Positions 1-64,000 of a DNA stretch of 64,000 nucleotides are shown here, one piece after another. A program made the translations under genes and the position numbers. The notes beneath the pieces are model-generated. The model saw only the letters and a program-made list of their open reading frames with translations. It made no database searches and had not been told where the DNA came from. Each line of letters opens with the position of its first letter. Position 1 is the stretch's first letter. The stretch covers positions 19,268 to 83,267 of the IMG/VR virus record IMGVR_UViG_3300030376_004602. The stretch is one strand, 5' to 3'. Source of the stretch: a virus. Taxonomy: Duplodnaviria > Caudoviricetes.

Positions 1-2
1 AA

Positions 3-647
3 GAAGAGTTTAGAGGTCTAATGGAAACAGCCAATACTAAAGACGGTAAGACAGATCTAACTCTAGAAAAGTTTAACAACCCATACAGAGGTCAAATTTT
101 ATCTGATTCAGCTGCAAAGTTCCTACAAGGTATTAAGGATATCAGAGAAAGAAAAGCAGCAGATTATATGCTGCACTCTGACTATGACCCAATGTTTTTC
201 CCTATCGAAGAACAGAGAAAGGCAATATCTAATATGAGCGCTGCTACTAGAAAGCAACTATCTAGAAGAGTAAATAACCCAGCATTGTATCTAGCTATGG
301 CAGGCACCATTAATGCTCAGGAGTCTGCAGATACAGCTAAACTATTTGAGACTAAGTTCCAAGTAGAGGCAGCTGATAATGCTCGGATTAGAGATCTAAT
401 GAGACAAGATAGAGCAGCTAATGTTCAAATGAAGAGACTAGTCGATGAGCTCAACGAGAAGGATAAACAAGGTAAAGAACAACTTCTACTTGAAGCAGCT
501 AACTCATTCTCTAATGCTTACTCAGGATTCTCTAAAGAAGAATTCTATGCATTTATGGGAGATCAATATCTAAAGAACGCTGATATACTTGCTCTAAATA
601 CACCAAATACAGCAGGCGGAACAGGGACAAAAAAACAAGGAAAATAA
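3..647 (+). CDS. 5'-truncated virion/cargo-region protein, unknown function
   Basis: Frame stays open from the ATG at 21 back to the window edge (GAA GAG TTT AGA GGT CTA ATG), so the real start probably lies upstream. Ends 3 nt before the next gene. Confidence 0.7.
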   Translation, partial: EEFRGLMETANTKDGKTDLTLEKFNNPYRGQILSDSAAKFLQGIKDIRERKAADYMLHSDYDPMFFPIEEQRKAISNMSAATRKQLSRRVNNPALYLAMAGTINAQESADTAKLFETKFQVEAADNARIRDLMRQDRAANVQMKRLVDELNEKDKQGKEQLLLEAANSFSNAYSGFSKEEFYAFMGDQYLKNADILALNTPNTAGGTGTKKQGK

Positions 648-650
648 CCA

Positions 651-3600
651 ATGGCACAGTATATACAGACACCAGATTTTAGCTACGAGCCTATGCCTAT
701 GGAGGCATATATGCAGATGGCAAAAGAAGTAGCAGCAGGATACGCTGAAGGTATTAACTCAGCTAATGCATACCTAGCATCGTTGCCTATTGCTACGGGG
801 GCACTTGATGATCCTAATGGGGATAGAGCTGCTCAGTTTAGAGACCAGTACGGTTCTGAAGTAGAAGATGCTATCCAGTTGTATATGGACACTAAAGACA
901 AAAGAAGTCTTGCTAGTGCCCTAACCAACGTTACTAGAAAAATGCAATCTGATGAACAGCTCTTGGTACATAACTATTTGGCAGCTAGCTCAGAAGATAT
1001 TCTTAAAAGGCATCAAGACAATCCTAATGGGTGGTTTGGATATACTTTAGATAATAGCGCTGACATAACAAAAAAGGACGAAAACGGAAACATAGTATCA
1101 AACCTTGTCTTACCTTCTGAAGGGGGAGGTCTTGGAGCTGCTAAAAGTCTCTATGGTAACTACTTATCTGGTTATGATATTGCTCAAGATACTTCTTGGA
1201 TAGATAAGTTTGGAACTAGTGCTGTTAAGTTTATAAATGAAGCTACTAGAACCTTTAACCCAGAAACAGGTAAGTATGAGTTTACTTTTCAAGAAAAGAA
1301 GTATTCCAATATTATGGATTACTTTAAAGGTAATCCCTCTAATGAGTTTATGGAATCTGCTAGAACTCTATACAATAGCCAATCTAATGCTATGACTAGG
1401 GCTTACAGAGGTAAGTATGGATATGAAGAAGGTCTAAATAAATTTATTGAAGACTCATTTTCTTACAGACTTCCTATGGAATACAGTAGAGGTATGGGTT
1501 ATGATGAAACAACACCTGGTCAGTATGCTAATACAACAGGACAAACACAAACTCCTACAACTGAACTATATTCAGCAGATGTACTTGCTAATGTTTTCGG
1601 AGATTTTGGAGACGCCCTAAGCCCAGCTGCAAGAACACTTGTAGATGAAACATTAAAAGAAGCAAGAAGAAGAGAAAGAGAAACAGGAAAATCTCTTAGA
1701 GATATTGCTATGGAGGACGCTGAGTTTGGAAGAAGGCTAACAGAAGCACAACAAGCTTTAATGGCTGAACAAATTAGAGTAAATTATGATCAATCTGTAG
1801 AAGGCGGAAAACTTAAACAAGAATATACTCAAAATATAACAAACTATTTTGATATAGATAAAACAGGAATTTGGCAACATGCTCAGGATTATGGAATTGA
1901 TGCAGAACAACTCATAGAGTTTGATAGCAGATTTGAAATTCCGTTTATAAATCAAGATGTTAATGGTATAGGAGTTCCAAAGCCTATTGGTATGAGCATG
2001 GTAGACGGAAAATATCAAGTTTTGACAGATGAGGGAAAAAGAATAGCAAACGAAGTATCTATTCTTGGGAAAGGCTCTCAGTTGGCAGCTATGTTTTTTG
2101 GAGAGGATTTTCAAGTAACAAACGCTAACAAGTATTCACAGAATGCAACATATTTACGGAACCTAGGTAGAACTCCTGGAGATTCTCCGCTACTTCCTAC
2201 AAGAGAAGTAACAGTAGATGGTTTATTTACAGAAGGTATTTTAGATCCTGATAACCAAAAGGATAGGAATATGTATAACTTTCTTAAAGACCTACCCTCT
2301 CTCACAGTAAATAACGATGTTAGTGCGTATGAGGCTATGGCAGATAATTTTGATGAAGGTGTTTCAAATAAAACTCTTAAAACTCAAAAACGAGATATTT
2401 TTGAGGGAACCCCTAATCCCCTGTACTCTTTATCTTTAGGTATAGCGCCTAGTGATGAAAGATTTTACAATGCTGGGCTTTACTTTGATGCTTTACTAGA
2501 ACAAACAAAAATAACAGGTCTAAAAGCTACTGACTATACTGAAAAACTAGCTGACTATATGAGATCCGGCAATGTAGCATCAGGAGAAACTCTTGTAACA
2601 GCAAATGCACAATATCAAAAAACACTAGATGAAACAGAGGGAGTACAACTTGCTAAGGATTTATATGAAGCATCTACAGATAAAGATGCAGTATTCTTTT
2701 CACAGTATGACGTCTATAGACTTGATGATACAGATGCAGAAGCAACCCCTTTTAGTAGATATAAGCAAAGTAAAATTGCTCCAGGTGATGACATTTTAAA
2801 GGAAGCACTAGACGATAAAGGAAGATCACAAGTACGAATAAATGGATATTCTATTCCTAGCAGTGACAAACTAAGAGGCGGCATAAAAGCTACTATAGGC
2901 ACTACCCCTATATTAGTAATTCCTAAAAACTCTGGACAGCCAGATAAATACACAGACTGGTTAAACAAAGGTCAAACTAGCTTAACAGGACCGAAAGTAT
3001 ATCCACAGGTTTTTTCCGGTCCTTTTGCAGGCATAAGCGGGAGAGATGTGCTAGCTTACTCTGACTTTCATAATGTTATAGTAGAAACAGGAGTAATAGG
3101 ATTTGGCTCGCCTAATAAGGGTGGATTTGACTCTAGACTTGCTAAAACCATAGCAGCGTCCCCTAATCTAGATAGCTCAGGAAAAAAACTAATTGATGGC
3201 AGAAATAATACTGCTCTTGAAAATGCAATACCTGTATCAGACCTGGACGATAGTGATCTTATATCTATACTTAACGAAGGAACAGCTGTAGGACAATCTG
3301 CTACTATATCTTTAAATTTAGGTTATGGGTATAGAAAAGAGGACGAGTCTATTTTTTCTTGGGACGATTACTTCGAAGGGTTTGATCAAAATAACTTTAT
3401 TAGTTTAAGAGAGGCTGATGCTATTGCCCAGTCCCAACAAATTACTGATGATGTAGAAATAGGAAAAATAGCTGAGCTTATGAGTAAGGTTCAGACAAAT
3501 CTAAAAACTAAACAAGGAGAAGACGGAAACTCATACTCTGTAATTAAAGGTAAAGACTTTATAGATATGTATGAAGAGGTTGTAGGTAAGGAACCTGATT

Positions 3601-3695
3601 TTAGTCAACAAGTTAGATTTACAGATGCTAATGATGCCATATTGATGTACGGTCTAAAGGTAGATCAATATAGGGGACCAGAGTCGGGAAATTAA
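651..3695 (+). CDS. Large ejection/cargo protein (1014 aa) of the virion RNAP locus
   Basis: Long ORF just upstream of the RNAP gene, where crAss-like phages encode co-ejected proteins. No catalytic motif recognised. Confidence 0.7.
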   Translation: MAQYIQTPDFSYEPMPMEAYMQMAKEVAAGYAEGINSANAYLASLPIATGALDDPNGDRAAQFRDQYGSEVEDAIQLYMDTKDKRSLASALTNVTRKMQSDEQLLVHNYLAASSEDILKRHQDNPNGWFGYTLDNSADITKKDENGNIVSNLVLPSEGGGLGAAKSLYGNYLSGYDIAQDTSWIDKFGTSAVKFINEATRTFNPETGKYEFTFQEKKYSNIMDYFKGNPSNEFMESARTLYNSQSNAMTRAYRGKYGYEEGLNKFIEDSFSYRLPMEYSRGMGYDETTPGQYANTTGQTQTPTTELYSADVLANVFGDFGDALSPAARTLVDETLKEARRRERETGKSLRDIAMEDAEFGRRLTEAQQALMAEQIRVNYDQSVEGGKLKQEYTQNITNYFDIDKTGIWQHAQDYGIDAEQLIEFDSRFEIPFINQDVNGIGVPKPIGMSMVDGKYQVLTDEGKRIANEVSILGKGSQLAAMFFGEDFQVTNANKYSQNATYLRNLGRTPGDSPLLPTREVTVDGLFTEGILDPDNQKDRNMYNFLKDLPSLTVNNDVSAYEAMADNFDEGVSNKTLKTQKRDIFEGTPNPLYSLSLGIAPSDERFYNAGLYFDALLEQTKITGLKATDYTEKLADYMRSGNVASGETLVTANAQYQKTLDETEGVQLAKDLYEASTDKDAVFFSQYDVYRLDDTDAEATPFSRYKQSKIAPGDDILKEALDDKGRSQVRINGYSIPSSDKLRGGIKATIGTTPILVIPKNSGQPDKYTDWLNKGQTSLTGPKVYPQVFSGPFAGISGRDVLAYSDFHNVIVETGVIGFGSPNKGGFDSRLAKTIAASPNLDSSGKKLIDGRNNTALENAIPVSDLDDSDLISILNEGTAVGQSATISLNLGYGYRKEDESIFSWDDYFEGFDQNNFISLREADAIAQSQQITDDVEIGKIAELMSKVQTNLKTKQGEDGNSYSVIKGKDFIDMYEEVVGKEPDFSQQVRFTDANDAILMYGLKVDQYRGPESGN
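3686..3692 (+). promoter_or_regulatory. Candidate -1 ribosomal frameshift heptamer G_GGA_AAT
   Basis: X_XXY_YYZ pattern in the zero frame directly before TAA (3693-3695). The -1 frame is open from here to 4492. Confidence 0.65.
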
Positions 3696-4492
3696 CGGCG
3701 GAGACTGAAGAGACAACAGAATCCGCTGAGCCTACACCAGTCTCAGAGCCAGAACCAGAGCCTACTATACCAGAGGTGCCGGCTGTAGAAGAAGTAGTTA
3801 TACCTGTAGAAGAAGCTATAGAAACAGCTGAAGAAGTAGTACAAGCAGTTCAAGAAGATTCAAACCCTGCAACTAATGAAGAAGTAGCAGCAGAAGTATT
3901 AGAAACTACTCCAGAGCTGCTTACTAATCCTATATCAGCTAGCCTTGACTTCTTAGGCATTACAGAAACAGATCCTACTCAGTATGATACAATAGCAAGC
4001 TTTTATCAGTCAGCCATTTCAGATACTACTCTCTTAGCAAAGACTAAGAAAAAACTTGCAACTGAAGTTGCCTGGTGCGCTGCTTTTGCTAACTATATTC
4101 TTAATGATGTAGGTATAGAAACTAAGCAAATGCTTGAAGATTATGATACTAAATATGCAAGAGTAAGGGCTAAAAACTTTATAGATTTAGGAACTCCTGT
4201 ATATAACTCTTCTAAGAATACTAAAAAAGATTTGCAGTCTGCTAAGATTGGGAGCCTTGTAGTTAAAAAAGGAGAAGAGGGGTACCACGTAGGATTCTTT
4301 GCAGGTATCAATCCAGATAACGAGGATGAAGTTCTTATACTAGGCGGTAACCAAAACGATGAAGTAAATGTTACAACCTATCCTCTCAAGCAAATTGTAA
4401 CTATAAACAGCTTAGAAAATGTTCAAGAAGCAGACTCTAAGGTAGTTGAAAAAATCAGTAAAGATATTAAAGAAAGCGGCGCTACTAGATAA
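3692..4492 (+). CDS. Acidic Pro/Glu linker plus CHAP/TIGR02594-like cysteine peptidase (peptidoglycan hydrolase); probably a -1 frameshift extension of the 1014-aa protein, alternatively starting at GTG 3776
   Basis: Motifs TEVAWCAAF (Cys at 4076-4078), YHVGFFAG (His at 4286-4288) and LILGGNQNDEV. Stop-free linker-like codons run from 3692 to the GTG. Confidence 0.8.
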   Translation, partial: LTAETEETTESAEPTPVSEPEPEPTIPEVPAVEEVVIPVEEAIETAEEVVQAVQEDSNPATNEEVAAEVLETTPELLTNPISASLDFLGITETDPTQYDTIASFYQSAISDTTLLAKTKKKLATEVAWCAAFANYILNDVGIETKQMLEDYDTKYARVRAKNFIDLGTPVYNSSKNTKKDLQSAKIGSLVVKKGEEGYHVGFFAGINPDNEDEVLILGGNQNDEVNVTTYPLKQIVTINSLENVQEADSKVVEKISKDIKESGATR

Positions 4493-4496
4493 ATCT

Positions 4497-4504
4497 TATC
4501 TTTG
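4497..4504 (+). promoter_or_regulatory. Bacteroidota sigmaA-type -7 element TATCTTTG
   Basis: Exact TAnnTTTG match in the short gap 17 nt before the RNAP ATG. No clear -33 element. Confidence 0.6.
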
Positions 4505-4521
4505 CATAATATAATTTTCCC

Positions 4522-7500
4522 ATGGCTAAGAAAAAAAAGACTCCTCCACCAATAACTTCTTTAGATAATAGCAGAGGGTACTCTGGCAGATTACATGCAG
4601 GAACCTTTTCAGGAGCTACTAGAGATGCTACAAGTCTTTTTGGAAATGCTGTATTTGCTGAAACTCTTAAGGGCCTTCAAGAAAATGCCGAGTCTAGATC
4701 TAATGACTATAAGATCCTTAGACAACAGGCTGCTAATGAACAAGGTGGATTTGAAAAGTTTGGAACTGCTTTAGTATCAGGAGTATCAAAAGGCCTTGTT
4801 AATGGTGTAAATGGAATTGTTTCTCTTGTACCCTACCCAGATGATGTATCTGCAGAAGGACTGCAAAACTGGAACTGGGATATTATGTCAGATGATTTTT
4901 CTGACAGATCTATGTTGTCTAATTATTTAGATGAAGGCTCTAAGGCTATAGGACTACAAATGCCTATATATGACGAAAATCCCTATAACTTCTATGCAGG
5001 TATGGACGCAGGTCTTACAAGTATTGGAGAGTTTGCTATTCCCGGTAAAATTATTAGTAAGGGAGTAGGTCTTGCTGCTAAAACAGTAGGAAGAGCACTT
5101 AGGGGAGTTGGTAGAGGTGTAAGAGGAGCTACTTCGTTAGGCAGAATGTCTACTAGATCTAGACTTGCAAAGTTTGGAGCTAGGACAGATGACTTTCTAA
5201 CTAGGATGTCTATGAGTCCTAAAAATCAAGCTTTTCTACAAACCGGTGCTTCTGGTTTTGCTATGAATAGATTTGAGGGTACTGTTATGGGCCACCAGGT
5301 TTATGAAGAAACAATGCAAGAGCTAGCACCTGCAGTAGCAGCTGGCCAGCTTACAGAAGAAGAAGCTCAAAGCTATGCCAACCAAGCAGCATTATCTGTA
5401 AGAAATAAGAATGCTGGAATGATGATGACCGACATGTTTGCTATGTATGGCATCTTTAAGGCTAAAGGTATGACTAGGAATCTTCTTACTAAACCTGGTT
5501 TTACTTCTGCTGTTAAAAATAATCTTCTTAGTGCAAAAGCTTGGAATCCTCTTAAGAAAGCTGCAGCTACTAATCCTTTTTATCAAGCACTAGTAGAAGG
5601 TGGAGAAGAGATTATTCAAAGTAATATTCAAAAGCAATCTCAATATGATGCTTTAAAAGGAGCTGAAGCTTTAGCAGCATCTAGAGTAGGTAAAGAAGAA
5701 GAACTTGTATATGTTCCTGACTCAGACTCTTACTACGAAAGATTAAAAGATAATCTATTTAGTAAGGATGCTGCTTTTGAAGGCGCTATTGGGTTCTTTT
5801 CCGGTCCTATACAAAGTGTTGCCCTTGAGCAAGGTATGGGCATAAAGCCTCTACTAGATAATCGTAAGTATAAAAATTACACTAAGGAAATTAATGCTCT
5901 GCAACAGAGTATTAAACCTGGAGGATCTGTAACAGGATTAGCAAAAAAATTAAAAGTCCAGGAGCAGATTGAAGACCTTAAACTAAAGCGAGCACAAGAA
6001 ACATCTAAAGGAGCATACGAAGAGCAGCAAAGAGTTATAGGCGAAGTTAAAGCTGATGTTAAAAATGCTCTGAAAGAAACTGTAAACATGGAGGACCTTA
6101 TAGAAGAGGTTCAGGAAAAAGGAGTTGAAGGGGTAGAAGAGTTGCTAGAAGGAACTGCATTTGTAAATACTGCAGTAAAACATTTTCAGAATGGTACTAC
6201 AGAAAATCTAGAACGTATGTTAAAAGACCTTGCAGAAGGCAAGGGAGACCCAGCTACGTTTGGAGAAAACACTCAGCAGAAAGCAGCTGATCTTTTAACT
6301 GAAATGTTAGAAATGGAGAAGCAATGGCTGCGTTACCATGACTTTGAAAACAAAGCATCTATTTTTGCAGCAATTCAGAATGAAAAAGAGATTGATAAAG
6401 CTATTAATCGTACACAGTCTCAGAAAGAAAATGCTCAAGCTAAAATTCTTACTCAGCTAAACGAGTATGCGCCTAGTAATAACTATGGTTTTGATGAGAA
6501 TGGTAACCTTACTATTACCCCAAAGTCTGAAGAAGAGAAAAAGTTAGACGATGACCTACCCGGTCAACAAACATCTTTGTTTCCAACAAACGATGAAGTC
6601 CGTGCATTTTATGAAAGAATGCCAGAAAAAAAGGAACTGGATGAGGTTAACCAAACTCAAAACACTTTTAGAGAGGTTAAAGGCGAAGTATCAAAGTTCC
6701 TCAATAATATTGCTTCAGGCAAAGGACAGAGAGCTGCTAAGAAGCTTAGAAAGCAAAGAGAAAAAGCTGCAAGAAGAGCTGCAAAAAGAATTATGGCTAC
6801 TAATAAGGTTGAGGCTGGAGAAAAAACTAAAGCCAAAACTAATTCTGAAAAGTCTGCTATATCTAACGCTCAAGCTAAGGTAAATTCTGACTCTAAGATT
6901 GTAGTAAAAAAAGTAAAGCCTAAGGCTCCTACAGCCCCACCGCCGCCTACTTCTGCTGAAAAGAAGTCAAAAGAAGAAAAAGAAATAGAAAAAGGGAAAG
7001 CTGCAGAAACAAACAGGAGAACTACTGCTAAAAATGGCGAACCTCTAAAATCAGTTTTTGCAAAGGCAATAGCAAAAGCTGCAGCAAAGTCTAAAGAAAA
7101 AGAGCCTGTAAATGATGATAGTGCTTCCGAGGGGGAAAATTTTACAAAGTCTACAGAAAATAAATCTTCTCATATTCAAGGTAGAACAGACGGTGTTACT
7201 AATGATTCTGAAAATGCTTTCTGGACTCTTTCTGATCCTAGTCTTACAGCTGAAGGAGATGTAATAACTTTTCAGGTAGAGGACCAAAATATTGGGGCTG
7301 CAAATGACCCGACTAGCCCTACAAGAGGTCTTAAAGTAATTGATGTAAAAGGTCGTAAAAAAGAAATAGCAAAGCACGAAAACTCTACGTACGGATCTAA
7401 TATTTCTGAGGACCAAGCTGCAGATGATGCCGAGGCTATTGCTATTTATAATGAAAGAGGCGACAGAATAGGGTATGTGGGATCTCCATTAGCTATTTCT

Positions 7501-10500
7501 TCTAAAAGAAGAAATATGACTACGGAAGAGATGCTAGAGGAAAAAGAAAACCTTCGTACAATAAGAGCTCAGATCCTATCTAAAACTCGTAATGGAGAAG
7601 CTGCAAAAGGTAAGATTAACTCTATAACCAAACAGTATACTAACTTCAAAGAGGAAGGGTCTCCAGACTCAAGATCCATAGACGTATTTGGAACAGATGT
7701 TATTATTGGTGTTGCTACTGCAGAGGGAGTTACATTTGAGGGAGGCTCTAATAACCTTACTCAAGCTGCAGGCTCAAAAATAGAAGCTAAAATGGAGGAC
7801 TCTGAAAGACTAGACGACCTTACACCAGGTCTTCCTTATGCTTTTGTCCCTGTTAGAAAAGATAACAAAGGAGCCATCTACTATGAGGCATTCCCCCTAT
7901 TACCTCAGGATCTAAATGCAGGTTTTATTAATACAGTTATCTATGCCCTAAAGTCTTGGGCAGGCGGTATCGATGCTAATATTGATAAACAAAATAGAGA
8001 CGAGGCTTCAGCAACATTAGGGCTTAATCTTAAAAAGAATACTAAACTTCGCAGCTTGTCTATGCTGTTAGAAAGATTCTTTTTACCACGTACAGAACAT
8101 CCTTACGTAGCAGATGATGAGACTAGAACTTATATCTATTTAAACCAATCTAATTCAGAAAATGAAGTAATTGAGCTTGTTGAAAATGTTGGAGGACAGC
8201 AGTTCGTAAGAGGGACAATTAGAAGAGGGGAACAGTTAACTGAGGATACTATTGCTACCTTAGAACAGTTTCTTGCCAATGAGCAGGTACAGATTGACCT
8301 AAGAAATATTGATGGAATACCTTACATCATTACAGACCGTGATGGTAATGTAAAAGAGTCAATCGAGTTGGCCGACTTTAAAACCCACGTTCTAAAGAAT
8401 ACTACTACAGGTCTTAATCCTGTGGAGTCTGTACTTAACGCTACAGGCCGTACTATTTTTTATAAATCTCCTAAAGTTACCTTTTCTGTAGAGAGTGATA
8501 GATCTTTAGATACCTCAGCACCTGAAAATGAACAGGAAGAAGAAAAGCCGCCATGGGATACTTCTAAAGAAAGTGACCTAACTATAGAGCAAATATCTAA
8601 ACTACCATTTGTAGAAAGAATACCAGCCCTTATTAAAGCAGGTATAATTGCATCTGATGTAACATATAACGTAGGTAAAAGATTTCCTATAATAGTAAAT
8701 ATTGGAGGAGTAAAAGTAGGATTCTACAGAAGCTCTGAAGGAACAGGAGGTAAGAAAAAAGGTGCTTGGACACCTATGTTTGGATACGGCGAGGATGGAG
8801 GTAATCCTTGGTTAATTAAAGGAAATATTGCTACACAAGTAAATGTTAACTATGGCAGCAGTGCTATACAAGAGTATGCGGATATACTTAACAAAACTCT
8901 TAATTGGGACCTTAGTATAGATAAAGGACAAGTAAAAGATCACCCTTTTTATAAAGAACTTAGACTAGTTGAGAGCACGCAAGCATTTAACAAGGAGTTA
9001 TATGGGGTGGAAAATCTAGGTATTATTAATGGTGAAACAGATGTTAGCGGTTTTATTAATTCTAAAGTACAAGAGATTAACGCCGCTACAGGTAAACCTT
9101 CATACGATGAGGCCGATCAAGTAGATCCTGATATCCTAAGCGACCTAGAAACAGACGATGATTTGCCATCTTCATCCGAAGACTCTTTTATCCGAGGTAT
9201 TGAAAAAGAGGAATATACGGAAGAAGAGAGGAATGAATTAGAAGACATTATTTCAAGGTATGTTAAAGATCCAGAGGACGGTTATGATGCAGTAATATAC
9301 TTTACCCAAGGGACTACACCCCCTGGACGCGGAATAGAGGACTTTTTATCTGTTGAAGCTAATCTTAATAGAGACCCCCTCTATAAAAAATGGCAGGAAA
9401 AACATACTGAACGTATAAAAAAAGAATCAACTAGGGATACAGCTCCAGATGTTGACGATTTAGTAGGAGACGCTGTACCACCTGAAGTAAAAGAAGAGCA
9501 CAATAAACGACATATTAAAGGCCTTACTCCTACTCAAAACTTTGAGATAGTAGGGCACTTGGCTAATACTATGTTCAGAAAGCTAGTAGAGCTTACTACT
9601 GATCAAAGAGTTAAGAAAGTATCTAGAAATAAACTATATCAAGAAGCGCTAGAAGAAACTATGGCTTCTTTTGATAAATATATTGCAAGACTAGAAAAAA
9701 ACTTAGCCAGAAAGCAAGCTCAAGAAAACGAGGCTTTAAAGAATAAGATGGAGGCTAGAATAGCAGGTCTTAAAAAGTACAAGCAGGCTGTAGAAAACGA
9801 AGCTGCAAAGACTAAAGAGCTTGCTACTCAGAAGCTTAATCAGTTTGAGGGTGTTAAGGGCCAAAGGTCTGAAGAGGATTTAGAAAATATAGAAGAGACT
9901 GCACACGAAAGAAGAAACTTTAGCGAGGACTTTTTCTTGACTGTAGACAGTAAGAAGAGCACATCTAAAGCTCTAAGAAAGTTCCTAAGCAGCATACCTT
10001 TAATCAAGACTAAGACTCAGACTATTAAGAAGGGCGATGATAACATTACTGTGTCTAGTAAAGCTATGCCTGCCCGTACTACATTTGGTGCTCCAAAGTA
10101 TGCAGACTTTGATTCTGTGTATAATAAACTACACTCTCTTGAAGTAGGATCAGATGCTAATTTATCTAACCAACTTACTAAGCTAGCACAGCTGTACGTA
10201 GACTATCCAGGTATGAAGCAGGAGCTCAACTGGCTACCAGGTCTAATAGTAAGTCTAGGAATAGATAACTTGCAAGGCACTAAGAAAAATAATAGAGGAG
10301 AAGAAAAAACCCTAGCAGATGTATTTTTGGAAGAAGCTTTAGGGCCAGACGATGCTGACCTTAGTAATCTAGTTAAGCTTATGGCTTCTACTGACTTTGG
10401 AGTTCCGGCAGGAGAAAAAATCCAAAGACAGTTTGCTATTAATATGTCTAAGGCTAAGGTAAAGGCTCCACTAGTTCTTTATCGTGCTGTACAAAAAGGA

Positions 10501-13500
10501 GGCAAAATTAAGTTTGAGGTAAACCTTACAGACCATAATAATACTGATAACTCTAAGCAGATCATAAATGAAATGCAGGAAGGCTTCCTAAATAAGCTGT
10601 ATACATATAATCCTGAAACAGAAGAGTACGAGCCAGATGAGACTGCTTTCGAGAGAGCTATTCAGCTTTTAGAAAGCTACAAGAAGACTCCTCCAACCCA
10701 GAAAAATAGTGATAACTACAAGGACCTTAGAAAGCAACTACAAGAGGTCCTAGGTATATCCATCTCTACTCAAACTTTCCATACTCTTGCTACAAAAGGA
10801 TATAGACTTGGAAGGCGTAAAGTTCTTCTTAATAGAAAAAATAAGAACGTATTTAGTATTGACGGGGCTCCATTTAGAGTGTTATTAGACGCTCTTAAGA
10901 GTTCTAAAGGCAAGCCATTCAACCCTGAGGTAAATGTCTTTACAGATAATGCTATTAAGAATCTAGCACAGATGGAATCTCTATCTCAGACAGCTACTCT
11001 TAGTAATGCTTTCCGTGTAGGCGATAAGACTATCTATACATATACAGAGCATAACTATGCTACCTCTCAGATTCAGACTATTCTAACTGATCCAAAGTAT
11101 AGAGAGCAGCTACAGAACACTGTCTTTGCAGGTGAAAGTCTTTGGCTACACATGATGTCTCCTATGGGAGGACAAGTCCTAGAGATAGACGGAGATGTTG
11201 ATGCTGGTTCTAGTATTGAACTAGGTATTCTAAACTTCCGCCCTGTCAAAGAAAGAAAGGAATCTAACCTAACTACTGATGACCTAGATGGTCAGAATAT
11301 GGACGATAACCTCTTTACAAGGTTGGCTCTATTTACTGCAAATGCTAGTGCTAGTAGAAAGTCTATTGTAAAAAAGGACGAAAACAACAAAAATATTTAC
11401 TCTTTTAAAAGCCGTAAAAGCACTACTGTACCTCTTGCTTACTCTGATAAACATTCAGTACTAACAGTAACAACAGCAATGCCTGTCTTTACTATTGGTA
11501 AGGGGGACGGGGTTACCTCGGATACCATTAATATTTTTTACGAACATGTATTGATGGCAGAGATCTCTCGTATTCAAAATATGTTTGATATCGATGGAAC
11601 TAACGATGCTGCATATGATGCCGGTAAGTCTGCTTTCCACCTAATGCCTGAGATGAATACTACTACGGTAAAAGATAGAGGTGGAGAAACAGACACTGTT
11701 GCAAACTATGCTGCTAGAGGAGCTTTTGATCCAACATCTGTTAATTATGATGAAAAGGTTGTAGGAGCAACAAAGAGAGCACTGGGAGATCAACTTAATG
11801 TTCTTATTAATGAGCAGATAGAAGACTTTGCAAAAGCAGGTATTAACCAAGTAGCAGGAAAGAGTGAGGCTACTTTTGTATCTAGCGAGTACATCAAGAT
11901 GCTAAAAGCCCAGCATAAAAATGCAGGAGTAAAATTAGAAGGAAATAAGATTACTAAAGCTGTAGCTGCTGATTATGTGCTTAATCATATGCTGTCTACT
12001 GCAAACATGTTCCAAATGTTTGTAAAAGATCCAGCACTGTATACTAAAACAGATGGTGAAGGAAATGTAGACGCTGCTTCTACCTTAGAAAATATTCAGA
12101 AAAGACTTGCTGCAGTCATTGCACCAGGTACTGCTACTGCTATAGAAGAAGGTAATGATGCATATGTACAACTCTTTGCTAATGATGTTAAGTATTCTGA
12201 GTTCTTAGGAGAAGGAATTAAGGAGTACTTCAAAGGCATTAAGAATAAAAAGCACAGAGAGTCTTACAAGGGCGCTGAGATTACCGATGGTCAGGAGTTA
12301 ATTACCTACCAGGAGTATCTAGGCACAATGGTTAGCCAAGGTCAGATTACAAAAGCAGAAAGAGCTCAGATAGAAGCTGTCGTAAAAGATCCAAATAAAA
12401 AGATTCCAGAGTGGATGATGGACGTTCTTTTTGGTGCAGAAAAACCAGTTGCTGTAGCTGATAAGTTCGTCACACTTAAAGATGGTCAGAGAATAGAAAA
12501 ACGTGTCTATGTTAAAAGCTCGGGTCTACCTTTAATTCCTAAATTTACTAAAGGTACAGAGCTAGAAAATCTTAGAAAAGCTTTAGAACAAATACAAGAA
12601 AAAAGCGGTCTTCCGGTTAGACTTGCATTTAGTTCAGCAGTAAAAGTAGGATTGCCTGAAACTGCTAAAAACACTAATATCCAATATACAGAAAAGGATA
12701 TAGAATCTCTAAAAGAGGAACTACCTGAAGGACTATCTGCTGAAAGAAGGAATGAAGAAGAAGAAAAACTAGATGCTTTACTAGGTACTATTAAGCCTGT
12801 TAAGGAACTAGTGTCTATGTTTAATGGAGACCTTACAGAAAAAGAACTTAATAGTGATGAGGCTTTCTTAGAAGATGAATCTCTTCGACCTCCTAGGCAG
12901 ATTCTACAACGTAAGTATTGGAGAATCCAGCAAGCTACTCCTAACAAGAATAAAGACATAGCTACTAGAGGTACTCAGGAGTCTAAGATTATTCTGTCTG
13001 AAGTAAAAGAAGCTTTTGGAGAAGAAGCAGGTACTAAGCTTATTGAAGATTGGAACAGCCTACATAGTAAACTATTTGGTCTTCGTATTCACGAACTAGA
13101 AAGAGAGATTCTAAACCCAGACGGGTCTATAGACAGAAAGGCCTTAGCTGAGTTCCTAGACAGAGATGCTAATGAAGGAGGAGTTAGTGTCAATACTAGA
13201 TATGGATTAGAGGTAGATCAAAACGGAAAGTTCGTTATACCTCTGGATCTATCCGCTGGTACATTAGAATATCAAACTCTTATTAATGCTATAGCTAATA
13301 AGAGGATTGCTCAGAAGAAAGTAAAAGGACAGTCTACTGTATTAATGACTGAGTTTGGCTTCTCTATTAGAGAGGGCCAAGATCTATCAGACAGTGGTAT
13401 TGTTTGGACTCAAGGGTTTGATTTTCAACATGGTAAGCTTAAGCCTGCTAGAGTAGAAAACGGAGTTGTTAAGCCTGCTCAGGTTATCGTGCCTAACAAG

Positions 13501-16500
13501 TTCTTTGTAAACGGTAAGAGGGTAAATCTTAAAAAGTACATTATCAAAGGTGAGCAAGGCCAGATGATTCTGGATACTAATCGTATGCCTGCTGAAATAC
13601 TAAAAGGGTTTGGATTCCGTATTCCTACTCAAGGGTATAACTCTATGGCAGGTATTGAGATCGTAGGTTTCTTGCCAGAATCTATGGGAGACGTTGTCGT
13701 AGCCCCAGGTTCATTTGTAAACCAAATGGGATCTGACTTTGATATTGATAAAATGTTTAACTACTTCTATAAGCTAGAAAGAAGTACAATATCTCGAAGA
13801 GCGGTTACGGATGCAACTATTGCAATTAGTGACGAAATAGCGGCAATAGAGTCTGGTAAGTCTAGCCTAGAAGACTTTAAGAAAAGAGGAGATAGTGAAG
13901 AAAATTACCAAGCTTATTTAGAAGATATTAATGATCAGATAAAGTCTTTAGAAGAAGAGCTACAAAATCTGAAAAGTAAGAGTACTACTTTTGTAAAAGT
14001 AACAGCGGATGATTTAAAAGATAAACCTTTTAATGAGCTTACTGAAAAGGAGATTGCTAGACTAGAAGATGCCTTGCTTAATGAAGGTCTCGACATGAGA
14101 CTAAAGATTATGGGCAAGAATGAAATCTACCAGACTATGTCTGCGCCTCTTGACTTTGGTCTATTAAAGTATAAAGACGAAGAAGGAAACGATACAGGTC
14201 TTAAGTTCTACTTTAAGGATAAGAGGATGTCTACTAGAGCATCTAGCCGTAACCCTCTTGCACCTGGATATCATACACAGAAGTATCAAGATGCTAGGGG
14301 AGCAGGAGCAGGAGTTGGTGTATTTGCTAGAGGTATTACCTTCCAGTCAATGGCTCAATCAGGTGTAGATGTAATTCCAGGAGCTGACTTTAAGCTTGGT
14401 AGATTTAAGTCAAATAACATTACTGACTCAAAAACTGTTACTAATAATAAACGCTCTAAGATAGAAGTCCTTACAGCATTCTTATCTGCCTCTCTTGATA
14501 ATGAAAAAGAGCAGATCATGAACTACCTAAATATTAATGATGATACTTTTAGTACAGCTACAGCTATGATTCACTCTGGCTTTGAGGAGGATCTTGTTTT
14601 GGCATTCTTGGAAAGTCCTGTTTTAAGACTACTAGCAGAAAATAAAAGATCAAGAACTAAAAAAACTCAGATAGCCTCATTTTCAATATTTAATAGGCTG
14701 GTATTAGACTTAGTGCCAAAAGATTATAAAAACCTGACCGAAAAAGAAAAGGAAGAAGAAAGAGAAAAAATAATAGACGAGGCACGTAAAGAGCTAGCAG
14801 GCTCTTCTTTTGAAACTAAAGAAGAAACTTTTAACAGGTTAATCCAAAACTCTGATGTTACTTTAAAATATACTCCTCCTAAGATAGGAGTAAGTAGTGC
14901 TAAAATACAGTTCTTAAATGAGGAAGGGAAGCCTTTAGAAAAAGATGAATTAAAAAGAGCAAAACTTTTAGCTATTGGGTCGCTAGATTTAACAGGACAA
15001 TTCAAAGATATATCAACGGATATACTTGCAGCACAAAGACTACTAAATGTAGATTCAGGAGGACTTGGTAAAAATGCTTATGAAGCGTATTCAAAACTAG
15101 AAGACTATATAGGCTTAGCAGATTTACAATTTGGAATATCGTTTCCTCACCCTATTTTTAAAGCTCTTATAGGAGAGCACAGGACTCTGGTTTATCCTGC
15201 AAAGATGGAAGGACAAGAAGAAGTAAATGCTGAAGAACTTGCAGAATATTTAACAAACGAAACTGAGCTAATAAATCAAGGCTTCATTAGGATAGCAAAA
15301 GCTCCAGGTAATACAGACGTATACTTTTTAAAACCAGTTTCAACTCCAGCTACTATTTTTGCAGAGTCTATGGGGCTTACATCTCGTATATACGAGGATA
15401 CAATGCCTGTATTAGTTGACTATGTTTTAAATAATGTAGACCTATCCTATCCAGCAATTCCTAAAAGTCTTCGAAATCAGTTTCGTGCAGACAAAAAGGC
15501 TAAGATTGTACATGATACTCTTAGATCCATTCTATTCTCTTCTACCGAAAACTGGATATCTGGTCAGTTTGAAGAGGCTACGGGACTAAGTACTCAGCCA
15601 ACACAGCAAACTAGTGATACAATAAATATATATGCAGGAACAAATGAGAATGCTGAGTTAAGTAATTTTGCTAACAGACCTGTAATGGATCCGTTAGGGG
15701 CTGAGTTCAAAAATGTAGAAGCAGCATTTCAATATGCTAAAACAAATTTTGCAGACGGAGACAATGAGTCTATCAAAATGAAACTCCAAAATGCTACTGG
15801 TGCACAAGCTAAGGCATTAGGTAGAAAGATTAAAGGTTTAGATGTAAAAGCTTGGGATGAAAACTCTGCAGCTATAATGAAGGGCCTCATAAAGGACTCT
15901 TTTGAGCAAAATCCTAAAGCTCTTGAAAAGCTATTAGCTACAGGTAATGCTACATTAACTCATACACAAGATAAGACTAAGTACCGCGAATTGTTTCCTA
16001 AACTATTAATGGAAGTAAGACAGGAGTTAGGCGGTTCTCAATCAACAGCCTCAAGCCTGGTGCAGATTCGTAGAGCACTTATGTATGGAGATAACACTCT
16101 AGCACTGCGGGTTAAGGAAGCTATTAAAGATCGTAGACTTTCTAAGAACCCATTCCTAAAGTCTCTAGTTCTATCTACTAAAGCAGGCGAACGTCATAAG
16201 GTGACCTTTGCAAACTTTACTCCTGATGGTATGATGGATGAGGACAAAGCAGATGCATTTGCTCAACTCTTTCTTATGCCTGACCAGAGTCCAATAGAGG
16301 GATTAAAACTAACTCCCGCACAGCTAGGAGCTCTTCTTGTAACTTACTCTATGGTAACAGGAGGTAACCAAAAGGCTCTGGAGTTTGTTAGGTTTGTTCC
16401 TAACTCTTATCTAGTAGGAACAGGTTTCTATAAAGCTATCAATGATAAGCTTACTGAAACTTTATCAACTCGTTCTGGAAAAACAAATCTTAGTATGTCT

Positions 16501-19500
16501 ATTATGTCGCAGCTTGTTCAACACAATCCTACGTTAACTTATAGAAAGAAAAGAACTCAAACAATTAAGAAAATAGAAGGGTCAGATAACTTTACTATTT
16601 CTGGTTTAAAAGTAGAAGGATCAAAAAGTTTAGGCACCTTAAGAGCTGTTGATAAAAGCCAAAGGGTACCAGAAACCGTTCCCTTTTTACATACTATTTC
16701 TAAAAAAGGAAACATTTCCTTGTATTACTTTGATGAAGATCTTAACACTCCTGGTAATAAAGCTATATATACTAAAATTGATGTTTTAGGAGATGGAGGA
16801 GACTTAAACGAGTTTTCTGCAGGTCTAATTAATGCCCAGTCACAAAATGCATTTGGTATTTCTGTTGTACCGTCTAATAAAAAGGCATACGTAGAGGAGT
16901 CTCTTCAGCAAGAGGAAACTTCTGAGCCAGATGCTAAAGGAAAAATAGACTTAGAATCTCTTATACAGAAAGTAGTAAATAAAACAGTAGAAAAAGTAAT
17001 CAAAGTAAATACAGAGCCTGGAGTTAAGGTATCAAGAAAACTAGAGTTAAATTCAAATGGAGAAAGTGATCCTATAAAAACTATAGAAGCAGTCGCTACA
17101 GGCTCTGACAGTCCTATGTTTAGACAACTTGCTGCGGCATTCTTAACTAGAAAAGACGATCTTAAAAATATAACGTTTAAAACCAAAGCTCTTAAAGATG
17201 GTAAAGATGCTGGAGGATCTTATACTTATGATAGCAAAACTATAGAGCTAAGCTACTCTAACGACAAGTTATATAATGAATATGCTATCCTTCATGAGTT
17301 TGGACATGCTTTGACTAAAGATGCTATAGTAGCATTTGAAAAGGGGGGTACCTACCCTAATGCTAAGGTTAAGCAGGCAATGAAAAATATTGCCGAAGTT
17401 CAGAATCTATATGTTCAATACCTAGAAGCACTAAATCCTGTAGAGCTTGAGGCTTTCAAGAAAAAGTATGATGAGTATAGGAGAAGAAAGGGACTAAGCG
17501 GTAAAGATAGAGCTAAACTACCTCCTCTAGACTTTAGTAATAAAAAAGAACTAGGTAAGTACTACGGAGGTCTTAAGCTATCGGAGTTTGTTACTATGGT
17601 ACTATCTGATGAGGTATTGCAAGCAGAGCTTGATAAAGTAATGCCTACGTTAGAAGGAGCAGCTGCTGCATCTGAAAAGAGTTTGTTTAGAGAACTACTA
17701 GATGCTATTAAAGAAATTCTTGAAGGTCTTACAGGAGTTAGCCTGTCTAAGTATACTGTCGAGCAAGCAATGACTATTGTCACTCAAGGTATGGATACAA
17801 AAGTTCAAGGTAATCCTGGGTCTACTGCATCTACAGATACTACTAATGATAGTGCTAAAGAATTTGCTAAAAAGTTTGCGCCTAAGATAAATCTTAAAAT
17901 AAAGGGAGATAAGAATAAAGATTTATTACCAGGAAGTGAAGCCTCTAATGTGTTTGACTCTAATCCTAAACTAGCCAATCAAGTATATGGAGCTTTAGGA
18001 CTTACTGTTGTGAACGAGTCTTCTACTAACATAGCTTCTACAATTTATGAGTTGATCCCAGATATTACAGAAAGCAAAATTGATGAAATATATAATAACT
18101 ATGTTTCACTAATAGGAAAAGCCAGAAAGGATAAAGAAATATCTAAAGATGCTTTCAAAAAATTATTGAGAAAGTACCAAGTCTTTAACTACAAGGATAC
18201 CTACATATTTGGGCAGTATGATATGGACAATGGGCTATTTGTAACTAGAATAAACTCATCTCCTACTTCTAAAGAGCTACTAGCTGAAGCTTTACCTACA
18301 TTAGTAAAGCAAGGGATTGATTTTGCATCGTTTGTGCCTAAGGATGTAGCTCAGAAATATAAGAGAAGTGGGTACTCTCTAAGTAAAGAAGGTTTTGCCT
18401 ATAACTTTAAGGGGGAAGATATGGTTAAATACCTAGCTGTTTCTAATCCAAACATATCTCTAAAAGTCTTTGGTAAAACTTTAGAAGAAATCTCTGCTAA
18501 AGAAATAAAAGACTTTAGCAAGGATCAGACACTAAGCTATAAACCAGTGGAGATAAAAGGAGAGCTAATAGAAAAGGCAGGTAATGATTTATCTAAGATA
18601 CTAGAAACATACCTTAATCAATTTGGTATAGTAGTAAAGGATGTAAGTACTATAAAAAATGCTCTAAATATTGATGAATTAGGATTTGCTGATATCTTGT
18701 CTAAAGTTGCTTATGTAGAAAACAACAAGGATCTTCCTCCTATTGCAGGAGAGTTTATTGCCTACATGATGCAGTATAACCCTCTAGTATCTGAGATAAT
18801 AAAAGAGCTATCACAAACAGAAAACTATAAAAAATTAGACAAGTCAGAGTATTTTAAAATTGTAGGAGGATTAATCTCTGATGATCTACAAAATAAACTA
18901 GATGAAAATTATTCTCAGTCTTTACTACAAAAGTTAAAGCAGTTAATACAAGAGTTTTTCAGCCTACTAAGAGGTACTCGTATAGATTTAATAAACAAGA
19001 ATGTAGGTATCATTTCTAACAATATTCTACAACAAAATAAAAAGCTAATTACAGCTTCTTTGTATAAGCCTGGAGCTTATGGAAAGCCTACTAAACAAGT
19101 TAGTTTAAAAGAGGCAATGGCTTCTGATAAATTTGGTTCTTCTATCATCAACAAGTTAGCTAAGGAAGGCTTTATATTAACAGGTTCTACCTCTCTAGGA
19201 GAACAAGGTACTATACAAAGACCAGATGAAAATCTACTGCATGATATTGACTGGGTAAGTCCTTTTAATAGAGAAAAGACTGCTGAAAAGTTTTTAAAAC
19301 AGTATCCAGATGCTATAAAAATTAGAGACATACAAGGAGATAGTTTTGTTACAGATACTTGGATTATATCCCCTGAAGGATATAGTATAAAAAATCTAAA
19401 CAAACAATCTGATTACAATATAATTACTTCTTACGATGTTGTTGATAACAAAGGAAATATTGCAGGTACATACAGACTAGAAAAAAAGGCTAAACAAAAA

Positions 19501-19959
19501 AGAAAAGAAGAAGTTGTATCAGGAGTTGAAGCTAAAGTTATAGACTTCTTCTCTTATGATGACTTCAATCAATTAACGCCTTTTGTAAAAGATAATGTGG
19601 AGCTTGCTAATTGGAAAGAAATTTTTAAAGCCAAGCTGCAGTTTGGAAGATATAAAGATATTTGGGACTTCAATAGATTTATACCTAATGAAAATCTTTC
19701 TGAAATAACTCCACAACAAAAGCAAATAGCTCAACAAAGATATTCTGACTATGTAGCTCAGACTGGGAAACAAGATATAGAAGGGTTTAAAGACTTTGTC
19801 AGAGAACCAGCCCAGCAAAGAGATAGTTTACCAACTTCAAATACTGTAGATTTGGGGGTAGATATAGTAGATTTCTTAAAACAACTAAGCCCAGAAGAGC
19901 GTAAGTTCTATAACAAGCTATTCCAAGAAGGACAGTTCACAGTAAAATGTAGAAAATAA
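4522..19959 (+). CDS. Virion-packaged two-barrel RNA polymerase polyprotein (5145 aa), crAss-like
   Basis: GFRIPTQGYNSM (RxP at 13618-13626) followed by GSDFDIDK (DFDID at 13735-13749), the crAss/phi14:2-type RNAP catalytic motif. Size and context fit. Confidence 0.92.
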   Translation: MAKKKKTPPPITSLDNSRGYSGRLHAGTFSGATRDATSLFGNAVFAETLKGLQENAESRSNDYKILRQQAANEQGGFEKFGTALVSGVSKGLVNGVNGIVSLVPYPDDVSAEGLQNWNWDIMSDDFSDRSMLSNYLDEGSKAIGLQMPIYDENPYNFYAGMDAGLTSIGEFAIPGKIISKGVGLAAKTVGRALRGVGRGVRGATSLGRMSTRSRLAKFGARTDDFLTRMSMSPKNQAFLQTGASGFAMNRFEGTVMGHQVYEETMQELAPAVAAGQLTEEEAQSYANQAALSVRNKNAGMMMTDMFAMYGIFKAKGMTRNLLTKPGFTSAVKNNLLSAKAWNPLKKAAATNPFYQALVEGGEEIIQSNIQKQSQYDALKGAEALAASRVGKEEELVYVPDSDSYYERLKDNLFSKDAAFEGAIGFFSGPIQSVALEQGMGIKPLLDNRKYKNYTKEINALQQSIKPGGSVTGLAKKLKVQEQIEDLKLKRAQETSKGAYEEQQRVIGEVKADVKNALKETVNMEDLIEEVQEKGVEGVEELLEGTAFVNTAVKHFQNGTTENLERMLKDLAEGKGDPATFGENTQQKAADLLTEMLEMEKQWLRYHDFENKASIFAAIQNEKEIDKAINRTQSQKENAQAKILTQLNEYAPSNNYGFDENGNLTITPKSEEEKKLDDDLPGQQTSLFPTNDEVRAFYERMPEKKELDEVNQTQNTFREVKGEVSKFLNNIASGKGQRAAKKLRKQREKAARRAAKRIMATNKVEAGEKTKAKTNSEKSAISNAQAKVNSDSKIVVKKVKPKAPTAPPPPTSAEKKSKEEKEIEKGKAAETNRRTTAKNGEPLKSVFAKAIAKAAAKSKEKEPVNDDSASEGENFTKSTENKSSHIQGRTDGVTNDSENAFWTLSDPSLTAEGDVITFQVEDQNIGAANDPTSPTRGLKVIDVKGRKKEIAKHENSTYGSNISEDQAADDAEAIAIYNERGDRIGYVGSPLAISSKRRNMTTEEMLEEKENLRTIRAQILSKTRNGEAAKGKINSITKQYTNFKEEGSPDSRSIDVFGTDVIIGVATAEGVTFEGGSNNLTQAAGSKIEAKMEDSERLDDLTPGLPYAFVPVRKDNKGAIYYEAFPLLPQDLNAGFINTVIYALKSWAGGIDANIDKQNRDEASATLGLNLKKNTKLRSLSMLLERFFLPRTEHPYVADDETRTYIYLNQSNSENEVIELVENVGGQQFVRGTIRRGEQLTEDTIATLEQFLANEQVQIDLRNIDGIPYIITDRDGNVKESIELADFKTHVLKNTTTGLNPVESVLNATGRTIFYKSPKVTFSVESDRSLDTSAPENEQEEEKPPWDTSKESDLTIEQISKLPFVERIPALIKAGIIASDVTYNVGKRFPIIVNIGGVKVGFYRSSEGTGGKKKGAWTPMFGYGEDGGNPWLIKGNIATQVNVNYGSSAIQEYADILNKTLNWDLSIDKGQVKDHPFYKELRLVESTQAFNKELYGVENLGIINGETDVSGFINSKVQEINAATGKPSYDEADQVDPDILSDLETDDDLPSSSEDSFIRGIEKEEYTEEERNELEDIISRYVKDPEDGYDAVIYFTQGTTPPGRGIEDFLSVEANLNRDPLYKKWQEKHTERIKKESTRDTAPDVDDLVGDAVPPEVKEEHNKRHIKGLTPTQNFEIVGHLANTMFRKLVELTTDQRVKKVSRNKLYQEALEETMASFDKYIARLEKNLARKQAQENEALKNKMEARIAGLKKYKQAVENEAAKTKELATQKLNQFEGVKGQRSEEDLENIEETAHERRNFSEDFFLTVDSKKSTSKALRKFLSSIPLIKTKTQTIKKGDDNITVSSKAMPARTTFGAPKYADFDSVYNKLHSLEVGSDANLSNQLTKLAQLYVDYPGMKQELNWLPGLIVSLGIDNLQGTKKNNRGEEKTLADVFLEEALGPDDADLSNLVKLMASTDFGVPAGEKIQRQFAINMSKAKVKAPLVLYRAVQKGGKIKFEVNLTDHNNTDNSKQIINEMQEGFLNKLYTYNPETEEYEPDETAFERAIQLLESYKKTPPTQKNSDNYKDLRKQLQEVLGISISTQTFHTLATKGYRLGRRKVLLNRKNKNVFSIDGAPFRVLLDALKSSKGKPFNPEVNVFTDNAIKNLAQMESLSQTATLSNAFRVGDKTIYTYTEHNYATSQIQTILTDPKYREQLQNTVFAGESLWLHMMSPMGGQVLEIDGDVDAGSSIELGILNFRPVKERKESNLTTDDLDGQNMDDNLFTRLALFTANASASRKSIVKKDENNKNIYSFKSRKSTTVPLAYSDKHSVLTVTTAMPVFTIGKGDGVTSDTINIFYEHVLMAEISRIQNMFDIDGTNDAAYDAGKSAFHLMPEMNTTTVKDRGGETDTVANYAARGAFDPTSVNYDEKVVGATKRALGDQLNVLINEQIEDFAKAGINQVAGKSEATFVSSEYIKMLKAQHKNAGVKLEGNKITKAVAADYVLNHMLSTANMFQMFVKDPALYTKTDGEGNVDAASTLENIQKRLAAVIAPGTATAIEEGNDAYVQLFANDVKYSEFLGEGIKEYFKGIKNKKHRESYKGAEITDGQELITYQEYLGTMVSQGQITKAERAQIEAVVKDPNKKIPEWMMDVLFGAEKPVAVADKFVTLKDGQRIEKRVYVKSSGLPLIPKFTKGTELENLRKALEQIQEKSGLPVRLAFSSAVKVGLPETAKNTNIQYTEKDIESLKEELPEGLSAERRNEEEEKLDALLGTIKPVKELVSMFNGDLTEKELNSDEAFLEDESLRPPRQILQRKYWRIQQATPNKNKDIATRGTQESKIILSEVKEAFGEEAGTKLIEDWNSLHSKLFGLRIHELEREILNPDGSIDRKALAEFLDRDANEGGVSVNTRYGLEVDQNGKFVIPLDLSAGTLEYQTLINAIANKRIAQKKVKGQSTVLMTEFGFSIREGQDLSDSGIVWTQGFDFQHGKLKPARVENGVVKPAQVIVPNKFFVNGKRVNLKKYIIKGEQGQMILDTNRMPAEILKGFGFRIPTQGYNSMAGIEIVGFLPESMGDVVVAPGSFVNQMGSDFDIDKMFNYFYKLERSTISRRAVTDATIAISDEIAAIESGKSSLEDFKKRGDSEENYQAYLEDINDQIKSLEEELQNLKSKSTTFVKVTADDLKDKPFNELTEKEIARLEDALLNEGLDMRLKIMGKNEIYQTMSAPLDFGLLKYKDEEGNDTGLKFYFKDKRMSTRASSRNPLAPGYHTQKYQDARGAGAGVGVFARGITFQSMAQSGVDVIPGADFKLGRFKSNNITDSKTVTNNKRSKIEVLTAFLSASLDNEKEQIMNYLNINDDTFSTATAMIHSGFEEDLVLAFLESPVLRLLAENKRSRTKKTQIASFSIFNRLVLDLVPKDYKNLTEKEKEEEREKIIDEARKELAGSSFETKEETFNRLIQNSDVTLKYTPPKIGVSSAKIQFLNEEGKPLEKDELKRAKLLAIGSLDLTGQFKDISTDILAAQRLLNVDSGGLGKNAYEAYSKLEDYIGLADLQFGISFPHPIFKALIGEHRTLVYPAKMEGQEEVNAEELAEYLTNETELINQGFIRIAKAPGNTDVYFLKPVSTPATIFAESMGLTSRIYEDTMPVLVDYVLNNVDLSYPAIPKSLRNQFRADKKAKIVHDTLRSILFSSTENWISGQFEEATGLSTQPTQQTSDTINIYAGTNENAELSNFANRPVMDPLGAEFKNVEAAFQYAKTNFADGDNESIKMKLQNATGAQAKALGRKIKGLDVKAWDENSAAIMKGLIKDSFEQNPKALEKLLATGNATLTHTQDKTKYRELFPKLLMEVRQELGGSQSTASSLVQIRRALMYGDNTLALRVKEAIKDRRLSKNPFLKSLVLSTKAGERHKVTFANFTPDGMMDEDKADAFAQLFLMPDQSPIEGLKLTPAQLGALLVTYSMVTGGNQKALEFVRFVPNSYLVGTGFYKAINDKLTETLSTRSGKTNLSMSIMSQLVQHNPTLTYRKKRTQTIKKIEGSDNFTISGLKVEGSKSLGTLRAVDKSQRVPETVPFLHTISKKGNISLYYFDEDLNTPGNKAIYTKIDVLGDGGDLNEFSAGLINAQSQNAFGISVVPSNKKAYVEESLQQEETSEPDAKGKIDLESLIQKVVNKTVEKVIKVNTEPGVKVSRKLELNSNGESDPIKTIEAVATGSDSPMFRQLAAAFLTRKDDLKNITFKTKALKDGKDAGGSYTYDSKTIELSYSNDKLYNEYAILHEFGHALTKDAIVAFEKGGTYPNAKVKQAMKNIAEVQNLYVQYLEALNPVELEAFKKKYDEYRRRKGLSGKDRAKLPPLDFSNKKELGKYYGGLKLSEFVTMVLSDEVLQAELDKVMPTLEGAAAASEKSLFRELLDAIKEILEGLTGVSLSKYTVEQAMTIVTQGMDTKVQGNPGSTASTDTTNDSAKEFAKKFAPKINLKIKGDKNKDLLPGSEASNVFDSNPKLANQVYGALGLTVVNESSTNIASTIYELIPDITESKIDEIYNNYVSLIGKARKDKEISKDAFKKLLRKYQVFNYKDTYIFGQYDMDNGLFVTRINSSPTSKELLAEALPTLVKQGIDFASFVPKDVAQKYKRSGYSLSKEGFAYNFKGEDMVKYLAVSNPNISLKVFGKTLEEISAKEIKDFSKDQTLSYKPVEIKGELIEKAGNDLSKILETYLNQFGIVVKDVSTIKNALNIDELGFADILSKVAYVENNKDLPPIAGEFIAYMMQYNPLVSEIIKELSQTENYKKLDKSEYFKIVGGLISDDLQNKLDENYSQSLLQKLKQLIQEFFSLLRGTRIDLINKNVGIISNNILQQNKKLITASLYKPGAYGKPTKQVSLKEAMASDKFGSSIINKLAKEGFILTGSTSLGEQGTIQRPDENLLHDIDWVSPFNREKTAEKFLKQYPDAIKIRDIQGDSFVTDTWIISPEGYSIKNLNKQSDYNIITSYDVVDNKGNIAGTYRLEKKAKQKRKEEVVSGVEAKVIDFFSYDDFNQLTPFVKDNVELANWKEIFKAKLQFGRYKDIWDFNRFIPNENLSEITPQQKQIAQQRYSDYVAQTGKQDIEGFKDFVREPAQQRDSLPTSNTVDLGVDIVDFLKQLSPEERKFYNKLFQEGQFTVKCRK
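8572..9093 (+). other. Inserted domain of unknown function within the RNAP (from about aa 1351)
   Basis: Globular-looking segment (VGFYRSSEGTGGKKKGAWTPMFGYG) between two acidic low-complexity linkers. Confidence 0.4.
15616..16035 (+). other. NADAR (YbiA-like) domain within the RNAP (aa ~3699-3838)
   Basis: LSNF, VEAAFQYAK, AKALGR, W....IM, FEQN, LLATG, THTQD and LLMEVRQEL appear in the order seen in YbiA/NADAR. Confidence 0.8.
17060..17790 (+). other. Zincin-like metallopeptidase domain within the RNAP
   Basis: AILHEFGH (HExxH at 17293-17307) and a later LSEFVT glutamate. Confidence 0.75.
19150..19680 (+). other. Pol-beta superfamily nucleotidyltransferase domain (MenT/AbiEii-like signature) near the RNAP C-terminus
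   Basis: ILTGS (GS at 19183-19188), HDIDW (DxD at 19243-19251) and KAKLQFGRYKDIWD (19627-19668). Confidence 0.65.
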
Positions 19960-22900
19960 TGAGTAAGAAATGCAGCATAGACCATAAGAAGCCAACACTA
20001 GCCCGACTAATGCACAAGTTTGGGGATGTAAGAGGCTTTTCTATCTATTATAAAGAAAGTGCTAAGAATGGCCAACTAGACGATTGGATAGAAAATAAGT
20101 ACTTGAAGGAGTATAATGATGCTACAGTAAACTCAAGAAATAAATATAAGACCCACCCAGAATCTGCTAGGGGGTATAGCGCACAAACAGAAGCCATAGA
20201 AGAAGCTCTTGGCCTAGCTAGCTGGACTGCTAAAGGAGGTTTAAATAAACGCTCTTACGATGAGTCTAACTCTGATCGTAAGATTAATGACTCTCTGCTA
20301 AAGGCTAGACAATACTTAGTAGAAGAAGGATTACAAGATCAATATGAAGCTGTAAAAGGTTTAGCCAAAACTAGAGGAAAGCTACAGGTAAGGATTAGGC
20401 CTAGACAAGATTCCGACTTCTTAGTAGAAAACGCTAATGTACCTTTTGTAGATGAGCTAAGACGCCGTGCTCAAGCCCTTACTAGAGAAAATCAGAATCT
20501 TACTAATAAAAGAAAATCTGAAGGCATTACTGAAGCTGAAGAACGAAAGATTATTGCTAGACAACAAGTCCTAAATAACGAGCTAGAACAAATTGATCAA
20601 GAGATTTATAATTTTCATAAAAGCTTCAACATCAATAATTTGATGAAACAACTAGATGAAGATCATGCTTTTATGGAGGACTTTTTATCTCAGGAAGAGT
20701 TTGAATCTGATGAGTTTTATGAGAAGGTACGTCAGGCTGTAGATAAGTTAGAGGTCTGGGAAGCTGCATCTCAAGCTCCTATCCAGGGGGTACACCCATT
20801 TCTTGATGAAGCAGAAGTAAAAAATGAGAATGCAGTAAAAGAAGTTACTAGTAAATCAAGAGACTTCTATTTAAGATATGCTGACGCTATTGCTGAGAGA
20901 AGAAACACTGCTATTGTAGAATTTACTCGAGAGCATACTATTAGCGATAACATGAGTGATCAAGAAATCTTGTCTATTGTTGAAGATATGACGGGTTTAA
21001 GAGCTGGTGTTTTAAACCTTGGACAGGCTGAACAGCCTTTACTACAAGGTGTATTTGCTGCTGTTACAAAGGCTAACCTAAAGTTTCAGCAACAAGCAGA
21101 CACAGATTTACAAAGATTGTCTGAGCTGGCTAAGAATATATCTCAAGATACCCTTGACGCTATGTATCAAAAAGATGCTCAAGGTAGACATACTGGTAGA
21201 CTAGTAAACCCATACTCTCTAGAATACTATAATGAAAGACAGGGTGTAATCTCTGCAGTAGCAGATGCTAGGGCTGAGTTAGACTCTCTACCTGAGGATA
21301 CTCCTGATGTTGTCTTTAACACAGTAAAGAAAAAACTACAAAACGCTTTTAAAAAGCAGGCTGCTTGGTATAAAAAGAATCAAATGAGTCTTAGTCCTGT
21401 AGGTATTATTGCAGATGAAGATACCACGGATGGTACTCTACCTGCTGAATATCTAGACGATAGAGCTGTAGATGATGATAGTGAAACCAAGATAAGAGAA
21501 CAACTAGTAGAAAGAGTAGGAGAAAGACAGACTAATAATATTATCAAGAATATAAAGAAGAGGACTATACAGTTCCAAGCTGCGAGAGATGCTTACTATC
21601 TTGACCTGCTAGGTTCTCGTTCCCCCGAACAAGGACTTGATGAATATAGCAAACAACTATTCGAGTTTTGGCTTGAGCAAAATTCTCCATATAAAATACT
21701 AGAGCCGGGAAGAAAGCTAACCTCCTTCAAGGATATAGACGGATTCACTCAGAAATCATATGCTAAGTATAAGTATGTATCTGCCATACCTAATCCAAAT
21801 GAAGAAAGATTCTACGACCAGAACTACCAGGCTGTACTAGCTGATCCAAATGCTGCAGAACTATATGATATGTTCCGTACGTTTATGGCAGAAGGTAGAG
21901 ATATGCTAGGAGATGTTGACGGATTTTTAACAGGTCTGTCTATTCCGCTTCTTGAAGAATCTCTACGTAAGCAGATGTTCCAAGAACAAGGCCTGATGGC
22001 AGCAAGAAGTTTTCTAACAGACTCAATTATAAAAAGTCTACGAGAAGCATCTAGCTCTAGCAACCAAAACCAAAGAATCAATCCTGCTACAAACAGGGAG
22101 ACTAAGGTTATTAATGTATCTAATCTTTCTCAAAATATTATCTCTAAACAAGTAAAGGTTAGACAAGAGGAACTAATTGATGAGTATAAGCAGAATAATC
22201 CAGGTAAGCCTATTACACTGGAGCTAAAAAGAGAACTCAAAAAAGACGCACTCGATGATGTATACCGTAAATCTGCTACCAACATTATTGGAGCAATGGC
22301 ATACTATAGAGTAAACTCTCTAATGGCAGGTAATCGCCGTGTACTAGAGCCTCACATGGCTATCATTAAGAACTTTGTAGCTGAGCAGATGGTAGAGGAA
22401 AAGACTCTGGGTATAGTAGATAAGGTAAAACAAGTTACAGGTAAGCCTACAACTAAAGAAAAACAACAGGCTAACAATATGATAAAGGCGCTTGACCATT
22501 ATCTAGATGAGAGCTTGTATGGAATTTCTACAAAGAAAAAAGGCGCTACTCTAGGTAAAGTACTTACCTCAGAAGAAAAGCAGAGAGCAGAGTCTATAAA
22601 AACTAGACTTGAAGAAATTAATGAGCAGTTAGATAAGCTAAAGAAAAAACTAGCTACAGGAGAATATTTAACTGGAGAAGAGGAAGCTCTGTATGATAGA
22701 CTAGAAGAGCGTAAGAATTTTCTAGAAAAAGAGTTTGAAAATATAGGAGGGGAGATATCAGCAACGAAAGCTGCAGACGGCTTGTTAAGATTAACACAAG
22801 CACTTGGTATTGGTTTTTCCGTGCCGTCAGCCGTTGCTAACACTGGGTTCGGATATATAGCCAATATGATTGAAGCAGGTAGGGGAAGAGATTACAATGT

Positions 22901-24269
22901 TCGTAACCTACAAAGATCGTATGCAATGACTATGGGCTCTGTATCTACATCACCTGAAACATATTCAGGGGATAGAGTAGCTACAAAGAATACAATTACT
23001 GAACTTTCTAAAAAGTACGCCATTGGTACTCCACCTGTAGAGCAGAGACCACAAACCAACTATAGAAAGTTTGGTAAGAAAAATATCTTTGGAAGAGTTA
23101 AGTCTGGTAAGAGTCTGGAAGAAAGAGCTTACGTAATGATGGAGAAGACTGAGTACATAAACCAAGCTACTCAGATGGCAGCCATAATGCTTTCTACTAA
23201 AGTCATTATGAAAGATGGTACTGAAACTAATCTTCTAGAAGTCTACAATAACTCAGACCTATCTATAGATGATGTTACTCAGTATAAAATTTATGGTGGA
23301 GATAACTTTAGAGACTTTGAGGAATTACAGTTTATTGTCTACGTCAAGAATGTAATCCACAGAACTCATGGTGACTATGAGAATAAAATCATGTTCAAGA
23401 ATAATCTACTGGGTAGGGCTCTATCCCAGTATAGAACTTGGATGTATAGAACTGTAGCTGATAGATTTGATATTGAACGCTATGATGGTATTGGAGGTTA
23501 CACAACTAAAGGCCGCTATCGCTCAGCTGTACCAATGGGAGTAATGCCATTCTTTAATGCGCTTATTCCTCCGGTAATCTTTGCTCGTACTAAAGATCAG
23601 AAAAAGAAAAAAGAGGTGTCTATGAAAAATAAGGCAGGTACTACTTTAAGAAATACCCTGTCTACTACTAAGACATTTGCTTCATCTTTCCTTAGAAACC
23701 CTTTCAAGTTCAATAAGATCATGAAGGAAAAGCTACAGGATGAGTATGAAAAAGTAGATGCAGAAAACATTGCCGCAGCATACACTGAATGGATAGCATA
23801 TCTTACAATTTCTCTAATGAGTAAGTTATTAATACTCTGGGCTAACTCTGCACTAGACGATGAGGATGAACTTACTGCACAGAAAGGAGCAGTAATCTTT
23901 GCACTAAATATGCTAAAGAGATTTGAAAACGACCTTGGGTTCTATGTAAACCCACTAGAAGCTAGCCGTCTTGTAGATAATCCTATACCTGCGTATTACT
24001 TGCAGGAAAAAGGAACTAGACTATTTGATTCTATTGGAAGAATCTTTGATGACAGACCAATGGAAATTCAGTCTGGTATTTATGAAGGTTGGAACTGGAT
24101 AGGAAGAGATGCTTTAAAAGTTATTCCAGGCGCAATCGGAGTAGATAAAATTTACCGTAACATAACTGCAGATCTAGCAACAGGTAAGAAGGTTGAAGAT
24201 GACTACAGCGTATTTTCTAGAGGAGACATCTACGACAAGGCATTAGGTATAGATAAAAAAGAGGACTAA
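19959..24269 (+). CDS. Large ejection/cargo protein (1436 aa)
   Basis: Coupled to the RNAP gene (TAATG). Coiled-coil rich, with GRALSQYRTWM and a hydrophobic helix near the C-terminus, as in crAss-like ejection proteins. Confidence 0.75.
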   Translation: MSKKCSIDHKKPTLARLMHKFGDVRGFSIYYKESAKNGQLDDWIENKYLKEYNDATVNSRNKYKTHPESARGYSAQTEAIEEALGLASWTAKGGLNKRSYDESNSDRKINDSLLKARQYLVEEGLQDQYEAVKGLAKTRGKLQVRIRPRQDSDFLVENANVPFVDELRRRAQALTRENQNLTNKRKSEGITEAEERKIIARQQVLNNELEQIDQEIYNFHKSFNINNLMKQLDEDHAFMEDFLSQEEFESDEFYEKVRQAVDKLEVWEAASQAPIQGVHPFLDEAEVKNENAVKEVTSKSRDFYLRYADAIAERRNTAIVEFTREHTISDNMSDQEILSIVEDMTGLRAGVLNLGQAEQPLLQGVFAAVTKANLKFQQQADTDLQRLSELAKNISQDTLDAMYQKDAQGRHTGRLVNPYSLEYYNERQGVISAVADARAELDSLPEDTPDVVFNTVKKKLQNAFKKQAAWYKKNQMSLSPVGIIADEDTTDGTLPAEYLDDRAVDDDSETKIREQLVERVGERQTNNIIKNIKKRTIQFQAARDAYYLDLLGSRSPEQGLDEYSKQLFEFWLEQNSPYKILEPGRKLTSFKDIDGFTQKSYAKYKYVSAIPNPNEERFYDQNYQAVLADPNAAELYDMFRTFMAEGRDMLGDVDGFLTGLSIPLLEESLRKQMFQEQGLMAARSFLTDSIIKSLREASSSSNQNQRINPATNRETKVINVSNLSQNIISKQVKVRQEELIDEYKQNNPGKPITLELKRELKKDALDDVYRKSATNIIGAMAYYRVNSLMAGNRRVLEPHMAIIKNFVAEQMVEEKTLGIVDKVKQVTGKPTTKEKQQANNMIKALDHYLDESLYGISTKKKGATLGKVLTSEEKQRAESIKTRLEEINEQLDKLKKKLATGEYLTGEEEALYDRLEERKNFLEKEFENIGGEISATKAADGLLRLTQALGIGFSVPSAVANTGFGYIANMIEAGRGRDYNVRNLQRSYAMTMGSVSTSPETYSGDRVATKNTITELSKKYAIGTPPVEQRPQTNYRKFGKKNIFGRVKSGKSLEERAYVMMEKTEYINQATQMAAIMLSTKVIMKDGTETNLLEVYNNSDLSIDDVTQYKIYGGDNFRDFEELQFIVYVKNVIHRTHGDYENKIMFKNNLLGRALSQYRTWMYRTVADRFDIERYDGIGGYTTKGRYRSAVPMGVMPFFNALIPPVIFARTKDQKKKKEVSMKNKAGTTLRNTLSTTKTFASSFLRNPFKFNKIMKEKLQDEYEKVDAENIAAAYTEWIAYLTISLMSKLLILWANSALDDEDELTAQKGAVIFALNMLKRFENDLGFYVNPLEASRLVDNPIPAYYLQEKGTRLFDSIGRIFDDRPMEIQSGIYEGWNWIGRDALKVIPGAIGVDKIYRNITADLATGKKVEDDYSVFSRGDIYDKALGIDKKED

Positions 24270-24284
24270 AATAAGTCCTCTTCC
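24255..24284. terminator. Hairpin at the convergence of the + and - blocks
   Basis: GAGGAC (24261-24266) pairs with GTCCTC (24275-24280), with an A-run on the left. Confidence 0.45.
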
Positions 24285-24427
24285 TCGTCTCTCTTAATCA
24301 ACAGTCTGGGCCTAGTAGACTTTGCATCAGCTGCGTCAGTCATACGTTGACTCATATCATCAGTATCTATCTGAGTATTCTTAACGGGCTTACCGTTAAA
24401 GATGTATCCTTTCTTTAAATGCTTCAT
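24266..24427 (-). CDS. Small hypothetical protein (53 aa, MKHLKKGYIFNGKP...), not in the ORF track
   Basis: ATG to TAG ORF that fills the gap, starting 2 nt after the upstream stop. Confidence 0.55.
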   Translation of the reverse strand: MKHLKKGYIFNGKPVKNTQIDTDDMSQRMTDAADAKSTRPRLLIKRDEEEDLF

Positions 24428-24429
24428 AT

Positions 24430-24657
24430 TTAATAGTTTGGGGTATAAAACTCTCCAGAGGTATCTCTTAGCATTACGTCAATCTCTGTTCTATTGTACA
24501 CTGTCTTAGAGCTAAACTCTGCAGGTACAGTTTCAAAACACATGAGTATATTCTTATCAACTCTACCATCAGTGCTTATTGCAGCAAGTCCTTTTACTCT
24601 TTCTATAGCATCAACAGAATGAAACTCTGATTCTGTTAGTATAATATAATTATCCAT
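24430..24657 (-). CDS. Small protein accompanying the LamG gene
   Basis: 75 aa, coupled to the LamG stop. Resembles the short acidic ORFs often found after LamG genes in aquatic phages. Confidence 0.6.
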   Translation of the reverse strand: MDNYIILTESEFHSVDAIERVKGLAAISTDGRVDKNILMCFETVPAEFSSKTVYNRTEIDVMLRDTSGEFYTPNY

Positions 24658-25445
24658 TATTCAGGTACATCAGTTGTGAATGTAGGAGAGTTTACACCAG
24701 TACCGTCACTAGTTCCAGTAGTATCTGTAAAGTCATCCTCAAATCTATAATAAAGTTCTAGGTTAGTAGCAGAGAAGTTGGACCCACCTAGAGTCAAATC
24801 AGTAGGAACTCCGCTATTATAAATCTCACTAATACCACTTGCGGAAAGAGCTTCTCTAAAGAAAGCAAATTCATCCATTTCTCCACCGTAAAAAGCAGTT
24901 GGAGATGTGTTAGTTGTATCCATATATCCTATATTAAACTGTCCACTAGCACCAAAATCAGCACCATCTTGTTCAGATCCCGTTATTCCGCCATTACCAA
25001 GAACAGTTTGAGTAGCTATTGCTGAACCATTTACATAAATATCAACTGTACCAGCATCACTATCTCCAACTCTTGTCCAAACAAATGCTATATGTGTCCA
25101 ACTACTAGCGGGTCCGTCAGCAAATATTGTAGAAGTTGAGGCTTCAGTATGGGTATCGCCACCAATAGCAAACTGAAAAGTTAATTTGCCAGTATTACCT
25201 GTAGTTATGGATATGAGAAAAATCGGTGAAAAAGATGGTAAACTACCAAGAAAGGTACTAGTCGCTGTAGGTATACCATCGGCAGGTTTAACCCACATGC
25301 TAAAAGTAAAAGACCCTCTTACAGCGGCATCTACACCATAACCTGTGTCTATCCCTTGGTTAGTTCCATTAAAGGTGACCGACTTAGTGTTTGTAAATCT
25401 CTCTATAAGTTTTTCGAGAGTTAATAGTTTGCCTAATCCTAACAT
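24657..25445 (-). CDS. LamG/concanavalin A-like lectin domain protein (probable virion surface)
   Basis: KSVTFNG, FTFSMWVKP, WTHIAFVW, IYVNG, GEMDEFAFF, ISEIYNSG and LYYRFED follow the LamG_3 pattern. Confidence 0.85.
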   Translation of the reverse strand: MLGLGKLLTLEKLIERFTNTKSVTFNGTNQGIDTGYGVDAAVRGSFTFSMWVKPADGIPTATSTFLGSLPSFSPIFLISITTGNTGKLTFQFAIGGDTHTEASTSTIFADGPASSWTHIAFVWTRVGDSDAGTVDIYVNGSAIATQTVLGNGGITGSEQDGADFGASGQFNIGYMDTTNTSPTAFYGGEMDEFAFFREALSASGISEIYNSGVPTDLTLGGSNFSATNLELYYRFEDDFTDTTGTSDGTGVNSPTFTTDVPE

Positions 25446-25447
25446 TG

Positions 25448-25900
25448 TTATCTACGATCTTGAGCACTTGTTCCATAATAGTAAGCAAAGATGTTACCGA
25501 TAACAACTCCTTCGATCATACCCATAAGGTGAACAAATAGGTCATTATCAGTAACGCCTTCTACATATACCACAGCATAAATTAGAAATACAAAAGATGC
25601 TAGGCCTATAAGACCTGTAATAAACATCATCCAGTCTTGCTTGCCTGCTTTCTTAACTTCTACCTCTCTCATACGGGCAGAGTCTCTATCAGCTACTTCT
25701 AGCTCATACATCTCTTTTACCATAGATTGGGCAGCAGCTCTGTCTTCAGAACTCAGGTCAGGAGTCTTGTCAATAATCTTTTTGACTATTCCAAGTGCAC
25801 CTGCCTCTGGCAAAAAGTCTCCAACAGTATCTAAAATATCTGGAGCTTTGTCTTTTAGCCACTTACCTAGCTTTGTATCTTTAAATTTCTTCTTAGCCAT
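25448..25900 (-). CDS. Holin-like membrane protein (3TM holin family-like)
   Basis: DRDSARMRE motif, then two hydrophobic helices ending YYYGTS. Confidence 0.6.
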   Translation of the reverse strand: MAKKKFKDTKLGKWLKDKAPDILDTVGDFLPEAGALGIVKKIIDKTPDLSSEDRAAAQSMVKEMYELEVADRDSARMREVEVKKAGKQDWMMFITGLIGLASFVFLIYAVVYVEGVTDNDLFVHLMGMIEGVVIGNIFAYYYGTSAQDRR

Positions 25901-25911
25901 AGACTACAAAG

Positions 25912-26598
25912 TTACCATAAAATGCGGTATTCTCCACCATTTGACTTCTCTAATATAGAATTAGCTTGGTCAAAGTTTGGACATTTCCAATCTATTTTCT
26001 TATAGCTAGCATATGCTGGATGCACAAACTCAAGAACATTGCAGTTCTTTATCAAAGGCTTGTACGCTTTAGCATGTCCACCCCATAGCATAAAGATGCA
26101 ATCAGGTCTGTGCTCAGCTATAGTCTTCAACACACCTTCAGTAAACTTCTTCCAATACTTTGTATGAGAACCAGCTCGTCCTCTCTCTACAGTCAGAGCT
26201 GTATTAAGCATAAGCACTCCTTGCTCAGCCCAAGACTTCATAGACAGATCAAGCACAAAGTGAGAATGGCCAATAGCACCACTATGATGATAGTCCTCTA
26301 TCTTTTTTAAAGATGGACTTACTTTTACATTACTAGGACTCCAGGTATTAGCAAACGCTAGACCTGTAGCAGAACCATCGTGGTACGGGTCCTGACCTAG
26401 TATTACTACTCTTAGATCTTCCCAAGGGGTTTCTCTAAAAGCACGGAAAATATTCTTCTTACTTGGGTAGATAGTTTTCTGGGCCGACTCGCTCTTAATC
26501 TTATTAACAAGCTTATCAGCATACTCAGAAGAAAGAAGGTCAGCTAAAGCAGCTGACCATCCATCTCCGAGTTGTTTATTCCAAAACTCAGTTTTCAT
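25912..26598 (-). CDS. ung: Uracil-DNA glycosylase, family 1
   Basis: VVILGQDPYH, QGVLMLNTALTV, FMLWG and HPAYAS motifs. Confidence 0.95.
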   Translation of the reverse strand: MKTEFWNKQLGDGWSAALADLLSSEYADKLVNKIKSESAQKTIYPSKKNIFRAFRETPWEDLRVVILGQDPYHDGSATGLAFANTWSPSNVKVSPSLKKIEDYHHSGAIGHSHFVLDLSMKSWAEQGVLMLNTALTVERGRAGSHTKYWKKFTEGVLKTIAEHRPDCIFMLWGGHAKAYKPLIKNCNVLEFVHPAYASYKKIDWKCPNFDQANSILEKSNGGEYRILW

Positions 26599-27179
26599 TC
26601 ATTAAACATTTTATTAGGAGATAAAGAAGTAGCCTTGCTCTTAGCCCGTAAATAATCCTTCAAGTCTGGAGTTATTATATCATATCTGGGATTCCAGATA
26701 GACCATAACTCCTGCTCTTTAGATAGGCTAATACCAAGATTTTTTTCTTTTAACTCTCTTAGTTTATCACTCTTTTTAAATACATGGTGTAGTACTCTGT
26801 TATCTTCCATAACTCCAAACTTAAAACAAGATCCTTTGGAGATAAGATCAAACGAAGAGTATTTACCCTGCTTAAAAGCTTCATAAGCATTCTTATATTT
26901 TTCATTAATACTAAAGACTTTAACACCAAAGAAAGTATCTACTATGTCGTAGCTGTTTACAAAGTTGTCTCTGTCTTCTAAGTACTTTTCAAATACATTA
27001 AAATGATTATCCTGCTTGTTACTATGTATAATAAATAGATGATCCTTCTTATACTTCATTACGTCTTCGTCGTACATATAAGCATTGATAAGTCTATTCT
27101 TAAACACTTCGGCAGGTATTTCTAACATTGGAAGAAGAAATACACTACAAGTATTTATATTACTATATTTCGAACTCAT
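26595..27179 (-). CDS. Hypothetical phage protein (194 aa)
   Basis: Intact ORF packed within the operon. No motif recognised. Confidence 0.7.
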   Translation of the reverse strand: MSSKYSNINTCSVFLLPMLEIPAEVFKNRLINAYMYDEDVMKYKKDHLFIIHSNKQDNHFNVFEKYLEDRDNFVNSYDIVDTFFGVKVFSINEKYKNAYEAFKQGKYSSFDLISKGSCFKFGVMEDNRVLHHVFKKSDKLRELKEKNLGISLSKEQELWSIWNPRYDIITPDLKDYLRAKSKATSLSPNKMFNE

Positions 27180-28098
27180 GGGTTTCTCCTGCTTCTATAT
27201 AATCCATACTATGATCCCACTTATCATGTGTTGTATGATAAGCAAGAAGGTCAAAAGCATCGCTTACACCTTTGTAAGTTCTACCATTAACCTCAAAAGA
27301 ATCGAAATTAGTTGGAATCGTATAAACTTCAGGAGAAAAGAATGTGTTTGAATCGAGAACAAGAAGCTGAGGGTCTAGTACAGTATAACCAGGTAAGCAC
27401 TCTTCCATCAAAGCTATCGTGTAGAAAGCTAGCTGAAAGTCATAACGATACCTAAGTATTGAACTCTTGAAGCCTAGAAACTGGCTAGTAGTTTTAATAT
27501 CGACTACCCGCATTGTCTTAGCCTCATGATCAATATGTACAATATCTATCTCACCCTTACAGTTAAACCCTTTATAAAGAAAGGTAACAACATGTTTGAA
27601 CTTATTATCCTTAGACAGATACTTAACCATACTAGGGTTTGATTCAACCATGATTGCAAGAGACTGAGCTTTATCATAGTCTTCCTGAGAGATAATAATT
27701 CTATCTCCAGTAGACGCAATAAAGTCTAGATAGTCAGAGCCCAATGCCTTAAGTTTATTGTAGGCAGTCTCTGCTTTCCACTTAGTCTGGTAGCCTGCTT
27801 CCATACGTATCTCATCTACAAGTGTAGCTTCAATACTATCAAAGTCAGCAACTCCTCTAGCGGCATACAGTGCTTCAACAACCTCCTTGACTTTATCTGT
27901 AGGCATATCAACATCGCAGATAATATACTTATCATCTATTTCTTCAGGACTCATTAACAAGACATCCTCTACAAACTGACCAAAAGTAAAATAGGACTTC
28001 TCCTCTCTTTCTTCTTGATGCATATACAACTTCGGATGTATAAGTATCTTCTTTAGGCGGGATTGATTAACCGCGTCTATCTTTCTATAATCACTCAT
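27163..28098 (-). CDS. PD-(D/E)XK exonuclease (RecE/DUF3799-like)
   Basis: NQSRLK at the N-terminus, KGEID, VVDIKTT and YRYDFQLAFY. Confidence 0.85.
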   Translation of the reverse strand: MSDYRKIDAVNQSRLKKILIHPKLYMHQEEREEKSYFTFGQFVEDVLLMSPEEIDDKYIICDVDMPTDKVKEVVEALYAARGVADFDSIEATLVDEIRMEAGYQTKWKAETAYNKLKALGSDYLDFIASTGDRIIISQEDYDKAQSLAIMVESNPSMVKYLSKDNKFKHVVTFLYKGFNCKGEIDIVHIDHEAKTMRVVDIKTTSQFLGFKSSILRYRYDFQLAFYTIALMEECLPGYTVLDPQLLVLDSNTFFSPEVYTIPTNFDSFEVNGRTYKGVSDAFDLLAYHTTHDKWDHSMDYIEAGETHEFEI

Positions 28099-28573
28099 CA
28101 GTGTTGTATTTTATTTCATAAACTAATTTTCTCTGCTCAAAATTCTTAACATAGTGAACAGAGTACGCCGTACTATTGAGATACTCTACAGTATCATCAG
28201 GCAGTACACCTGCCTTGACTAGACCGTCGTTCAAAGACTTTAACCATATGAACGCAAGGTTGTCAAGGTCCCAGTTGGGCTTATACCTATCATGGGGAGG
28301 TTTCCAAGTAATGTTTCCTTTAACCATTCTAACAGATCCATAATTAATTGGGACATAGATTCGCAGATGCGTACCCACAGGAGCCGGAACTTCCAGCCCT
28401 GTAGGTATATGTGCATCTACAAAATCATGAATCTGTCGAATAGTCTTCTCTCGAACGAAATGATTAATGCCCGCATAAATCTTGTTGTAACCAAGCTTCA
28501 TGCTTTTAGTCTTAGAAATCTTTACGTGAGAAGGAAACTTAGGAAGAACGATTTTAGTTTTCTTCCGAGCCAT
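28091..28573 (-). CDS. RusA-like Holliday junction resolvase
   Basis: KPNWDLDNL...LNDGL...LPDD motif. Start moved to MARKK (28573). Confidence 0.7.
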   Translation of the reverse strand: MARKKTKIVLPKFPSHVKISKTKSMKLGYNKIYAGINHFVREKTIRQIHDFVDAHIPTGLEVPAPVGTHLRIYVPINYGSVRMVKGNITWKPPHDRYKPNWDLDNLAFIWLKSLNDGLVKAGVLPDDTVEYLNSTAYSVHYVKNFEQRKLVYEIKYNTDE

Positions 28574-29822
28574 ACAGACTATAAACTCTACCATCGGTGC
28601 GTCCCATCAACTCCTCCGGATCAATCTCAATAATATTATTGAAGATAGATTGAATACTAGATTCGGTAATCTCGGTAGGAATTAGGTATTCATCGGAACA
28701 TTCAGTAGTGTTTATATTCTTTAACATTGCCGCAATCTCGCTAGCAGTGATAGTCTGATAATCATGTTCGAAAGTTCTGGTTGGTACACCAATGATCTTT
28801 CCTTGATCGTCATACTTAGCTACACCAACAGCCATGTATTCTTTGACACGCATTTTACCACGGTCAGCATAAGGAATAGCACGAACATTCATTGGGTTAA
28901 CAAGACAGATCAAACCAGAATTACCAAAGTAGTTCTTAGTCAACCAGTTCTCACCAGCTACATGTAGACCTCTAGAACACTCATTACGAGGGTTGCTATC
29001 GATCTGAGACTCAGGTAAACTTACAGGCTTACCAAACTCAATATGAGTACGACGAGAGTAATGGTCAGTGTATACAACCTTTTGACCACTGTTCTCAAAG
29101 ACATCTACAAGCTCAGCAACGTTACCAATAAAGGAACCGCCGTCTGTACCGCCTTCAGAGTATCCTGTATCCTCATCATGAACCTCGAACTTACCATCGT
29201 AATTACGAGAGATATTCATGTTGCTGATATCAAGACCCATACCTTTCCATACAGGTAGAGATGCATAGATAAAGTCATGAAGGTTGATGTCACTTACCAT
29301 AGCATCTTTCTTGTCAGCGTTACGATAAACAACCAAGTAACCTTTATCGGTTAGCTTGATACCATGCTTATCGCAGAACTCGAACAAACGATCTCTGGTA
29401 TCTGGATTAGGGTTAAGACAAGCAAGGCTCCAGAACTTCATCAAAGCAGAAGTATCTTTCTCATTACCCTTACGAGCCATAAACTCTCGTACTACAGTTT
29501 CAGGCATTGCTATATCTATACCTCTAGCATAGACACGATTGCCTTTGACTTCTAGATACTCATGACCATTCTGACGAATGTCTGTCATAAGTTCTACAAT
29601 GTCTCGTTCTTCTTCGACCTTAGCATGTGCTTCAAGAGCCTGAGAGATTTGAGACTCAGCAGAGTAGCTGAATATTTCAGCTACTTCTACCAAGTTTAGA
29701 TCCTCAGAGTCCTGTAATTTGCTAAGAGCAGATTCAGTTTCTTCACCATTGGTGAAAGTCTTTTGGAAGGTAGTCCCTTCCACGACGGCAATCAAAGTAT
29801 TGCCACTTCTAAAATACTGCAT
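28554..29822 (-). CDS. rIIB: rIIB-like protein
   Basis: FWSLACLNP, LTDKGYLVVY, CSRGLHVA, LVNPMNVRAIP and KMRVKEY match the rIIB pattern. Adjacent to rIIA. Confidence 0.85.
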   Translation of the reverse strand: MQYFRSGNTLIAVVEGTTFQKTFTNGEETESALSKLQDSEDLNLVEVAEIFSYSAESQISQALEAHAKVEEERDIVELMTDIRQNGHEYLEVKGNRVYARGIDIAMPETVVREFMARKGNEKDTSALMKFWSLACLNPNPDTRDRLFEFCDKHGIKLTDKGYLVVYRNADKKDAMVSDINLHDFIYASLPVWKGMGLDISNMNISRNYDGKFEVHDEDTGYSEGGTDGGSFIGNVAELVDVFENSGQKVVYTDHYSRRTHIEFGKPVSLPESQIDSNPRNECSRGLHVAGENWLTKNYFGNSGLICLVNPMNVRAIPYADRGKMRVKEYMAVGVAKYDDQGKIIGVPTRTFEHDYQTITASEIAAMLKNINTTECSDEYLIPTEITESSIQSIFNNIIEIDPEELMGRTDGRVYSLYGSEEN

Positions 29823-29826
29823 AGTA

Positions 29827-32061
29827 TTACAGATTATTGATTAATAAATAAGATTTAATTTTACGATACTTAAGAGCCACAGGGCGATTTGGAAACATCC
29901 TACATGCAATGATTACTTTAGCATCAGTATTATGTGCTCCTAGTCTATTACATGTATTCTCCAAAATAACATGATCCTTGTACCAAGACCTAAGAGCTGG
30001 AAACTTATCCATCTTCAGTTCCTTACCTTGAAGTTCAAAGATCTTAAGTAAGTGATCTATGAACTCTTTCGGCAACCTCCTCATATAGTCTCTAGAATAT
30101 TTAGCATGTTGATGATACGGAATCTCACTAGGCTTCCTGAAGACAGAATGGATATTCCACAGATCCACTAATTTACCAAATTTACTGAAGAAAACAAAGG
30201 ATTCAAGTATCTCATTTTCAGATAAATACCAGTTATTTAGGCTGATGATATTCTCATTCTGTTCCTCCAAGATCTCCATGACCTCAGCATCTTTTTTAGC
30301 TACCGAGATGAGCTTTATTCCAGCCCTAGCATGAAAGTTTTGGAGCATCCTATAGGTACACTTAAGAGCAAGATCGTCACTTCTAGTAGACCATATTACA
30401 AGATGCTTAGACTTGAGCTCATCTATCTTACTCTTTTCAAGGTCAGCAGTAACATGTATGTTTTCAAGCTGGCCCCAGCTAGTAGTCTCAGTCTCACGAT
30501 AGTTCTTGTATCTGATCTCACCAGATCCTACAACTACACGAGAAATACTAGCCTTAGCCTTCTTCTCAAAGTCATCAGGTACTTCGATCTCAGAATACTT
30601 GTAGTCAAAGAACAACTCAAAGTTCTCCTCTGCCCACTTCTGATGCCACTGTATCTGTTGTCTCCAAGTTGCCTTAGGAACAGCTTTGAGTTGTAACATA
30701 TACTTGTAGTCAGCAAGCTTTAACTGATCACGGTTGTCTACAAATAAATCTGCATAGGGTGATATAAACTGAGAGATCCATCTGTTCTTTCTAGGATCAG
30801 AGGGCTCATCCATAAGGATTCTCTTCGTATGTTGATGACGACTTGTAGTAGTAGTCTTACGATACCTGTCAGCCACATTGTACCAGTTGCAAGATATGTT
30901 CCTACCATTCTGAAGCCTTCTAAGATTGGACACAACTCTAGCAAACATGGAGCCTATAACAGTAGAACTATAATACTCTTTCTTCAAACACTTACTACTC
31001 AGATAAGGGTTAGGCCCATAAGTAATTCCAGAAATATCTACCTGATTTGCTAAGAACTCGGGTAACACCAAAGAGTAAGAGTCGCTAAACCTTACTTGAA
31101 CATTACCAGTCTTAGCATCGATATACGCTTGTAGATCATCTATCTCCTTAGTCTTAGGAGTAGCCAGGTCTATGAGCTCTTTCTCTGCTGCAGCAATCTT
31201 ATTTCTAATCTTACTAACAGCATCATCAGTGTAACGAATATCTTCACGAGTAAAGATTACAGGTAGATCCCCAATCTCAAATATAAGTGCTATAGGTATG
31301 TCTATCTCAGTCTTACCTATCGCTTCCCAGTTAATAGGATAAGCTACATTGCCGATAACAAGATGCATAGCCTTCAAAGTACAGCTAGGCTTTACTTGAA
31401 AGTTTCTGCCCTTGTATACAACAAAGTCTTCGTTTAGTGAGTCAAGCTTACCGCCATAGTGCACATTGTCGAAGTAAGTCAGCTGTTGTTCAGTCTTACG
31501 AACAAACTTATCCTGCTCATCCCAGTTGTCTTTCAGGTAGATTTTAATCTGAGTACCATTACGCTTGTCTGTAGGATAGAAATCCATAAGAGCAAGGGTA
31601 GGAGCATCAGTAGTTTTGTGCAACATGTATCTGTACTCTGTTCCATCGAACCTAGTACGGATGTGCACAACATCAGTATAACCAAGACCAGACTTAGAGC
31701 CCATACCAAAGGCACCGATCTGATCATTAGTTTCTTCTTTAGTAGAAGTCAAATACTTCATGAAGATATTCTTGCACCTATCTTCCGATAGACCTACACC
31801 GAAATCTTCACAAGCCCAGTACCAACCAGACTGATCTTCTTCTAAAGTAACATAAACAGGAGTGTTGACCCCAGCTTCTATGTGAGAGTCGAAGCAGTTG
31901 CTTACATACTCTCTAATCAAAGAGGCAATAGGATCTCTGTACGGAGACTGTAGCAAGTCCCACATCTTGTGGAGTTTATCTTGCGCTAGTTCCGCTTTAA
32001 TAGATGTCATCTGCATGTTCGTCTTTACGTCCACTGCAGCTGACGAGGATTGTAGTTTCAT
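29827..32061 (-). CDS. rIIA: rIIA-like protein with N-terminal GHKL ATPase
   Basis: IREYVSNCFDSH, EDFGVGLS, STKEETNDQIGAFGMGSKS and NGTQIKI. Confidence 0.88.
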   Translation of the reverse strand: MKLQSSSAAVDVKTNMQMTSIKAELAQDKLHKMWDLLQSPYRDPIASLIREYVSNCFDSHIEAGVNTPVYVTLEEDQSGWYWACEDFGVGLSEDRCKNIFMKYLTSTKEETNDQIGAFGMGSKSGLGYTDVVHIRTRFDGTEYRYMLHKTTDAPTLALMDFYPTDKRNGTQIKIYLKDNWDEQDKFVRKTEQQLTYFDNVHYGGKLDSLNEDFVVYKGRNFQVKPSCTLKAMHLVIGNVAYPINWEAIGKTEIDIPIALIFEIGDLPVIFTREDIRYTDDAVSKIRNKIAAAEKELIDLATPKTKEIDDLQAYIDAKTGNVQVRFSDSYSLVLPEFLANQVDISGITYGPNPYLSSKCLKKEYYSSTVIGSMFARVVSNLRRLQNGRNISCNWYNVADRYRKTTTTSRHQHTKRILMDEPSDPRKNRWISQFISPYADLFVDNRDQLKLADYKYMLQLKAVPKATWRQQIQWHQKWAEENFELFFDYKYSEIEVPDDFEKKAKASISRVVVGSGEIRYKNYRETETTSWGQLENIHVTADLEKSKIDELKSKHLVIWSTRSDDLALKCTYRMLQNFHARAGIKLISVAKKDAEVMEILEEQNENIISLNNWYLSENEILESFVFFSKFGKLVDLWNIHSVFRKPSEIPYHQHAKYSRDYMRRLPKEFIDHLLKIFELQGKELKMDKFPALRSWYKDHVILENTCNRLGAHNTDAKVIIACRMFPNRPVALKYRKIKSYLLINNL

Positions 32062-33053
32062 ATCAGTAACTTTTGTAAAACACTATTAGCATTATACTTA
32101 CCGTGTGTTTTAATCAGATCACTGAAATCCTTAGACTTGTAGTTGTCAGGTATTTCAATCTGAGTTAGATTAAACTCAGACGCTATCTTTTTACCTAAAG
32201 TTCTACCAGGGTTATTAGGATTATCAAAGTCATTGTCGTATAGGACATAGACTTTATCAAACCTATCTTTTAATTGTTGAACGACATGTTGCTTAGGTTT
32301 CATAGCTTCGCCTTGTAGGGCTACAGCATTCATACCTGCAACATTTACGATACTCATTGTATCTTTTCTAGATGATGTGATGATCAAATGATCACCTGTC
32401 TCAGGGAGCTGAGACCAACCCTCCCATACGGATTGGTTGTTATTACTTATCCATTTTCGTTCTTCACTAAAAGGCTGATAAATCTTGAAGGTCAAGACTT
32501 TGTCTTTGAGTTCACGGTAAACATACGAACAATGGTCCGCCTTAACAGGATGACCATTGAAAAACATAAAATCAATAGGAGAAACCAAATATCTTTCAAG
32601 CGTTGGTTTATTAATTCCGAATTGCGTCCAAAAATCTTTATCACGAGGCTTCCATTTACGAGTTCTTATTCCAATCTCTACCTGCTTTTTTTCTGGAACA
32701 GGTACTCTTTTGATGGAAGTTGCAATCTTTTTGAAATCAGCGCCTTGTCTGATTCCAAAATCTCTAGCTATCACTTGTAAAGCTCCGGTAAAATCGGTCC
32801 CCATAGACTGAGCTACAAGGGACCAAATGTTACCATACTCGCCACTAGCAAAGTCTCTCCAATAAAGAAACCCTGTCCTCATCGTTACGCCGAACGACGG
32901 GACAGAGTCTTCTCTAAGTGGTGATTTATTTGCTACATCTAGCTGAAGTTTTGGAAAATAGTATTTAAGAATGTCATACTCTCCAACATGTCGGAGAATA
33001 TCTTCTTTATATACTATAGGATCATACAGACTACTGTTTAGATCAAATTCCAT
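32058..33053 (-). CDS. dnaG: DNA primase (Toprim)
   Basis: SPLREDSVPSF, WRDFASG, LIITSSRKD, ALQGE and VLYDND. Confidence 0.85.
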   Translation of the reverse strand: MEFDLNSSLYDPIVYKEDILRHVGEYDILKYYFPKLQLDVANKSPLREDSVPSFGVTMRTGFLYWRDFASGEYGNIWSLVAQSMGTDFTGALQVIARDFGIRQGADFKKIATSIKRVPVPEKKQVEIGIRTRKWKPRDKDFWTQFGINKPTLERYLVSPIDFMFFNGHPVKADHCSYVYRELKDKVLTFKIYQPFSEERKWISNNNQSVWEGWSQLPETGDHLIITSSRKDTMSIVNVAGMNAVALQGEAMKPKQHVVQQLKDRFDKVYVLYDNDFDNPNNPGRTLGKKIASEFNLTQIEIPDNYKSKDFSDLIKTHGKYNANSVLQKLLI

Positions 33054-33058
33054 TGAGA

Positions 33059-33085
33059 CAAAAAAAGAGCCTAAGATAAGGCTCT
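33059..33085 (-). terminator. Intrinsic terminator after the SSB-like gene
   Basis: On the - strand AGAGCCT-6 nt-AGGCTCT followed by a T-run. Confidence 0.75.
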
Positions 33086-33092
33086 ATTTTGA

Positions 33093-33680
33093 TTAATCCC
33101 AATCGTCGTCATCTGATGTAGTAGACGTAGCTACAGCACCAGATGTCTCTTCAGCAGCAGGGCGTTGGAAGTTTTCGATGTTACTATTACGTAGTCTAGT
33201 ATCATCTTTAAGAACGCTCATTGGCTCGATGAACGGCACAAAGTTACGAACACTTAGGTAGCGCTTCTCGTAACCATTAGTACCGTAGTTAGTCATTACA
33301 CGAACTGGCATTGCTAGTCCAGTGTCTTTGACCATCTTCATAACTCCGTCAAGGATAGCTTTCGGATTACCTGAAGGAAGCTGAGCATCATCACCACAGA
33401 AACAGTGGGCAATATGCTTAAGCTTTTTCAAGAAACGAATAATATTCTCGTCAGAGTCATCCTCTTTTGGATACCAGAAGGCCATGTTTACTTCTGCTCC
33501 GGCTGAATCAGCAAAGAAGATCTTGTAATCAGGAGCATTAGGATTCTCTTTATCGTCCTGCTTTGTACGCTCTAGTCGAGCCTTACAGTTATCAACTACA
33601 CCAGCAACTCCATTGTTAAAGATTGCTGAATTTGAACCTGCATCATAAGATGCGTCGTTAAGATTGAATGTCTTAGCCAT
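33093..33680 (-). CDS. Putative single-stranded DNA-binding protein
   Basis: Beta-rich aromatic core, acidic tail (SDDDDWD), position between the AAA and primase genes, own terminator. Confidence 0.6.
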   Translation of the reverse strand: MAKTFNLNDASYDAGSNSAIFNNGVAGVVDNCKARLERTKQDDKENPNAPDYKIFFADSAGAEVNMAFWYPKEDDSDENIIRFLKKLKHIAHCFCGDDAQLPSGNPKAILDGVMKMVKDTGLAMPVRVMTNYGTNGYEKRYLSVRNFVPFIEPMSVLKDDTRLRNSNIENFQRPAAEETSGAVATSTTSDDDDWD

Positions 33681-33699
33681 TCTTGTTAAAATTTAAGGA

Positions 33700-34233
33700 T
33701 TAATAATTATTAGATGTATAAGATACATCCGACTCATTAGTTTGAGTATCTCCGTTAGAAGAGTACAAAGCTTCTTGAGGGATGTCTAAAATAGAAAGCT
33801 GATCTTCATTAGCCTTTTCTTCCAAACTAACTTGGATAGCTTTAGGATCATTGCTTAGCATATCTCCAAAGATAAAGTTGCTATCAGCAGTTTCATCTAA
33901 GTTGTATGTCTTTACAAAGTAAGCCCATAGCTTGCTGTCTCTCATAGTCAGACCGCCATATTCTTTCTTAGACTTGACAGTGTAAGCCTGACCCTTAGGT
34001 AGTTCCATACCAGTAGTATTAACTACAACTGGAGAAGACTTAGTAAAGTCAAAAGCAATACTGCCTCCGTCTTCCAAACCAAGGGACTCACATGCTTCAG
34101 CATTAAGAACCATTACTTTGCTAGTACGAGGACCAGCATTCTTAAGTACTACAAGAGCTGGAGTACCTGTACAAAAATTAGTTGCAGCTGTTGATTTTCC
34201 CCGCTGCGAAGGGATTCCAAATGAAAACTCCAT
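33700..34233 (-). CDS. Hypothetical protein (177 aa)
   Basis: Intact operon ORF. Confidence 0.7.
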   Translation of the reverse strand: MEFSFGIPSQRGKSTAATNFCTGTPALVVLKNAGPRTSKVMVLNAEACESLGLEDGGSIAFDFTKSSPVVVNTTGMELPKGQAYTVKSKKEYGGLTMRDSKLWAYFVKTYNLDETADSNFIFGDMLSNDPKAIQVSLEEKANEDQLSILDIPQEALYSSNGDTQTNESDVSYTSNNY

Positions 34234-34244
34234 TATTTAATTTA

Positions 34245-34946
34245 TTAGAGGTTATAGTATGTACGAATAGACTCATCAACTAGACCAAGGTCATTGGCGA
34301 TAAAGTCGTCTTCGAATAATCCAATAGGACTTTTGCAGGTGTCTGCACCACTGTTAATAGTACGGAACCCAAACTTGATTCCTTGCCCAGCCATCTTAGA
34401 AGGCTCAGCATATAGAACAATAGAACTGAAAGACTCAGGGACAAACTTCTTAAGTTGTTGACCTTGAACAGCAATACGTTCTTGAGGGAAACCATCCTCA
34501 TCAAAGGTAGTCTCTGGGTGAGCAAAGAGGTAGACAATGATATCATCTCTAAGCTTATCGTTTACAATGTTCAGTAGATCGTACTGAGCACCAGCAAACT
34601 CTGCCCACTTATCAAAACCAGAACGTTTGCGGAAACGAGTAGACATCACAGTGTCAGTCTGAAGACGAGACCAAGTATCGATAACAATACTCTTAACATT
34701 CTCCTTCTTATGACACGGCTTCAAGATGTTCTCGATAACCGCCAAGGTATCATTGGTTTTGTAATAGTTACCTTTATCCTCTCCATACATTTTTGTAAAC
34801 CCAGGAGCAGGTAAAGGCTTTTGGTCCGTATTAACAATCACAGTAGACTTAGGGTCAAGACCCTTGATACCTACTTGATCAATAGGACAAATAGAAGTAG
34901 ACTTGCCGGAGCCAGATCTACCTACAACGTACACTAGTGTAGCCAT
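34245..34946 (-). CDS. AAA ATPase (Sak4/AAA_24-like recombination protein)
   Basis: Walker A GRSGSGKST, Walker B IVIDT, AHPE. Confidence 0.85.
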   Translation of the reverse strand: MATLVYVVGRSGSGKSTSICPIDQVGIKGLDPKSTVIVNTDQKPLPAPGFTKMYGEDKGNYYKTNDTLAVIENILKPCHKKENVKSIVIDTWSRLQTDTVMSTRFRKRSGFDKWAEFAGAQYDLLNIVNDKLRDDIIVYLFAHPETTFDEDGFPQERIAVQGQQLKKFVPESFSSIVLYAEPSKMAGQGIKFGFRTINSGADTCKSPIGLFEDDFIANDLGLVDESIRTYYNL

Positions 34947-36022
34947 TATGTATTTATATTAAAATAGTTTAGAACTTTTTTCACAAGATCAGGTCTTGCT
35001 TTTAACTCGTCTGCAGTTGGTAGCTCTTTTAGTTTACCGACTGCGCCAATAAAGCCCATGGCTATATCGACATTGTCTATACCGTCTCGATTCTTAAGGA
35101 CAGAGATACCTCTGTAGAAAGAACCGAAGGTATTCATATCATAGCCATTGTGATTAGCAAGCCTATGACGAATAGGATTGAACAAAGCAACAACAGTATC
35201 AGCATCTTGCGCTGGGTTACCACTGTCTTTGAAATCTGATAACTGAGGGTCAGGGTGCGAATTAGATTTTCTATCCATACCCTCGATAGATCTGTTGAAC
35301 TGACTAACCACAACAGGAGAAAAGCCACATCTGTTACGGAACTTAATAAGCATCTCCGATAAATCGTCAATAGCTTTCTTCTTATTTCCTCCATGATCTT
35401 TGTTAGGTGTAATCAAACCTACGTGGTCTATCACTACTACAACGATAAGGTTAGGATCATGTTGAACAAAATCCCAGTGACCATTCTGTTGTTTAGTAAC
35501 AGTACCAATCTCATTAGCTAGTTTAAGCAAGTCTTTGTAAACAAACAAAGGACTTACAGATCCATCCACAAACTCAACATGCTGAGTCAACATGTCAAAG
35601 TAATCTTGAGCTTCTCCTAGTAGTCTATCTTCTTCTGCAGATAGTCTATAGTTGCCTCGACCAAAGATTTTATTTACGCTAAGTAGATACTTACCTTCAG
35701 ACTGTTCGAAAACTCTACGAGCCATTAGCTTAGCCATAAGAGGCATAGTCGCCATCTCTAGGTTGTAATACTTTACTCTAAGCTTCAGTGGTTGTTCGTT
35801 AGACAACATGTACTCAATAGGGTTAATCACATATGCATCTAGGACAGCAGAAGATTTACCAGTACCAGTACCTCCGCCCCATAGATCATAGCGACCTCTC
35901 TGAACATTGCAAATAACTTTAGTCAGACGATTGAACCCCATAGGCAGACCCTCATTCAGGCCTTGCTTACCTCGTTCAACCTCTTTCCAAAAGCGATCTT
36001 TAGTTTTCTGGATATCGCTCAT
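34946..36022 (-). CDS. dnaB: DnaB-like replicative helicase
   Basis: GGGTGTGKS, VVIDHVGL, VVSQFNR, SDFKDSGNPAQDAD and LKNRDG. Confidence 0.9.
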   Translation of the reverse strand: MSDIQKTKDRFWKEVERGKQGLNEGLPMGFNRLTKVICNVQRGRYDLWGGGTGTGKSSAVLDAYVINPIEYMLSNEQPLKLRVKYYNLEMATMPLMAKLMARRVFEQSEGKYLLSVNKIFGRGNYRLSAEEDRLLGEAQDYFDMLTQHVEFVDGSVSPLFVYKDLLKLANEIGTVTKQQNGHWDFVQHDPNLIVVVVIDHVGLITPNKDHGGNKKKAIDDLSEMLIKFRNRCGFSPVVVSQFNRSIEGMDRKSNSHPDPQLSDFKDSGNPAQDADTVVALFNPIRHRLANHNGYDMNTFGSFYRGISVLKNRDGIDNVDIAMGFIGAVGKLKELPTADELKARPDLVKKVLNYFNINT

Positions 36023-36152
36023 GCTTTGACATCTGTAGTTCTTGATACTCTAGTTCTCGCTGCTGTCTTTCTGCAGCAACAATGTCAATAGCTTCATCAT
36101 AAGACCTCTGCTCTTCATGCATTAGTCTCCATACTTCCTTCATCCATCCCAT
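36000..36152 (-). CDS. Small hypothetical protein (50 aa, MGWMKEVWRL...), not in the ORF track
   Basis: ATG overlaps the upstream stop (TAATG) and the ORF fills the gap to dnaB. Confidence 0.6.
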   Translation of the reverse strand: MGWMKEVWRLMHEEQRSYDEAIDIVAAERQQRELEYQELQMSKHERYPEN

Positions 36153-36379
36153 TATTCTTTTTGTTTACCGGTTAATAATAATTCATAGACTATGTCCAAT
36201 ACTTCTCCATCGGATATATCTATATCGCTTTCTGTCATCTCCGTAAGAAAAGCTTTAGCTAGTTCAGTCTTAGCGTTATTCTCTAACGCGTTGGCTATTC
36301 TTTCTAAAGCTGTTATCATACGAGGAACGTCACCCTCTATGAGCTTTCTGCCCATAAGAGTTTCGTGTAACTCTGCCAT
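36152..36379 (-). CDS. Hypothetical protein (75 aa)
   Basis: Intact operon ORF. Confidence 0.6.
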   Translation of the reverse strand: MAELHETLMGRKLIEGDVPRMITALERIANALENNAKTELAKAFLTEMTESDIDISDGEVLDIVYELLLTGKQKE

Positions 36380-36385
36380 AATAAT

Positions 36386-36931
36386 CTAGATTGTCTGCCT
36401 TCCAGCAGGGTTAAACTTCTCTTGTTTGTCTTCTAGCTCAGCTACCTCTTCACAGAATGTAGCAAGCCTAGAGTTTACAGAGTCTACATCTTTCTTACTT
36501 ATTACATAGTCTGCTCTCTGCAGATATGTGTAGTTGTTACGACTCTCACTATTGATATACCTTTGGGCTGCCCCTAGTATCAAGTCTACACTAGCATAAG
36601 TAGGATATTCTTCTATAAACTTTTTCATCTTAAATACACAAGCTTTTCTAGAGCCCATTGCACCAGACTTTTTGTTCCTAAATAGTTTACGATAATCGTC
36701 TATCCAAGACTCAATGTCTTTTACATTGGACTTATCCTTAGTAGATAAGATAATCTTGCTGGGATCATCACTAGTATTCATGATGACCCCAGCCTCTACC
36801 ATACGTGTTAGATCAATAGGGTAGTCAAACTCTTGTAGTTTATCATAAGCTTTCTCCTGTAGTAACTGCAGGTATACTTGCTCATTCGGACTCAACAGTT
36901 TCTTTTGCGGAAATTCTATTGCATATCTCAT
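36386..36931 (-). CDS. Conserved replication-region protein, possibly helicase loader/replisome associated
   Basis: Intact ORF between the two helicases. Function is inferred from position only. Confidence 0.55.
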   Translation of the reverse strand: MRYAIEFPQKKLLSPNEQVYLQLLQEKAYDKLQEFDYPIDLTRMVEAGVIMNTSDDPSKIILSTKDKSNVKDIESWIDDYRKLFRNKKSGAMGSRKACVFKMKKFIEEYPTYASVDLILGAAQRYINSESRNNYTYLQRADYVISKKDVDSVNSRLATFCEEVAELEDKQEKFNPAGRQTI

Positions 36932-38084
36932 ATAGCTCTTCTGTCTTCAAGTAAGTAACATTTTTATCGTCCTTCTGCCTCTGCTCTAACCAGCGTTTCT
37001 CTTGTGTTCCCTCGCTATATAGATTAACTATGATAGCATCCTTACCTTCCTTAGCACGAACAGTACGACCTGTCCGTTGTATATTGGTAAGCTTACTACT
37101 ATAGCCAGCAGCCACAACAGCAAGAGAAAGATCTACAAAGTCAAAGCCCGCATCCAAAGCTTGGACGGAGGAAATAACACGAGTAGAAGAGTCCTGATCC
37201 ATGAAGTTCTCAAGGATCTCTTTCTGCTTTTTCTTTCCTAACTTACTGTGAAATGTTACAGCTTCTTCTCCGATGGATTCAGTGATCTCATCGGCGAAAC
37301 CGATTGATTGCGAGAAGATTATCCCGTATCTGTCGGGGCATAAAGATACAATATTTTTTACAATTTCTATCTTATTTGGGTTGTTGATACATAGCTTTTT
37401 TCTAGCATTCATATGCTTGTAATACAGAGCACTGAGCTGCCTTTGTTTACCGTCGCCGTGTATCCTCCAGGTGTTGGCTACAGTCATCGAGGGACCATGC
37501 TGACTAAGCTTCATAGCTATTCCTCTGAACTGTCTATCAGCCTTGCCATACTCAGCCATAAGATCAGCAGGCATTTCAACAGGTACATTGTAAATCTTGT
37601 ATGGACTAATCCATCCATTCTTTACACACTCGTCGAACTTAACCTCATCAAACACAGGATACCTATCTAGTATCTCTTGATGCCTACCATCTGTTCTCTC
37701 GATAGTAGCACTAAGACCTAGAAAGTATTTGTGCTTTATGTCTAGTATAACATCTCTAGTATCCGTCGGAACAGTATGTACCTCATCACAAATGAGAAGG
37801 TCACATGCGTATTCTTCAGGTCTCATAGCTGCTGTATTGTTTACCACTACAGTAGTAAAATCTTTGATTCCAAACTTTTGTAGTTCTTCTGTCCACTGAT
37901 CTTTCAATACTATAGTAGGTACAGTAACAGTAGCTGTATCTATTAGGCCTTTCTTCTTCAAGCCTTTGATTGCCATCATAGCTATTCGAGTCTTACCAAA
38001 ACCTGTTACAGCCTGTAAGCACCCTTGATAACCTTGTACGGTCCAAGCATTTAAAGACTGCTTTTGTCTTTCATCTCTAGTCAT
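36882..38084 (-). CDS. Superfamily 2 (DExH) helicase
   Basis: TGFGKT, CDEVH, LSAT, DAGFD and QRTGRTVR. Confidence 0.92.
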   Translation of the reverse strand: MTRDERQKQSLNAWTVQGYQGCLQAVTGFGKTRIAMMAIKGLKKKGLIDTATVTVPTIVLKDQWTEELQKFGIKDFTTVVVNNTAAMRPEEYACDLLICDEVHTVPTDTRDVILDIKHKYFLGLSATIERTDGRHQEILDRYPVFDEVKFDECVKNGWISPYKIYNVPVEMPADLMAEYGKADRQFRGIAMKLSQHGPSMTVANTWRIHGDGKQRQLSALYYKHMNARKKLCINNPNKIEIVKNIVSLCPDRYGIIFSQSIGFADEITESIGEEAVTFHSKLGKKKQKEILENFMDQDSSTRVISSVQALDAGFDFVDLSLAVVAAGYSSKLTNIQRTGRTVRAKEGKDAIIVNLYSEGTQEKRWLEQRQKDDKNVTYLKTEELYEICNRISAKETVESE

Positions 38085-38485
38085 TCTAATAGATTTAGGT
38101 AATGTTCGTATTTATTTTTGTAGGCAGGGTATACATCTATTCTACCCTCTATCTTTTGTACAGCATAGACAATAGTAGAATGATCTACAGAAGCAAAGTA
38201 TGTAGCTATCTTCTTGAAGGTCATACCTGTAAGTTTTCTTAACAAAAACATACACCAGTGTCTAGGTGCAACAAGATGTCCTTTTCTAGATATACTAAGT
38301 ACATCATCTACTCTTTCCTTATAGTCTCTACAGACAATAGTTATTATTCTACAGCCTTCATCGTCGGTAGGATTGAGCAAAAAAGCGGGAGGCAAAACCT
38401 CCCGTGCTTTTATATCATAAACTACTTCTAATCTATCTGGCTTAGCCATACCTACAAAGAAGTATGGGTGTATTACTTTTGCCAA
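38081..38485 (-). CDS. Protein with DnaA C-terminal (domain IV)-like HTH
   Basis: SRKGHLVAPRHWCMFLLRKLTGMTFKKIATYF...DHSTIVYAVQKI matches the DnaA_C signature. No AAA+ domain. Confidence 0.75.
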   Translation of the reverse strand: MAKVIHPYFFVGMAKPDRLEVVYDIKAREVLPPAFLLNPTDDEGCRIITIVCRDYKERVDDVLSISRKGHLVAPRHWCMFLLRKLTGMTFKKIATYFASVDHSTIVYAVQKIEGRIDVYPAYKNKYEHYLNLLE

Positions 38486-40458
38486 TGATCTGATATTTCT
38501 GGATCAGCAATCATAGGAATCCGTCGCATAAATTTATTAGCGCCTTCTTCCATAAACTGCTTGACCTTTGGTTCAACAATAGTTACTAGTTCTTCAGGGC
38601 ACTCGACAACTATCTCGTCATGGACTAGGTTAACAACCTTAACCACTCCGAAGTAATTATTGTCAAGTATCCATTTGAATAGCTTGATACCAGCATACTT
38701 AGTCTGAGAAGCAGCAGTACCTTGAATCACATAGTTCAAACCTTTACGCTCGATCATACCTTTTAGTTTAAAGTATTCTCTAACAGTAGGTTTGTAATGA
38801 TTCTTGAACTCTGCAGTCTCAAATGATTTATGCTGACGATAATCATCCCAGAAACCTGGTTCGTTTATAGTCGTATCTAGTTCCTGGTAGTCATCGAAGA
38901 AGTCGATGAATGACTTACGGCCACTAACAGAATCAATAAGAACATACCCAAACTCTAGTGGTTTCTTCTTAGCCATCTCAAAATAACTCTTAAGTCCACT
39001 GAAGGCAGCGAAGTAATCCTCCTCTGCTTTCTTAGCTATATCAATAGGAATGTTCAGGTTTCTACTAACTGTTTCACCTGTCCCACCATAAGCTAGTGCA
39101 AAGTTGAAGCCCTTCATTACCTGCCTCTTATCCTTATGGAACTTCTTGATGTCCTCCAGTGTGACAGATGCTAGCTCCTTGTATACTACCTGGGCAGCAT
39201 ACGAATGAAGATCAGCCCCACCAGTTGTGTAGAACTTCACAAGGTTAGGTTCATTAGATATATCAGCAAGTATTCTAGACTCTTGAGACGCATAGTCACA
39301 AACAATCATCTTGTTACCTTTCTCTGCAGTAAAACAACTCCGATGTCTATCGTCACTAGGTATCTGCTGTAGATTAGGACTATTAGTACGTCTATCCCCG
39401 CAAGACATACGACCAGTATCTTTGATCTGTCTAAATGTAGTATGCACCCTACCAGTCTCAGAGTTTATTGACTTCAGGATACTTTCACCAAAGGCACTTA
39501 CAAGCTTAGTAGCTTTACTGTAAGCACGATAGGTCTTCAGTATCTCGAACTTATCTATCTGAGATTCTAGTAGTCGTATATCTACACTGTGTTTGTTCTC
39601 CTTAGCATCATAGGTATCTATACCTACAGCCTTAAAGAGTTCCAACACTTGCTTATCAGACTTCCAGTTGATAGAGCACTTAAGTCCTTCAGAGAACAGA
39701 TCTAGTTGGTTATCTACGAACTTGCTGTTAGGATAATGTTTCATCACCCAATCGCCTAGTTCCTTTTCTAACCTAGCTTGTTCACTGCTATCTTCCTCCA
39801 TCTTCTTAGACCAGCTCTGTGAGTCAAGATAGATACCGAAGTACTCAATGTAAGCAAGAGCTACAACGAACTTATTCTCGAGAGCCATACATCTAGAAAG
39901 ATCATTGTTATCAAGGGCTAGTTCCTGTGATTCTTTCAGACTGTGCAGATATTGCACGTCGGCTGCAGAATACTGGATAACTCTTGTCGAGTATCTTTCT
40001 TTATGTATTAGTCCTCGGATCTCTTTTTGTAGCTGTACTTTTAAGTATCTTCGCAGACATCCATCAAGACCACGGTAGCCAGCAGGCTTCTTCATACCAG
40101 TAGTCAGGACAGTCTCGGCTAGGAAAGTGTCAAAGACTTTGGTACATATGAAACCTTGTTTGAATAGAAACCGGAGATCGAACTTAGCATTATGCATAAT
40201 AAGAGTTCGATTCTCCAGCACATTCTTAAGAGGGCTAATGTCTACTGTTGCAACATCAATCACATATTCATTAGTACCAGTGCCTATCTGTAAATAGATA
40301 AGCCCACAGGTATGAGGATCAAAGCCCTCAGTTTCTGTATCGACAGCGAGTACTCGGTAATCCGAGATATCATCTATCATAGCTGACAGAGACCTATGCT
40401 GAATAGTCGGGGGATAGGAACTAAAAAGCTCCATCTGATTTGTTACAAAGTAAGTCAT
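38473..40458 (-). CDS. polA: DNA polymerase family A with 3'-5' exonuclease
   Basis: VDTETEG and HNAKFD (exonuclease), PNLQQIP, CDYASQESRIL (motif A), KGFNFALAYG (motif B), VHDEI (motif C). Confidence 0.95.
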   Translation of the reverse strand: MTYFVTNQMELFSSYPPTIQHRSLSAMIDDISDYRVLAVDTETEGFDPHTCGLIYLQIGTGTNEYVIDVATVDISPLKNVLENRTLIMHNAKFDLRFLFKQGFICTKVFDTFLAETVLTTGMKKPAGYRGLDGCLRRYLKVQLQKEIRGLIHKERYSTRVIQYSAADVQYLHSLKESQELALDNNDLSRCMALENKFVVALAYIEYFGIYLDSQSWSKKMEEDSSEQARLEKELGDWVMKHYPNSKFVDNQLDLFSEGLKCSINWKSDKQVLELFKAVGIDTYDAKENKHSVDIRLLESQIDKFEILKTYRAYSKATKLVSAFGESILKSINSETGRVHTTFRQIKDTGRMSCGDRRTNSPNLQQIPSDDRHRSCFTAEKGNKMIVCDYASQESRILADISNEPNLVKFYTTGGADLHSYAAQVVYKELASVTLEDIKKFHKDKRQVMKGFNFALAYGGTGETVSRNLNIPIDIAKKAEEDYFAAFSGLKSYFEMAKKKPLEFGYVLIDSVSGRKSFIDFFDDYQELDTTINEPGFWDDYRQHKSFETAEFKNHYKPTVREYFKLKGMIERKGLNYVIQGTAASQTKYAGIKLFKWILDNNYFGVVKVVNLVHDEIVVECPEELVTIVEPKVKQFMEEGANKFMRRIPMIADPEISDHWQK

Positions 40459-40460
40459 AG

Positions 40461-40682
40461 TTATAAGTTTTGTGAGTCTTCTAACTCTTCATAAAGTTCT
40501 TCTTCCATTCGAGATATCACAATAGGTGATATAATCTCATAGATAGATTCTTCTTTATGAACTACGTCAATTATATCTACGTATCCATCTGACCCAGGAT
40601 CAAGATGAGTTTGAGGTATAAACTTGTAAAAATCAAGCTCGATGTCTAACTCTATGCCGTCGTATGTATGTGTTATTTTCAT
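40461..40682 (-). CDS. Small acidic hypothetical protein
   Basis: Intact, tightly packed ORF. Confidence 0.6.
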   Translation of the reverse strand: MKITHTYDGIELDIELDFYKFIPQTHLDPGSDGYVDIIDVVHKEESIYEIISPIVISRMEEELYEELEDSQNL

Positions 40683-40930
40683 AGTAGTTCAGCATTAGTT
40701 ATGTAAACAGCTCTACCTGATCTCTCTAAACCTTCAGCATACTCTATTGCATCTTCCATCTTGTAGAAGCAGGTCGAGTATTGTACGTCATCAAATTTTG
40801 TGTATGTAACTATATGTACATAATTTTCTCTGGTGACGTTTCTCCACCAACGTGCAATCCATCTAAACATCAGTATCATCCTTGATGAATACTCCATCGA
40901 CGGTTTTACCTGTACGATTCTTAATCTCAT
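40679..40930 (-). CDS. Hypothetical protein
   Basis: ATGA-coupled to the downstream gene. The start may be later than called. Confidence 0.5.
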   Translation of the reverse strand: MRLRIVQVKPSMEYSSRMILMFRWIARWWRNVTRENYVHIVTYTKFDDVQYSTCFYKMEDAIEYAEGLERSGRAVYITNAELL

Positions 40931-41177
40931 TCCAAGCTTGGTTTAAACATTCCTGAGGAGTCATACCCAACTGGTGAGCTAGGATAATAAGAGTAACAAA
41001 AGTATCTCCAATACCATCTTTGATCTCCTCTTCTTTATTTTTAGCAATAGCACCTGCAGTCTCACCAAGTTCTTCTACTACTTTTAGCATCTGATGAGGT
41101 GCATTAAACGAAAACAGAAGACGCTTGTCTTCTGCCCACTTGCGAACATTCTCGCACAGTTGATCCATATTTTCCAT
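40863..41177 (-). CDS. mazG: MazG-like nucleotide pyrophosphohydrolase
   Basis: KVVEELGETAGAI...IKDGIGDTFVTL (EExGE...DxxGD pattern). Confidence 0.85.
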   Translation of the reverse strand: MENMDQLCENVRKWAEDKRLLFSFNAPHQMLKVVEELGETAGAIAKNKEEEIKDGIGDTFVTLIILAHQLGMTPQECLNQAWNEIKNRTGKTVDGVFIKDDTDV

Positions 41178-41181
41178 AACC

Positions 41182-41349
41182 TTACTCTTCTTTTAGTGTG
41201 TATAACATATGTCCTAGCCAATCATGAATCTGTTCTAGAGTCATTACAGGCTTACCACCTTCATCTAAGAAGGCTAGATACTCGTAGATCTCCCTGCACA
41301 CCTGGTCTGGTGTACTAGGATACTTATCGACTTCATTTACTTCAGTCAT
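41182..41349 (-). CDS. Small hypothetical protein (55 aa, MTEVNEVDKY...), not in the ORF track
   Basis: ATG to TAA ORF with an AT-rich leader, ending 4 nt before mazG. Confidence 0.6.
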   Translation of the reverse strand: MTEVNEVDKYPSTPDQVCREIYEYLAFLDEGGKPVMTLEQIHDWLGHMLYTLKEE

Positions 41350-41358
41350 AATCTTAAT

Positions 41359-41460
41359 TTAATTGGTTGTTAAATAAATAAGTAACCTCATAATAGCAGC
41401 TATCGCTATTATAAAAGTTATTGCTTGAATAAGAACTATTCTATTCTCTTGAGGATTCAT
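41359..41460 (-). CDS. Single-pass membrane microprotein (33 aa, MNPQENRIVLIQAITFIIAIAAIMRLLIYLTTN)
   Basis: ATG to TAA ORF with one hydrophobic helix. Confidence 0.5.
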   Translation of the reverse strand: MNPQENRIVLIQAITFIIAIAAIMRLLIYLTTN

Positions 41461-41483
41461 CTCTAGTTTAGTTTAAAAATTTA

Positions 41484-41540
41484 GGGGAGGCTACTAAAGT
41501 ATAACCAGCGACTGTTTTAAATTAGTATATATTCCTCCCC
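41484..41540 (-). other. Intergenic stem GGGGAGG/CCTCCCC with a 43-nt loop
   Basis: 7-bp GC-rich inverted repeat starting directly after a stop codon. Confidence 0.45.
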
Positions 41541-41756
41541 TTATTCTAGTGTATCTTCTAATGCTTTACCAGCATTCGACAAATATAAGCTAAGCTCATC
41601 ACTTCCAATAGTTACATCTAACATCTTATCTAGATCTTTCTGTAAGGTATTGATAGTATGTTTCAGCCTATGTTTAAACCTCGTATCATAAGATGCTTCA
41701 TCTAACAGCTCTTGTAAGAGTGTAGATACTACGTATATTTTAACTTCAACGTTCAT
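41541..41756 (-). CDS. Hypothetical protein (71 aa)
   Basis: Intact ORF, ATGA-coupled. Confidence 0.6.
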   Translation of the reverse strand: MNVEVKIYVVSTLLQELLDEASYDTRFKHRLKHTINTLQKDLDKMLDVTIGSDELSLYLSNAGKALEDTLE

Positions 41757-42085
41757 ACTCTTAGTCCTATTTCTTTCATAAACTTTTTAATTTTTAAAGG
41801 CTTAACCCCTGAAAGTCTACGCATTTTATTTTCTCTACTAAGCTTTTTCCACGCACGAGTACTTCCAACTAACTTAATCAATGTACGATCAACCCTACTT
41901 TTCTTAACTCCAAAGTAGTCTGCTACTTCTTGCATAGTATATCCAGAAACATACATCCTAAAGTAGTTCTTAACCTCTTCAGGACTTCTAGGATCCTTTA
42001 TTGCCCTAGCATGAGTTCTTATAGCCTTTACAGCTAAGTCTCTTTTTAATTTTTCAGGTAATTTTACCAGCTTTACTCTTTCCAT
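41753..42085 (-). CDS. Basic HTH protein, sigma-70 region 4-like
   Basis: YVSGYTMQEVADYFGVKKSRVDRTL helix-turn-helix pattern. Confidence 0.65.
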   Translation of the reverse strand: MERVKLVKLPEKLKRDLAVKAIRTHARAIKDPRSPEEVKNYFRMYVSGYTMQEVADYFGVKKSRVDRTLIKLVGSTRAWKKLSRENKMRRLSGVKPLKIKKFMKEIGLRV

Positions 42086-42113
42086 AATATTTTAACTTCT
42101 AAGTTCGTTTTAG

Positions 42114-42121
42114 TAAATTTG
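42114..42121 (+). promoter_or_regulatory. Bacteroidota -7 element TAAATTTG
   Basis: Exact TAnnTTTG match 5 nt before the ATG at 42127. Confidence 0.55.
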
Positions 42122-42126
42122 TATTT

Positions 42127-42444
42127 ATGCCGAAAAACTCATTAGCTGGTAAGCGAACAGGTAAGTCTAAGACAGCCAAGCACTATGCAAAGAATGCAAA
42201 GTCAAGAGCAAAGAAGAAGAAGTATGACAGTGAATATAACAAGTCAAAGTCAGCTACCAAGAAAAGAGTAGAGGCCAACAAAGCTAATAAGAAAGCTGGT
42301 ACCTACGGCAATAAAGATAAAAAGGATGCGTCCCATACAAAGTCAGGACGTATTGTTCAAGAATCTAGATCCAAGAATAGAGCAAGAAATGGAGCGACCA
42401 AAGGCCGCCCCAAAACTGCTCGGAGAAAGAATACTAGGAAGTAA
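42127..42444 (+). CDS. Very basic small protein with an HNH-like C-terminal motif
   Basis: K/R-rich, with KDASHTK...KNRARN. Occupies a gap with no - strand gene. Confidence 0.7.
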   Translation: MPKNSLAGKRTGKSKTAKHYAKNAKSRAKKKKYDSEYNKSKSATKKRVEANKANKKAGTYGNKDKKDASHTKSGRIVQESRSKNRARNGATKGRPKTARRKNTRK

Positions 42445-42996
42445 TTACTTACCTACTATATCATCCAGATTCAAGGATTGTGGTACCTTACCAAACACAG
42501 CGTTAACTACATTTTGAGTAGGCGAGATAAACTTGTTCTCAGGCTGTCCTGCAACAAGATCAGTGTGACGATACACAGGCTCGTCTTCTCCTGTCTCAGC
42601 ATTATAAGCCGTTACAATCTCACCAGTACCTGGATTAATCTTAGGCTGATGAGAGTTAGAGTAAGGATTCGCAGTAAAGTTCTCAGTCACCTGAATATTT
42701 ACCTCCTGACCAAACATGTCATTAGCCAATATAGGCTGACCGTCTGTAACGAAGCTACCCTCCGTGCTGCCCAAGTGAGCTTGAGCTACATCAGAATTAA
42801 AACTAAAGATGGCAGTAACAGATTGCTTATTGCTACTACCTTGAGCAATAGCAAGCAAGCTATTATTTTCACCTTCTTTTTCTATCTGTTGCATAAACTG
42901 AACAGATACTTGATCTTTATCGCTGTTGTTATTATACCACCAACGACGAACGACTACTTTGCCTGAGTCCAAGGCATTTACGAACAATGGGTTCAT
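42445..42996 (-). CDS. Hypothetical protein (183 aa)
   Basis: Intact ORF with an A-rich leader. Confidence 0.75.
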   Translation of the reverse strand: MNPLFVNALDSGKVVVRRWWYNNNSDKDQVSVQFMQQIEKEGENNSLLAIAQGSSNKQSVTAIFSFNSDVAQAHLGSTEGSFVTDGQPILANDMFGQEVNIQVTENFTANPYSNSHQPKINPGTGEIVTAYNAETGEDEPVYRHTDLVAGQPENKFISPTQNVVNAVFGKVPQSLNLDDIVGK

Positions 42997-43021
42997 AGTT
43001 ATAAAAATTAAATAAATAAAT

Positions 43022-43054
43022 AAAAAAAAATGAAGAGGAACTTAATCCTCTTCA
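43022..43054 (-). terminator. Intrinsic terminator
   Basis: 9-bp stem TGAAGAGGA/TCCTCTTCA followed by T9 on the - strand. Confidence 0.7.
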
Positions 43055-43275
43055 AAATCATCATGATCTTCAAGACACGAAAGAACTTCAAGAGAGCTAC
43101 CATGTTCAAGTAGTTCATCTTCAGGTATAGTCCTATACATTTGATAAGTACGCACTAGATCATCATACTTGTCCTTAGCTGCCAGATACTTTAGTTCATG
43201 ATATCCCATATCATGCTTCAGTCTATCAGCTTCTTGCTTGAAGAGTTCTTTTAAAATCTCATGTGCTACTACCAT
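43042..43275 (-). CDS. Small acidic hypothetical protein
   Basis: Intact ORF. Confidence 0.6.
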   Translation of the reverse strand: MVVAHEILKELFKQEADRLKHDMGYHELKYLAAKDKYDDLVRTYQMYRTIPEDELLEHGSSLEVLSCLEDHDDFEED

Positions 43276-43279
43276 AGGC

Positions 43280-43588
43280 TTAGAAATAAATTGTTATACT
43301 TTCGTTTGACTTATTGATTACAGCTGTAGTAGCCTTATCGAGTATAGCATCCATAAACCTACTATACTCTGACTTTGTAATTGTTTGAGTACGAGGTACT
43401 TCAACAACCTTAGTCTCAACAGGCTTAGTCAGCTGTCTGTATCGATCTATTACAGATCTCTCTGTACGTCCCATGCTTCTAGCAAATCTATAACGTTGCT
43501 TAGAAGTCATGTTATCTAGTCCAGACTCAGCTAATACTTTGAGGTCTGCGTTAGACCATCTTCTCTTAAAGGATTTTTTAGTTCCCAT
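43280..43588 (-). CDS. Myb/SANT-like HTH protein
   Basis: RRWSNADLKVL...FARSMGRTERSVIDRY. Confidence 0.55.
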   Translation of the reverse strand: MGTKKSFKRRWSNADLKVLAESGLDNMTSKQRYRFARSMGRTERSVIDRYRQLTKPVETKVVEVPRTQTITKSEYSRFMDAILDKATTAVINKSNESITIYF

Positions 43589-43619
43589 AATAAATAAAAA
43601 TTAAATGTTAATTAAAAGA

Positions 43620-43892
43620 TTAATCGTGGTCCCAGACCAAGTGATATTTTACACCGTTTAATAGGTGACTCCCATAGCTTGTACCTTCAGGCTTATCTCC
43701 ACAATAGAATCTGAAGTTCCTAGCATTAGGATAGTTGTGGTCAAAAGACTTCATTGTCATAGGACAAGTCTGTGAATTTTTGACCTGGTTAAACATAGTG
43801 ATCAGATAATCTTGATCACATTTCTCGAGGCTTGCGAATTTAAAGTTCTTACACATGCCTACAAATTTTCTCTCGAAGTATGTACCTTCCAT
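43620..43892 (-). CDS. Hypothetical protein (start moved to MEGTYF)
   Basis: The longer call runs through an intergenic hairpin and T-tract. Confidence 0.55.
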   Translation of the reverse strand: MEGTYFERKFVGMCKNFKFASLEKCDQDYLITMFNQVKNSQTCPMTMKSFDHNYPNARNFRFYCGDKPEGTSYGSHLLNGVKYHLVWDHD

Positions 43893-43920
43893 AATAAGAA
43901 AACTATATAAAAAAAGTAAC

Positions 43921-43943
43921 GTCCCCACTTGATGGCAGGGGAC
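43921..43943 (-). promoter_or_regulatory. Conserved-loop hairpin 1
   Basis: On the - strand GTCCCC-TGCCATCAAGT-GGGGAC. Confidence 0.6.
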
Positions 43944-43956
43944 TTCTCCATAACTA

Positions 43957-44433
43957 TTAAGCTGATGCCTTTTCTAAGAAAGGCTGTTCGACTTCCTGAT
44001 CATATGGAATGCCTTCGATATCAAACAATACCTTTAGTACTGCTTGAAGTCTTATCCATTGTGATTTATGTATAGGCATATGCTCATCAAGTTCCGGCTC
44101 TATAGCACTCTCAAAAGCAAACTCAATGCGAGCAAGTTCTTTAACAGAGTAACCTGTTGCTGCTACTGCACATAACCCCATATTATATAAATCCAGCTCA
44201 TACTGTAATTCCTCACAATCCGTCGGTTTATCATAAAAGGTTTGATGAGGACCACCTATATCATCTCGCAAGTCAGTGCAAAATATATACCTCCAATCAC
44301 TAGGTGCATTTGGATAACTTGAAGCTTCTACAAGATTCCCAACTGCACAAGCATCACAGTTCCCTGCTTTTAGTGTTTCTGTAAGGTATGCTCTTTGCAA
44401 TACCTCAATACTTTTCTTTAGCCTACTATTCAT
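43957..44433 (-). CDS. Hypothetical Cys-containing protein (start moved to MNSRL)
   Basis: GNCDACAVGNL motif. The TTG start at 44499 would read through a hairpin. Confidence 0.65.
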   Translation of the reverse strand: MNSRLKKSIEVLQRAYLTETLKAGNCDACAVGNLVEASSYPNAPSDWRYIFCTDLRDDIGGPHQTFYDKPTDCEELQYELDLYNMGLCAVAATGYSVKELARIEFAFESAIEPELDEHMPIHKSQWIRLQAVLKVLFDIEGIPYDQEVEQPFLEKASA

Positions 44434-44453
44434 AATGTAATAATATAAAATAC

Positions 44454-44476
44454 GAGGACACTTAGTGGTAGTCCTC
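44454..44476 (-). promoter_or_regulatory. Conserved-loop hairpin 2
   Basis: On the - strand GAGGAC-TACCACTAAGT-GTCCTC. Confidence 0.6.
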
Positions 44477-44488
44477 CTCACCATTAGT

Positions 44489-44656
44489 TTAATCTTCAAC
44501 TACACCAATAGTAATAAAGAACATAGGAGATTCCTCCCCATATTTTTCTTTTTCAGATGCAATTTTATTTACAGCTCCCTCCATTGTTTTATGGTAAGAG
44601 AGTATAGCAGAATCATCATCATAATGATACTGACTATGGGCAATGTATAGTTCCAT
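44489..44656 (-). CDS. Small hypothetical protein (55 aa, MELYIAHSQY...)
   Basis: ATG to TAA ORF with a T/A-rich leader. Not in the ORF track. Confidence 0.55.
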   Translation of the reverse strand: MELYIAHSQYHYDDDSAILSYHKTMEGAVNKIASEKEKYGEESPMFFITIGVVED

Positions 44657-44674
44657 ATCTTTTATGTTTTAGTG

Positions 44675-44803
44675 TTAATTAAATCGTGCTAGATATCTAT
44701 ACATCCAGTCAATTCCAGCATCTCTACCCTCATGGTCTTGCACAGCCCATATAATATCCTGTGCATCCTCAAGAGGTATAGTATACTCAATAGCCTCAAA
44801 CAT
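44675..44803 (-). CDS. Small hypothetical protein (42 aa, MFEAIEYTIP...)
   Basis: TAATG-coupled to the upstream gene. Confidence 0.55.
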   Translation of the reverse strand: MFEAIEYTIPLEDAQDIIWAVQDHEGRDAGIDWMYRYLARFN

Positions 44804-45138
44804 TAATTCTTCCATATCTTAAGTTTTTGTATTGCTTCCATAATAAGAGTTACTTGTTCTGCACTACAACGATGCGCTGAATGACCGTATATCTCGAAAG
44901 TTGTAGGATGACATATTTCGTCCAGCCTTACGTCAGTACCGTCAATACTCAATCCACCAACGTTGTTACAGTTATCAAAAAAGGAAACTGTATAAGAGTC
45001 GAAGAAACCATCATCGCTGACAGAAACAGCCCTTTCATTGTCAAACTTAAGATAAGCTGAGGTTACTACTTTCTCACATTCGTCAATATAATCATTGACT
45101 ACATGAGGTATGAATGTTAAGTCGTCAAACGTTTTCAT
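44803..45138 (-). CDS. Hypothetical protein (111 aa, MKTFDDLTF...)
   Basis: Intact ORF. Confidence 0.7.
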   Translation of the reverse strand: MKTFDDLTFIPHVVNDYIDECEKVVTSAYLKFDNERAVSVSDDGFFDSYTVSFFDNCNNVGGLSIDGTDVRLDEICHPTTFEIYGHSAHRCSAEQVTLIMEAIQKLKIWKN

Positions 45139-45168
45139 ATGCTTTAGTATTGGTTAGTAATGTTAAAA

Positions 45169-45289
45169 ATATTTACTTATCTATCATATCTCTTTGGTAG
45201 CGAACCGTTTCTGCAGTCGAAACAAGATACCTTGCACTCTAGAATACTGGGGATCCACTCGTTGGCTTCCTCCCACGATAAGTAAATAT
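45169..45289 (-). ncRNA. Structured RNA candidate A
   Basis: Perfect 13-bp closing stem (45169-45181/45277-45289) around 95 nt containing several hairpins. Confidence 0.55.
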
Positions 45290-45292
45290 AAG

Positions 45293-45403
45293 TTTGTAAT
45301 ATGTAAGCGCTGAGAGTTTTAAAGTTGTCTTACACACAGGTCACAGTATTTCCTATCTCCTTACCTTGTTCGAACCTCAGGTTACTGCTGCACTTATTAC
45401 AAA
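45293..45403 (-). ncRNA. Structured RNA candidate B
   Basis: 8-bp closing stem (45293-45300/45396-45403) extended by stems that need G-U pairs on the - strand. Confidence 0.45.
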
Positions 45404-45416
45404 TAATAAATAAAAA

Positions 45417-45522
45417 TACTTTCTTATATCTCCACAGCTATAATCACCACTAAGCGTTTGAGACCTCGCTGTTAGTTTTGGGTAGCATAGGTTTACTACT
45501 GCTTCAACGATATAAGAAAGTA
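45417..45522 (-). ncRNA. Structured RNA candidate C
   Basis: Perfect 14-bp closing stem (45417-45430/45509-45522) around 78 nt forming a three-way junction. Confidence 0.55.
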
Positions 45523-45528
45523 ATAGCC

Positions 45529-45720
45529 ACCTGGTACTAGTAGACAACTAGTCCAGGATTACAGTTCCTTGTCTTGGCACTGTTAAGCATTATTGTGCGG
45601 TCAACTATGCTGTACTTACACATAGCCTAGTGGTTAGCTTGACCCTTGTTACTACCTACAATAACCAACTGTAGTAGCCCCTGACTAGACTCGTCAGAGG
45701 TTTTTAACAACAAGCATCCT
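45529..45720 (-). ncRNA. Multi-branched structured RNA candidate D
   Basis: Stems CCTGG/CCAGG with ACTAGT/ACTAGT, ACAGT/ACTGT, GGTCAA/TTGACC, CTGAC/GTCAG and TGTTAA/TTAACA. No ORF of 60 aa or more. Confidence 0.45.
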
Positions 45721-45767
45721 CAGTTAAGGCTTAAGGCTGCTCAACTTTTGGTATATAGCTCGTTGTC

Positions 45768-45929
45768 TTAATGATGCAGATCTCGCTGGTTAACGGATGG
45801 AGATTTTTGCCGTAACTGCATCATATCTTCATAGCACTGTTGACAAGTATGAACTTCGTCACATGTGCACGTTAGCTCAGGAGATATCCTAGACATCTCC
45901 CAAGCAAATTGTGCATCTTCAAACATCAT
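45768..45929 (-). CDS. Small putative Zn-binding protein (CxC...CxxC)
   Basis: LTCTCDEVHTCQQCY. Start moved to the ATG 2 nt after the upstream stop. Confidence 0.55.
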   Translation of the reverse strand: MMFEDAQFAWEMSRISPELTCTCDEVHTCQQCYEDMMQLRQKSPSVNQRDLHH

Positions 45930-45931
45930 AC

Positions 45932-46186
45932 TTAATACATATTTGCCCAAGGACTATGGTACGTAACCTGGTCCTTGGTAGGATCAAACATTTCAAAGGT
46001 AGCTGTATTGTCATCCATCATACGATAAGATAACTTCAACAGTCTTACAGATGGAGTATGATAAGTATTAATACTTTCATACCCAGTACCACCAAATGTA
46101 GATACAATTACCCGCTTGTCTCCGTCAGGAACACAAGTCAGGTAATTGAATAAGGCACTACCTAAACGATATCTAAAGTTCTTCAT
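45932..46186 (-). CDS. Hypothetical protein (84 aa)
   Basis: Intact ORF. Confidence 0.65.
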   Translation of the reverse strand: MKNFRYRLGSALFNYLTCVPDGDKRVIVSTFGGTGYESINTYHTPSVRLLKLSYRMMDDNTATFEMFDPTKDQVTYHSPWANMY

Positions 46187-46299
46187 AGTACTAAGTAATT
46201 ATAAATGAATACTGCGGTATAACCAATCCCCATAACTAAGAGGAATACCATTAATGAATCAGAGCCATGTTGCTCTGCGTCTGTCTTTCTACGTTTCAT
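46183..46299 (-). CDS. Single-pass membrane microprotein (38 aa, MKRRKTDAEQHGSDSLMVFLLVMGIGYTAVFIYNYLVL)
   Basis: ATGA-coupled to the next gene, with a basic N-terminus and a hydrophobic helix. Confidence 0.55.
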   Translation of the reverse strand: MKRRKTDAEQHGSDSLMVFLLVMGIGYTAVFIYNYLVL

Positions 46300-46334
46300 A
46301 ACTTATTGTATTAAGAGGTAAAAGAATTAAGTTA

Positions 46335-46452
46335 ATGCCTAGACGTACGCCAGAACCGTGGTATCTCACGGACGGTTCCACACCAGCTATCGCCAATGCT
46401 TCAAAACCTCCCACGTATCCTGATGATCCGTTAACACGTACGTCTTCGGCAT
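46335..46452 (-). ncRNA. Structured RNA candidate E
   Basis: Closing stem ATGCC+AGACGTACG / CGTACGTCT+GGCAT (14 bp with an internal loop), inner CCGTG/CACGG stem and a G-U rich hairpin on the - strand. Confidence 0.55.
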
Positions 46453-46520
46453 GCTTTCCACTACAGCCATCACACTGTTTCTCTCATGGGTGGCCCACTA
46501 TCGGCTAATAACCGCATGTG

Positions 46521-46672
46521 TACTCTCACAAGGTTGCAACCCTTGAACTTATTAGCATTCCTGAAGCACTGTTCTAAGGATACACTAGATGAACTATGTA
46601 TCTTACTCCACTCAGAATTAACTCCTTGCTTAGGAAGCAGTCACCTTCCATTCCTGCAATCGGATGAGAGTA
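46521..46672 (-). ncRNA. Structured RNA candidate F, with an acceptor-stem/T-arm-like 3' end
   Basis: 8-bp stem TACTCTCA/TGAGAGTA directly adjacent to a 5-bp/7-nt hairpin, with nested inner stems. Confidence 0.5.
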
Positions 46673-46679
46673 TATAAAT

Positions 46680-46703
46680 GGGAGAGCTTACAGGTGCTCT
46701 CCC
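46680..46703 (-). terminator. 8-bp hairpin, terminator or processing site
   Basis: GGGAGAGC/GCTCTCCC followed by ATTTATAT on the - strand. Confidence 0.5.
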
Positions 46704-46719
46704 TTAACCTAAACGTTTA

Positions 46720-46999
46720 TACTCTGTTCAGGAGTACAAGACTTAAGCATTCTCGTTGAGAAGCCAATCTTGAATGGTCACACAACCATTAGATGAAATC
46801 ACAAATGTCTTCACGGTTAGAAGGATTTAGTGATGATCTGTCTGTTGATGGTCATAGACAGAAAGAACCATATATAAAGATAGCTCACGTATTAGATGAG
46901 CTTAGAACACAGGATAATATGCAGGTTAGGGATTGGTCCCATAACCTACATAGTCAGAGTATATATTACATAAGATGACAGTGAACCCTCTTGCGAGGG
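46720..46999 (-). other. Non-coding run of hairpins
   Basis: TACTC/GAGTA, TTCTC/GAGAA, AATGGT/ACCATT, CTGTCT/AGACAG, AGCTCA/TGAGCT, AGGTTA/TAACCT and CCCTC-GCAA-GAGGG (GNRA loop on the - strand). Confidence 0.45.
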
Positions 47000-47014
47000 C
47001 CCGAGGAGAGAAGC

Positions 47015-47335
47015 TTAGGCTTCTTCTCCGTCGGTGAGGTCTGCAGGAACATAGGCAACGAAGGTGTCCATGTCCGAGTCATGACCGAACTCGAGGTCCT
47101 TAAGGGACATACCTGGCTCGACCGAAGGTCCAGCCGGAGTTGTCACGTAAGTACCGTCGGCGAGCGTCCAAATGCAGAATGCATTGTCAGCGTCTTCAGA
47201 CTGCGAAGTCTTAATACGCTTGACGCTCTGTCCGGTGAGCTCTTCAACAACGGCTTTAGCCTGTTGATAGGTCAACACGGTTTCGTAGAAATCGTTGTTG
47301 TTACCGGACTTAGGAGTAAAAGATAAATTAGACAT
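47015..47335 (-). CDS. Acidic hypothetical protein (106 aa) with elevated GC
   Basis: Intact ORF with an AT-rich leader and a GNRA hairpin after the stop. Confidence 0.75.
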   Translation of the reverse strand: MSNLSFTPKSGNNNDFYETVLTYQQAKAVVEELTGQSVKRIKTSQSEDADNAFCIWTLADGTYVTTPAGPSVEPGMSLKDLEFGHDSDMDTFVAYVPADLTDGEEA

Positions 47336-47373
47336 AATTTAGATTTTAATTTAGTGAATGAAATGAACTAATA

Positions 47374-47410
47374 AGATTAGAGGGGGGACGTAGTCCCAAC
47401 TCTCTAATCT
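47374..47410 (-). other. Long hairpin upstream of the 106-aa gene
   Basis: AGATTAGAG/CTCTAATCT plus GGGAC/GTCCC. Confidence 0.5.
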
Positions 47411-47480
47411 AGGGAAGGGTCAGCTTTAGGGAGTCCCAGCCTCTCCTCCCACAGAAGTTTAAAACATTAACAGGGGGGAT

Positions 47481-47511
47481 AAAGAAAAAGCCCTGCATTA
47501 AAACACAGGGC
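47481..47511 (-). terminator. Intrinsic terminator
   Basis: On the - strand GCCCTG-10 nt-CAGGGC-TTTTTCTTT. Confidence 0.7.
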
Positions 47512-47635
47512 CTATCTAACCAAAACAAAAAAAATTATGAAAACCTGATCACATCAGAGGTAGCTAAAAAAAGTAACCAAAAAAAAGTAGTACCGTTTAG
47601 TTGAGTTACTGTAGCTACGATGTCAATCAGTAGCG

Positions 47636-47666
47636 CAAAGCTACGGAATTATTTTCATGAAGTCAA
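47636..47666 (-). promoter_or_regulatory. Full Bacteroidota sigmaA-type promoter
   Basis: TTG (47666-47664), 20-nt spacer, TAGCTTTG (47643-47636). Confidence 0.7.
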
Positions 47667-47680
47667 TACCTATATTGTTA

Positions 47681-47708
47681 AAAGCAACTAAGACCAGTCT
47701 CCTGGTCT
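47681..47708 (-). terminator. GNRA-loop hairpin ending the exonuclease operon
   Basis: On the - strand AGACCAG-GAGA-CTGGTCT followed by TAGTTGCTTT. Confidence 0.55.
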
Positions 47709-47737
47709 CAGTTAGTAGATAGATACCTCCTTTTTCT

Positions 47738-48004
47738 TTACGACTTTGTAGAATACAACCTTTTTACAAGGTCGCCTAAGTAGTGCTCATCCAGTAGGCC
47801 GTTAATCTTGTCACGAATATCTTCGCTAGTAGCACCATGCAGTCCTTCGTCTTCTAAATCCTTAGTCCACTCAAGCAGCTCAGCTAGAACTAAGACAAGG
47901 TGTGGACCATGGACACTGCATAAGTATTCGAACTCTTCTTCTGGTAGAGGGTAGACTATGAGACCTCGAGTCTCTTCTCCTAATGGATGTCTCATTTCTG
48001 ACAT
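47738..48004 (-). CDS. Acidic hypothetical protein (88 aa)
   Basis: Intact ORF. Confidence 0.6.
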   Translation of the reverse strand: MSEMRHPLGEETRGLIVYPLPEEEFEYLCSVHGPHLVLVLAELLEWTKDLEDEGLHGATSEDIRDKINGLLDEHYLGDLVKRLYSTKS

Positions 48005-48060
48005 ATTATAAAGATACGAATGATTAAAGCTGATTGCTAATCTAATTCAGCGTAAAAAAA

Positions 48061-48819
48061 CTAGCAGTTATTCTTCATCCTGTATTCTAGATACTTAGAG
48101 TATACTTTAGTAGAGATTCTGTAGCACTTCTTACAGGACTTACACTGCATCTTCTGAGATTCAGTCCCTGCTCGTGTAACATCAGTGCCGTTACGTATGA
48201 CTGTCATGCCTCCACAGTGTGGACATGACCACTTTGGGCCTCCGTTAACTACACCTACATGTGTTTTTTCAGGAACAACCTTTACTATCTTCTCGTATAT
48301 CTGCTGTAATAAGACGACATCCTGTTCGCAGTAGTCAATCATTTCGTTCATACGGCTAGCATCTCCGAATACAATGTTCTGCCATAGGTCTCCGTCTACT
48401 TTTATCTTCTCTCCTAAACCAAAATACCGACCAATATCAGTTAGTCTGTTAGATGGCAGTCTCAGGTTAGATCGGACGGACTTTAGTGTATCGAGAGTTC
48501 TCCAGCGGGGTACACTTTCAATGCCATGGTAAAGTGCTCTTGTTCTGACCCAGGGTATATCGAAGCGATCTCCGTTATGTCCTACAATCTCGTTAGCTTT
48601 ATTCATTATCTTAACGAACTCCTTGATCAGTTTCTTATCGTCTTTCTTTCTACCCCAGTCTAGTGTAGATACTTTGTCTTCATCTTGCCACTTGTACGAT
48701 ATACATATAATTTTTGCATCTTCTATTACATTATTGTAGCTTAATCGGGTTTTATAACCTGGACGCCAAAACCAACCTATGCAAGGGCTAGTCTCAATGT
48801 CAAAAAATAATCGTTTCAT
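48061..48819 (-). CDS. DnaQ/RNase H-like (DEDDy) exonuclease with C-terminal Zn ribbon
   Basis: FFDIETS, GHNGDRFD, DTLK, YCEQDV and CPHC...CKSC. Start moved to MKRLFF. Confidence 0.85.
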   Translation of the reverse strand: MKRLFFDIETSPCIGWFWRPGYKTRLSYNNVIEDAKIICISYKWQDEDKVSTLDWGRKKDDKKLIKEFVKIMNKANEIVGHNGDRFDIPWVRTRALYHGIESVPRWRTLDTLKSVRSNLRLPSNRLTDIGRYFGLGEKIKVDGDLWQNIVFGDASRMNEMIDYCEQDVVLLQQIYEKIVKVVPEKTHVGVVNGGPKWSCPHCGGMTVIRNGTDVTRAGTESQKMQCKSCKKCYRISTKVYSKYLEYRMKNNC

Positions 48820-48951
48820 ATAAAAGTATGTTAGTAGTTCTTCCAGGTAAAGATACAATAGTATTTAAAGTAGTCTCAGACGACTTACTAGAGCTATTAG
48901 TATTTGCAGAAGAGGTTGAGTTTTGTTTTGAATGGATCGCAAACATTGACA

Positions 48952-48959
48952 CAAAGCTA
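48952..48959 (-). promoter_or_regulatory. Bacteroidota -7 element TAGCTTTG (leftward)
   Basis: Exact match in the divergent intergenic region. No -33 at the expected spacing. Confidence 0.5.
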
Positions 48960-48979
48960 GGTATAAATTTTCACACGAC

Positions 48980-49011
48980 TTGTTATGTACAAGAAGAAAT
49001 GTATATCTTTG
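48980..49011 (+). promoter_or_regulatory. Bacteroidota sigmaA-type promoter for the packaging/capsid operon
   Basis: TTG (48980-48982), 21-nt spacer, TATCTTTG (49004-49011), 22 nt before the ATG. Confidence 0.7.
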
Positions 49012-49033
49012 TACTTGAAACAGAGCTAGAGTA

Positions 49034-49564
49034 ATGAGATACCCATTAAGAGTTCCTACCTCTAAGGACAAGATTTACAATCAATTTTTACGGATAGTAA
49101 ACTTTCTTGTCTATGAGAAGGACACAGAAGGTGATGTACAGAGATCCCCTCTTACAAACAAAGAGCTGGATGTCCTGGCCTCCATGATGTATTATAATGA
49201 TAGATACAGAAACCTTCCGCCAGTAGAAAGAGCAGAGTATATAATGTCGTCAGACATACGGAAGAGGATTAGGGTCAAACTGGACATCAAAGCAAACCAT
49301 CTTAATAACGTTATATCCCGTCTCAAGACTAAGTACTACATGGGAGCCCCTATTCTAGACGACGGTAAGTTGTGCCAGTCCCTTAACATATATCTAGATA
49401 ATGATACTACAATAGAATTTAGCCTCTCATATGAAGAACCTACCCCAAAGCCAGATAGACCTGCTGAAGAACCTAGCAGAAAAGTACAACTTAAAGTACG
49501 AAAAAGTGAGGGAGCTCCTAGGACAGGTGGGGATGTGGTCAAGCCGTTCAATCTCGACGATTAA
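49034..49564 (+). CDS. Hypothetical protein, first gene of the rightward operon
   Basis: Intact ORF after the promoter. Its tail overlaps the next gene. Confidence 0.7.
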   Translation: MRYPLRVPTSKDKIYNQFLRIVNFLVYEKDTEGDVQRSPLTNKELDVLASMMYYNDRYRNLPPVERAEYIMSSDIRKRIRVKLDIKANHLNNVISRLKTKYYMGAPILDDGKLCQSLNIYLDNDTTIEFSLSYEEPTPKPDRPAEEPSRKVQLKVRKSEGAPRTGGDVVKPFNLDD

Positions 49565-49709
49565 GAAAGCAGAAGACAAGCTATACGATCCAGAATCAGC
49601 TTCTACCATTCATATAACTAGATTCGGTAAGCTGATTCCTGACAAAGCTAGAATGAATAAAGTGCGTGAGTACGTAACAAGAACAAAGAATGCTAAGCAA
49701 AAGGACTGA
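49431..49709 (+). CDS. IHF/HU-like DNA-binding protein
   Basis: Short basic protein with LAEKYNL helices and IHITRFGKL (VxIxGFGxF-like). crAss-like phages carry such genes near terL. Confidence 0.55.
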   Translation: MKNLPQSQIDLLKNLAEKYNLKYEKVRELLGQVGMWSSRSISTIKKAEDKLYDPESASTIHITRFGKLIPDKARMNKVREYVTRTKNAKQKD

Positions 49710-50205
49710 GGTATTTGATGTAGACAAAAATTACTGGGAGATCTTTCCAGAGATGCGTCAACATCCATTGTTTTCTAAATACTATAAAGAAGACAAGGCA
49801 AAGACTAAGAGTAAGTCGTCTAAAATTATGTGGGCACTGCATTTAGTTTGCCACCCTAAGTCTATGATGTACCATGATCCTAATAAACTAGACAATGTAA
49901 AAGGATTACTGCCTAAGACCTGGGACTGGGGACTTAAATCTACAGTAGTAGACTTAGAAGAGTACAAAAATGTAATGCTTACAGAGGCTCAACGTGCACT
50001 AGTAGACTGGGATGACATGATCCGTAAGCGTTCGGCGTACCTTAAACAACAAGACTATAATCTAGAAACGGGTAACGATCTAGATAAGTTACACAAGAAC
50101 ACATATTCTATTTATAAAGACTATCAGAAAGTGTGTGACGAATTACAAACAGAAGAAAACTCTAATTTACAAAACCTAAGCCTGTCAGAGTCAGGCGAAA
50201 TATAA
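49690..50205 (+). CDS. Conserved protein upstream of terL (small-terminase candidate)
   Basis: Helical protein. The call rests on position only. Confidence 0.5.
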   Translation: MLSKRTEVFDVDKNYWEIFPEMRQHPLFSKYYKEDKAKTKSKSSKIMWALHLVCHPKSMMYHDPNKLDNVKGLLPKTWDWGLKSTVVDLEEYKNVMLTEAQRALVDWDDMIRKRSAYLKQQDYNLETGNDLDKLHKNTYSIYKDYQKVCDELQTEENSNLQNLSLSESGEI

Positions 50206-50210
50206 AAGCT

Positions 50211-50654
50211 ATGAGCAATCCAAATCATCAGAGTCATCAGTTGACTCTACAGAAAATCAACAACAACAAGCAAGAGTCTGAAAAAAACTTTCAGCTTGTA
50301 TTTAGTTCTTTACAGATGCTGAACCAACAGTTCCAAGCAATGGAGAACTTATTCTTACTTACTCTTAACCAACTGGACATTCCAGGAGATAGTGAGATTA
50401 AATACTCACAAGAAGACTTTGAGAACAAATACGGTCATCTTATTGGAGAGTACTTTATAGAGAAAGAAACAGGTACATTCTTTAAGATTGACCTTATTCT
50501 TAAAGACTGGGACTTGACTAGTAATGACGACAAGACTTGGAAGTTCTCTCACCCAAGCCTAGGCGAAAAGATTATCGTAGCAGACGACGAGTATGCGGCA
50601 TATGATAAGCTTGTAAATGAGATTCGTAACCCACTAGTTCCTGTAGAAGATTAA
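50211..50654 (+). CDS. Hypothetical protein (147 aa)
   Basis: Intact ORF coupled to terL. Confidence 0.65.
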   Translation: MSNPNHQSHQLTLQKINNNKQESEKNFQLVFSSLQMLNQQFQAMENLFLLTLNQLDIPGDSEIKYSQEDFENKYGHLIGEYFIEKETGTFFKIDLILKDWDLTSNDDKTWKFSHPSLGEKIIVADDEYAAYDKLVNEIRNPLVPVED

Positions 50655-52858
50655 TGAACTTTTGGACAACAGTAAATAACTCCTCTTTTGTTCTGCCTGA
50701 AATCCCTAGCCTCCATCCTATAGCTGATCGTTATGAGTATCGAGACTTTTGGAAACAGCAGAAAAAAAGAATGATCGAAGGGCATTGGGAATCTGGTAAG
50801 TGGATTCCCGGCCCTTTGTATTATTATGTGAACTTCCACAATATACTTGTAGAGGATCCAAAGACACTTGCACAAAAGCCTGGTAAGCCTTGGCTACGTG
50901 ATATAGACTGGGAGTTGTTTTTGTTGTACGAAGAATGCAGAGGTTTCTCAGGTTTCGAAAAAGATGAGAACTACACATGTAATAGATTCCTAGGGCCAGA
51001 CCGTGATAGGATAGAACGTCTAAACATGATGGAGCAGTACATCAGCCTAGGCGTAATAAACAAGGAAGATCTAGACAAAGAGTATGTAGATGCTAGATTA
51101 TACTTACGAACTATCCATGAGGATAACCTAGGAAAACCATTATACCAAAACTCAGCAAAGAATCTAATCTCTATCCAAGCCAGGGGTGGAGGTAAGTCTT
51201 ATGGGTCTGCAGGTATTGGAGCACACAACTGGCTAACAGGTGGAGCCATATCCTATGATGAATACCTAAAAGCAAAGAAGAGTAGACAACCACTGACTTC
51301 AGACACTGTTGTAGGAGCAATCGATGCTAAATGGTCTGGGCCGTTACTAGATAAAATACTATTTGGTATAACTAACTTACCAGGAGAGTTTGAGTACGAG
51401 TCTACAATATTCCCTAGCCCGCTGTATAAGTCATGGTCAGGATCTAAAAGAGAAGGTTCGTTCCTTAAGAACGTAGATGGATCTTACCTGTACCATAGAA
51501 CATTTAAGAATAACCCACTTGCAGGTAACGCAGGTCGTCCTAACCTAGTAATGTTGGATGAGGTCGGCTTCTTTGATATACTTGTAGAAACAATCGGTGC
51601 ACTAGAAGGAGCAGAGGCATCTAAGATGTTTAAGCGTCAGGTTATCTGGATGCTAGGTACTGGTGGTTTTACCAGAGGAGGATCTGTACTATTTGCAGAG
51701 AACGTGTTCCGTAACCCAGACCAATACAACTGTCTAGTATTTGAGGACGAGTTTGAGTCTAGAGGCTCAATAGGATACTTTGTTCCTGTAATCAAAACCC
51801 GTAACCAGCATAAGAAAGGCGACAACCTAGTCACCGATACGTTTACAGCTAATGCAGAAGAAGCAGAGATACGGGAGGGTAAAAAGAAAGACCTAACTAG
51901 ATACCAGGTACACATAATTAACAACCCTTTGTATCCTTCCGAAGCATTCCTTGTAACAGAAGGTACTAGGTTCCCAACTGTACTACTAAAAGACCAACTA
52001 GCAGAAGTACTAGGCGGAAAACTTAAAAGATTCTCTGATGCATCCTACAAAGGTTGGATAAAGTTTAACGACAGATCAGAGCTGTACTTTGATACAGTAC
52101 AAGACAAGACTCCTATCAGGTCCTTTCCTCTAGATAAATACGAAGATAAGAGAGGCCTGGTAGAACTATTTCAAATGCCAAGGAGAGATGAGGATGATAC
52201 TGTAATTACCAATAGGTATATTGGCGGTATCGACGTAGTAGACAAAGCTAGAGCAACTACGTCCTCACTCCCTTCTATTATTATCTTCGATAGAATTACA
52301 AGAACAATCGTAGCAGAGTACACAGGCCGTACTGATGACCCTAAGTACTTCTATGAGGTCTGCCGAAGAATGCTAATGTTCTACAAAGCTACAGCTATGT
52401 ACGAGCAGAACTTTATTGGGCTGTTCAATTACTTTGTTCAGCATAATGCTTCCTATCTACTAGCAGAGACTCCCTACCAACTTAGAAACTCGGACACATA
52501 CCGTCCTGGAACTAATACATCTAAAGGTATCTTTAACTCTGGTAGGATTAACGATACAGGTATAGACTATATCTCTTCGTGGTTGCTTAATCCTATTAAC
52601 CCAGAGTCAGAAAAGCTAATGTTAAATACAATATATTCTCCAGCTATCTTAAAAGAGCTTATCTCATGGAATAAGAAAGGAAACTTTGACCGTGTATCTG
52701 CGTTAATTATGCTTTTTTGGTACGAAGAGACCCTTCATAAAGTTAAAACGGAGATGTCAGAAGCAAAAGTTAGCTTTTTAGAGTCAAATTACTTTGCAAA
52801 GAGAGGATTACTACCCAAAAAGAGATTTGATTGGCAAGATCCGAAAGATTTTATCTAA
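50654..52858 (+). CDS. terL: Terminase large subunit
   Basis: QARGGGKSY (Walker A), MLDEVG (Walker B), GTGG, GGIDVVD nuclease motif and NFDRVSA. Confidence 0.93.
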   Translation: MNFWTTVNNSSFVLPEIPSLHPIADRYEYRDFWKQQKKRMIEGHWESGKWIPGPLYYYVNFHNILVEDPKTLAQKPGKPWLRDIDWELFLLYEECRGFSGFEKDENYTCNRFLGPDRDRIERLNMMEQYISLGVINKEDLDKEYVDARLYLRTIHEDNLGKPLYQNSAKNLISIQARGGGKSYGSAGIGAHNWLTGGAISYDEYLKAKKSRQPLTSDTVVGAIDAKWSGPLLDKILFGITNLPGEFEYESTIFPSPLYKSWSGSKREGSFLKNVDGSYLYHRTFKNNPLAGNAGRPNLVMLDEVGFFDILVETIGALEGAEASKMFKRQVIWMLGTGGFTRGGSVLFAENVFRNPDQYNCLVFEDEFESRGSIGYFVPVIKTRNQHKKGDNLVTDTFTANAEEAEIREGKKKDLTRYQVHIINNPLYPSEAFLVTEGTRFPTVLLKDQLAEVLGGKLKRFSDASYKGWIKFNDRSELYFDTVQDKTPIRSFPLDKYEDKRGLVELFQMPRRDEDDTVITNRYIGGIDVVDKARATTSSLPSIIIFDRITRTIVAEYTGRTDDPKYFYEVCRRMLMFYKATAMYEQNFIGLFNYFVQHNASYLLAETPYQLRNSDTYRPGTNTSKGIFNSGRINDTGIDYISSWLLNPINPESEKLMLNTIYSPAILKELISWNKKGNFDRVSALIMLFWYEETLHKVKTEMSEAKVSFLESNYFAKRGLLPKKRFDWQDPKDFI

Positions 52859-52863
52859 ATTTG
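52856..52863 (+). promoter_or_regulatory. Bacteroidota -7 element TAAATTTG upstream of portal
   Basis: Exact match overlapping the terL stop. Confidence 0.55.
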
Positions 52864-52885
52864 CATAACTTAAAGAAATGTATTA

Positions 52886-55354
52886 ATGGCTGAAGGTAAA
52901 TACACCGGAGAAAGTCTTTCTTCGGACTACAAATCAGGATATAGCTATCCTAATCAAAAGCTACCAGATTCGAAGAAAAACGAAAAGTGGTACAAAAGTA
53001 ATGTAGACTATGCCGAAAAGCTAATTGGCCATAATGAGTTCTACCGTAACGAATACGGTAATAAAACAGAGAACTATAACCTACGTTCTAACATTGTAGA
53101 TATACGCAACTTCGAAAAGTATATCAATCCAGGACAATTAGACATTGATAAGTTCCCTGCAAAGTTTCAACACATAGGTATTGGTAATGCAAAGATAGAT
53201 CTTCTTATAGGAGACTACATTGGCCGCAAGCATGACTACCGTGCTTACATCTCTTCCTCTGACTCAGACGGTAATACTCGTAAAGAAGAAGCCCTAAAAC
53301 GTCAGCTCTTAGAAAGGGTAGCGGAAAACTTAGGTAACCCAGAAATTGGAGAAGAAGAAATACAAAAGCTAGTTAAAGAAATAGACGAGTACGCTAAGTA
53401 CGACTTTCAAGACATTGCAGAGCAAACAGCTAACTCTATCCTTAAGAAAGAGTCTATACAAAACAACTTTGACTTTACATTTACTAGAACATTCGAAGAT
53501 CTTCTCATAGCAGGAGAACAGGTTATGTATATGGATGTACTAGGTGGTAAGCCAGTTATGAGACGGGTAGACCCTAGAAAGGTATTTACTGCAGGTGGAG
53601 GTAACTCCCTATATCTTCATGATAAAGATATTATTGTCCTATACGACTACCATTCAGTAGGACAGATTGTTGACGACTACTGGGACGAGCTTAGTGACAA
53701 AGACGTAAAGAAACTAGAAAGACGAGTAAAGTATGGATCTGACTACGGCCTAGACTATGCTATGGCTAACAGAGGCGCTTCAGCTATACTTGTAAATGAT
53801 ACTGACGGTATTACAGGTAGCGATATCGGATCATCAGACGACGATACAATCAGACTGATGTCTCCATCTAATCTTCAGAAGCATGCCTTTGGAGGAGACT
53901 ATAATGAAGACGGAGAGCTCAGAGTTGTTACAGTATTCTGGAGATCTCGTAGAAAGATTGGCAAACTCAAGTACTTAGATGAGTTTGGAGAAGAACAAAT
54001 AACATATGTAAACGAGCACTACGTCCCTAAGAAAGAAGAGGGGGAGGTAGTTACATACATGTGGATTAACGAATGGCTACGAGGAACAAAGATTGGATCT
54101 GATGTCTATGTAAAGATGCAGCCAGTAGAGCACTCTATTAAGTCTCTTACTAATCTATCTTCAGGCCTACCGCCAATCATTGGTGTTACTATGAATACAA
54201 ATGGTTACAAGATTCAATCTATGATGGACTTGTTAAAACCATTTGACTATGCATATGATATTGGATTCTGGAAGAGAGAGCTAGAAATTGCAACCTTCAA
54301 GGGTACAGCAACAGCAGTAAACGCAGCTCTTATCCCATCAGGCTTTGATCCACAGGAGTGGTTACACTATACATCTGTAGATAAACTGATGTTCCTAGAT
54401 CCTACTCAAGAGATTATGAAGGGACCTTCTCAAGGTAAAGCTGCAGGTACCTTCAATACCTTTATTACTCAAGAGGTATCCATGGGTGCTAATACCCAAG
54501 GTATACAGATGCTTACTAATTATCTAGCATCTATCGAAGGTACTATGGGTAAGATAGCTGGTATCTCTGGAGCAAGAGAAGGAGAGGTTGGTGTACGATC
54601 TTCTGTTAAGACTGTGCAAACTTCTATCGAGCAGTTTACTAAAATTACAGAACGTTGGTTCCAAGTAGACGCAGAGTTCCGTCGTCTATGTTTGACTAAG
54701 TATCTAGAATGCTGTAAGATTGCATACAAGGATAATCCTGCTAATGGTATGTTCTTCCTTGATGATATATCACAAGAGTATATTAATATGTCTGCTGACT
54801 TCTTAGAGTCTGACTTCGACGTACATATCTCTAACTCTACTAAAGACAAAGAGCTATTCGGAGATCTACGCTCGTTAGCTCAAGCAGCTATTCAGAACGG
54901 TCAGGCTACTATAGCAGATCTTGTTACTATTTACTCGACTAACTCTCCTGCTAAGATTTCTCGTAAGCTTAAGGAGTCTATGAATAAACTTAAGGAAGAG
55001 AAACAGCAACAGCAGCAAATGACTCAACAGTCTCAAGAAAGACTTAAGCAGATGGATATGCAGAACAGCGAATTACAACGTCAGTTCCTTGCAGACCAGA
55101 ATCAAAAAGATCGTGACTCTGCAGAACGTATTACTGTTATGAGAGCCCAAGTAGAAGATATGGCATCTCAAAGAAAAGAAAACGTCGATTTAAACAAAAA
55201 CGGAGTTCCTGACGACATAGATCTACTTAAAGCAGAAACAGATGTCGAAAATCGTAAAGAAAGATTAAAATTAGATAAACAAAAACTAGACGAACAGATC
55301 AGACACAATAAAGAATCAGAAAAGATTCAGAAACAAAGGGCGAAAAAACAATAG
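52886..55354 (+). CDS. Portal protein
   Basis: 822 aa, after terL, crAss-type features (IDLLIGD..R, EDLLIAGE, GKIAGISGAREG, Q-rich coiled tail). Confidence 0.9.
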   Translation: MAEGKYTGESLSSDYKSGYSYPNQKLPDSKKNEKWYKSNVDYAEKLIGHNEFYRNEYGNKTENYNLRSNIVDIRNFEKYINPGQLDIDKFPAKFQHIGIGNAKIDLLIGDYIGRKHDYRAYISSSDSDGNTRKEEALKRQLLERVAENLGNPEIGEEEIQKLVKEIDEYAKYDFQDIAEQTANSILKKESIQNNFDFTFTRTFEDLLIAGEQVMYMDVLGGKPVMRRVDPRKVFTAGGGNSLYLHDKDIIVLYDYHSVGQIVDDYWDELSDKDVKKLERRVKYGSDYGLDYAMANRGASAILVNDTDGITGSDIGSSDDDTIRLMSPSNLQKHAFGGDYNEDGELRVVTVFWRSRRKIGKLKYLDEFGEEQITYVNEHYVPKKEEGEVVTYMWINEWLRGTKIGSDVYVKMQPVEHSIKSLTNLSSGLPPIIGVTMNTNGYKIQSMMDLLKPFDYAYDIGFWKRELEIATFKGTATAVNAALIPSGFDPQEWLHYTSVDKLMFLDPTQEIMKGPSQGKAAGTFNTFITQEVSMGANTQGIQMLTNYLASIEGTMGKIAGISGAREGEVGVRSSVKTVQTSIEQFTKITERWFQVDAEFRRLCLTKYLECCKIAYKDNPANGMFFLDDISQEYINMSADFLESDFDVHISNSTKDKELFGDLRSLAQAAIQNGQATIADLVTIYSTNSPAKISRKLKESMNKLKEEKQQQQQMTQQSQERLKQMDMQNSELQRQFLADQNQKDRDSAERITVMRAQVEDMASQRKENVDLNKNGVPDDIDLLKAETDVENRKERLKLDKQKLDEQIRHNKESEKIQKQRAKKQ

Positions 55355-55404
55355 CCCTTGAGATAAATTGTGTAAGACTATTAGAAAGTTTGTGTTTAAC
55401 GTGT

Positions 55405-55412
55405 TAATTTTG
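55405..55412 (+). promoter_or_regulatory. Bacteroidota -7 element TAATTTTG
   Basis: Exact match in the portal-scaffold gap. Confidence 0.55.
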
Positions 55413-55432
55413 TACCTGAAAACATAAGAGCA

Positions 55433-56563
55433 ATGGCAGATGAATTTGAAGGGGTAAAACTGGTAGTACCAGGCCAGCCCCAAAAAGAAGAACCTCAAGC
55501 ACCCACAGAGGGAAAGGAAAACGTTCCAGTAGGAGTAATAGATATGGGAGGAGAAGCCCCAACCAAACAAATGTTTGAAGAGGCTCCAACAACTCCAGAA
55601 ACTACAGAACCTACCTCAACCCCTGAAGCGCCTGAGAAGAAAGACACAGTTTACTCAGCACTTGTAAAAGAGTTAGTAGACAATGGGATTATCGAGCTCC
55701 CAGAAGGTAAAACAATAGAATCTTCAGAAGATCTCGTAGAACTTTTTGATAGCACAGTCAACAATAGAATTAACAACTCTATTAATGATTTCAAAGGTTC
55801 GTTTACAGGAGCAAAGAAAATGTTCCTAGAAATCGAAGATTACTTCGATGATGAGACGGTCGCTATGAGAGTAGCAAAAGACCTTGATTATTATAACAAG
55901 GTAAACGATAGTGTAATTCGTGAGAATGCTAACGTTCAGAAAGACCTCTTATCTCGTTATCTCAGAATGAAGGGTATGAACCAGGATGAGATAACGGAAG
56001 CTTTAAGCGAAGCTGAGGCACTAGCAAAACTCGAAGACAAAGCTTTGCAAGCCTTTCCACAACTTAAGCAAGCAGCCTCCCAGTTTATAGAGGGAAAAAA
56101 ACAGGAAGCAGCTGTTCGCCAACAAGAAGTAGAAAAGCAAAACGAAGAGTTCTTTAGTAATATGCTAAATGCCGTTGACGAAGCTGACGAGCTTGTACCT
56201 GGGGTTTCCTTGACCAAACGTCACAAAGATGCCATTAAAAAAAACATGGTTGATGTGGTGTTCGAAGATCCGGATACAGGCCAGCAACTAACAGAGTTGG
56301 GTTACAAACAGTATAACAACCCTGAAGGTTTCGAAAGGCTGATACAGTTTTACAACGTTCTTGGTTTGTTCAACTCCTCAGATAAAGGAGAGTTCAAGCC
56401 AGATCTTAGTAAACTTGTGAAGCTCACAGAAAAGCAGGTTAAGAAAGGTCTTGACCAGTTAATCCGTGAGCAGCAACAAAGCTCCAACTTTGGCGATGAA
56501 AAATCTGGCGACGCTAAGAAGCTAGATATGTCGTTCTGGGAGGATGCATTTGGAAATGAGTAA
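55433..56563 (+). CDS. Scaffold-like conserved protein preceding the MCP (crAss gene 77 position)
   Basis: Acidic Pro-rich N-terminus, helical body, located between portal and MCP. Confidence 0.7.
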   Translation: MADEFEGVKLVVPGQPQKEEPQAPTEGKENVPVGVIDMGGEAPTKQMFEEAPTTPETTEPTSTPEAPEKKDTVYSALVKELVDNGIIELPEGKTIESSEDLVELFDSTVNNRINNSINDFKGSFTGAKKMFLEIEDYFDDETVAMRVAKDLDYYNKVNDSVIRENANVQKDLLSRYLRMKGMNQDEITEALSEAEALAKLEDKALQAFPQLKQAASQFIEGKKQEAAVRQQEVEKQNEEFFSNMLNAVDEADELVPGVSLTKRHKDAIKKNMVDVVFEDPDTGQQLTELGYKQYNNPEGFERLIQFYNVLGLFNSSDKGEFKPDLSKLVKLTEKQVKKGLDQLIREQQQSSNFGDEKSGDAKKLDMSFWEDAFGNE

Positions 56564-56584
56564 TAAATTTATAAAGTAGCTAAA

Positions 56585-58099
56585 ATGGCTCAGAAACTTT
56601 TTAATACTCAGCTGTACAGACCAAAAGATTTTAAGGGTCTGATTGCTGATAATCACTTTTACGAATTGTACCAACAGAAGCCACAGCTTCTAGACAAAGC
56701 AATTCAACAGATTTACCAAATGAACCTACAAGGTTCAATGGTGAACTTCGTTAACCGTTTCCCTACTATGGAAGTAGATTTGGAGAACGGATTCTACCAA
56801 TGGATGCTCAAAGGTCAAGAGGACAAAAACGTACCTCTTGTTGAGATTCAATCAGGCGCAGGTGGCGCAACCTCTACTGGAGATTCGTTAGGTTCTCAAC
56901 GTCAAAGAGTTCGTCTTGTATTTGATGAGCCTATGTTTGAAAGAACTAACGTAATCAAAGGAGAGACTGATGACTACCACTTCCTTGTAAAAGAAGTACA
57001 TGATGATGGCGGACGTTACGCTTATGAGTGTGAGCTCTTAAACGATGACCTAGCTGTTTCATTTGTAGTAGGTACTGATATTTCAGTTGGAGATCGTTTC
57101 TCTAAGTTCTATGACTTAGTACCAGGTACTCTTTCTTACGAAGGTGCGGAACCTTATTTTACTTCTCCATTCAAAATGCAGAACCGTCTGTCTATGTGCC
57201 GTATGCAGTACAAAGTACCAGGTTCAAGCATTGAGAAAGGTCAGAACGAACCATTGGAGTTCCCATTCATGTACAGAGGCCAGACTGAATCAGTTTGGAT
57301 TAACTACATCGACCTTGTAGTAATGTATCAAGCAGAAGAGCTTATGGCTCGTGCAGCTTTATACGGAAAGAAAAACTGGACAGTTGATTCAGGTTACTTG
57401 AACTTTGACGATGTAACTGGTTTCGAAATCGGTGCAGGTTCTGGATTCTTCGAGCAAATTGCTCCAGCTAACCGTCACATGTATAACACCTTCGATCTTG
57501 ATTACTTGATGGAAGTTGCTCTTGACATGTCTATCGGTAAGATTGGTAGAGGAGATCGTCACCTACATATCATCACTGGTGAGAGAGGTGCTATCGAGAT
57601 CCACAAGCAAATCCAAGCGAAAGCTAACGGAGATACTATCTACAGCAACGTAACTACAGGTAATGGAGCTTACGGAGCTGGTGCTGCTAACAATACTGGA
57701 GCAATCAACCCAATGAGCTTCGGATACCAATTTGTAGAGTATAACTACTACAACGGTATCAAGTTGACTGTTGAGATTGCAGACTTTATGGATGATGATG
57801 TTTACTTCCCTAAACGTCACCCAGAAGGAGCTGGTATTGCTGAGTCACACAGAATGATTGTAATGGGCTTCGGAGAATCTGCAGAGGTTCACAAAGTTCG
57901 TCCAAGAGGTCGTGATGACATGTATGCATACATCGCTGGTTTACGTGATCCATTTACCGCAGGTGGTAAAGGGAAAACTTCTCCAAAGATGGTATCTAGC
58001 CCAATCGATGGATACGAAGTGCACTCCGCTAAGTTTGGTGGTCTAGTAATGAGAGACCCGACTAAGGTCCTTGACTTCCAACTTAACGTTAACCAATAA
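56585..58099 (+). CDS. Major capsid protein
   Basis: 504 aa, codon use typical of highly expressed genes, followed by a strong terminator. crAss-type features (FKMQNRLSMCR, TGERG). Confidence 0.9.
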   Translation: MAQKLFNTQLYRPKDFKGLIADNHFYELYQQKPQLLDKAIQQIYQMNLQGSMVNFVNRFPTMEVDLENGFYQWMLKGQEDKNVPLVEIQSGAGGATSTGDSLGSQRQRVRLVFDEPMFERTNVIKGETDDYHFLVKEVHDDGGRYAYECELLNDDLAVSFVVGTDISVGDRFSKFYDLVPGTLSYEGAEPYFTSPFKMQNRLSMCRMQYKVPGSSIEKGQNEPLEFPFMYRGQTESVWINYIDLVVMYQAEELMARAALYGKKNWTVDSGYLNFDDVTGFEIGAGSGFFEQIAPANRHMYNTFDLDYLMEVALDMSIGKIGRGDRHLHIITGERGAIEIHKQIQAKANGDTIYSNVTTGNGAYGAGAANNTGAINPMSFGYQFVEYNYYNGIKLTVEIADFMDDDVYFPKRHPEGAGIAESHRMIVMGFGESAEVHKVRPRGRDDMYAYIAGLRDPFTAGGKGKTSPKMVSSPIDGYEVHSAKFGGLVMRDPTKVLDFQLNVNQ

Positions 58100-58108
58100 T
58101 AACTAGAT

Positions 58109-58137
58109 AAGAGGGGGTTAATCCCCCCTCTTTCTTT
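58109..58137 (+). terminator. Intrinsic terminator after the MCP
   Basis: AAGAGGGGG/CCCCCTCTT stem followed by TCTTT. Confidence 0.8.
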
Positions 58138-58150
58138 AAAACTTATAACT

Positions 58151-58420
58151 ATGCCAGGAATGAGTAAAGGTATGATGAAAAATAGAGCAGCCGGATATTT
58201 ATACGGAGGCTCAATGGCAAAGCCTAAGAAAAAGAAAAAGCCAATGGCTATGGGAGGTGCTAAAAAAGCAACTGCAATGAAGCACGGAGGAATGAAGCCA
58301 GGTCTTTATATGATGGGAAAAGGTGGCTCATTAAAACAAGTTTACAAAGCTGGAGGTAAAAAACCTTCTCCAGGTGCTGTTAAAATGGCTAAAGGTATTT
58401 TAAAAGCTGCAGGCCAATAA
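58151..58420 (+). CDS. Small basic K/M/G-rich protein with five [MY]xxGG motifs
   Basis: YLYGG, MAMGG, MKHGG, MGKGG and YKAGG within 89 aa. Confidence 0.7.
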   Translation: MPGMSKGMMKNRAAGYLYGGSMAKPKKKKKPMAMGGAKKATAMKHGGMKPGLYMMGKGGSLKQVYKAGGKKPSPGAVKMAKGILKAAGQ

Positions 58421-58451
58421 AGAGTAAATAATAAACAATAAAACAAGAGAG

Positions 58452-59372
58452 ATGGAGCATCCATATTTAGAGAACAGAGTAGTAGAAGTAAAACCTATCG
58501 AAGCCGGAGGCAAATGGAAAGGTATTGTTTCAAACTACAAAGAGAAGGAGAACGATCCTTTTTTATTTAAGAAAGTAGTAAAGTCTTACGAGTTGCCACT
58601 TAATACGGCATCTAAAGGAGGAGGAGTAGTTATCATTCTAGATAACACTATGAAGAGCCTTTGTAAAGATGTTATAGAAGACGGCAAGCCGCAGGAGCTT
58701 ACTGAACAAGAATACTTTGAAGCTATTATTGGTAAGAGCTTGAATCCATACTTGCCTTCTGATACTAACTTCTGGAGAACTGATTCAAGGTCTCGTGTAC
58801 AAATTAGAGACGCTCGCTTACGTCTTGACCTAAACAATCCTATGGATATGTTGAAGTTTAAGATTTTGCAAGCAAATCAAACACGTTTTGCACCTTCTAT
58901 TCAGTCTTTAAAAGAACTACGTAGAGCAAGCTATGAGTGGGTATTTACTTCTGTAGAAGAAGAACGTAACGATACTTTAGCAAGACTCGAAATGGAGAGC
59001 CAAGTATATGCATTGTTTGCTAAGATCTGTACTACTGATCAAGACATGAAAGATTTCTTGAAAGTAGCAGGTAAGAGCCCGTCAGGTAACTCTACAAGCA
59101 AACAGCTTAAAGCAATGGTTGGTAAGATCATGGAGAAAGACAAAGCAACATTTATTGAAATTGCTGCAGATCCTCTCTATGATGATAAAATCTTTATTGC
59201 CGACGCTCGTAAAGCTGGGTTAATTAAAGAGTTTAGAGGTAAGTATACACTCGATACTGGCGAAGAGCTAGGACAAATTAGAGATGTTGTTGCTTATCTA
59301 AATAGAGAAGAAAACCAAGAAGTCAAGATTCGCTTTCAAGCAATCGTAGACTCTAATAAGATTGTAGAATGA
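58452..59372 (+). CDS. Conserved crAss-like protein downstream of the MCP (gene 75 position)
   Basis: LDLNNPMDMLKFKIL-type motif and synteny. Confidence 0.65.
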   Translation: MEHPYLENRVVEVKPIEAGGKWKGIVSNYKEKENDPFLFKKVVKSYELPLNTASKGGGVVIILDNTMKSLCKDVIEDGKPQELTEQEYFEAIIGKSLNPYLPSDTNFWRTDSRSRVQIRDARLRLDLNNPMDMLKFKILQANQTRFAPSIQSLKELRRASYEWVFTSVEEERNDTLARLEMESQVYALFAKICTTDQDMKDFLKVAGKSPSGNSTSKQLKAMVGKIMEKDKATFIEIAADPLYDDKIFIADARKAGLIKEFRGKYTLDTGEELGQIRDVVAYLNREENQEVKIRFQAIVDSNKIVE

Positions 59373-60124
59373 CAGCTAACCAGATGGCAGATGATTTAGA
59401 GATAAGGCTCGACAGAGCCCTATCTTTTGGTTCTCCTGGTTACGAGGACTTTGAACTGAGCAGGGTACTGACTCAGGCAGAGTTCATGTATGTCAAAAAA
59501 TATATATCGGGATTAACAAACCCGAAAAGTTATGGTTTCGAAGAGACAGAGGCCCGTGGTCAGGGTCTCAGTGCTCTTATATTAGATTCGGGTCTTCTAC
59601 CTGTATCAGCCGATCAAACCGGAACGTTAGAAAACGGTACCTTCTTCGACCTTCCAGAGGACTTTATGTTCACTATTCTGGAAACCGCCGATACAGATGC
59701 TGTTGACTGCCGTGCCAAAGACGGCTCGACTCTATTTGCTGAAGTACGAGTTATATCACATGACGAGTTCAACAGATTTAAGAGAAATGTTTACAAGAAA
59801 CCTTATGCCAATGGTTATGATGCCACTGTGTTTAGAATGTACTTTAGCCCTCAAATCAACAGTCTAGATCCTACAGTAGCCGCTACAGCCAAAAGGCATG
59901 AACTAATAACCGACGGTACTTTCAACGTAGTTGATTACCGTATGCGTTATTTACAAAACCCACCTGATATTGTAGTTGATCGTAGTAATACAGATAATCA
60001 GAGAAACTGCATATTGGATGAGTTTACCCACGATGTTATCGTGGACCTTGCGAGAGATTTAATGCTTGAAATTGTTAAAGAGCAAAAACTCGACGCAGAA
60101 ATTGATATAGATAACTTTGAATAA
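59369..60124 (+). CDS. Head-tail ring/adaptor-like protein (gene 74 position)
   Basis: EISxxLTQA-like N-terminus, YRMRYLQNP and CILDEFTH...IVDLA, plus synteny. Confidence 0.65.
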   Translation: MTANQMADDLEIRLDRALSFGSPGYEDFELSRVLTQAEFMYVKKYISGLTNPKSYGFEETEARGQGLSALILDSGLLPVSADQTGTLENGTFFDLPEDFMFTILETADTDAVDCRAKDGSTLFAEVRVISHDEFNRFKRNVYKKPYANGYDATVFRMYFSPQINSLDPTVAATAKRHELITDGTFNVVDYRMRYLQNPPDIVVDRSNTDNQRNCILDEFTHDVIVDLARDLMLEIVKEQKLDAEIDIDNFE

Positions 60125-60135
60125 ACTTTTGAATT

Positions 60136-61440
60136 ATGGCATTTATGAGAGACGCCAACAATTTAAACTGGGCGTTCGTTTGCGCACGTAACCAAGCTGC
60201 TAAAACAGGAACGGTTGATGCAGCTGGCGACCTTTTGGAAGACCAAGTAGTAGTACTTAACGAAGCTAACGCTATCGTTACAGGTGCTCTTACTGCAGGT
60301 ACTCAGTTTAAACTTGCTCAAAACTACGGAGGAGAATTAATTATCTCCCCACTATTTACATTCCAGTCTGCTACGGGTGATAACTATGCTGCCCCAGCAG
60401 AACAGGTAACTACTATTGGTTCTAACGGAACTACAGAAGTATTTTTAGATCCTGCTATTACAGACACTACTGCAGTTGCTACTGTAGGAGATAGCTACTA
60501 CATTCTTATTGAAAAAGAAGATAATGATGAAGCTAACCGTTCAGGCTATGAACCAGCTATTACAGCTCAAGCTAAACTAACTAACCCTAACGGCATCACA
60601 GATGGTGGAGAAATGAACATCAGACTAGCAGAGTTGCTAGCTGAGTCTCTTCGTGCTAATGATGCTTTGGAAGCAGCTAAGCCTGCTGCAAGAGGTCCTA
60701 AGTACCTACAGGTAAAAGTAAAAGTAGTTGCTTCAGGCGCTACTGCTGCTGGTGAAGCTGTTGCAGTAACTCACGGCTCTAAGACTATTACTTTCGCTAA
60801 CAGTGGATCTTCACTAGATGGGTCTGTTGTTGCTGGGTCTTACCTATCAATCGCAGGCGATATTTATAGAATGGCTACAGACCACGCTTCGGGAGTAGTT
60901 ACTCTAGATCGTCCTTTTGCAGGTACTACTAATGCTGCAGTTGCTTCTGGAACAGGTGCTGCTCAAGTATTTGCTCTAACAGCTGCTGAAGCCCAAGGGT
61001 GTACAGGTGTTGGTCTAGAAATTACAGGTGTTGCACAACATAGCTTCGATGTAACAAGAGAACGTTTATACGGGGTATCTCGTTTTAATGTTCGTTTTGC
61101 TAAAGATGGCGAAAATGTAGGCGGAACTATTGCAACCGGTACTTTACCTAGTAATGGTGTTGGAGACTACAAGCAAGTTTTGACCGACGTTTACAACTCT
61201 ATGGGTAACCAAGGACAACGTTGGGTATCTGATACTCCAGCTGTAGAAAGAAAGGCTCCTGCTTTTGTAAACTCTAGCGCTGCTGGGTTTGGAGTTATTA
61301 CTGTTTCAGTTGAGGCTGATAAGAAAACTTTGCTTAGTAGCTCAACTGCTAAACAAACTATCCGAGTTTACCTTGAATATGCTATTGCTGGTGCAGGTAC
61401 TGCACAGTTACAGACTGTATTCGGTACTTCTATTAGTTAA
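60136..61440 (+). CDS. Structural protein, auxiliary-capsid-like (434 aa)
   Basis: A/G/T-rich beta protein with strong-expression codon use, followed by a terminator. Confidence 0.6.
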   Translation: MAFMRDANNLNWAFVCARNQAAKTGTVDAAGDLLEDQVVVLNEANAIVTGALTAGTQFKLAQNYGGELIISPLFTFQSATGDNYAAPAEQVTTIGSNGTTEVFLDPAITDTTAVATVGDSYYILIEKEDNDEANRSGYEPAITAQAKLTNPNGITDGGEMNIRLAELLAESLRANDALEAAKPAARGPKYLQVKVKVVASGATAAGEAVAVTHGSKTITFANSGSSLDGSVVAGSYLSIAGDIYRMATDHASGVVTLDRPFAGTTNAAVASGTGAAQVFALTAAEAQGCTGVGLEITGVAQHSFDVTRERLYGVSRFNVRFAKDGENVGGTIATGTLPSNGVGDYKQVLTDVYNSMGNQGQRWVSDTPAVERKAPAFVNSSAAGFGVITVSVEADKKTLLSSSTAKQTIRVYLEYAIAGAGTAQLQTVFGTSIS

Positions 61441-61445
61441 GACCT

Positions 61446-61518
61446 TGAGATAGAAATATCTCATGCTCTAGCTCTTTTGTTTAATGGAGGGGGGAGGTAT
61501 CCCCTTCCCCTTCTTTTT
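61446..61518 (+). terminator. GAAA-loop hairpin plus G/C-rich terminator
   Basis: TGAGATA-GAAA-TATCTCA (61446-61463), then a G-run/C-run stem and TTCTTTTT. Confidence 0.65.
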
Positions 61519-61529
61519 ACCTTTAACCC

Positions 61530-61907
61530 ATGAGTTCAAATAAAAAAAACATACCAACAAACCATCAAGTAATTGATAGAGGTCTACAGAATGATCAAGT
61601 AAAAAAAGCAGATACAGCTCTTGGTCAACTTGGTAACACTTTTGTAGATTCTACAGGTGCAGTAACTCCTCCAACAGGAAAAGTATTCGTAGCGCTATCA
61701 TTCTTAGCAGACACTAGCCTTTCAGCTCTAGTAGCAGAAAACACAACTTTTTGTTCTACCTCAGCAGGTGGTTCTGGTTCAGGCGGAGACGCTATTGCAG
61801 CTGCACAAGTATTCCCAAAAGGATTTACTCTGTACGGAAGATTTACCTCATTCACTCTTAACGCAGCAGACGCCGATGGTGGAGTCGTAGCTTACGTAGG
61901 AGAATAA
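61530..61907 (+). CDS. Small virion accessory protein, paralog 1
   Basis: FVALSFLAD...FPKGFTLYGRFTSFTL...VVAY, similar to the next ORF. Confidence 0.65.
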   Translation: MSSNKKNIPTNHQVIDRGLQNDQVKKADTALGQLGNTFVDSTGAVTPPTGKVFVALSFLADTSLSALVAENTTFCSTSAGGSGSGGDAIAAAQVFPKGFTLYGRFTSFTLNAADADGGVVAYVGE

Positions 61908-61917
61908 AAAATATACT

Positions 61918-62211
61918 ATGTCAAGAATTAGAGACTTTTTTCTAGGAGAAATCAGCAAGTCCCACAATCAGTCTTTAGGACAGTGTGGTTCTATTATTAT
62001 TGATGATACTAACGAACATACAGGTCCTTTTGTAGCTATTACAGCTATTGGAGCTGCAGATGCTGTTATCGACACATCCGAGTGTAACCTAGGATCTTTA
62101 GAAGATCAACCAGCTACTATTACAATCCCAGAAGGGGTAACAATCTTTGGAGACTTTGCATCTATCGAGCTAGACTCAGGAGTTATTATCGCTTATAGAA
62201 AATGTAACTAG
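61918..62211 (+). CDS. Small virion accessory protein, paralog 2
   Basis: FVAITAIG...IPEGVTIFGDFASIEL...IIAY. Confidence 0.65.
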   Translation: MSRIRDFFLGEISKSHNQSLGQCGSIIIDDTNEHTGPFVAITAIGAADAVIDTSECNLGSLEDQPATITIPEGVTIFGDFASIELDSGVIIAYRKCN

Positions 62212-62214
62212 GCT

Positions 62215-62739
62215 ATGTTGAGAATGGGCGCTAGTGCACAAAAGGTTACTGGTAGGAAAGGTAAACAAAGACGAAGAATTACATACCTATACGAATCTAA
62301 CTTCGCAGGAAGTGTTGATAACTGGCTCGAACTTTCAGGTGTTCTTAGTTTAGATCATAGTCAGTCTGTTGGTGGGGAAAGCAATGCCTTAAAGATTACA
62401 GCTGAAGCTGCTACTGGTAAAGCAGTACAAACTTTAATAAGAAACATAGCATCTCTTTCTTCTGGAGATATTGTAGCTGGAAATGACTATGAAATTAGCT
62501 TTAAATACTACATTGACTCAGCTAACGATGAAATTTTTTATGTAGATAGAGTTAGTCTAGGAGGCAGAGCTACCACTGTAGACACAGGCGCTGTATCTAC
62601 AGATACTTGGCTTAGTAGATCTGTAACATTTACTGCGGGCGCAACAGCAGACGACATTATTATTATTATGAATGAGGACCACGAATCTGGGACTGTAGAC
62701 CAAGTTTATTTAAAAGACATAAAAGTTAGACAAGTTTAA
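62215..62739 (+). CDS. Carbohydrate-binding-module-like beta-sandwich protein
   Basis: ALKI, GNDYEISFKYYI, DTWL and VYLKDIKV follow a CBM4/9-like pattern. Confidence 0.55.
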   Translation: MLRMGASAQKVTGRKGKQRRRITYLYESNFAGSVDNWLELSGVLSLDHSQSVGGESNALKITAEAATGKAVQTLIRNIASLSSGDIVAGNDYEISFKYYIDSANDEIFYVDRVSLGGRATTVDTGAVSTDTWLSRSVTFTAGATADDIIIIMNEDHESGTVDQVYLKDIKVRQV

Positions 62740-62741
62740 TT

Positions 62742-63314
62742 ATGCAATTAGGATTAGGGCCAACCAGAGTACACCAAGATATGCAGGACTACTGTGTACC
62801 ATTAGAGGACGAGTTCGATTTTGGTAGCTTTACAAATTCAGACGTTAGCAGCTCTATAGTTGATGCATCTGGAGCAAATATAAGTTTTACAGTTACAGGT
62901 GGTCATGACTCTATTGGAGGATTAAATGATAACCTAAAAGTTGTAGTTAATCTTCCAGATCCAAGTCTACAGACTGCCGATCATCAGCCTATAAGAGGAA
63001 CAGATAGTGAGATAGCAGTAGCAACTGTAGGCTGTCGTTATCAGCTAGATCTTAAAGTATTCTTTCCTACAGGTAATACACTGACAGGCATTTACCGCTG
63101 CCGTCTTAATGGAGGAGATCTTGTATTAGCATCAGGAGCTGGTTTCGCTCTTAATACTTGGCATACTATTACTGGAATTAATTTAGTTGCTGGAAACACT
63201 CCTGGAGATGGGCTAGAGATTGGAATTGTCCCTGGTGATATCGCCTCTCGCAGTGAATTTGCTAATTCCGATATAGTATATTTTAACGAAATTACAGTAA
63301 AGAACATTACTTAA
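62742..63314 (+). CDS. CBM-like beta-sandwich protein, paralog of the previous gene
   Basis: NLKV, GCRYQLDLKVFF, NTWH and VYFNEITV. N-terminal MQLGLG. Confidence 0.55.
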   Translation: MQLGLGPTRVHQDMQDYCVPLEDEFDFGSFTNSDVSSSIVDASGANISFTVTGGHDSIGGLNDNLKVVVNLPDPSLQTADHQPIRGTDSEIAVATVGCRYQLDLKVFFPTGNTLTGIYRCRLNGGDLVLASGAGFALNTWHTITGINLVAGNTPGDGLEIGIVPGDIASRSEFANSDIVYFNEITVKNIT

Positions 63315-63323
63315 AATTTAATT

Positions 63324-63533
63324 ATGGACATGATAAGCATATATGAGGCAATAGTTCTAGTGGGGGGCCTCATAGGAGTATATGTAAAACTCCACACTGA
63401 AGTAGGTAAACTTAAAAGTAGAGTCCACGTTCTTGAACAAAGCAAGAACGACGTTACAGAGATGCTACAAAAGTTATCTGACGATATACAAGAAATCAAG
63501 CTTTTATTAGCTAGAAAACAAATAGACCAATGA
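63324..63533 (+). CDS. Small membrane protein with coiled coil (holin/XhlA-like)
   Basis: N-terminal hydrophobic helix followed by a heptad pattern. Confidence 0.55.
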   Translation: MDMISIYEAIVLVGGLIGVYVKLHTEVGKLKSRVHVLEQSKNDVTEMLQKLSDDIQEIKLLLARKQIDQ

Positions 63534-63745
63534 ACTGGATAATAATCACACTAATAGGAGTACTAGCACTAGCTGCTATTTACTTCGTATCTCTACATCT
63601 ACAAAAGATTGTAGACAAAGACAAAGACTTAATTCCTGACGCTGTCGAAGATGCTGCTAAAGAAATTGCAGAAAGAGTTGACGCTGTAGCTGAAGAAATC
63701 GCAGAAGCTATCGATGCCGCTAAGGGTAAAAAGAAAAAGAAATGA
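63530..63745 (+). CDS. Small single-pass membrane protein
   Basis: N-terminal TM helix, DKDKDLIPD, acidic helix and basic tail. Confidence 0.6.
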   Translation: MNWIIITLIGVLALAAIYFVSLHLQKIVDKDKDLIPDAVEDAAKEIAERVDAVAEEIAEAIDAAKGKKKKK

Positions 63746-63894
63746 AAATAAAAGCTCCAAAAGGATACCACTGGATGAAAGCCGGTAAAGGAACTCCTAA
63801 ACTCATGAAAAATCCTCCAGGAGGATACAAGCCGCACAAAGGTGCTAGTTTAAGTTTTAACTTTCCAATTCAGAAAGTTCACAAGAAAAAGTAA
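63742..63894 (+). CDS. Small basic protein (50 aa, MKIKAPKGYHWMK...)
   Basis: ATGA- and TAATG-coupled on both sides. Not in the ORF track. Confidence 0.65.
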   Translation: MKIKAPKGYHWMKAGKGTPKLMKNPPGGYKPHKGASLSFNFPIQKVHKKK

Positions 63895-64000
63895 TGAAGG
63901 ATTCTCTATTTGTATTTCAGAATGGTACTATAGACTCCAACTCTGTTACAGAGCATGCTTCAGGTACAAACTTAGATTTTTTTGCAGTACCAACAAGCAG
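63894..64000 (+). CDS. 3'-truncated ORF (MKDSLFVFQNG...)
   Basis: Coupled start, open to the window edge. Confidence 0.55.
   Translation, partial: MKDSLFVFQNGTIDSNSVTEHASGTNLDFFAVPTS

Follow-up and report, generated by a model that had tools for sequence, protein, structure and literature searches.

How can a peptidoglycan hydrolase be produced when it is encoded one frame behind the gene that precedes it, in a reading frame with no ATG near its beginning? This question is raised by a window of 64,000 nucleotides (the whole stretch of DNA that was analyzed), in which a 1014-aa gene ends on a slippery heptamer, and the -1 frame continues for 266 codons into a predicted cell-wall hydrolase. 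The source of the stretch is a marine crAss-like phage, and few known phages are as abundant as the Crassvirales. A programmed -1 ribosomal frameshift at G_GGA_AAT, joining the 1014-aa protein to the hydrolase, appears to be the answer, with a probability of roughly 85% on the sequence data.

The slip site and its two reading frames

The features that define the junction are as follows:

651..3695, + strand: zero-frame gene (P0001), 1014 aa, with the cargo-1 orthologue on one side and the giant RNAP-like gene on the other
3686..3692, + strand: slippery heptamer G_GGA_AAT (X_XXY_YYZ) in the zero frame, formed by the last two sense codons
3693..3695, + strand: zero-frame stop TAA, which adjoins the heptamer, makes up the entire spacer between heptamer and hairpin, and is invariant in six of six variants
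3692..4492, + strand: -1 ORF entered through the slip, 266 codons and a stop, with the linker followed by the hydrolase domain
about 3692-3913, + strand: linker, acidic and Pro/Thr/Val-rich, about 75 aa

The 3' end of the gene (3684-3695) reads TCG GGA AAT TAA, which places G_GGA_AAT (3686-3692) directly before the stop, as in the original prediction. The -1 frame is interrupted by many stops upstream of the slip site, the last of which is TAG 3671-3673, and it is then open from 3674 to 4492, ending at TAA 4490-4492, again as had been proposed. The first codon after a -1 slip is TTA 3692, and the junction reads ...GPESGN followed by LTAETEETTESAEPTPVSEPEPEPTIPE..., with a virtual frameshift product of 1014+266 = 1280 aa, the length that had been claimed for the extended form.

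In the ORFs of the window, in-frame X_XXY_YYZ heptamers are found at 0.44% of the codon positions, and a heptamer abuts the stop in one of the 50 ORFs of at least 100 aa, which is 651..3695 alone. This gene contains eight in-frame heptamers; after the one at the stop, the -1 frame stays open for 266 codons, compared with 0-29 after the other seven. In the rest of the gene, in-frame heptamers are not avoided, as in the case of A_AAA_AAG at 1070. Read-through of the zero-frame TAA was rejected as a route to the domain, given that TAG 3786-3788 blocks this frame after 30 sense codons. No tRNA genes were found in the window.

Under the proposed mechanism, a single mRNA would yield two products. 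Ribosomes that do not shift, presumably the majority, would terminate at TAA 3693..3695 and release the 1014-aa protein as the short form, while a fraction would slip, with the tRNA-Gly moving from GGA to GGG and the tRNA-Asn from AAU to AAA, probably aided by the adjoining stop codon and the hairpin at 3696-3728. The shifted ribosomes would continue from TTA 3692 through the acidic, Pro-rich linker of about 75 aa, which would form a flexible arm, into the hydrolase domain to give the 1280-aa form, and the enzyme would open the cell wall during genome delivery. The long form may be a minority product, as was originally suggested, in which case only some of the ejected subunits would cut the wall. 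We infer both the ribosomal nature of the slip and its efficiency.

Heptamers of the A_AAA_AAG and G_GGA_AAG types are established as shift-prone, and G_GGA_AAC is found in archaeal viruses (PMC5009743; PMC4066793). The form G_GGA_AAU was not among the documented heptamers found in the papers searched, nor was any efficiency found there for it, and a counterpoint to the -1 slip is that the re-pairing of tRNA-Asn to AAA is only near-cognate. In a search of the literature, recoding of this kind was not found for the Crassvirales, in keeping with the earlier statement that none was known for crAss-like cargo genes.

The upstream gene as a possible cargo protein

The original prediction took the 1014-aa product to be a crassvirus cargo or ejection protein, and the support for this role comes from the gene order. 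The window belongs to a crassvirus (Crass_capsid, 1e-89, in the window), the gene upstream of 651..3695 is 75% identical to a protein of the relative L005 that carries crAss_CARG1, and a giant gene follows the locus. The order of C1, this gene and the RNAP-like gene is that of gp45-gp46-gp47 in PhicrAss001, so that the product of 651..3695 corresponds in position to crassvirus cargo protein 2, and this place in the gene order of a crassvirus suggests that it may be packaged and ejected.

Similarity to cargo protein 2 was not recovered. No Pfam family matched P0001 or six of its homologues at E-values up to 5, and hhalign of the family alignment against PhicrAss001 gp46, the crAss_CARGO2 (PF25712) protein, gave a probability of 0.1%; the sole support for this assignment by similarity was a language-model lead (score 0.91). 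Membership in crAss_CARGO2 by sequence was thus rejected, with both the HMM and hhalign results negative. The locus is therefore like PhicrAss001 C1 (gp45)/C2 (gp46) in its gene order, but neither HMM nor profile comparison relates its protein to gp46. Neither a hydrolase nor recoding has been reported for the PhicrAss001 cargo proteins, and the atlas of this virion assigns no wall-degrading activity to them (PMC10172136). If the present reading is true, the locus would encode a peptidoglycan hydrolase that is delivered with the virion, with its dose per particle set by a translational frameshift, which would be a concrete and testable entry mechanism for the Crassvirales.

The hydrolase domain

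The -1 frame was originally said to run into a CHAP/TIGR02594-like domain, and this is borne out by the modeled fold and the invariant Cys and His, with HMM matches that fall below the curated cut-offs. The relevant features are:

3914..4426, + strand: NlpC/P60-CHAP (TIGR02594-like) papain-fold domain, from HMM, model and structure comparison
4076-4078, + strand: catalytic Cys codon TGC, with W-C invariant in 40 relatives
4286-4288, + strand: catalytic His codon CAC, with the His invariant in 40 relatives

The domain of the window matches TIGR02594 at 1.2e-15, CHAP at 7e-4 to 1.6e-3, and PHROG 1259 at 3.7e-15, with scores of 58 bits against the curated cut-off of 70.55 for TIGR02594, and 19-20 bits against 26 for CHAP. 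CHAP matches were obtained for 31 of the 40 relatives (best 1.4e-8), and NLPC_P60 matches for seven. A sequence search of the PDB returned nothing useful. The structure model of the domain has a papain-like alpha+beta fold (pLDDT 87; an earlier model from six sequences, with a pLDDT of 51, was not used), and its comparison with known structures gave Z-scores of 9-11 and an rmsd of 2.5-3.6 A over 104-131 residues. The matches include autolysins, MepS/Spr, RipB, the CHAP domains of LysK/LysGH15, and Tse1, and all of the top 42 belong to the NlpC/P60-CHAP superfamily. The -1 ORF is thus predicted to encode an NlpC/P60-CHAP peptidoglycan hydrolase with a catalytic Cys and His.

Evidence for translation of the -1 frame and the lack of a conserved start

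The dN/dS of the -1 ORF is about 0.25 in the linker and 0.12-0.16 in the domain, that is, the ORF is under purifying selection, which indicates that it is translated. The conventional route would be through a separate gene, and one start has been called in the window:

3776..3778, + strand: GTG, the gene-caller start of a 238-aa protein, within the linker and at a position not conserved among the relatives

Translation of the hydrolase from this GTG, or from another start, be it within the ORF or of a non-canonical type, possibly through re-initiation by ribosomes that have terminated at TAA 3693, is an unlikely alternative, although it is the one that gene callers have adopted. It also draws on distant phages (L095-L097), in which a related domain is a separate gene with an ATG that overlaps the upstream stop, so that separate expression is possible in principle. 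The starts themselves argue against it. As originally noted, no ATG or GTG precedes GTG 3776, which lies in the middle of the linker; it is the first ATG, GTG or TTG of the -1 frame in the window, where the first ATG is at 4130, and ATG is the start of nearly all the other large ORFs. The start-type codons in the -1 frames of the variants fall at non-homologous alignment columns (32, 43 and 51) of the linker, with no ATG before column 161, and the GTG shared by L004 and L011 reads GTA in L007. In L175, the first 74 codons contain no start-type codon at all, and the earliest is a TTG that already lies within the conserved domain. A conserved separate start was looked for in the relatives, and none was found, nor is there a start near TAA 3693 that is suited to translational coupling.

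The linker ahead of these candidate starts is, moreover, conserved as protein, and is continuous in the homologous fusions, while the presence of two canonical in-frame heptamers would have to be a coincidence, at a chance of about 0.0044 each. The starts assigned by the gene callers appear to be arbitrary GTG or TTG codons, with protein lengths that vary between relatives (238, 250, 231 and 180 aa), and the current annotation overlooks the 1280-aa product.

The hairpin and the conserved island

Two features lie immediately 3' of the slip site:

3696..3728, + strand: candidate stimulatory hairpin, with pairing of CGGCGGA/UCCGCUG (7 bp) and CUG/CAG (3 bp)
3693..3750, + strand: nucleotide island with little synonymous change

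The internal loop of the hairpin is 2x2 and the apical loop is 9 nt long; the folding energy is -14.1 kcal/mol (z -4.94), and none of 200 dinucleotide shuffles was as stable. Its pairs are kept in the five variants evaluated, both substitutions being in the loops, and no covariation was found among the variant copies, because these are nearly identical. The hairpin has no match in Rfam. In the window, the spacer between heptamer and hairpin is 3 nt, and the usual distance of known frameshift stimulators from the heptamer is 5-9 nt. The hairpin may act as a stimulator of the frameshift. Two other structures were rejected: a long-range hairpin (GAGACUG/CAGUCUC, from MFE folds of 62-88 nt), which has A.C and G.A mismatches in L175 and a z of -1.3, and an H-type pseudoknot formed from both stems, in which loop 1 would be 0 nt.

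Synonymous divergence is some tenfold lower in the 54 nt past the slip site, with a dS of 0.07 in codons 1-18 of the -1 ORF, against 0.84-1.09 elsewhere (window versus L004). The contig of an independent run, X5, matches the window up to 3747 and then diverges, with the -1 frame still open. This 54-nt island could instead represent the recombination junction of a mobile cassette.

Slip sites, fusions and losses among the relatives

The original prediction called for a heptamer beside the stop in the relatives, or else an in-frame fusion, and both are found. The same -1 layout recurs in at least nine assemblies, which comprise six sequence variants, with the heptamer always directly before TAA, in the form of G_GGA_AAT-TAA in the window and L004, and of A_AAA_AAG-TAA in L007-L010, L011/L012, L175 and L177. 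The gene ends upstream of the junction are otherwise unrelated among the variants (about 40% nucleotide identity), while the unit of stop, hairpin, linker and hydrolase is 95-100% identical behind these cargo genes, each of which brings its own heptamer to the unit.

The linker and domain are in frame in a number of whole-protein homologues (L013/P0007, L014/P0009, L015, P0015 and P0017), and the virtual frameshift products align with these fusions collinearly across the junction. The hydrolase domain is missing in two lineages. In the relative L005/L006, which does not have it, the gene stops six codons earlier, at ...QYR, without the GPESGN tail that bears the slip site. In the fused relatives, the place homologous to the slip site is occupied by A7 in L013 and A9 in L179, and L013/L178 have A_AAA_AAA, a 5-nt spacer, a hairpin of 10-11 bp and, two codons further along, a stop in the -1 frame. 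Neither blastn nor tblastn found a close relative in the collection of annotated phages, nor was the exact junction pattern found in viral_contigs, while a search with the domain alignment recovered 160 loci, mostly distant (about 30% identity) and within unrelated large proteins.

These A-runs are pertinent to a further possibility, that an in-frame message is produced by a change at the level of the nucleic acid, through either slippage of the RNA polymerase or a DNA subpopulation with an extra A or G. In the A_AAA_AAG variants, lengthening the A6 run by a single A would produce precisely the frame of the fusions, which is in line with the A7 and A9 of the fused relatives, and minor variants would be invisible in contigs, the material compared here. 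In the window and L004, however, the G3 and A3 runs are too short for appreciable polymerase slippage (PMC5009743), and the two heptamers share zero-frame X_XXY_YYZ re-pairing and a 3' hairpin, which are features of ribosomal slippage, leaving this explanation very improbable, and somewhat more so than a separate gene. That a 1-nt mutation or assembly error split an ancestral fusion, the downstream part now being silent and decaying, is hardly credible, even though the in-frame state of the most distant homologues implies that the split is probably derived, given that none of the six variants has a disrupted ORF, that dN/dS is 0.12-0.16 and the catalytic Cys and His do not vary, that two different heptamers are kept exactly at the stop, and that at least nine independent assemblies and the independent run agree on the frame relation with no gaps or indel at the junction. 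This comparison of contigs excludes the 1-nt assembly artefact against which the original prediction had cautioned.

With the programmed frameshift as the preferred reading, the relatives may also be considered together. One tentative view, to which somewhat less than even odds are given, is that the protein family is made in two forms, that the domain boundary is a two-way hotspot of recoding, and that the unit is a recombining cassette. In the clade of the window, the short form would be the default, and a -1 slip would produce the long form, while in the in-frame relatives L013/L178 and L179 the long form would be the default, and slippage would give the short one. As a cassette, the stop, hairpin, linker and hydrolase would recombine as a unit. 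The two heptamers, the in-frame fusions, the possibly reversed arrangement and the loss of the domain provide a natural series for the study of recoding, which could show how frameshift sites originate at domain boundaries and move by recombination.

Comparison with known systems

Peptidoglycan hydrolases are carried on virion or ejected proteins in the Tal of the lactococcal phages Tuc2009/TP901-1 and in T7 gp16. The virions of Tuc2009/TP901-1 contain two forms of Tal, with and without the hydrolase, which are made by proteolysis, and T7 gp16 has a lytic transglycosylase in frame. The proposed long form is like both in linking a cell-wall hydrolase to a protein that is ejected or part of the virion, but neither involves recoding or has any sequence relationship to the protein of the window.

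In gene 10A/10B of phages T7/T3, as proposed here, a -1 slip near the stop of a virion gene gives a minor, C-terminally extended form (PMC5009743). The T7 site is of the G_GUU_UUC type, however, with a distant stimulator and the addition of about 50 aa of capsid protein, whereas in the window the heptamer abuts the stop, the hairpin follows directly, and the 266-aa extension bears an enzyme, on a gene in the position of a crassvirus internal protein. The frameshift of lambda G/GT resembles that of the window in its G_GGA_AAG site, which is practically the same heptamer (G_GGA_AAN), in the fixed-ratio pair of long and short forms from one mRNA, and in its conservation across phages by position rather than sequence (PMC5009743). 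It differs in that the G/GT proteins are chaperones absent from virions, and the protein families are unrelated. The lambda slip site works without a 3' structure.

The X_XXY_YYZ pattern was discovered in the frameshifting of retroviral Gag-Pol, in which an enzyme module is likewise placed on a minority of a structural protein, and is thus packaged at a set ratio (PMC5009743). That system is nevertheless one of eukaryotic ribosomes, RNA viruses and pseudoknots, and delivers a protease, reverse transcriptase and integrase, rather than a wall hydrolase. The tau/gamma frameshift of Escherichia coli dnaX has the A_AAA_AAG heptamer of L007, L011, L175 and L177, together with a downstream hairpin (PMC4066793, PMC5009743), but the dnaX shift truncates the protein, whereas that of the window lengthens it. 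The dnaX site also has a 6-nt spacer, and its shift is promoted by an SD-like element upstream. The arrangement in the fused relatives L013/L178 is dnaX-like, in that a slip would reach a stop two codons later.

Slip site and reading frames

The ORF at 651..3695 encodes P0001, a protein of 1014 aa, and its last codons are TCG GGA AAT TAA. The original prediction had placed a slippery heptamer directly before this TAA, in front of a -1 frame that opens only after a TAG and holds no ATG or GTG before 3776, a description that is borne out by re-reading:

3686-3692, plus strand: heptamer G_GGA_AAT, in the 0 frame and adjoining the stop
After the TAG at 3671-3673, to 4492, plus strand: open stretch of the -1 frame

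Upstream of the junction, the -1 frame is interrupted by many stops; its earliest start-type codon is the GTG at 3776, and its earliest ATG lies at 4130. The predicted product of a -1 slip has 1280 aa, with the junction ...GPESGN/LTAETEE... In-frame X_XXY_YYZ heptamers occupy 0.44% of the codon positions in the window ORFs, and 651..3695 is the only one of 50 ORFs in which a heptamer adjoins its own stop. This gene contains eight in-frame heptamers, and only that at 3686-3692 is followed by a long -1 ORF (266 codons, compared with 0-29 behind the others). A second in-frame site, A_AAA_AAG at 1070-1076, has only 14 open -1 codons behind it, and may be adventitious, with a truncated product if slippery.

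Architectures in related phages

The family is small (seven matches in a word-indexed search, and 13 representatives among 1.84 billion proteins), and DNA was compared for almost all the P0001 family members found. Three architectures are present. The first is the frameshift layout, in which the window and the related locus L004 (71% aa identity) both have TCG GGA AAT TAA, and L007-L010 (38%), L011/L012 (37%), L175, and L177 carry A_AAA_AAG TAA, with ATA, AGA, or GTA in front. All these variants have the heptamer in the 0 frame, immediately followed by TAA, and the hydrolase ORF in the -1 frame. The second is an in-frame fusion, found in L013/P0007 (1234 aa), L014/P0009 (1267 aa), and L015 (1272 aa), and in the fragments P0015 and P0017. 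Aligned with these fusions, the virtual frameshift products remain collinear across the junction, as in L011, where ...IRKK/VTAETEE... lies opposite ...VRKKAEAAAQGEE... of L013. In the third, represented by two lineages (L005/L006 and P0014), there is no hydrolase ORF, and the gene ends in ...QYR-TAA six codons before that of the window, without the GPESGN tail that bears the slip site; this TAA runs directly into the giant gene's conserved AT-rich leader (L005:7019-7073, L006, and the P0014 contigs).

Relatives had been expected to show either a heptamer at the stop or an in-frame fusion, and both are found. Two canonical heptamers at an identical position (chance approximately 0.0044 each), together with the fusions, are the core of the case for the predicted frameshift.

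In distant relatives of the hydrolase domain (L095-L097:3882-4714, 32% identity), the module is a separate gene behind an unrelated 1126-aa ORF, its ATG overlapping the upstream stop (TAATG), which represents a third way of expressing it.

A 1-nt assembly error, also raised by the original prediction, is excluded. ENA, JGI-independent Logan runs, and NCBI all supply contigs with the same layout (the homolog P0006 alone is indexed in 57 blocks), and a contig from X5, a public run of a different study, covers 3342-3747 with substitutions and no gap, at the level of contig data.

A recombining cassette

The upstream genes of L004, L007, and L011 share about 40% nucleotide identity, whereas their hydrolase ORFs (L004:4224-5068, L007:6154-6998, and L011:4188-5032; counterpart of window 3693-4492) are 95-100% identical from the TAA on. 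The break is sharp and lies exactly at the slip site, and similarity drops again in the gene after the hydrolase ORF. In L175 and L177, an L007-type gene end is joined to a window-type downstream part. These patterns indicate that the stop-hairpin-linker-hydrolase unit recombines between divergent phages, with the slip site as the breakpoint. All the recipient genes close with a heptamer that lies in the correct frame and is predicted to work, a pattern that argues for selection on frameshifting.

Conserved island and hairpin

Nucleotides are nearly invariant over the 18 codons that follow the slip site, with a single synonymous change between the window and L004 and a dS of 0.07, compared with 0.84-1.09 elsewhere in the -1 ORF. 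Since approximately 48% of the codons differ in the rest of this ORF, the binomial chance of at most one differing among 18 is about 1e-4 by our calculation. The X5 contig matches up to 3747 and diverges beyond, with the -1 frame still open. This island contains the following element:

3696-3728, plus strand: candidate hairpin, 10 bp interrupted, -14.1 kcal/mol, z -4.94, 0/200 shuffles

The hairpin is intact in all five variants evaluated, with both substitutions in loops and no covariation among copies, and its spacer from the heptamer is only 3 nt, the stop codon alone. A longer alternative helix was discarded, being broken in L175. The conserved island may be a recombination junction, instead of or besides a frameshift signal.

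Mechanism and alternatives

Tandem -1 ribosomal slippage on the heptamer is the best reading, with a probability of roughly 0.85. In the window, GGA would be re-read as GGG and AAU as AAA, and in the A_AAA_AAG relatives, AAA and AAG would be re-read as AAA and AAA. The hairpin would probably assist the slip, as would slow decoding at the stop codon next to the heptamer (the "shifty stop" hypothesis; Weiss 1987, as cited in PMC5009743).

Separate initiation of the hydrolase ORF is unlikely, being in conflict with the start-codon map. In the -1 frame, the positions of start-type codons are not homologous between variants: they lie at column 43 for the window, column 32 for L004/L011, and columns 51 and 57 for L007. 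The GTG of L004 is GTA in L007, and in L175 the first such codon appears only after 74 codons, a TTG 14 residues into the conserved domain. Before column 161 of the -1 ORF alignment, ATG is absent from every variant; nearly all the other large window ORFs begin with it. Slippage of the polymerase or DNA, which would change the frame in the nucleic acid itself, is less probable still; some contribution at the A6G sites is conceivable, but none at G3A3. The least credible option, a dead split gene, is contradicted by purifying selection on the -1 ORF, where dN/dS is 0.12-0.16 for the hydrolase domain and about 0.25 for the linker (dS about 0.8-1.1). This selection and the start-codon map together imply that the hydrolase domain is made, though its synthesis does not begin at a conserved start codon in the -1 frame.

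Such frameshifting usually yields a short default product and a rarer long form, which is what the original prediction supposed for the 1280-aa form. In in-frame relatives too, the homologous domain boundary carries a slippery site:

L013 6796-6802: A_AAA_AAA, in frame

In L013:6796-6838, this heptamer is followed by a 5-nt spacer and a GC-rich GGCAGCUGC/GCAGCUGCC hairpin of 10-11 bp (-20.1 kcal/mol, z -2.7), and L178:2026-2068 has the same arrangement (z -3.5), changed only in the loop. The set-up resembles that of dnaX. The -1 frame of L013 stops two codons past the slip site (AGC UGA), and a slip at the L013/L178 boundary would give a short form without the hydrolase. In the more distant fusion P0017 (L179:618-626), nine consecutive A residues occupy this boundary and the -1 frame closes three codons later; slippage here, either of transcription or of the ribosome, is a candidate route to a truncated form. 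In L014/L015, this boundary has no slippery site. These arrangements suggest that most lineages may produce two forms, and that recoding may run in opposite directions in different lineages.

The -1 frame domain and known systems

The -1 ORF encodes a linker of low complexity (approximately 75 aa, enriched in E, P, T, and V) followed by an NlpC/P60-CHAP domain, matching TIGR02594 (1.2e-15), CHAP (about 1e-3), and PHROG 1259 'baseplate hub subunit and tail lysozyme' (3.7e-15). CHAP matches 31 of 40 relatives. The AlphaFold model of the domain (40-sequence alignment, pLDDT 87) can be superposed on peptidoglycan autolysins, MepS/Spr, RipB, CHAP endolysins, and Tse1 (Z 9-11), and the W-C and H positions, the predicted catalytic residues, are invariant in the alignment.

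The extension of a phage protein at its C-terminus by -1 frameshifting is classical, as in T7 10A/10B and lambda G/GT, the latter with G_GGA_AAG, and A_AAA_AAG plus a hairpin is the dnaX and IS paradigm (PMC5009743, PMC4066793). Gag-Pol, in which an enzyme is added to a structural protein in a set proportion, is the closest functional analogy. Full-text literature searches recovered no description of a Crassvirales gene with programmed frameshifting (the matches dealt only with RNAP ORFs that are disrupted, with sequencing errors, or with frameshifting in general) and no frameshift-appended virion peptidoglycan hydrolase. The PhicrAss001 atlas reports no hydrolase on the cargo proteins (PMC10172136).

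Gene neighborhood

The window belongs to a crassvirus, with Crass_capsid PF23898 (1e-89) at 56585-58099 and a family A DNA polymerase, and the public runs containing this stretch are marine metagenomes. The gene 5' of P0001 has 75% identity to a relative's 1214-aa protein bearing crAss_CARG1, and the hydrolase ORF is followed by:

4522-19959: giant ORF, 5145 aa

At E 1e-3, the first 2500 aa of this ORF match nothing in Pfam; in relatives, the same position is taken by giant genes of 2200 to >4600 aa. The order of the crAss_CARG1-like gene, P0001, and the giant ORF is that of gp45 (C1), gp46 (C2), and gp47 (RNAP-associated) in PhicrAss001 (PMC10172136). Pfam and PHROG searches assigned P0001 to no family, and its family profile does not match gp46 (hhalign probability 0.1%); the sole hint besides gene order is a language-model match to a crAss_CARGO2 cluster (score 0.91). 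P0001 is therefore regarded as corresponding to cargo protein 2 in position, without being assigned to its family.

In L014:438-3998, the cargo-protein-1 gene itself has a DUF2272 match beside crAss_CARG1 (precomputed Pfam families), and DUF2272 also weakly matches the window hydrolase domain. If real, the L014 match would place a second wall-hydrolase-like module on the neighboring cargo protein.

Follow-up and report, generated by a model that had tools for sequence, protein, structure and literature searches.

Is the 5145-residue protein encoded in this 64,000-nucleotide stretch of phage DNA (hereafter the window) an outsized virion RNA polymerase and little more, or does it carry a set of other enzymes into the host cell? 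The question concerns the crAss-like phages, which are among the most abundant gut viruses and are common in the sea. The source is a marine crAss-like phage whose record is estimated to be 74% complete, and the open reading frame (ORF), which runs through 5145 codons without interruption, lies within its cargo block. Both crAss_MUZ and crAss_CARG1 were found upstream on the same record, and the gene order (muzzle protein, cargo protein 1, a cargo-2-like gene, then the giant ORF) is that of crAss001; neither a search of the phage record nor Pfam recovered ART-PolyVal for the 1186-aa upstream gene, a result that does not demonstrate its absence. An identical protein is on record as public cluster P0002 (9 member sequences), and collinear relatives from other samples (P0003-P0006; 4405-4988 aa) are 41-79% identical to it. 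What the phage encodes here is a true giant cargo protein that fuses three proteins kept separate in phi14:2 and crAss001, namely a gp67/gp47-like protein, the gp66/gp50 polymerase and the zincin domain of gp65/gp49. Three mobile inserts are mounted on this scaffold. Besides a gp67-type island and a NADAR domain of the ADP-ribosyl-glycohydrolase kind, there is a cassette that combines a GNAT-like fold, a helical part and a MenT-like nucleotidyltransferase (NTase) (Table 1).

Table 1. Features of the giant cargo protein and its downstream neighbour, with nucleotide positions in the window.
Feature	Residues (aa)	Nucleotides	Strand	Basis or remark
Fused cargo-chain protein	5145 aa	4522..19959	+	gp67/gp47-like + virion RNAP + zincin + inserts
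Conserved N-terminal region	16-1388	4567..8685	+	counterpart of phi14:2 gp67 / crAss001 gp47
gp67-type island	1357-1526	8590..9099	+	in variable stretch aa 1389-1644 (nt 8686-9453)
Two-barrel virion RNA polymerase (gp66/gp50 type)	1645-3690	9454..15591	+	phrog_16227, gp66, PDB 6VR4
Catalytic DFDID	3072-3076	13735-13749	+	motif of beta'-like double-psi beta-barrel
NADAR insert	3691-3835 (Pfam core 3709-3816)	15592..16026	+	PF08719, PDB 8BAU
Conserved region ending in zincin domain	3836-4444	16027..17853	+	HEFGH + E4355
HEFGH	4258-4262	17293-17307	+	HExxH zincin motif
E4355	4355	17584-17586	+	downstream Glu ligand, invariant in 7 relatives
GNAT-like fold	4496-4671	18007..18534	+	first part of cassette; AF2, Foldseek, VIA
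Helical/beta part	4672-4863	18535..19110	+	secondary structure of model; alignment column
Pol-beta-type minimal NTase	4864-5063	19111..19710	+	MenT/LnuA/ANT(2'')-like; AF2, VIA, Foldseek
Conserved C-terminal tail	5101-5145	19822..19956	+	VDLGxDIxDFLKQLxPEERKFYNxLFxEGQxTVKC..
C5143	5143	19948-19950	+	sole cysteine of the protein; 3 residues from C-terminus
Next cargo protein	1436 aa	19959..24269	+	gp65/gp49 counterpart without zincin; only cysteine is Cys5

The conserved N-terminal region shows 60% identity to P0003/P0004 and 27% to P0007, and residues 71-431 match a cr108_1 protein, while the N-terminal 2600 residues returned no Pfam or PHROG match. The polymerase part matches the gp66 structure (PDB 6VR4; E 6e-30), its residues 2121-3373 align with gp66 489-1659 (BLASTP, E 1.7e-38), and the GSDFDIDKM stretch at residues 3070-3078 is identical to phi14:2 gp66 1359-1367. 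Behind it, the zincin region aligns with residues 189-358 of phi14:2 gp65 (hhalign, probability 92%, E 5e-7), a domain termed zincin-like by Drobysheva et al. The Pfam family Peptidase_M78 reached 14.4 bits here, under its cut-off of 22, and HExGHALT and LxEFxTM are invariant among the aligned relatives. When the zincin profile was compared by hhalign with p-crAssphage gp45 (annotated zincin), the alignment was restricted to the C-terminal tail, so that homology to that copy is not demonstrated. The zincin domain is kept in P0003-P0006, P0015, P0016 and Flavobacterium phages.

As for the inserts, the gp67-type island is 58.8% identical to residues 1364-1533 of phi14:2 gp67, the remainder of which is undetectable. 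It has only 6 homologues of 561-2000 aa and most of it is lacking in P0003/P0004; it gave no Pfam match and no usable ESM Atlas match, and a profile built from it and 7 homologues matched nothing in the PDB. The NADAR insert scores 48.1 bits with PF08719 (E 2e-12; curated cut-off 35.1; profile positions 9-123 of 163) and matches PDB 8BAU with an E of 2e-8. In the alignment with 8BAU, its E3733 and K3740 fall on the Glu and Lys of that structure at an identical x6 spacing; DarG1/NADAR hydrolases are related comparison enzymes (PMC11543638). P0003-P0006 are devoid of a NADAR domain, which occurs elsewhere in the chain in P0008, P0016, P0018, P0022 and cr126_1 gp003; the insert is 58% identical to that of P0018 and 44% to that of cr126_1, at different positions.

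The cassette (residues ~4445-5063) has no family in a profile search against PDB sequences and was resolved only by structure prediction, with confident AF2 models (pLDDT 88-92.5). Its first part (pLDDT 88) retrieved only GNAT folds among the best 50 Foldseek matches; VIA returned 29 chains at Z>=8, all listed matches at that level being GNAT, with 3ey5_A at Z 10.9 (rmsd 3.3, 149 residues aligned). An ESM Atlas search with this part yielded only unnamed viral clusters (<0.8). In the helical/beta part, AGEFIAY aligns where one distant homologue has HExxH, and this alignment column suggests that the part may be a degenerate (dead) zincin-like domain. The last part (pLDDT 92.5) has its closest VIA matches in MenT1 (Z 9.7), LnuA (9.3), TM1012 (9.1), ANT(2'') (8.8) and MenT3 (8.7), along with a Foldseek match to JHP933 (4e-4). 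Among 40 homologues, G4888, S4889, the HDID of residues 4907-4910 (D4908, D4910), D5008 and K5045 are near-invariant. No NTase family appeared at E<=1 among the 25 families most often matched in a Pfam scan of 26 cassette homologues; since sequence-profile membership is missing, residues 4864-5063 are classed as a MenT-like minimal NTase and not as a DUF1814 member. The G+C content of the cassette is 0.30-0.33 versus 0.37, and was considered as a decisive sign of recent transfer; this was rejected, as third codon positions (GC3) are not lower.

This anatomy bears out the original prediction, which had placed a polymerase core and at least four add-on modules (an unknown domain, NADAR, zincin and NTase), set off by low-complexity linkers, in one ORF. 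DFDID, NADAR, HExxH and the NTase were all located, and linkers do border the NADAR domain (STQPTQQTS before, GGSQSTASS after) and the zincin (GNPGSTASTDTTNDS after it), in addition to a K/A/P-rich, low-complexity stretch at residues ~730-860 of the N-terminal region. The unknown domain exists and is best placed at the island matching phi14:2 gp67. Searching the extra segments for enzyme folds was productive: besides NADAR, it yielded a Pol-beta-type NTase and a GNAT-like fold. The list of add-ons needs two amendments: the zincin is not a variable add-on but a conserved fixture of the lineage, and the GNAT-like module had been overlooked.

Evidence that these segments are exchangeable comes from the relatives. 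The cassette is 52-70% identical in P0008, P0010 and P0011, whose polymerase is 22-27% identical, and absent from P0004 and P0005, whose polymerase is 58-79% identical. Inserts that the closest relatives lack reappear at 44-70% identity, and at other positions, in distant cargo proteins. With residues 3946-5145 as query, 266 matches were obtained, mostly to the cassette, in proteins of 84-6332 aa and at any position. Between the zincin and the C-terminal tail, the relatives have an empty slot, a cpYpsA SLOG domain, or cpYpsA combined with either an NTase or an SF1 helicase. In P0009 and P0014, the cassette adjoins ART-PolyVal, a hallmark domain of polyvalent proteins (PMC5512222). The extra segments therefore vary across relatives as predicted, in content as well as in position. 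The cassette also occurs in cargo proteins without polymerase, encoded just ahead of or behind the polymerase protein, which makes the polymerase as platform too narrow a framing: judging from this distribution of sequences, the platform is the whole cargo chain and not the polymerase as such. The predicted polyvalent delivery platform consequently holds in its architecture, folds and module exchange, and has to be loosened in its tie to the polymerase.

Would such a protein travel with the DNA? The conserved tail closes all A2 members among the relatives, whatever precedes it, and its cysteine C5143 faces Cys5 of the next protein. The latter shows weak collinear BLASTP matches to phi14:2 gp65 in its C-terminal part (E 0.05-0.24). 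The giant protein has one cysteine in 5145 residues, where those non-cargo genes of the window that contain cysteine reach 0.3-1.75%; this near-absence is compatible with a protein threaded through the tail. MS/MS of virions underlies the annotation of phi14:2 gp65-67, and gp47/49/50 have likewise been detected in particles of crAss001. By analogy with these homologues, and given the position in the cargo block and the cysteine-free composition, packaging and delivery of the protein together with the DNA can be inferred.

Taken together, we favour, at a probability of roughly 60%, an injected polyvalent cargo protein in which a polymerase-zincin scaffold bears swappable, ready-made enzymes. 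The module folds and their exchange among relatives support this pre-loaded effector reading well as architecture, whereas the counter-defence and host-takeover roles of the modules are a matter of family resemblance only. Like its homologues, the whole polypeptide would be loaded into the capsid and driven into the cell either before the DNA or together with it, so that the add-on enzymes would be there, ready-made, in advance of any phage gene expression. The NADAR domain could then act against DarT-type defence by stripping ADP-ribose from phage-DNA guanines or from soluble ADP-ribose signals, the NTase and the GNAT-like domain could modify host RNA (tRNA ends offering a precedent) or other host molecules, and the zincin may cleave the chain into working pieces. 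A zincin need not imply processing, however: the N4 protein, whose zincin-bearing region is needed for encapsidation, is packaged uncut (PMC5512222). On this reading the crAss cargo chain would qualify as a system of polyvalent proteins as defined by Iyer et al. 2017 (PMC5512222). A more ambitious version, which we put forward tentatively and at less than even odds, regards the cargo chain of crAss-like phages as a modular injected effector array that influences host range. Its cargo would comprise the NADAR, MenT-like NTase and GNAT-like transferase seen here and the SLOG, ART-PolyVal and helicases of the relatives. Cassettes would be traded between phages, notably into the fixed slot between the zincin and the cysteine-bearing connector tail, and the enzymes would be set free inside the cell through the action of the zincin, through reduction of the end-to-end cysteine links, or through both.

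The add-on enzymes might alternatively serve the injected polymerase itself and not be aimed at the host, much as poxviruses carry a transcription kit in their virions. In that case, early transcripts would be tailed or primed by the NTase, the template would be kept clear of ADP-ribose by the NADAR domain, and the GNAT-like domain would adjust the polymerase or a cofactor. The modules are indeed fused in cis to the polymerase, cr126_1 likewise fuses NADAR to its polymerase protein, and the fold matches of the NTase include the poly(A) polymerases of Megavirus (Z 7.1) and vaccinia (4.2) as well as CCA-adding enzymes (6.1). However, its best matches are toxin and small-molecule NTases rather than RNA-tailing enzymes, the closest relatives P0004 and P0005 transcribe with neither cassette nor NADAR, and both modules are equally frequent in polymerase-free cargo proteins and small stand-alone proteins. 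We consider this explanation rather unlikely.

Another possibility is that the extra segments have no catalysis of their own and, as decayed or structural domains, act as spacers, packaging signals or ejection aids. Several signs of erosion point in that direction. The Q/RxxGxG/A pyrophosphate-binding loop (beta4-alpha3) is absent from the GNAT-like part, which has NSSPTSKEL instead (SSPxxKEL being conserved in relatives); because this canonical acetyl-CoA loop is missing, the part is classed as GNAT-like only. The helical part resembles a zincin stripped of its metal ligands, and the NADAR insert is shortened C-terminally: the last 40 PF08719 positions are unmatched, THTQD being kept and followed by a short loop and LLMEVRQEL. 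In phage N4, moreover, encapsidation depends on the zincin-bearing region (PMC5512222). Against this stand the catalytic-type residues kept across many diverged homologues (E3733/K3740 of NADAR, HExxH and the downstream Glu of the zincin, GS/DxD/D/K of the NTase), and spacers would not be expected to swap intact at 52-70% identity between distant phages. Such a non-catalytic role is, in our opinion, unlikely.

The protein might also be a precursor that is cut before assembly, with only the polymerase part being packaged and the accessory enzymes acting late in the producing cell. A conserved zincin is at hand for such a cut, and Drobysheva et al. suggest cleavage of fused polyproteins into components. 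The accessory modules, however, are just as free of cysteine as the remaining chain and, as the conserved tail with its junction cysteine comes after them, they sit inside the chain and not at a disposable end. Late enzymes would need no fusion to cargo, but relatives always keep such a fusion. We regard this precursor reading as quite improbable. Finally, an assembly or sequencing artefact joining separate genes, in favour of which nothing was found, is hardly credible in view of the identical protein on record, the collinear relatives from other samples and the isolate Flavobacterium phage FpV4, whose 4287-aa protein is a similar fusion that carries HExxH close to its end.

If the add-ons are injected with the polymerase, crAss-like phages would possess counter-defence or host-modifying enzymes that require no gene expression and can be swapped like cartridges; if the effector array is real as well, host range in a very abundant phage order would be set in part by the cassettes present in the chain. 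This work also provides candidates for both roles, with NADAR against DarT-type systems and the MenT-like NTase with its GNAT-like partner domain. Besides, the defined insertion slot could be mapped over thousands of metagenomic crAss genomes to chart the arms race.

How does this protein compare with known systems? With the gp67-gp66-gp65 block of phi14:2 and the gp47-gp50-gp49 block of crAss001, it shares the two-barrel polymerase with GSDFDIDKM, the gp65-type zincin, the location after muzzle and cargo proteins, and the near-absence of cysteine save at the ends facing the next protein. It differs in that gp67, gp66 and the zincin part of gp65 form a single ORF, a fusion that places the zincin on the polymerase side of the gene boundary, and phi14:2 has nothing that corresponds to NADAR or to the GNAT-like/NTase cassette. 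The nearest precedent for the NADAR fusion is cr126_1 gp003 (YP_010111697.1, 2402 aa, annotated 'DUF1768 domain-containing protein'), from the same subfamily as phi14:2 and crAss001 (Asinivirinae), where NADAR and a DFDID polymerase core also share one ORF. There, NADAR is N-terminal and ahead of the polymerase, whereas here it is inserted behind it, and cr126_1 gp003 lacks the GNAT-like/NTase cassette.

The phage NADARs that neutralise DarTG1, such as T4 AdfN (gp30.3), have in common with the insert the NADAR fold, the Glu-x6-Lys pair and a phage origin (PMC11825919), and the catalytic residues of AdfN, an anti-DarT protein, are E36/K43 (PMC11825919). AdfN is a free protein made post-infection, while the NADAR described here is embedded in a cargo protein with its C-terminal loop shortened; unlike AdfN, it would be present from the first second of infection. 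The NTase shares its fold with MenT1, MenT3 (TglT), MenT4, LnuA, ANT(2''), JHP933 and TM1012 (Z 8.7-9.7, ~130-139 residues aligned), with GS, DxD and the third Asp kept. In contrast to MenT/AbiEii (DUF1814) proteins, it has no sequence-level match to DUF1814/AbiEii or Pfam and, unlike MenT toxins, it forms part of a giant protein, in which a helical domain precedes it, with no antitoxin partner within the ORF.

A further parallel is with the polyvalent proteins of phages and conjugative elements, which include N4-like virion RNA polymerases fused to MPTase, ART, lysozyme or PBECR domains (PMC5512222). In both cases, many unrelated enzyme domains stand in one virion-associated polypeptide, here at least two of effector type among polymerase, NADAR, zincin, GNAT-like and NTase, and the genes lie among late/virion genes. 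A zincin-like metallopeptidase hub and an architecture that varies between relatives are likewise common to both, and the ART-PolyVal link is seen in the relatives P0009 and P0014. The enzyme-carrying idea was already known for N4-like polymerases, as were fusion and zincin for crAss phages. Our results overturn nothing; they extend the polyvalent idea from N4-like to crAss-type virion polymerases, the polymerase here being of the crAss two-barrel type and unrelated to the T7-like N4 enzyme. In addition, NADAR is not mentioned in PMC5512222 (0 occurrences), where the Pol-beta NTase is listed apart from phage-only domains, and a defined insertion slot ahead of a conserved, cysteine-bearing tail is a feature of this protein that PMC5512222 does not describe.

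The ORF at 4522-19959 (+) runs through 5145 codons without interruption, and a public record holds a protein identical to its product, with nine member sequences. Its collinear relatives span 2865-4988 aa and share 41-79% identity with it across the conserved parts. The window, the 3' 64 kb of a virus record of 83 kb (estimated completeness 74%), contains crAss-type terminase, portal and major head protein genes, and the order seen 5' of the ORF (crassvirus muzzle protein, DUF5872 protein, cargo protein 1, a 1014-aa protein and a CHAP-like peptidase frame) is that of the cargo block of phage crAss001. The frame after the 1014-aa cargo-like gene (window 3776-4492) matched a CHAP peptidase weakly (E 0.0012) and also the phrog_1259 tail lysozyme. 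The RNA polymerase core with its DFDID motif, as read from the ORF in the original prediction, is borne out. Indeed, phi14:2 gp66 aa 489-1659 aligns to aa 2121-3373 (BLASTP, E 1.7e-38), the solved gp66 structure (PDB 6VR4) matches with E 6e-30, and gp66 residues 1359-1367 carry exactly the same catalytic GSDFDIDKM (DFDID at aa 3072 of the 5145-aa protein). Phage phi14:2 encodes, in this order, g067 (1797 aa), g066 (2180 aa, the polymerase) and g065 (1421 aa), with all annotations from virion MS/MS. Judged by position, the first ~1640 aa of the 5145-aa protein occupy the place of gp67; the sole island that shows this link by sequence is aa 1357-1526, with 58.8% identity to gp67 aa 1364-1533.

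The zincin was also correctly recognised, but not its status as an add-on. Its HExGHALT (H4258, E4259, H4262) and LxEFxTM (E4355) motifs are invariant in the alignment with six relatives, and phi14:2 gp65 aa 189-358 aligns with this region by profile comparison, HEIMH and HEF motifs included (probability 92%, E 5e-7). Since gp65 is homologous and the motifs are invariant in relatives, the zincin is a conserved component of the lineage rather than an accessory module. A zincin-like domain has been described in gp65 orthologues (Drobysheva et al.), and gp45 of p-crAssphage is annotated in its record as 'RNAP associated protein fused to zincin protease'. No HExxH was found in the downstream 1436-aa protein; in Flavobacterium phage FpV4, the boundary between genes likewise leaves the zincin with the polymerase (HExxH at 4065 of 4287 aa). 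A weak zincin-profile match (E 0.05) was also obtained between window 17278-17430, around HEFGH, and PDB 9sfn chain G, a 1337-aa 'Internal virion protein', around its LHEAVHA, which hints that internal proteins of other phages may carry a related metallopeptidase.

What varies around these parts emerged from a BLASTP module map of 20 giant relatives against the 5145-aa protein. The four closest relatives (P0003-P0006) have four blocks in common with it, i.e. aa 16-1388 (only to aa 791 in P0006 and lacking in P0005), aa 1645-3690, aa 3836-4444 and the final 45-100 residues. Three stretches are variable: aa 1389-1644, which is not in P0003/P0004 although it overlaps the island common to phi14:2, aa ~3691-3835 (NADAR) and aa ~4445-5063 (hereafter the cassette). 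The NADAR insert is missing from all four by BLASTP, and the cassette from P0004/P0005 despite 58-79% polymerase identity. Conversely, P0008-P0014 carry the cassette at 52-70% identity, with polymerases that are 22-27% identical or absent, and it lies near the C-terminus (P0008), before the polymerase (P0010), inside it (P0011) or at the N-terminus (P0014). With aa 3946-5145 as the query, exhaustive HMMER searching retrieved 266 proteins of 84 to 6332 aa, mostly matching the cassette at any position, aa 4685-5063 being its most widespread part. That the modules far exceed the scaffold in identity and are missing from the nearest relatives is direct evidence that they are exchanged horizontally, and the variable module content that had been anticipated thus stands, NADAR and cassette being moved or absent among relatives. 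By genome context, P0009 is the cargo protein that immediately precedes a compact 1670-aa polymerase, and P0014 immediately follows a polymerase protein; cassettes are therefore exchanged across the whole cargo chain. The G+C content of the cassette (window 17854-19710) is 0.30-0.33 versus 0.366-0.369 in both flanks, with no difference at third positions, and this decrease comes mostly from amino-acid composition.

Positions and contents of modules, slots (between zincin and C-terminal tail) and neighbouring genes
Feature	Carrier	Position	Content or comparison
Conserved tail	5145-aa protein	window 19822-19956	
Slot	P0005		nothing between zincin and tail
Slot	P0004		cpYpsA SLOG domain
Slot	P0003		cpYpsA + diverged copy of nucleotidyltransferase part
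Slot	P0150		cpYpsA + SF1 helicase
Slot	5145-aa protein		GNAT-like / helical / nucleotidyltransferase cassette
GNAT-like domain	5145-aa protein	aa 4496-4671 (model residues 31-206)	AlphaFold2 fold
Helical/beta part	5145-aa protein	aa 4672-4863, window 18535-19110	between GNAT-like and nucleotidyltransferase domains
NADAR	P0008	aa 169-287	
NADAR	P0016	aa 3112-3261	
NADAR	P0018	aa 4160-4337	58% identical vs 27% for P0018 polymerase
NADAR	P0022	aa 895-1080	
NADAR	cr126_1 gp003	N-terminus	44% identical
Next ORF, 1436 aa	phage's own genome	directly 3' of 5145-aa ORF	start codon overlaps stop codon of 5145-aa ORF
1186-aa gene	phage's own genome	L009:13539-17096, upstream of window	DUF5872 at C-terminal end

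A tail of ~45 residues (VDLGxDIxDFLKQLxPEERKFYNxLFxEGQxTVKC...) ends every relative aligned over the zincin, regardless of the preceding cassette; in P0006, a DUF7831 lies further upstream than this slot. The tail aligns weakly (E 0.19) with that of p-crAssphage gp45, which also ends in cysteine, and may be a connector docking into the next cargo protein. As for the NADAR module, its predicted separation by low-complexity linkers agrees with the S/T/Q-rich flanks (STQPTQQTS, GGSQSTASS). Pfam PF08719 scores 48.1 bits (cut-off 35.1), and PDB matches include 8BAU (E 2e-8) and YbiA (2B3W, 1e-3). The match covers profile positions 9-123 of 163 only and a short loop after THTQD leads to LLMEVRQEL, which leaves a reduced C-terminal part. 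The Glu and Lys of 8BAU have their aligned counterparts in E3733 and K3740, separated by x6 as are E36/K43 of T4 AdfN; mutation of these AdfN residues weakens anti-DarTG1 rescue and abolishes DNA de-ADP-ribosylation in vitro (PMC11825919).

Sequence methods (cassette profile against PDB sequences, Pfam scans of 26 homologues) found no family for the cassette, and an AlphaFold2 model of aa 4466-5080 was built from 49 homologues (mean pLDDT 88, pTM 0.84). Structure prediction thereby revealed a further enzyme-fold module, for which the best 50 Foldseek matches are all GNATs; with VIA-align, 3ey5_A reaches Z 10.9 (rmsd 3.3, 149 residues aligned) and 29 chains have a Z of 8 or more, the matches listed at that level being all GNAT. 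The beta4-alpha3 loop of GNATs usually reads Q/RxxGxG/A. Here, it reads NSSPTSKEL instead (SSPxxKEL being kept in relatives), and the domain is therefore named GNAT-like only. The nucleotidyltransferase foreseen in the original prediction also holds at the level of the predicted fold. Modelled alone (aa 4850-5080, pLDDT 92.5), it matches MenT1 with Z 9.7 (rmsd 3.2, 139 aligned), followed by LnuA (9.3), TM1012 (9.1), ANT(2'') (8.8), MenT3/TglT (8.7), JHP933 (7.5), Megavirus poly(A) synthase (7.1), MenT4 (6.5) and more nucleotidyltransferases at lower Z, and Foldseek concurs. Among 40 homologues, G4888, S4889, H4907, D4908, D4910, D5008 and K5045 are near-invariant, giving the GS/DxD/D/K signature; the model thus confirms aa 4864-5063 as a predicted Pol-beta-type minimal nucleotidyltransferase, with no sequence-level match to DUF1814 in the Pfam scans of 26 homologues. 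In the intervening helical part, the helix AGEFIAYMM is aligned with PHEYAHIY, where HExxH is intact, in one distant homologue (P0164), and with EExxH in P0080 and P0165; this part may thus represent a zincin-like domain whose metal ligands were lost.

Beyond the architecture, folds, conserved catalytic-type residues and module exchange demonstrated here, we infer that the whole chain would be packaged and ejected because homologues occur in virions, the gene lies in the cargo block and just one of the protein's 5145 residues is a cysteine. The cysteine content of Cys-containing non-cargo genes in the window is 0.3-1.75% (P about 2e-10 at a rate of 0.5%), and the near-absence in the 5145-aa protein would fit passage through the tail in a partly unfolded state, a route proposed for crAss001 cargo. 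The lone cysteine is C5143 (window 19948-19950), and that of the next 1436-aa protein, C5 (window 19971-19973), faces this end. End-facing cysteines are likewise found in phi14:2 (gp67 C1797/gp66 C3, gp66 C2179/gp65 C3), crAss001 (gp47 C2339/gp50 C5, gp50 C2404/gp49 C5, with gp47 on the other strand) and p-crAssphage (gp45 C1956/gp44 C3), and the rule also holds in cr126_1, cr3_1 and FpV4; the fused gp67-gp66 junction of the 5145-aa protein has none. Among 172 metagenomic relatives, 74 start with M.{0,4}C and 97 end with C.{0,3}. These pairs suggest an end-to-end tether, probably a disulfide by analogy with the gp27 Cys1715-gp26 Cys5 bond in the cryo-EM structure of cyanophage A4, which together support modules riding in a chain ejected as a unit. 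At the polymerase/next-cargo junction of one relative, a mobile element has landed: a GIY-YIG homing-endonuclease-like gene with 7 cysteines (L008:9470-9997) lies exactly between a Cys-ending polymerase protein and a MATC-starting cargo protein. Following ejection, NADAR, GNAT-like domain and nucleotidyltransferase would enter the cytoplasm ahead of any phage gene expression. The role of NADAR would be modelled on AdfN, which removes DarT1-made ADP-ribose from phage DNA (PMC11825919), while the nucleotidyltransferase is closest in predicted fold to toxins whose action blocks the acceptor ends of tRNA and to adenylyltransferases of small molecules. Finally, the zincin may release modules; in N4, the region comparable to the zincin's serves encapsidation and the protein stays uncut (Iyer et al. 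2017, PMC5512222).

To conclude, the polyvalent-protein concept, N4-like virion polymerases included, dates from 2017 (Iyer et al., PMC5512222), in a paper where NADAR is not mentioned and the Pol-beta nucleotidyltransferase is listed apart from the domains termed phage-only. For the crAss polymerase block, both fusion and the zincin are already in print (Drobysheva et al.), and NADAR on a crAss polymerase protein is visible in the GenBank annotation of cr126_1 gp003 ('DUF1768 domain-containing protein'; 2402 aa, polymerase core also present). Our literature search found no paper linking Crassvirales with polyvalent proteins, nor any about NADAR in crAss polymerases. Among cassette-bearing relatives, ART-PolyVal, which marks polyvalent proteins, comes directly after the cassette in P0009 and ~570 residues after it in P0014. 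In the phage's own 1186-aa gene upstream of the window, a search of the phage record and Pfam recovered DUF5872 but no ART-PolyVal-like domain. New in comparison with these systems are the crAss two-barrel polymerase chain as a polyvalent platform, the GNAT-like/nucleotidyltransferase cassette, a defined slot preceding a conserved tail, and module swapping documented among relatives of the 5145-aa protein.

Follow-up and report, generated by a model that had tools for sequence, protein, structure and literature searches.

The giant virion RNA polymerase of a crassvirus contains a genuine, complete NADAR domain with catalytic-type residues and, judged by alignment, this domain is a clean insertion of about 150 aa relative to the closest relatives of the protein. 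The domain is probably active as an ADP-ribosyl glycohydrolase. On balance, and with somewhat better than even confidence, we favour a reading by analogy in which this intact enzyme, self-contained within the virion polymerase, would arrive with the phage DNA and undo host defences that ADP-ribosylate bases. The gene lies in a window of 64,000 nucleotides (the whole stretch of DNA that was analysed), itself part of an 83-kb IMG/VR virus contig (IMGVR_UViG_3300030376_004602, positions 19,268 to 83,267). The features on which the argument depends are located in Table 1.

Table 1. Location of the NADAR insertion, its motifs and the landmarks of the carrier protein; positions are those of the window.
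Feature	Position	Strand	Basis
Giant ORF, 5145 aa, crAss-type virion RNA polymerase with add-on modules (polyvalent protein)	4522..19959	+	ORF listing, translation, PHROG 16227
Polymerase core, homologous to phi14:2 gp66 (PDB 6VR4 residues 1097-1708)	12871..14751	+	phmmer vs PDB, E 6.3e-30
DFDID catalytic metal-binding motif, from aa 3072	13735..13749	+	located in translation
N-terminal S/T/Q linker LSTQPTQQTS, upstream edge of insertion	15586..15615	+	translation, relatives, L012 DNA
NADAR domain, His type	15616..16029	+	Pfam, AlphaFold, Foldseek, YbiA profile
VEAAFQYAK motif	15715-15741	+	located in translation
Glu3733, aligned with PnNADAR E43 and T4 AdfN E36	15718..15720	+	alignments
Lys3740, aligned with PnNADAR K50 and T4 AdfN K43	15739..15741	+	alignments
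THTQ motif	15958-15969	+	located in translation
His3814-Thr-Gln-Asp3817; His at the family-distinguishing catalytic position	15961..15972	+	aligned with T4 gp30.3 His
Y-R-E-L replacing the usual W-G-K/T-E	15982..15993	+	comparison with relatives
C-terminal linker GGSQSTASS, downstream edge of insertion	16030..16056	+	translation, relatives, L012 DNA
HEFGH, putative zincin metalloprotease motif	17293..17307	+	located in translation
Sole Cys of the giant protein, third from its C-terminal end	19948..19950	+	residue count

Results

A complete NADAR domain in the giant ORF

An earlier sequence-only reading of the window had claimed a complete run of NADAR motifs here, and every string that it quoted lies where it was placed, in the frame of ORF 4522..19959. 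Its proposed check, a profile search with the NADAR Pfam, is positive: residues 3689-3843 match PF08719 at 54.9 bits (E 1.6e-14, gathering score 35.1) over profile positions 9-124 of 163. PHROG 1017 matches the domain at 72 bits, and together the two scores place the NADAR match far above chance. A six-frame search of the phage genome also recovers PF08719, the reading frame of the domain contains no stops or frameshifts, and there are sequence-level matches to the solved NADARs 8BAU and YbiA (2B3W), with a profile alignment to E. coli YbiA at E 1.3e-15. The fold is equally clear: an AlphaFold model of the domain (25 relatives) has a mean pLDDT of 92.5 and a pTM of 0.87 and is confident to the end of the C-terminal helix, and its significant Foldseek matches are exclusively NADARs (8BAU, E 2e-8 and TM 0.80; YbiA, TM 0.77; Geobacter NADAR, TM 0.57). 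PF08010, the gp30.3 family, stays below its cut-off (18.3 bits, gathering score 36), so the domain is classed only as a His-type NADAR and not as a member of the gp30.3 family.

The carrier is a crAss-type virion RNA polymerase

Gene content assigns the phage to the crassviruses, because it encodes the crassvirus muzzle protein (PF25731, 498 bits) together with crAss-type portal, capsid and terminase proteins (PHROGs). The genes run on a single strand throughout, from terminase, portal and capsid to the muzzle, the cargo proteins and the giant polymerase. By homology, the giant ORF belongs with the crAss-type virion RNA polymerases: PHROG 16227 ('virion structural protein') matches it, it is collinear with relatives of 4400-5000 aa, and over residues ~2784-3410 it resembles the phi14:2 polymerase. 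That stretch includes the DFDID motif, whose residues D3072, F3073, D3074 and D3076 do not vary among 10 relatives. The match to 6VR4 at E 6e-30 and the presence of DFDID bear out the claim that the NADAR is embedded in a virion-type RNA polymerase. Detectable similarity to 6VR4 stops at about aa 3410, roughly 280 residues ahead of the NADAR insertion. Further downstream, H4258, E4259 and H4262 of an HEFGH motif are invariant in 10 relatives (Pfam Peptidase_M78 scores 15.6 bits against a cut-off of 22); the motif is consistent with the zincin domain found alongside virion polymerases in polyvalent proteins, and may cut the giant polyprotein. A polymerase core, a NADAR and a conserved HExxH thus stand together in one gene that follows the muzzle and cargo genes, which is the make-up of a polyvalent protein.

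In crAss001, homologous polymerase-associated proteins were found in virions by mass spectrometry, at an estimated ~6 per virion, and are believed to be partly unfolded on ejection (PMC10172136); in phi14:2, the early genes are transcribed by the virion polymerase. By analogy, we infer that the window polymerase is likewise packaged in the virion and ejected.

Conserved catalytic positions and a minority Y-R-E-L variant

Experiments single out E43 (catalytic), K50 (phosphate-binding) and E125 of the Phytophthora NADAR (PnNADAR), which correspond to E88, K95 and D171 of E. coli C7 DarG1. The third of these positions distinguishes the families: the YbiA family has Glu there, NADARs associated with DarT1 have Asp, and phage NADARs of the gp30.3 type have His (PMC11543638, PMC11125620). 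In T4 AdfN, the residues tested were E36 and K43. The window copy has the Glu and the Lys and, like 99% of its relatives, a His at the distinguishing position rather than the DarG1-type Asp; H3814 pairs with the His of T4 gp30.3 in the alignment, and its placement against YbiA is ambiguous by one residue. Across 246 NADAR copies, the Glu is conserved in 99%, the Lys in 100%, the His in 99% and the Asp that follows in 94%, and the near-invariance of Glu, Lys and His argues for purifying selection on an enzyme. The E and K of VEAAFQYAK and the D after THTQ, all three singled out in the sequence-only reading, are therefore present and either aligned with known catalytic-type positions or, for the D, conserved.

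That reading had also remarked that the usual YWG...N.LG loop is altered. It was right, and the alteration has two layers. The 8-residue Gly-rich loop that lies between WG and N.LG in E. coli YbiA is missing from the entire subfamily in a profile alignment, and the replacement of W-G-K/T-E by Y-R-E-L is specific to a minority of copies: the W is kept in 93% and the G in 80% of the 246 relatives, and Y-R-E-L is found in 10/246. These ten copies are just 50-79% identical overall, which argues for a maintained allele, not decay. Between the window module and that of contig L012 (described below), 8/12 bases differ at Y-R-E-L out of 27 differences over all 420 columns.

A sharp-edged insertion exchanged between backbones

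The S/T/Q linkers, which had been taken to bound the domain, are true insertion edges relative to the closest relatives. To the left and right of the NADAR, the closest full-length relatives P0254 (79% identical), P0255 and P0256 (~58%) align collinearly with the window protein, and they lack the domain: two residues stand where the NADAR and both linkers (aa ~3691-3841) sit, and at the insertion point nothing lies between "...EEA.GLS" and "T.SS.VQIR". PF08719 is present in 2 of the 74 proteins with the most similar polymerase core, the window's own protein included. The nearest NADAR copies (82-91% identical) are found instead in giants whose polymerase core is ~27% identical, or between flanks without any similarity.

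At the DNA level, another phage contig, L012 of IMG/VR, carries the module at 93.6% DNA identity (393/420 columns, ~430 bp) between flanks that are 31-34% identical, that is, random. The breakpoints are sharp and fall inside the linker-coding sequence, with similarity starting just after the N-terminal linker. Because close backbones lack the domain and the same module recurs at 93.6% identity amid unrelated flanks, the NADAR has been exchanged between backbones, and it looks like a domain cassette that was exchanged recently. As evidence on foreign origin, composition is uninformative: GC and GC3 of the cassette equal the gene average. Beyond the NADAR site, at least two more slots of the backbone vary (aa ~1380-1644 and ~4445-5050), and in P0255 the second of them holds a cpYpsA SLOG domain (PF12694).

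Spread of the subfamily

The NADAR subfamily of the window is carried by at least 361 clusters of proteins of 2.8-9 kaa and encoded on 156 IMG/VR contigs, and 1266 representatives match it at E <= 0.001 in an exhaustive search. Giant carriers are the rule: the NADAR lies inside an ORF of at least 1000 aa in 74/80 fetched IMG/VR loci, and an iterated search finds the polymerase core in 152/156 retrieved giants of at least 2500 aa. At least one copy is free-standing (184 aa, on a 1.1-kb contig). Where the NADAR sits varies between phages, N-terminal, internal or C-terminal to the polymerase core, and it is often the last domain.

Other domains seen in NADAR giants are an AlkB-type oxygenase, PIF1/AAA_30 helicases, RNase H and ART-PolyVal, this last together with NADAR in 8 of the 120 giants listed. 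In cr130_1, the NADAR underlies a gene annotated as a DprA-like (SLOG) protein. When genome contigs were scanned for DarT in Bacteroidota, all hits were to MAG contigs assigned to other phyla, probably mis-binned phage contigs.

Discussion

Proposed function and mechanism

In the mechanism that we propose, the ~150-aa cassette, with a linker on either side, would sit in a surface loop of the giant polymerase polyprotein. By homology, this polyprotein would be made late and packed into the capsid, and it would be ejected into the host together with the DNA or before it. Packaging and ejection would put NADAR activity at hand from the first moment of infection, ahead of phage gene expression, and late expression would supply the enzyme a second time, in bulk. 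Its most likely reaction would be to cleave the N-glycosidic link that joins ADP-ribose to guanine, and possibly to cytosine as well, in single-stranded DNA or RNA, which would reverse DarT1-like or other base-directed ADP-ribosylation that would otherwise stall phage transcription and replication.

This chemistry has precedents. All NADAR families tested strip ADP-ribose from guanine in DNA and RNA, some of them from cytosine too, and three independent clades of phage NADARs remove G-ADPr and restore plaquing on DarTG1 hosts while leaving DarT2 thymine adducts untouched (PMC11825919). An anti-DarT1 function is thus plausible by analogy with T4 AdfN. NADAR identity is nevertheless no guarantee of such a function, since T4 AdfN and YbiA fail to rescue DarT1 toxicity outside infection. 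Dosage also counts against a counter-defence role: few NADAR copies are expected per virion, and little enzyme would face a catalytic toxin. To these points may be added the minority Y-R-E-L at the near-invariant W-G, the lack of a DarG1-type Asp and the 24% identity to T4 AdfN.

One part of the sequence-only reading, that the domain acts at the transcription bubble, finds no support. The position of the NADAR relative to the core is variable, the closest polymerases lack it and the putative zincin could release it by proteolysis, all of which argues that co-delivery, not geometry, explains the fusion. Co-delivery with the DNA is the simpler reading than a fixed geometry at the bubble.

Alternative readings

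The likeliest alternative, although we consider it unlikely, is that the domain is active but on something other than ADP-ribosylated phage DNA: either ADP-ribosylated RNA, or a soluble molecule derived from ADP-ribose or a nucleotide, such as an immune signal or a by-product of RNA repair. A role of this kind was already proposed for phage NADARs on contextual grounds in the NAD/ADPr virus survey; the SLOG domain (PF12694) in another variable slot of the closest backbone relatives and the SLOG annotation over the cr130_1 NADAR would suit it, and NADARs hydrolyse G- and C-ADPr on RNA as on DNA. However, each experimentally tested phage NADAR acts on G-ADPr DNA and counters DarTG1, and activity on cyclic ADPr-type signals was not found in the NADAR literature examined.

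The NADAR could also be the eraser half of a phage writer/eraser pair, limiting or reversing what the phage's own injected ADP-ribosyltransferase does to phage nucleic acid or proteins, which we regard as quite improbable. The candidate writer is a 1186-aa cargo protein encoded upstream of the window (L004:13539-17099), whose aa 830-1086 occupy the position of a Pfam-verified ART-PolyVal in relatives; a jackhmmer profile seeded from the relatives' ART-PolyVal matches this stretch (i-E 4e-21 and 4.5e-29). ART-PolyVal accompanies NADAR in the 8/120 listed giants noted above, and T4 has an injected ART, Alt, as well as a NADAR. Yet Pfam detects no ART in the window phage, and the strand-1 His of the H-Y-D site is an Arg in the cargo protein (TYRG). 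Structure comparison could not bring an ART match to the surface, because the Foldseek and VIA-align results were governed by a long helical hairpin in the model (pLDDT 76). Moreover, ART-PolyVal is predicted to modify proteins, whereas NADARs cleave base N-glycosidic links, and the T4 NADAR opposes a host toxin, not Alt.

It is very improbable that what remains here is a domain in decay or one with a purely structural role. The lost loop, the turn of the near-invariant W-G into Y-R and the end of the Pfam match at profile position 124 of 163 could be read in this way, but the loop deletion is family-wide in a strongly conserved family, Y-R-E-L recurs in ten copies of 50-79% identity, the model is confident through the C-terminal helix, and stops and frameshifts are absent. 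A YbiA-like metabolic role in the hydrolysis of riboflavin-pathway intermediates, an activity known for YbiA-family enzymes and hinted at by the profile match to YbiA (E 1.3e-15), is hardly credible given that the YbiA-type Glu is replaced by His and that a virion polymerase polyprotein without nearby flavin genes gives no reason for such a role.

Probable delivery of a ready-made antidote

We therefore return to the reading of a particle-borne counter-defence enzyme: by analogy, the NADAR probably enters alongside the DNA as an antidote, already made, to host defences that work by ADP-ribosylation. A bolder version can be sketched, to which we give distinctly less than even weight, in which (i), a ~430-bp plug-in NADAR cassette whose ends encode linkers is now being exchanged among otherwise unrelated crAss virion-polymerase genes; (ii), the domain is a pre-placed counter-defence that erases base ADP-ribosylation before phage expression; and (iii), W-G and Y-R-E-L are specificity variants shaped by host toxins. 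More generally, the occurrence of almost the same sharp-edged cassette in polymerase backbones that are unrelated suggests that counter-defence domains are swapped into the giant polymerase, which would act as their delivery chassis. On that view, new anti-defence enzymes could be sought in the variable slots of giant polymerases.

This matters because the Crassvirales are among the most abundant human-gut phages and their evasion of host immunity is almost unknown. An enzyme borne by the particle would act ahead of transcription, at a stage when the injected polymerase needs an undamaged template. Phage NADAR counter-defence, polyvalent virion proteins and database labels for NADAR in such giants were already known; what is new is the combination of a NADAR, a crAss-type polymerase carrier and the behaviour of an exchangeable cassette. 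Full-text searches turned up no relevant literature that links crAss phages to NADAR, DUF1768 or YbiA, and a NADAR in a virion polymerase goes unmentioned in the polyvalent-protein paper, the NAD/ADPr virus survey, the AdfN paper and the crassvirus literature examined. In the literature examined, the phage anti-DarT factors AdfA, AdfB and AdfN are separate phage genes, not portions of a packaged protein.

Comparison with known systems

With DarG1 (BC4488-type; PDB 8BAT; PMC11543638), the window NADAR shares the superfamily and, presumably, the chemistry, hydrolysis of guanine-N2-ADP-ribose. The two differ at the distinguishing position, Asp in DarG1 and His in the window, and match only weakly in structure (TM 0.57). 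Unlike in DarG1 operons, no DarT partner (PF14487) was found across the 83-kb phage record.

Free-standing phage NADARs are closer in kind. T4 gp30.3/AdfN, Bas32 and Bas60 (PMC11825919, PMC11125620) are encoded by lytic phages and have in common with the window domain the NADAR fold and the aligned Glu and Lys, gp30.3 also sharing the His. These proteins are of ~150 aa and stand alone, whereas the window NADAR is part of a 5145-aa polymerase that is late and probably packaged in the virion; the NAD/ADPr virus survey places T4-like NADARs among early genes. From T4 AdfN the window domain further differs in sequence (24% identity, PF08010 below cut-off) and in its shortened Gly-rich loop after WG.

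A further close system is QOR59539.1 of cr126_1 (Kolpuevirus hominis), in which a NADAR 48.7% identical to that of the window is fused to a DFDID-bearing polymerase that also has the C-terminal Cys. There, the NADAR lies at the N-terminus of a 2402-aa protein, and the GenBank label is 'DUF1768 domain-containing protein', with no functional reading.

As to the carrier, the polyvalent proteins of Iyer et al. 2017 (PMC5512222) are alike in that one giant protein, delivered by the virion (probably so in the window phage), joins a polymerase, a zincin-like protease motif and unrelated enzymes separated by linkers. Their carriers are N4-type polymerases, while that of the window is a crAss-type two-barrel polymerase, and NADAR is not among the domains listed in that paper (0 occurrences). 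Finally, phi14:2 gp66 (6VR4) and crAss001 gp47/gp49/gp50 have a homologous DxDxD polymerase core in the same genome module; gp66 is 2180 aa long, and the window protein, 2.4 times longer, has at least three variable insertion slots.

A four-residue exchange in the NADAR module

The NADAR module inserted in the giant virion RNA polymerase of this crAss-like phage has a near-identical counterpart in L012, an IMG/VR contig with unrelated flanks, and the two differ at 27 positions over the whole 420-column module. At window 15982-15993, 8 of 12 bases are changed, and these changes turn W-G-K-L into Y-R-E-L, a four-residue allele that is also recurrent among distant NADAR copies. This pattern is suggestive of gene conversion, or else of selection that has acted repeatedly on a single active-site surface. 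The free-standing copy of the same subfamily (Table) is preceded by an in-frame stop and carries a Cys at its C-terminal end.

Coordinates of features in the giant polymerase, its neighbours and related contigs
Feature	Position	Description
Variable slot of the giant protein	window 8659-9453	missing or different in closest relatives
C-terminal variable slot of the giant protein	window 17854-19680	missing or different in closest relatives
Sole Cys codon of the 5145-aa polymerase	window 19948-19950	3 residues from the C-terminus
238-aa protein	window 3776-4492, just upstream of the polymerase	tail-lysozyme PHROG 1259; CHAP weakly
Divergent ART-PolyVal-like stretch	L004:16026-16796, upstream of the window	residues 830-1086 in a 1186-aa cargo protein
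Free-standing NADAR copy, same subfamily as the window domain	L011:198-752	184 aa; 1.1-kb metagenome contig

Other variable modules and neighbouring genes

Read from the translation, the C-terminal slot holds a nucleotidyltransferase-like GS...DxD motif (ILTGSTSL ... HDIDW), a region for which Pfam matched nothing; in P0255, a close backbone relative, the same slot is occupied by a cpYpsA SLOG domain. Upstream, the ART-PolyVal-like stretch of the cargo protein was unmatched in a Pfam search and was matched by a jackhmmer profile seeded with a Pfam-verified relative; it is split by a helical hairpin of ~75 residues and reads TYRG where YHG is usual. The 238-aa protein is probably an ejected cell-wall hydrolase. 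Further downstream, rIIA-like and rIIB-like genes lie on the minus strand (window 28554-32061), the former matching PHROG 612 at 183 bits.

Cysteine placement

The polymerase has a lone cysteine. Among 230 retrieved giants (each at least 2500 aa), Cys content averages ~0.1%, and in 188 a Cys is found among the final 6 residues. The next ORF after the polymerase (1436 aa, 19959-24269) has one Cys, at residue 5, and the 1014-aa ORF at window 651-3695 has none, compared with nine each in the DNA polymerase and rIIA of the same phage. Cargo proteins could perhaps be disulfide-linked end to end; alternatively, cross-links might be avoided in proteins that need to unfold for ejection.
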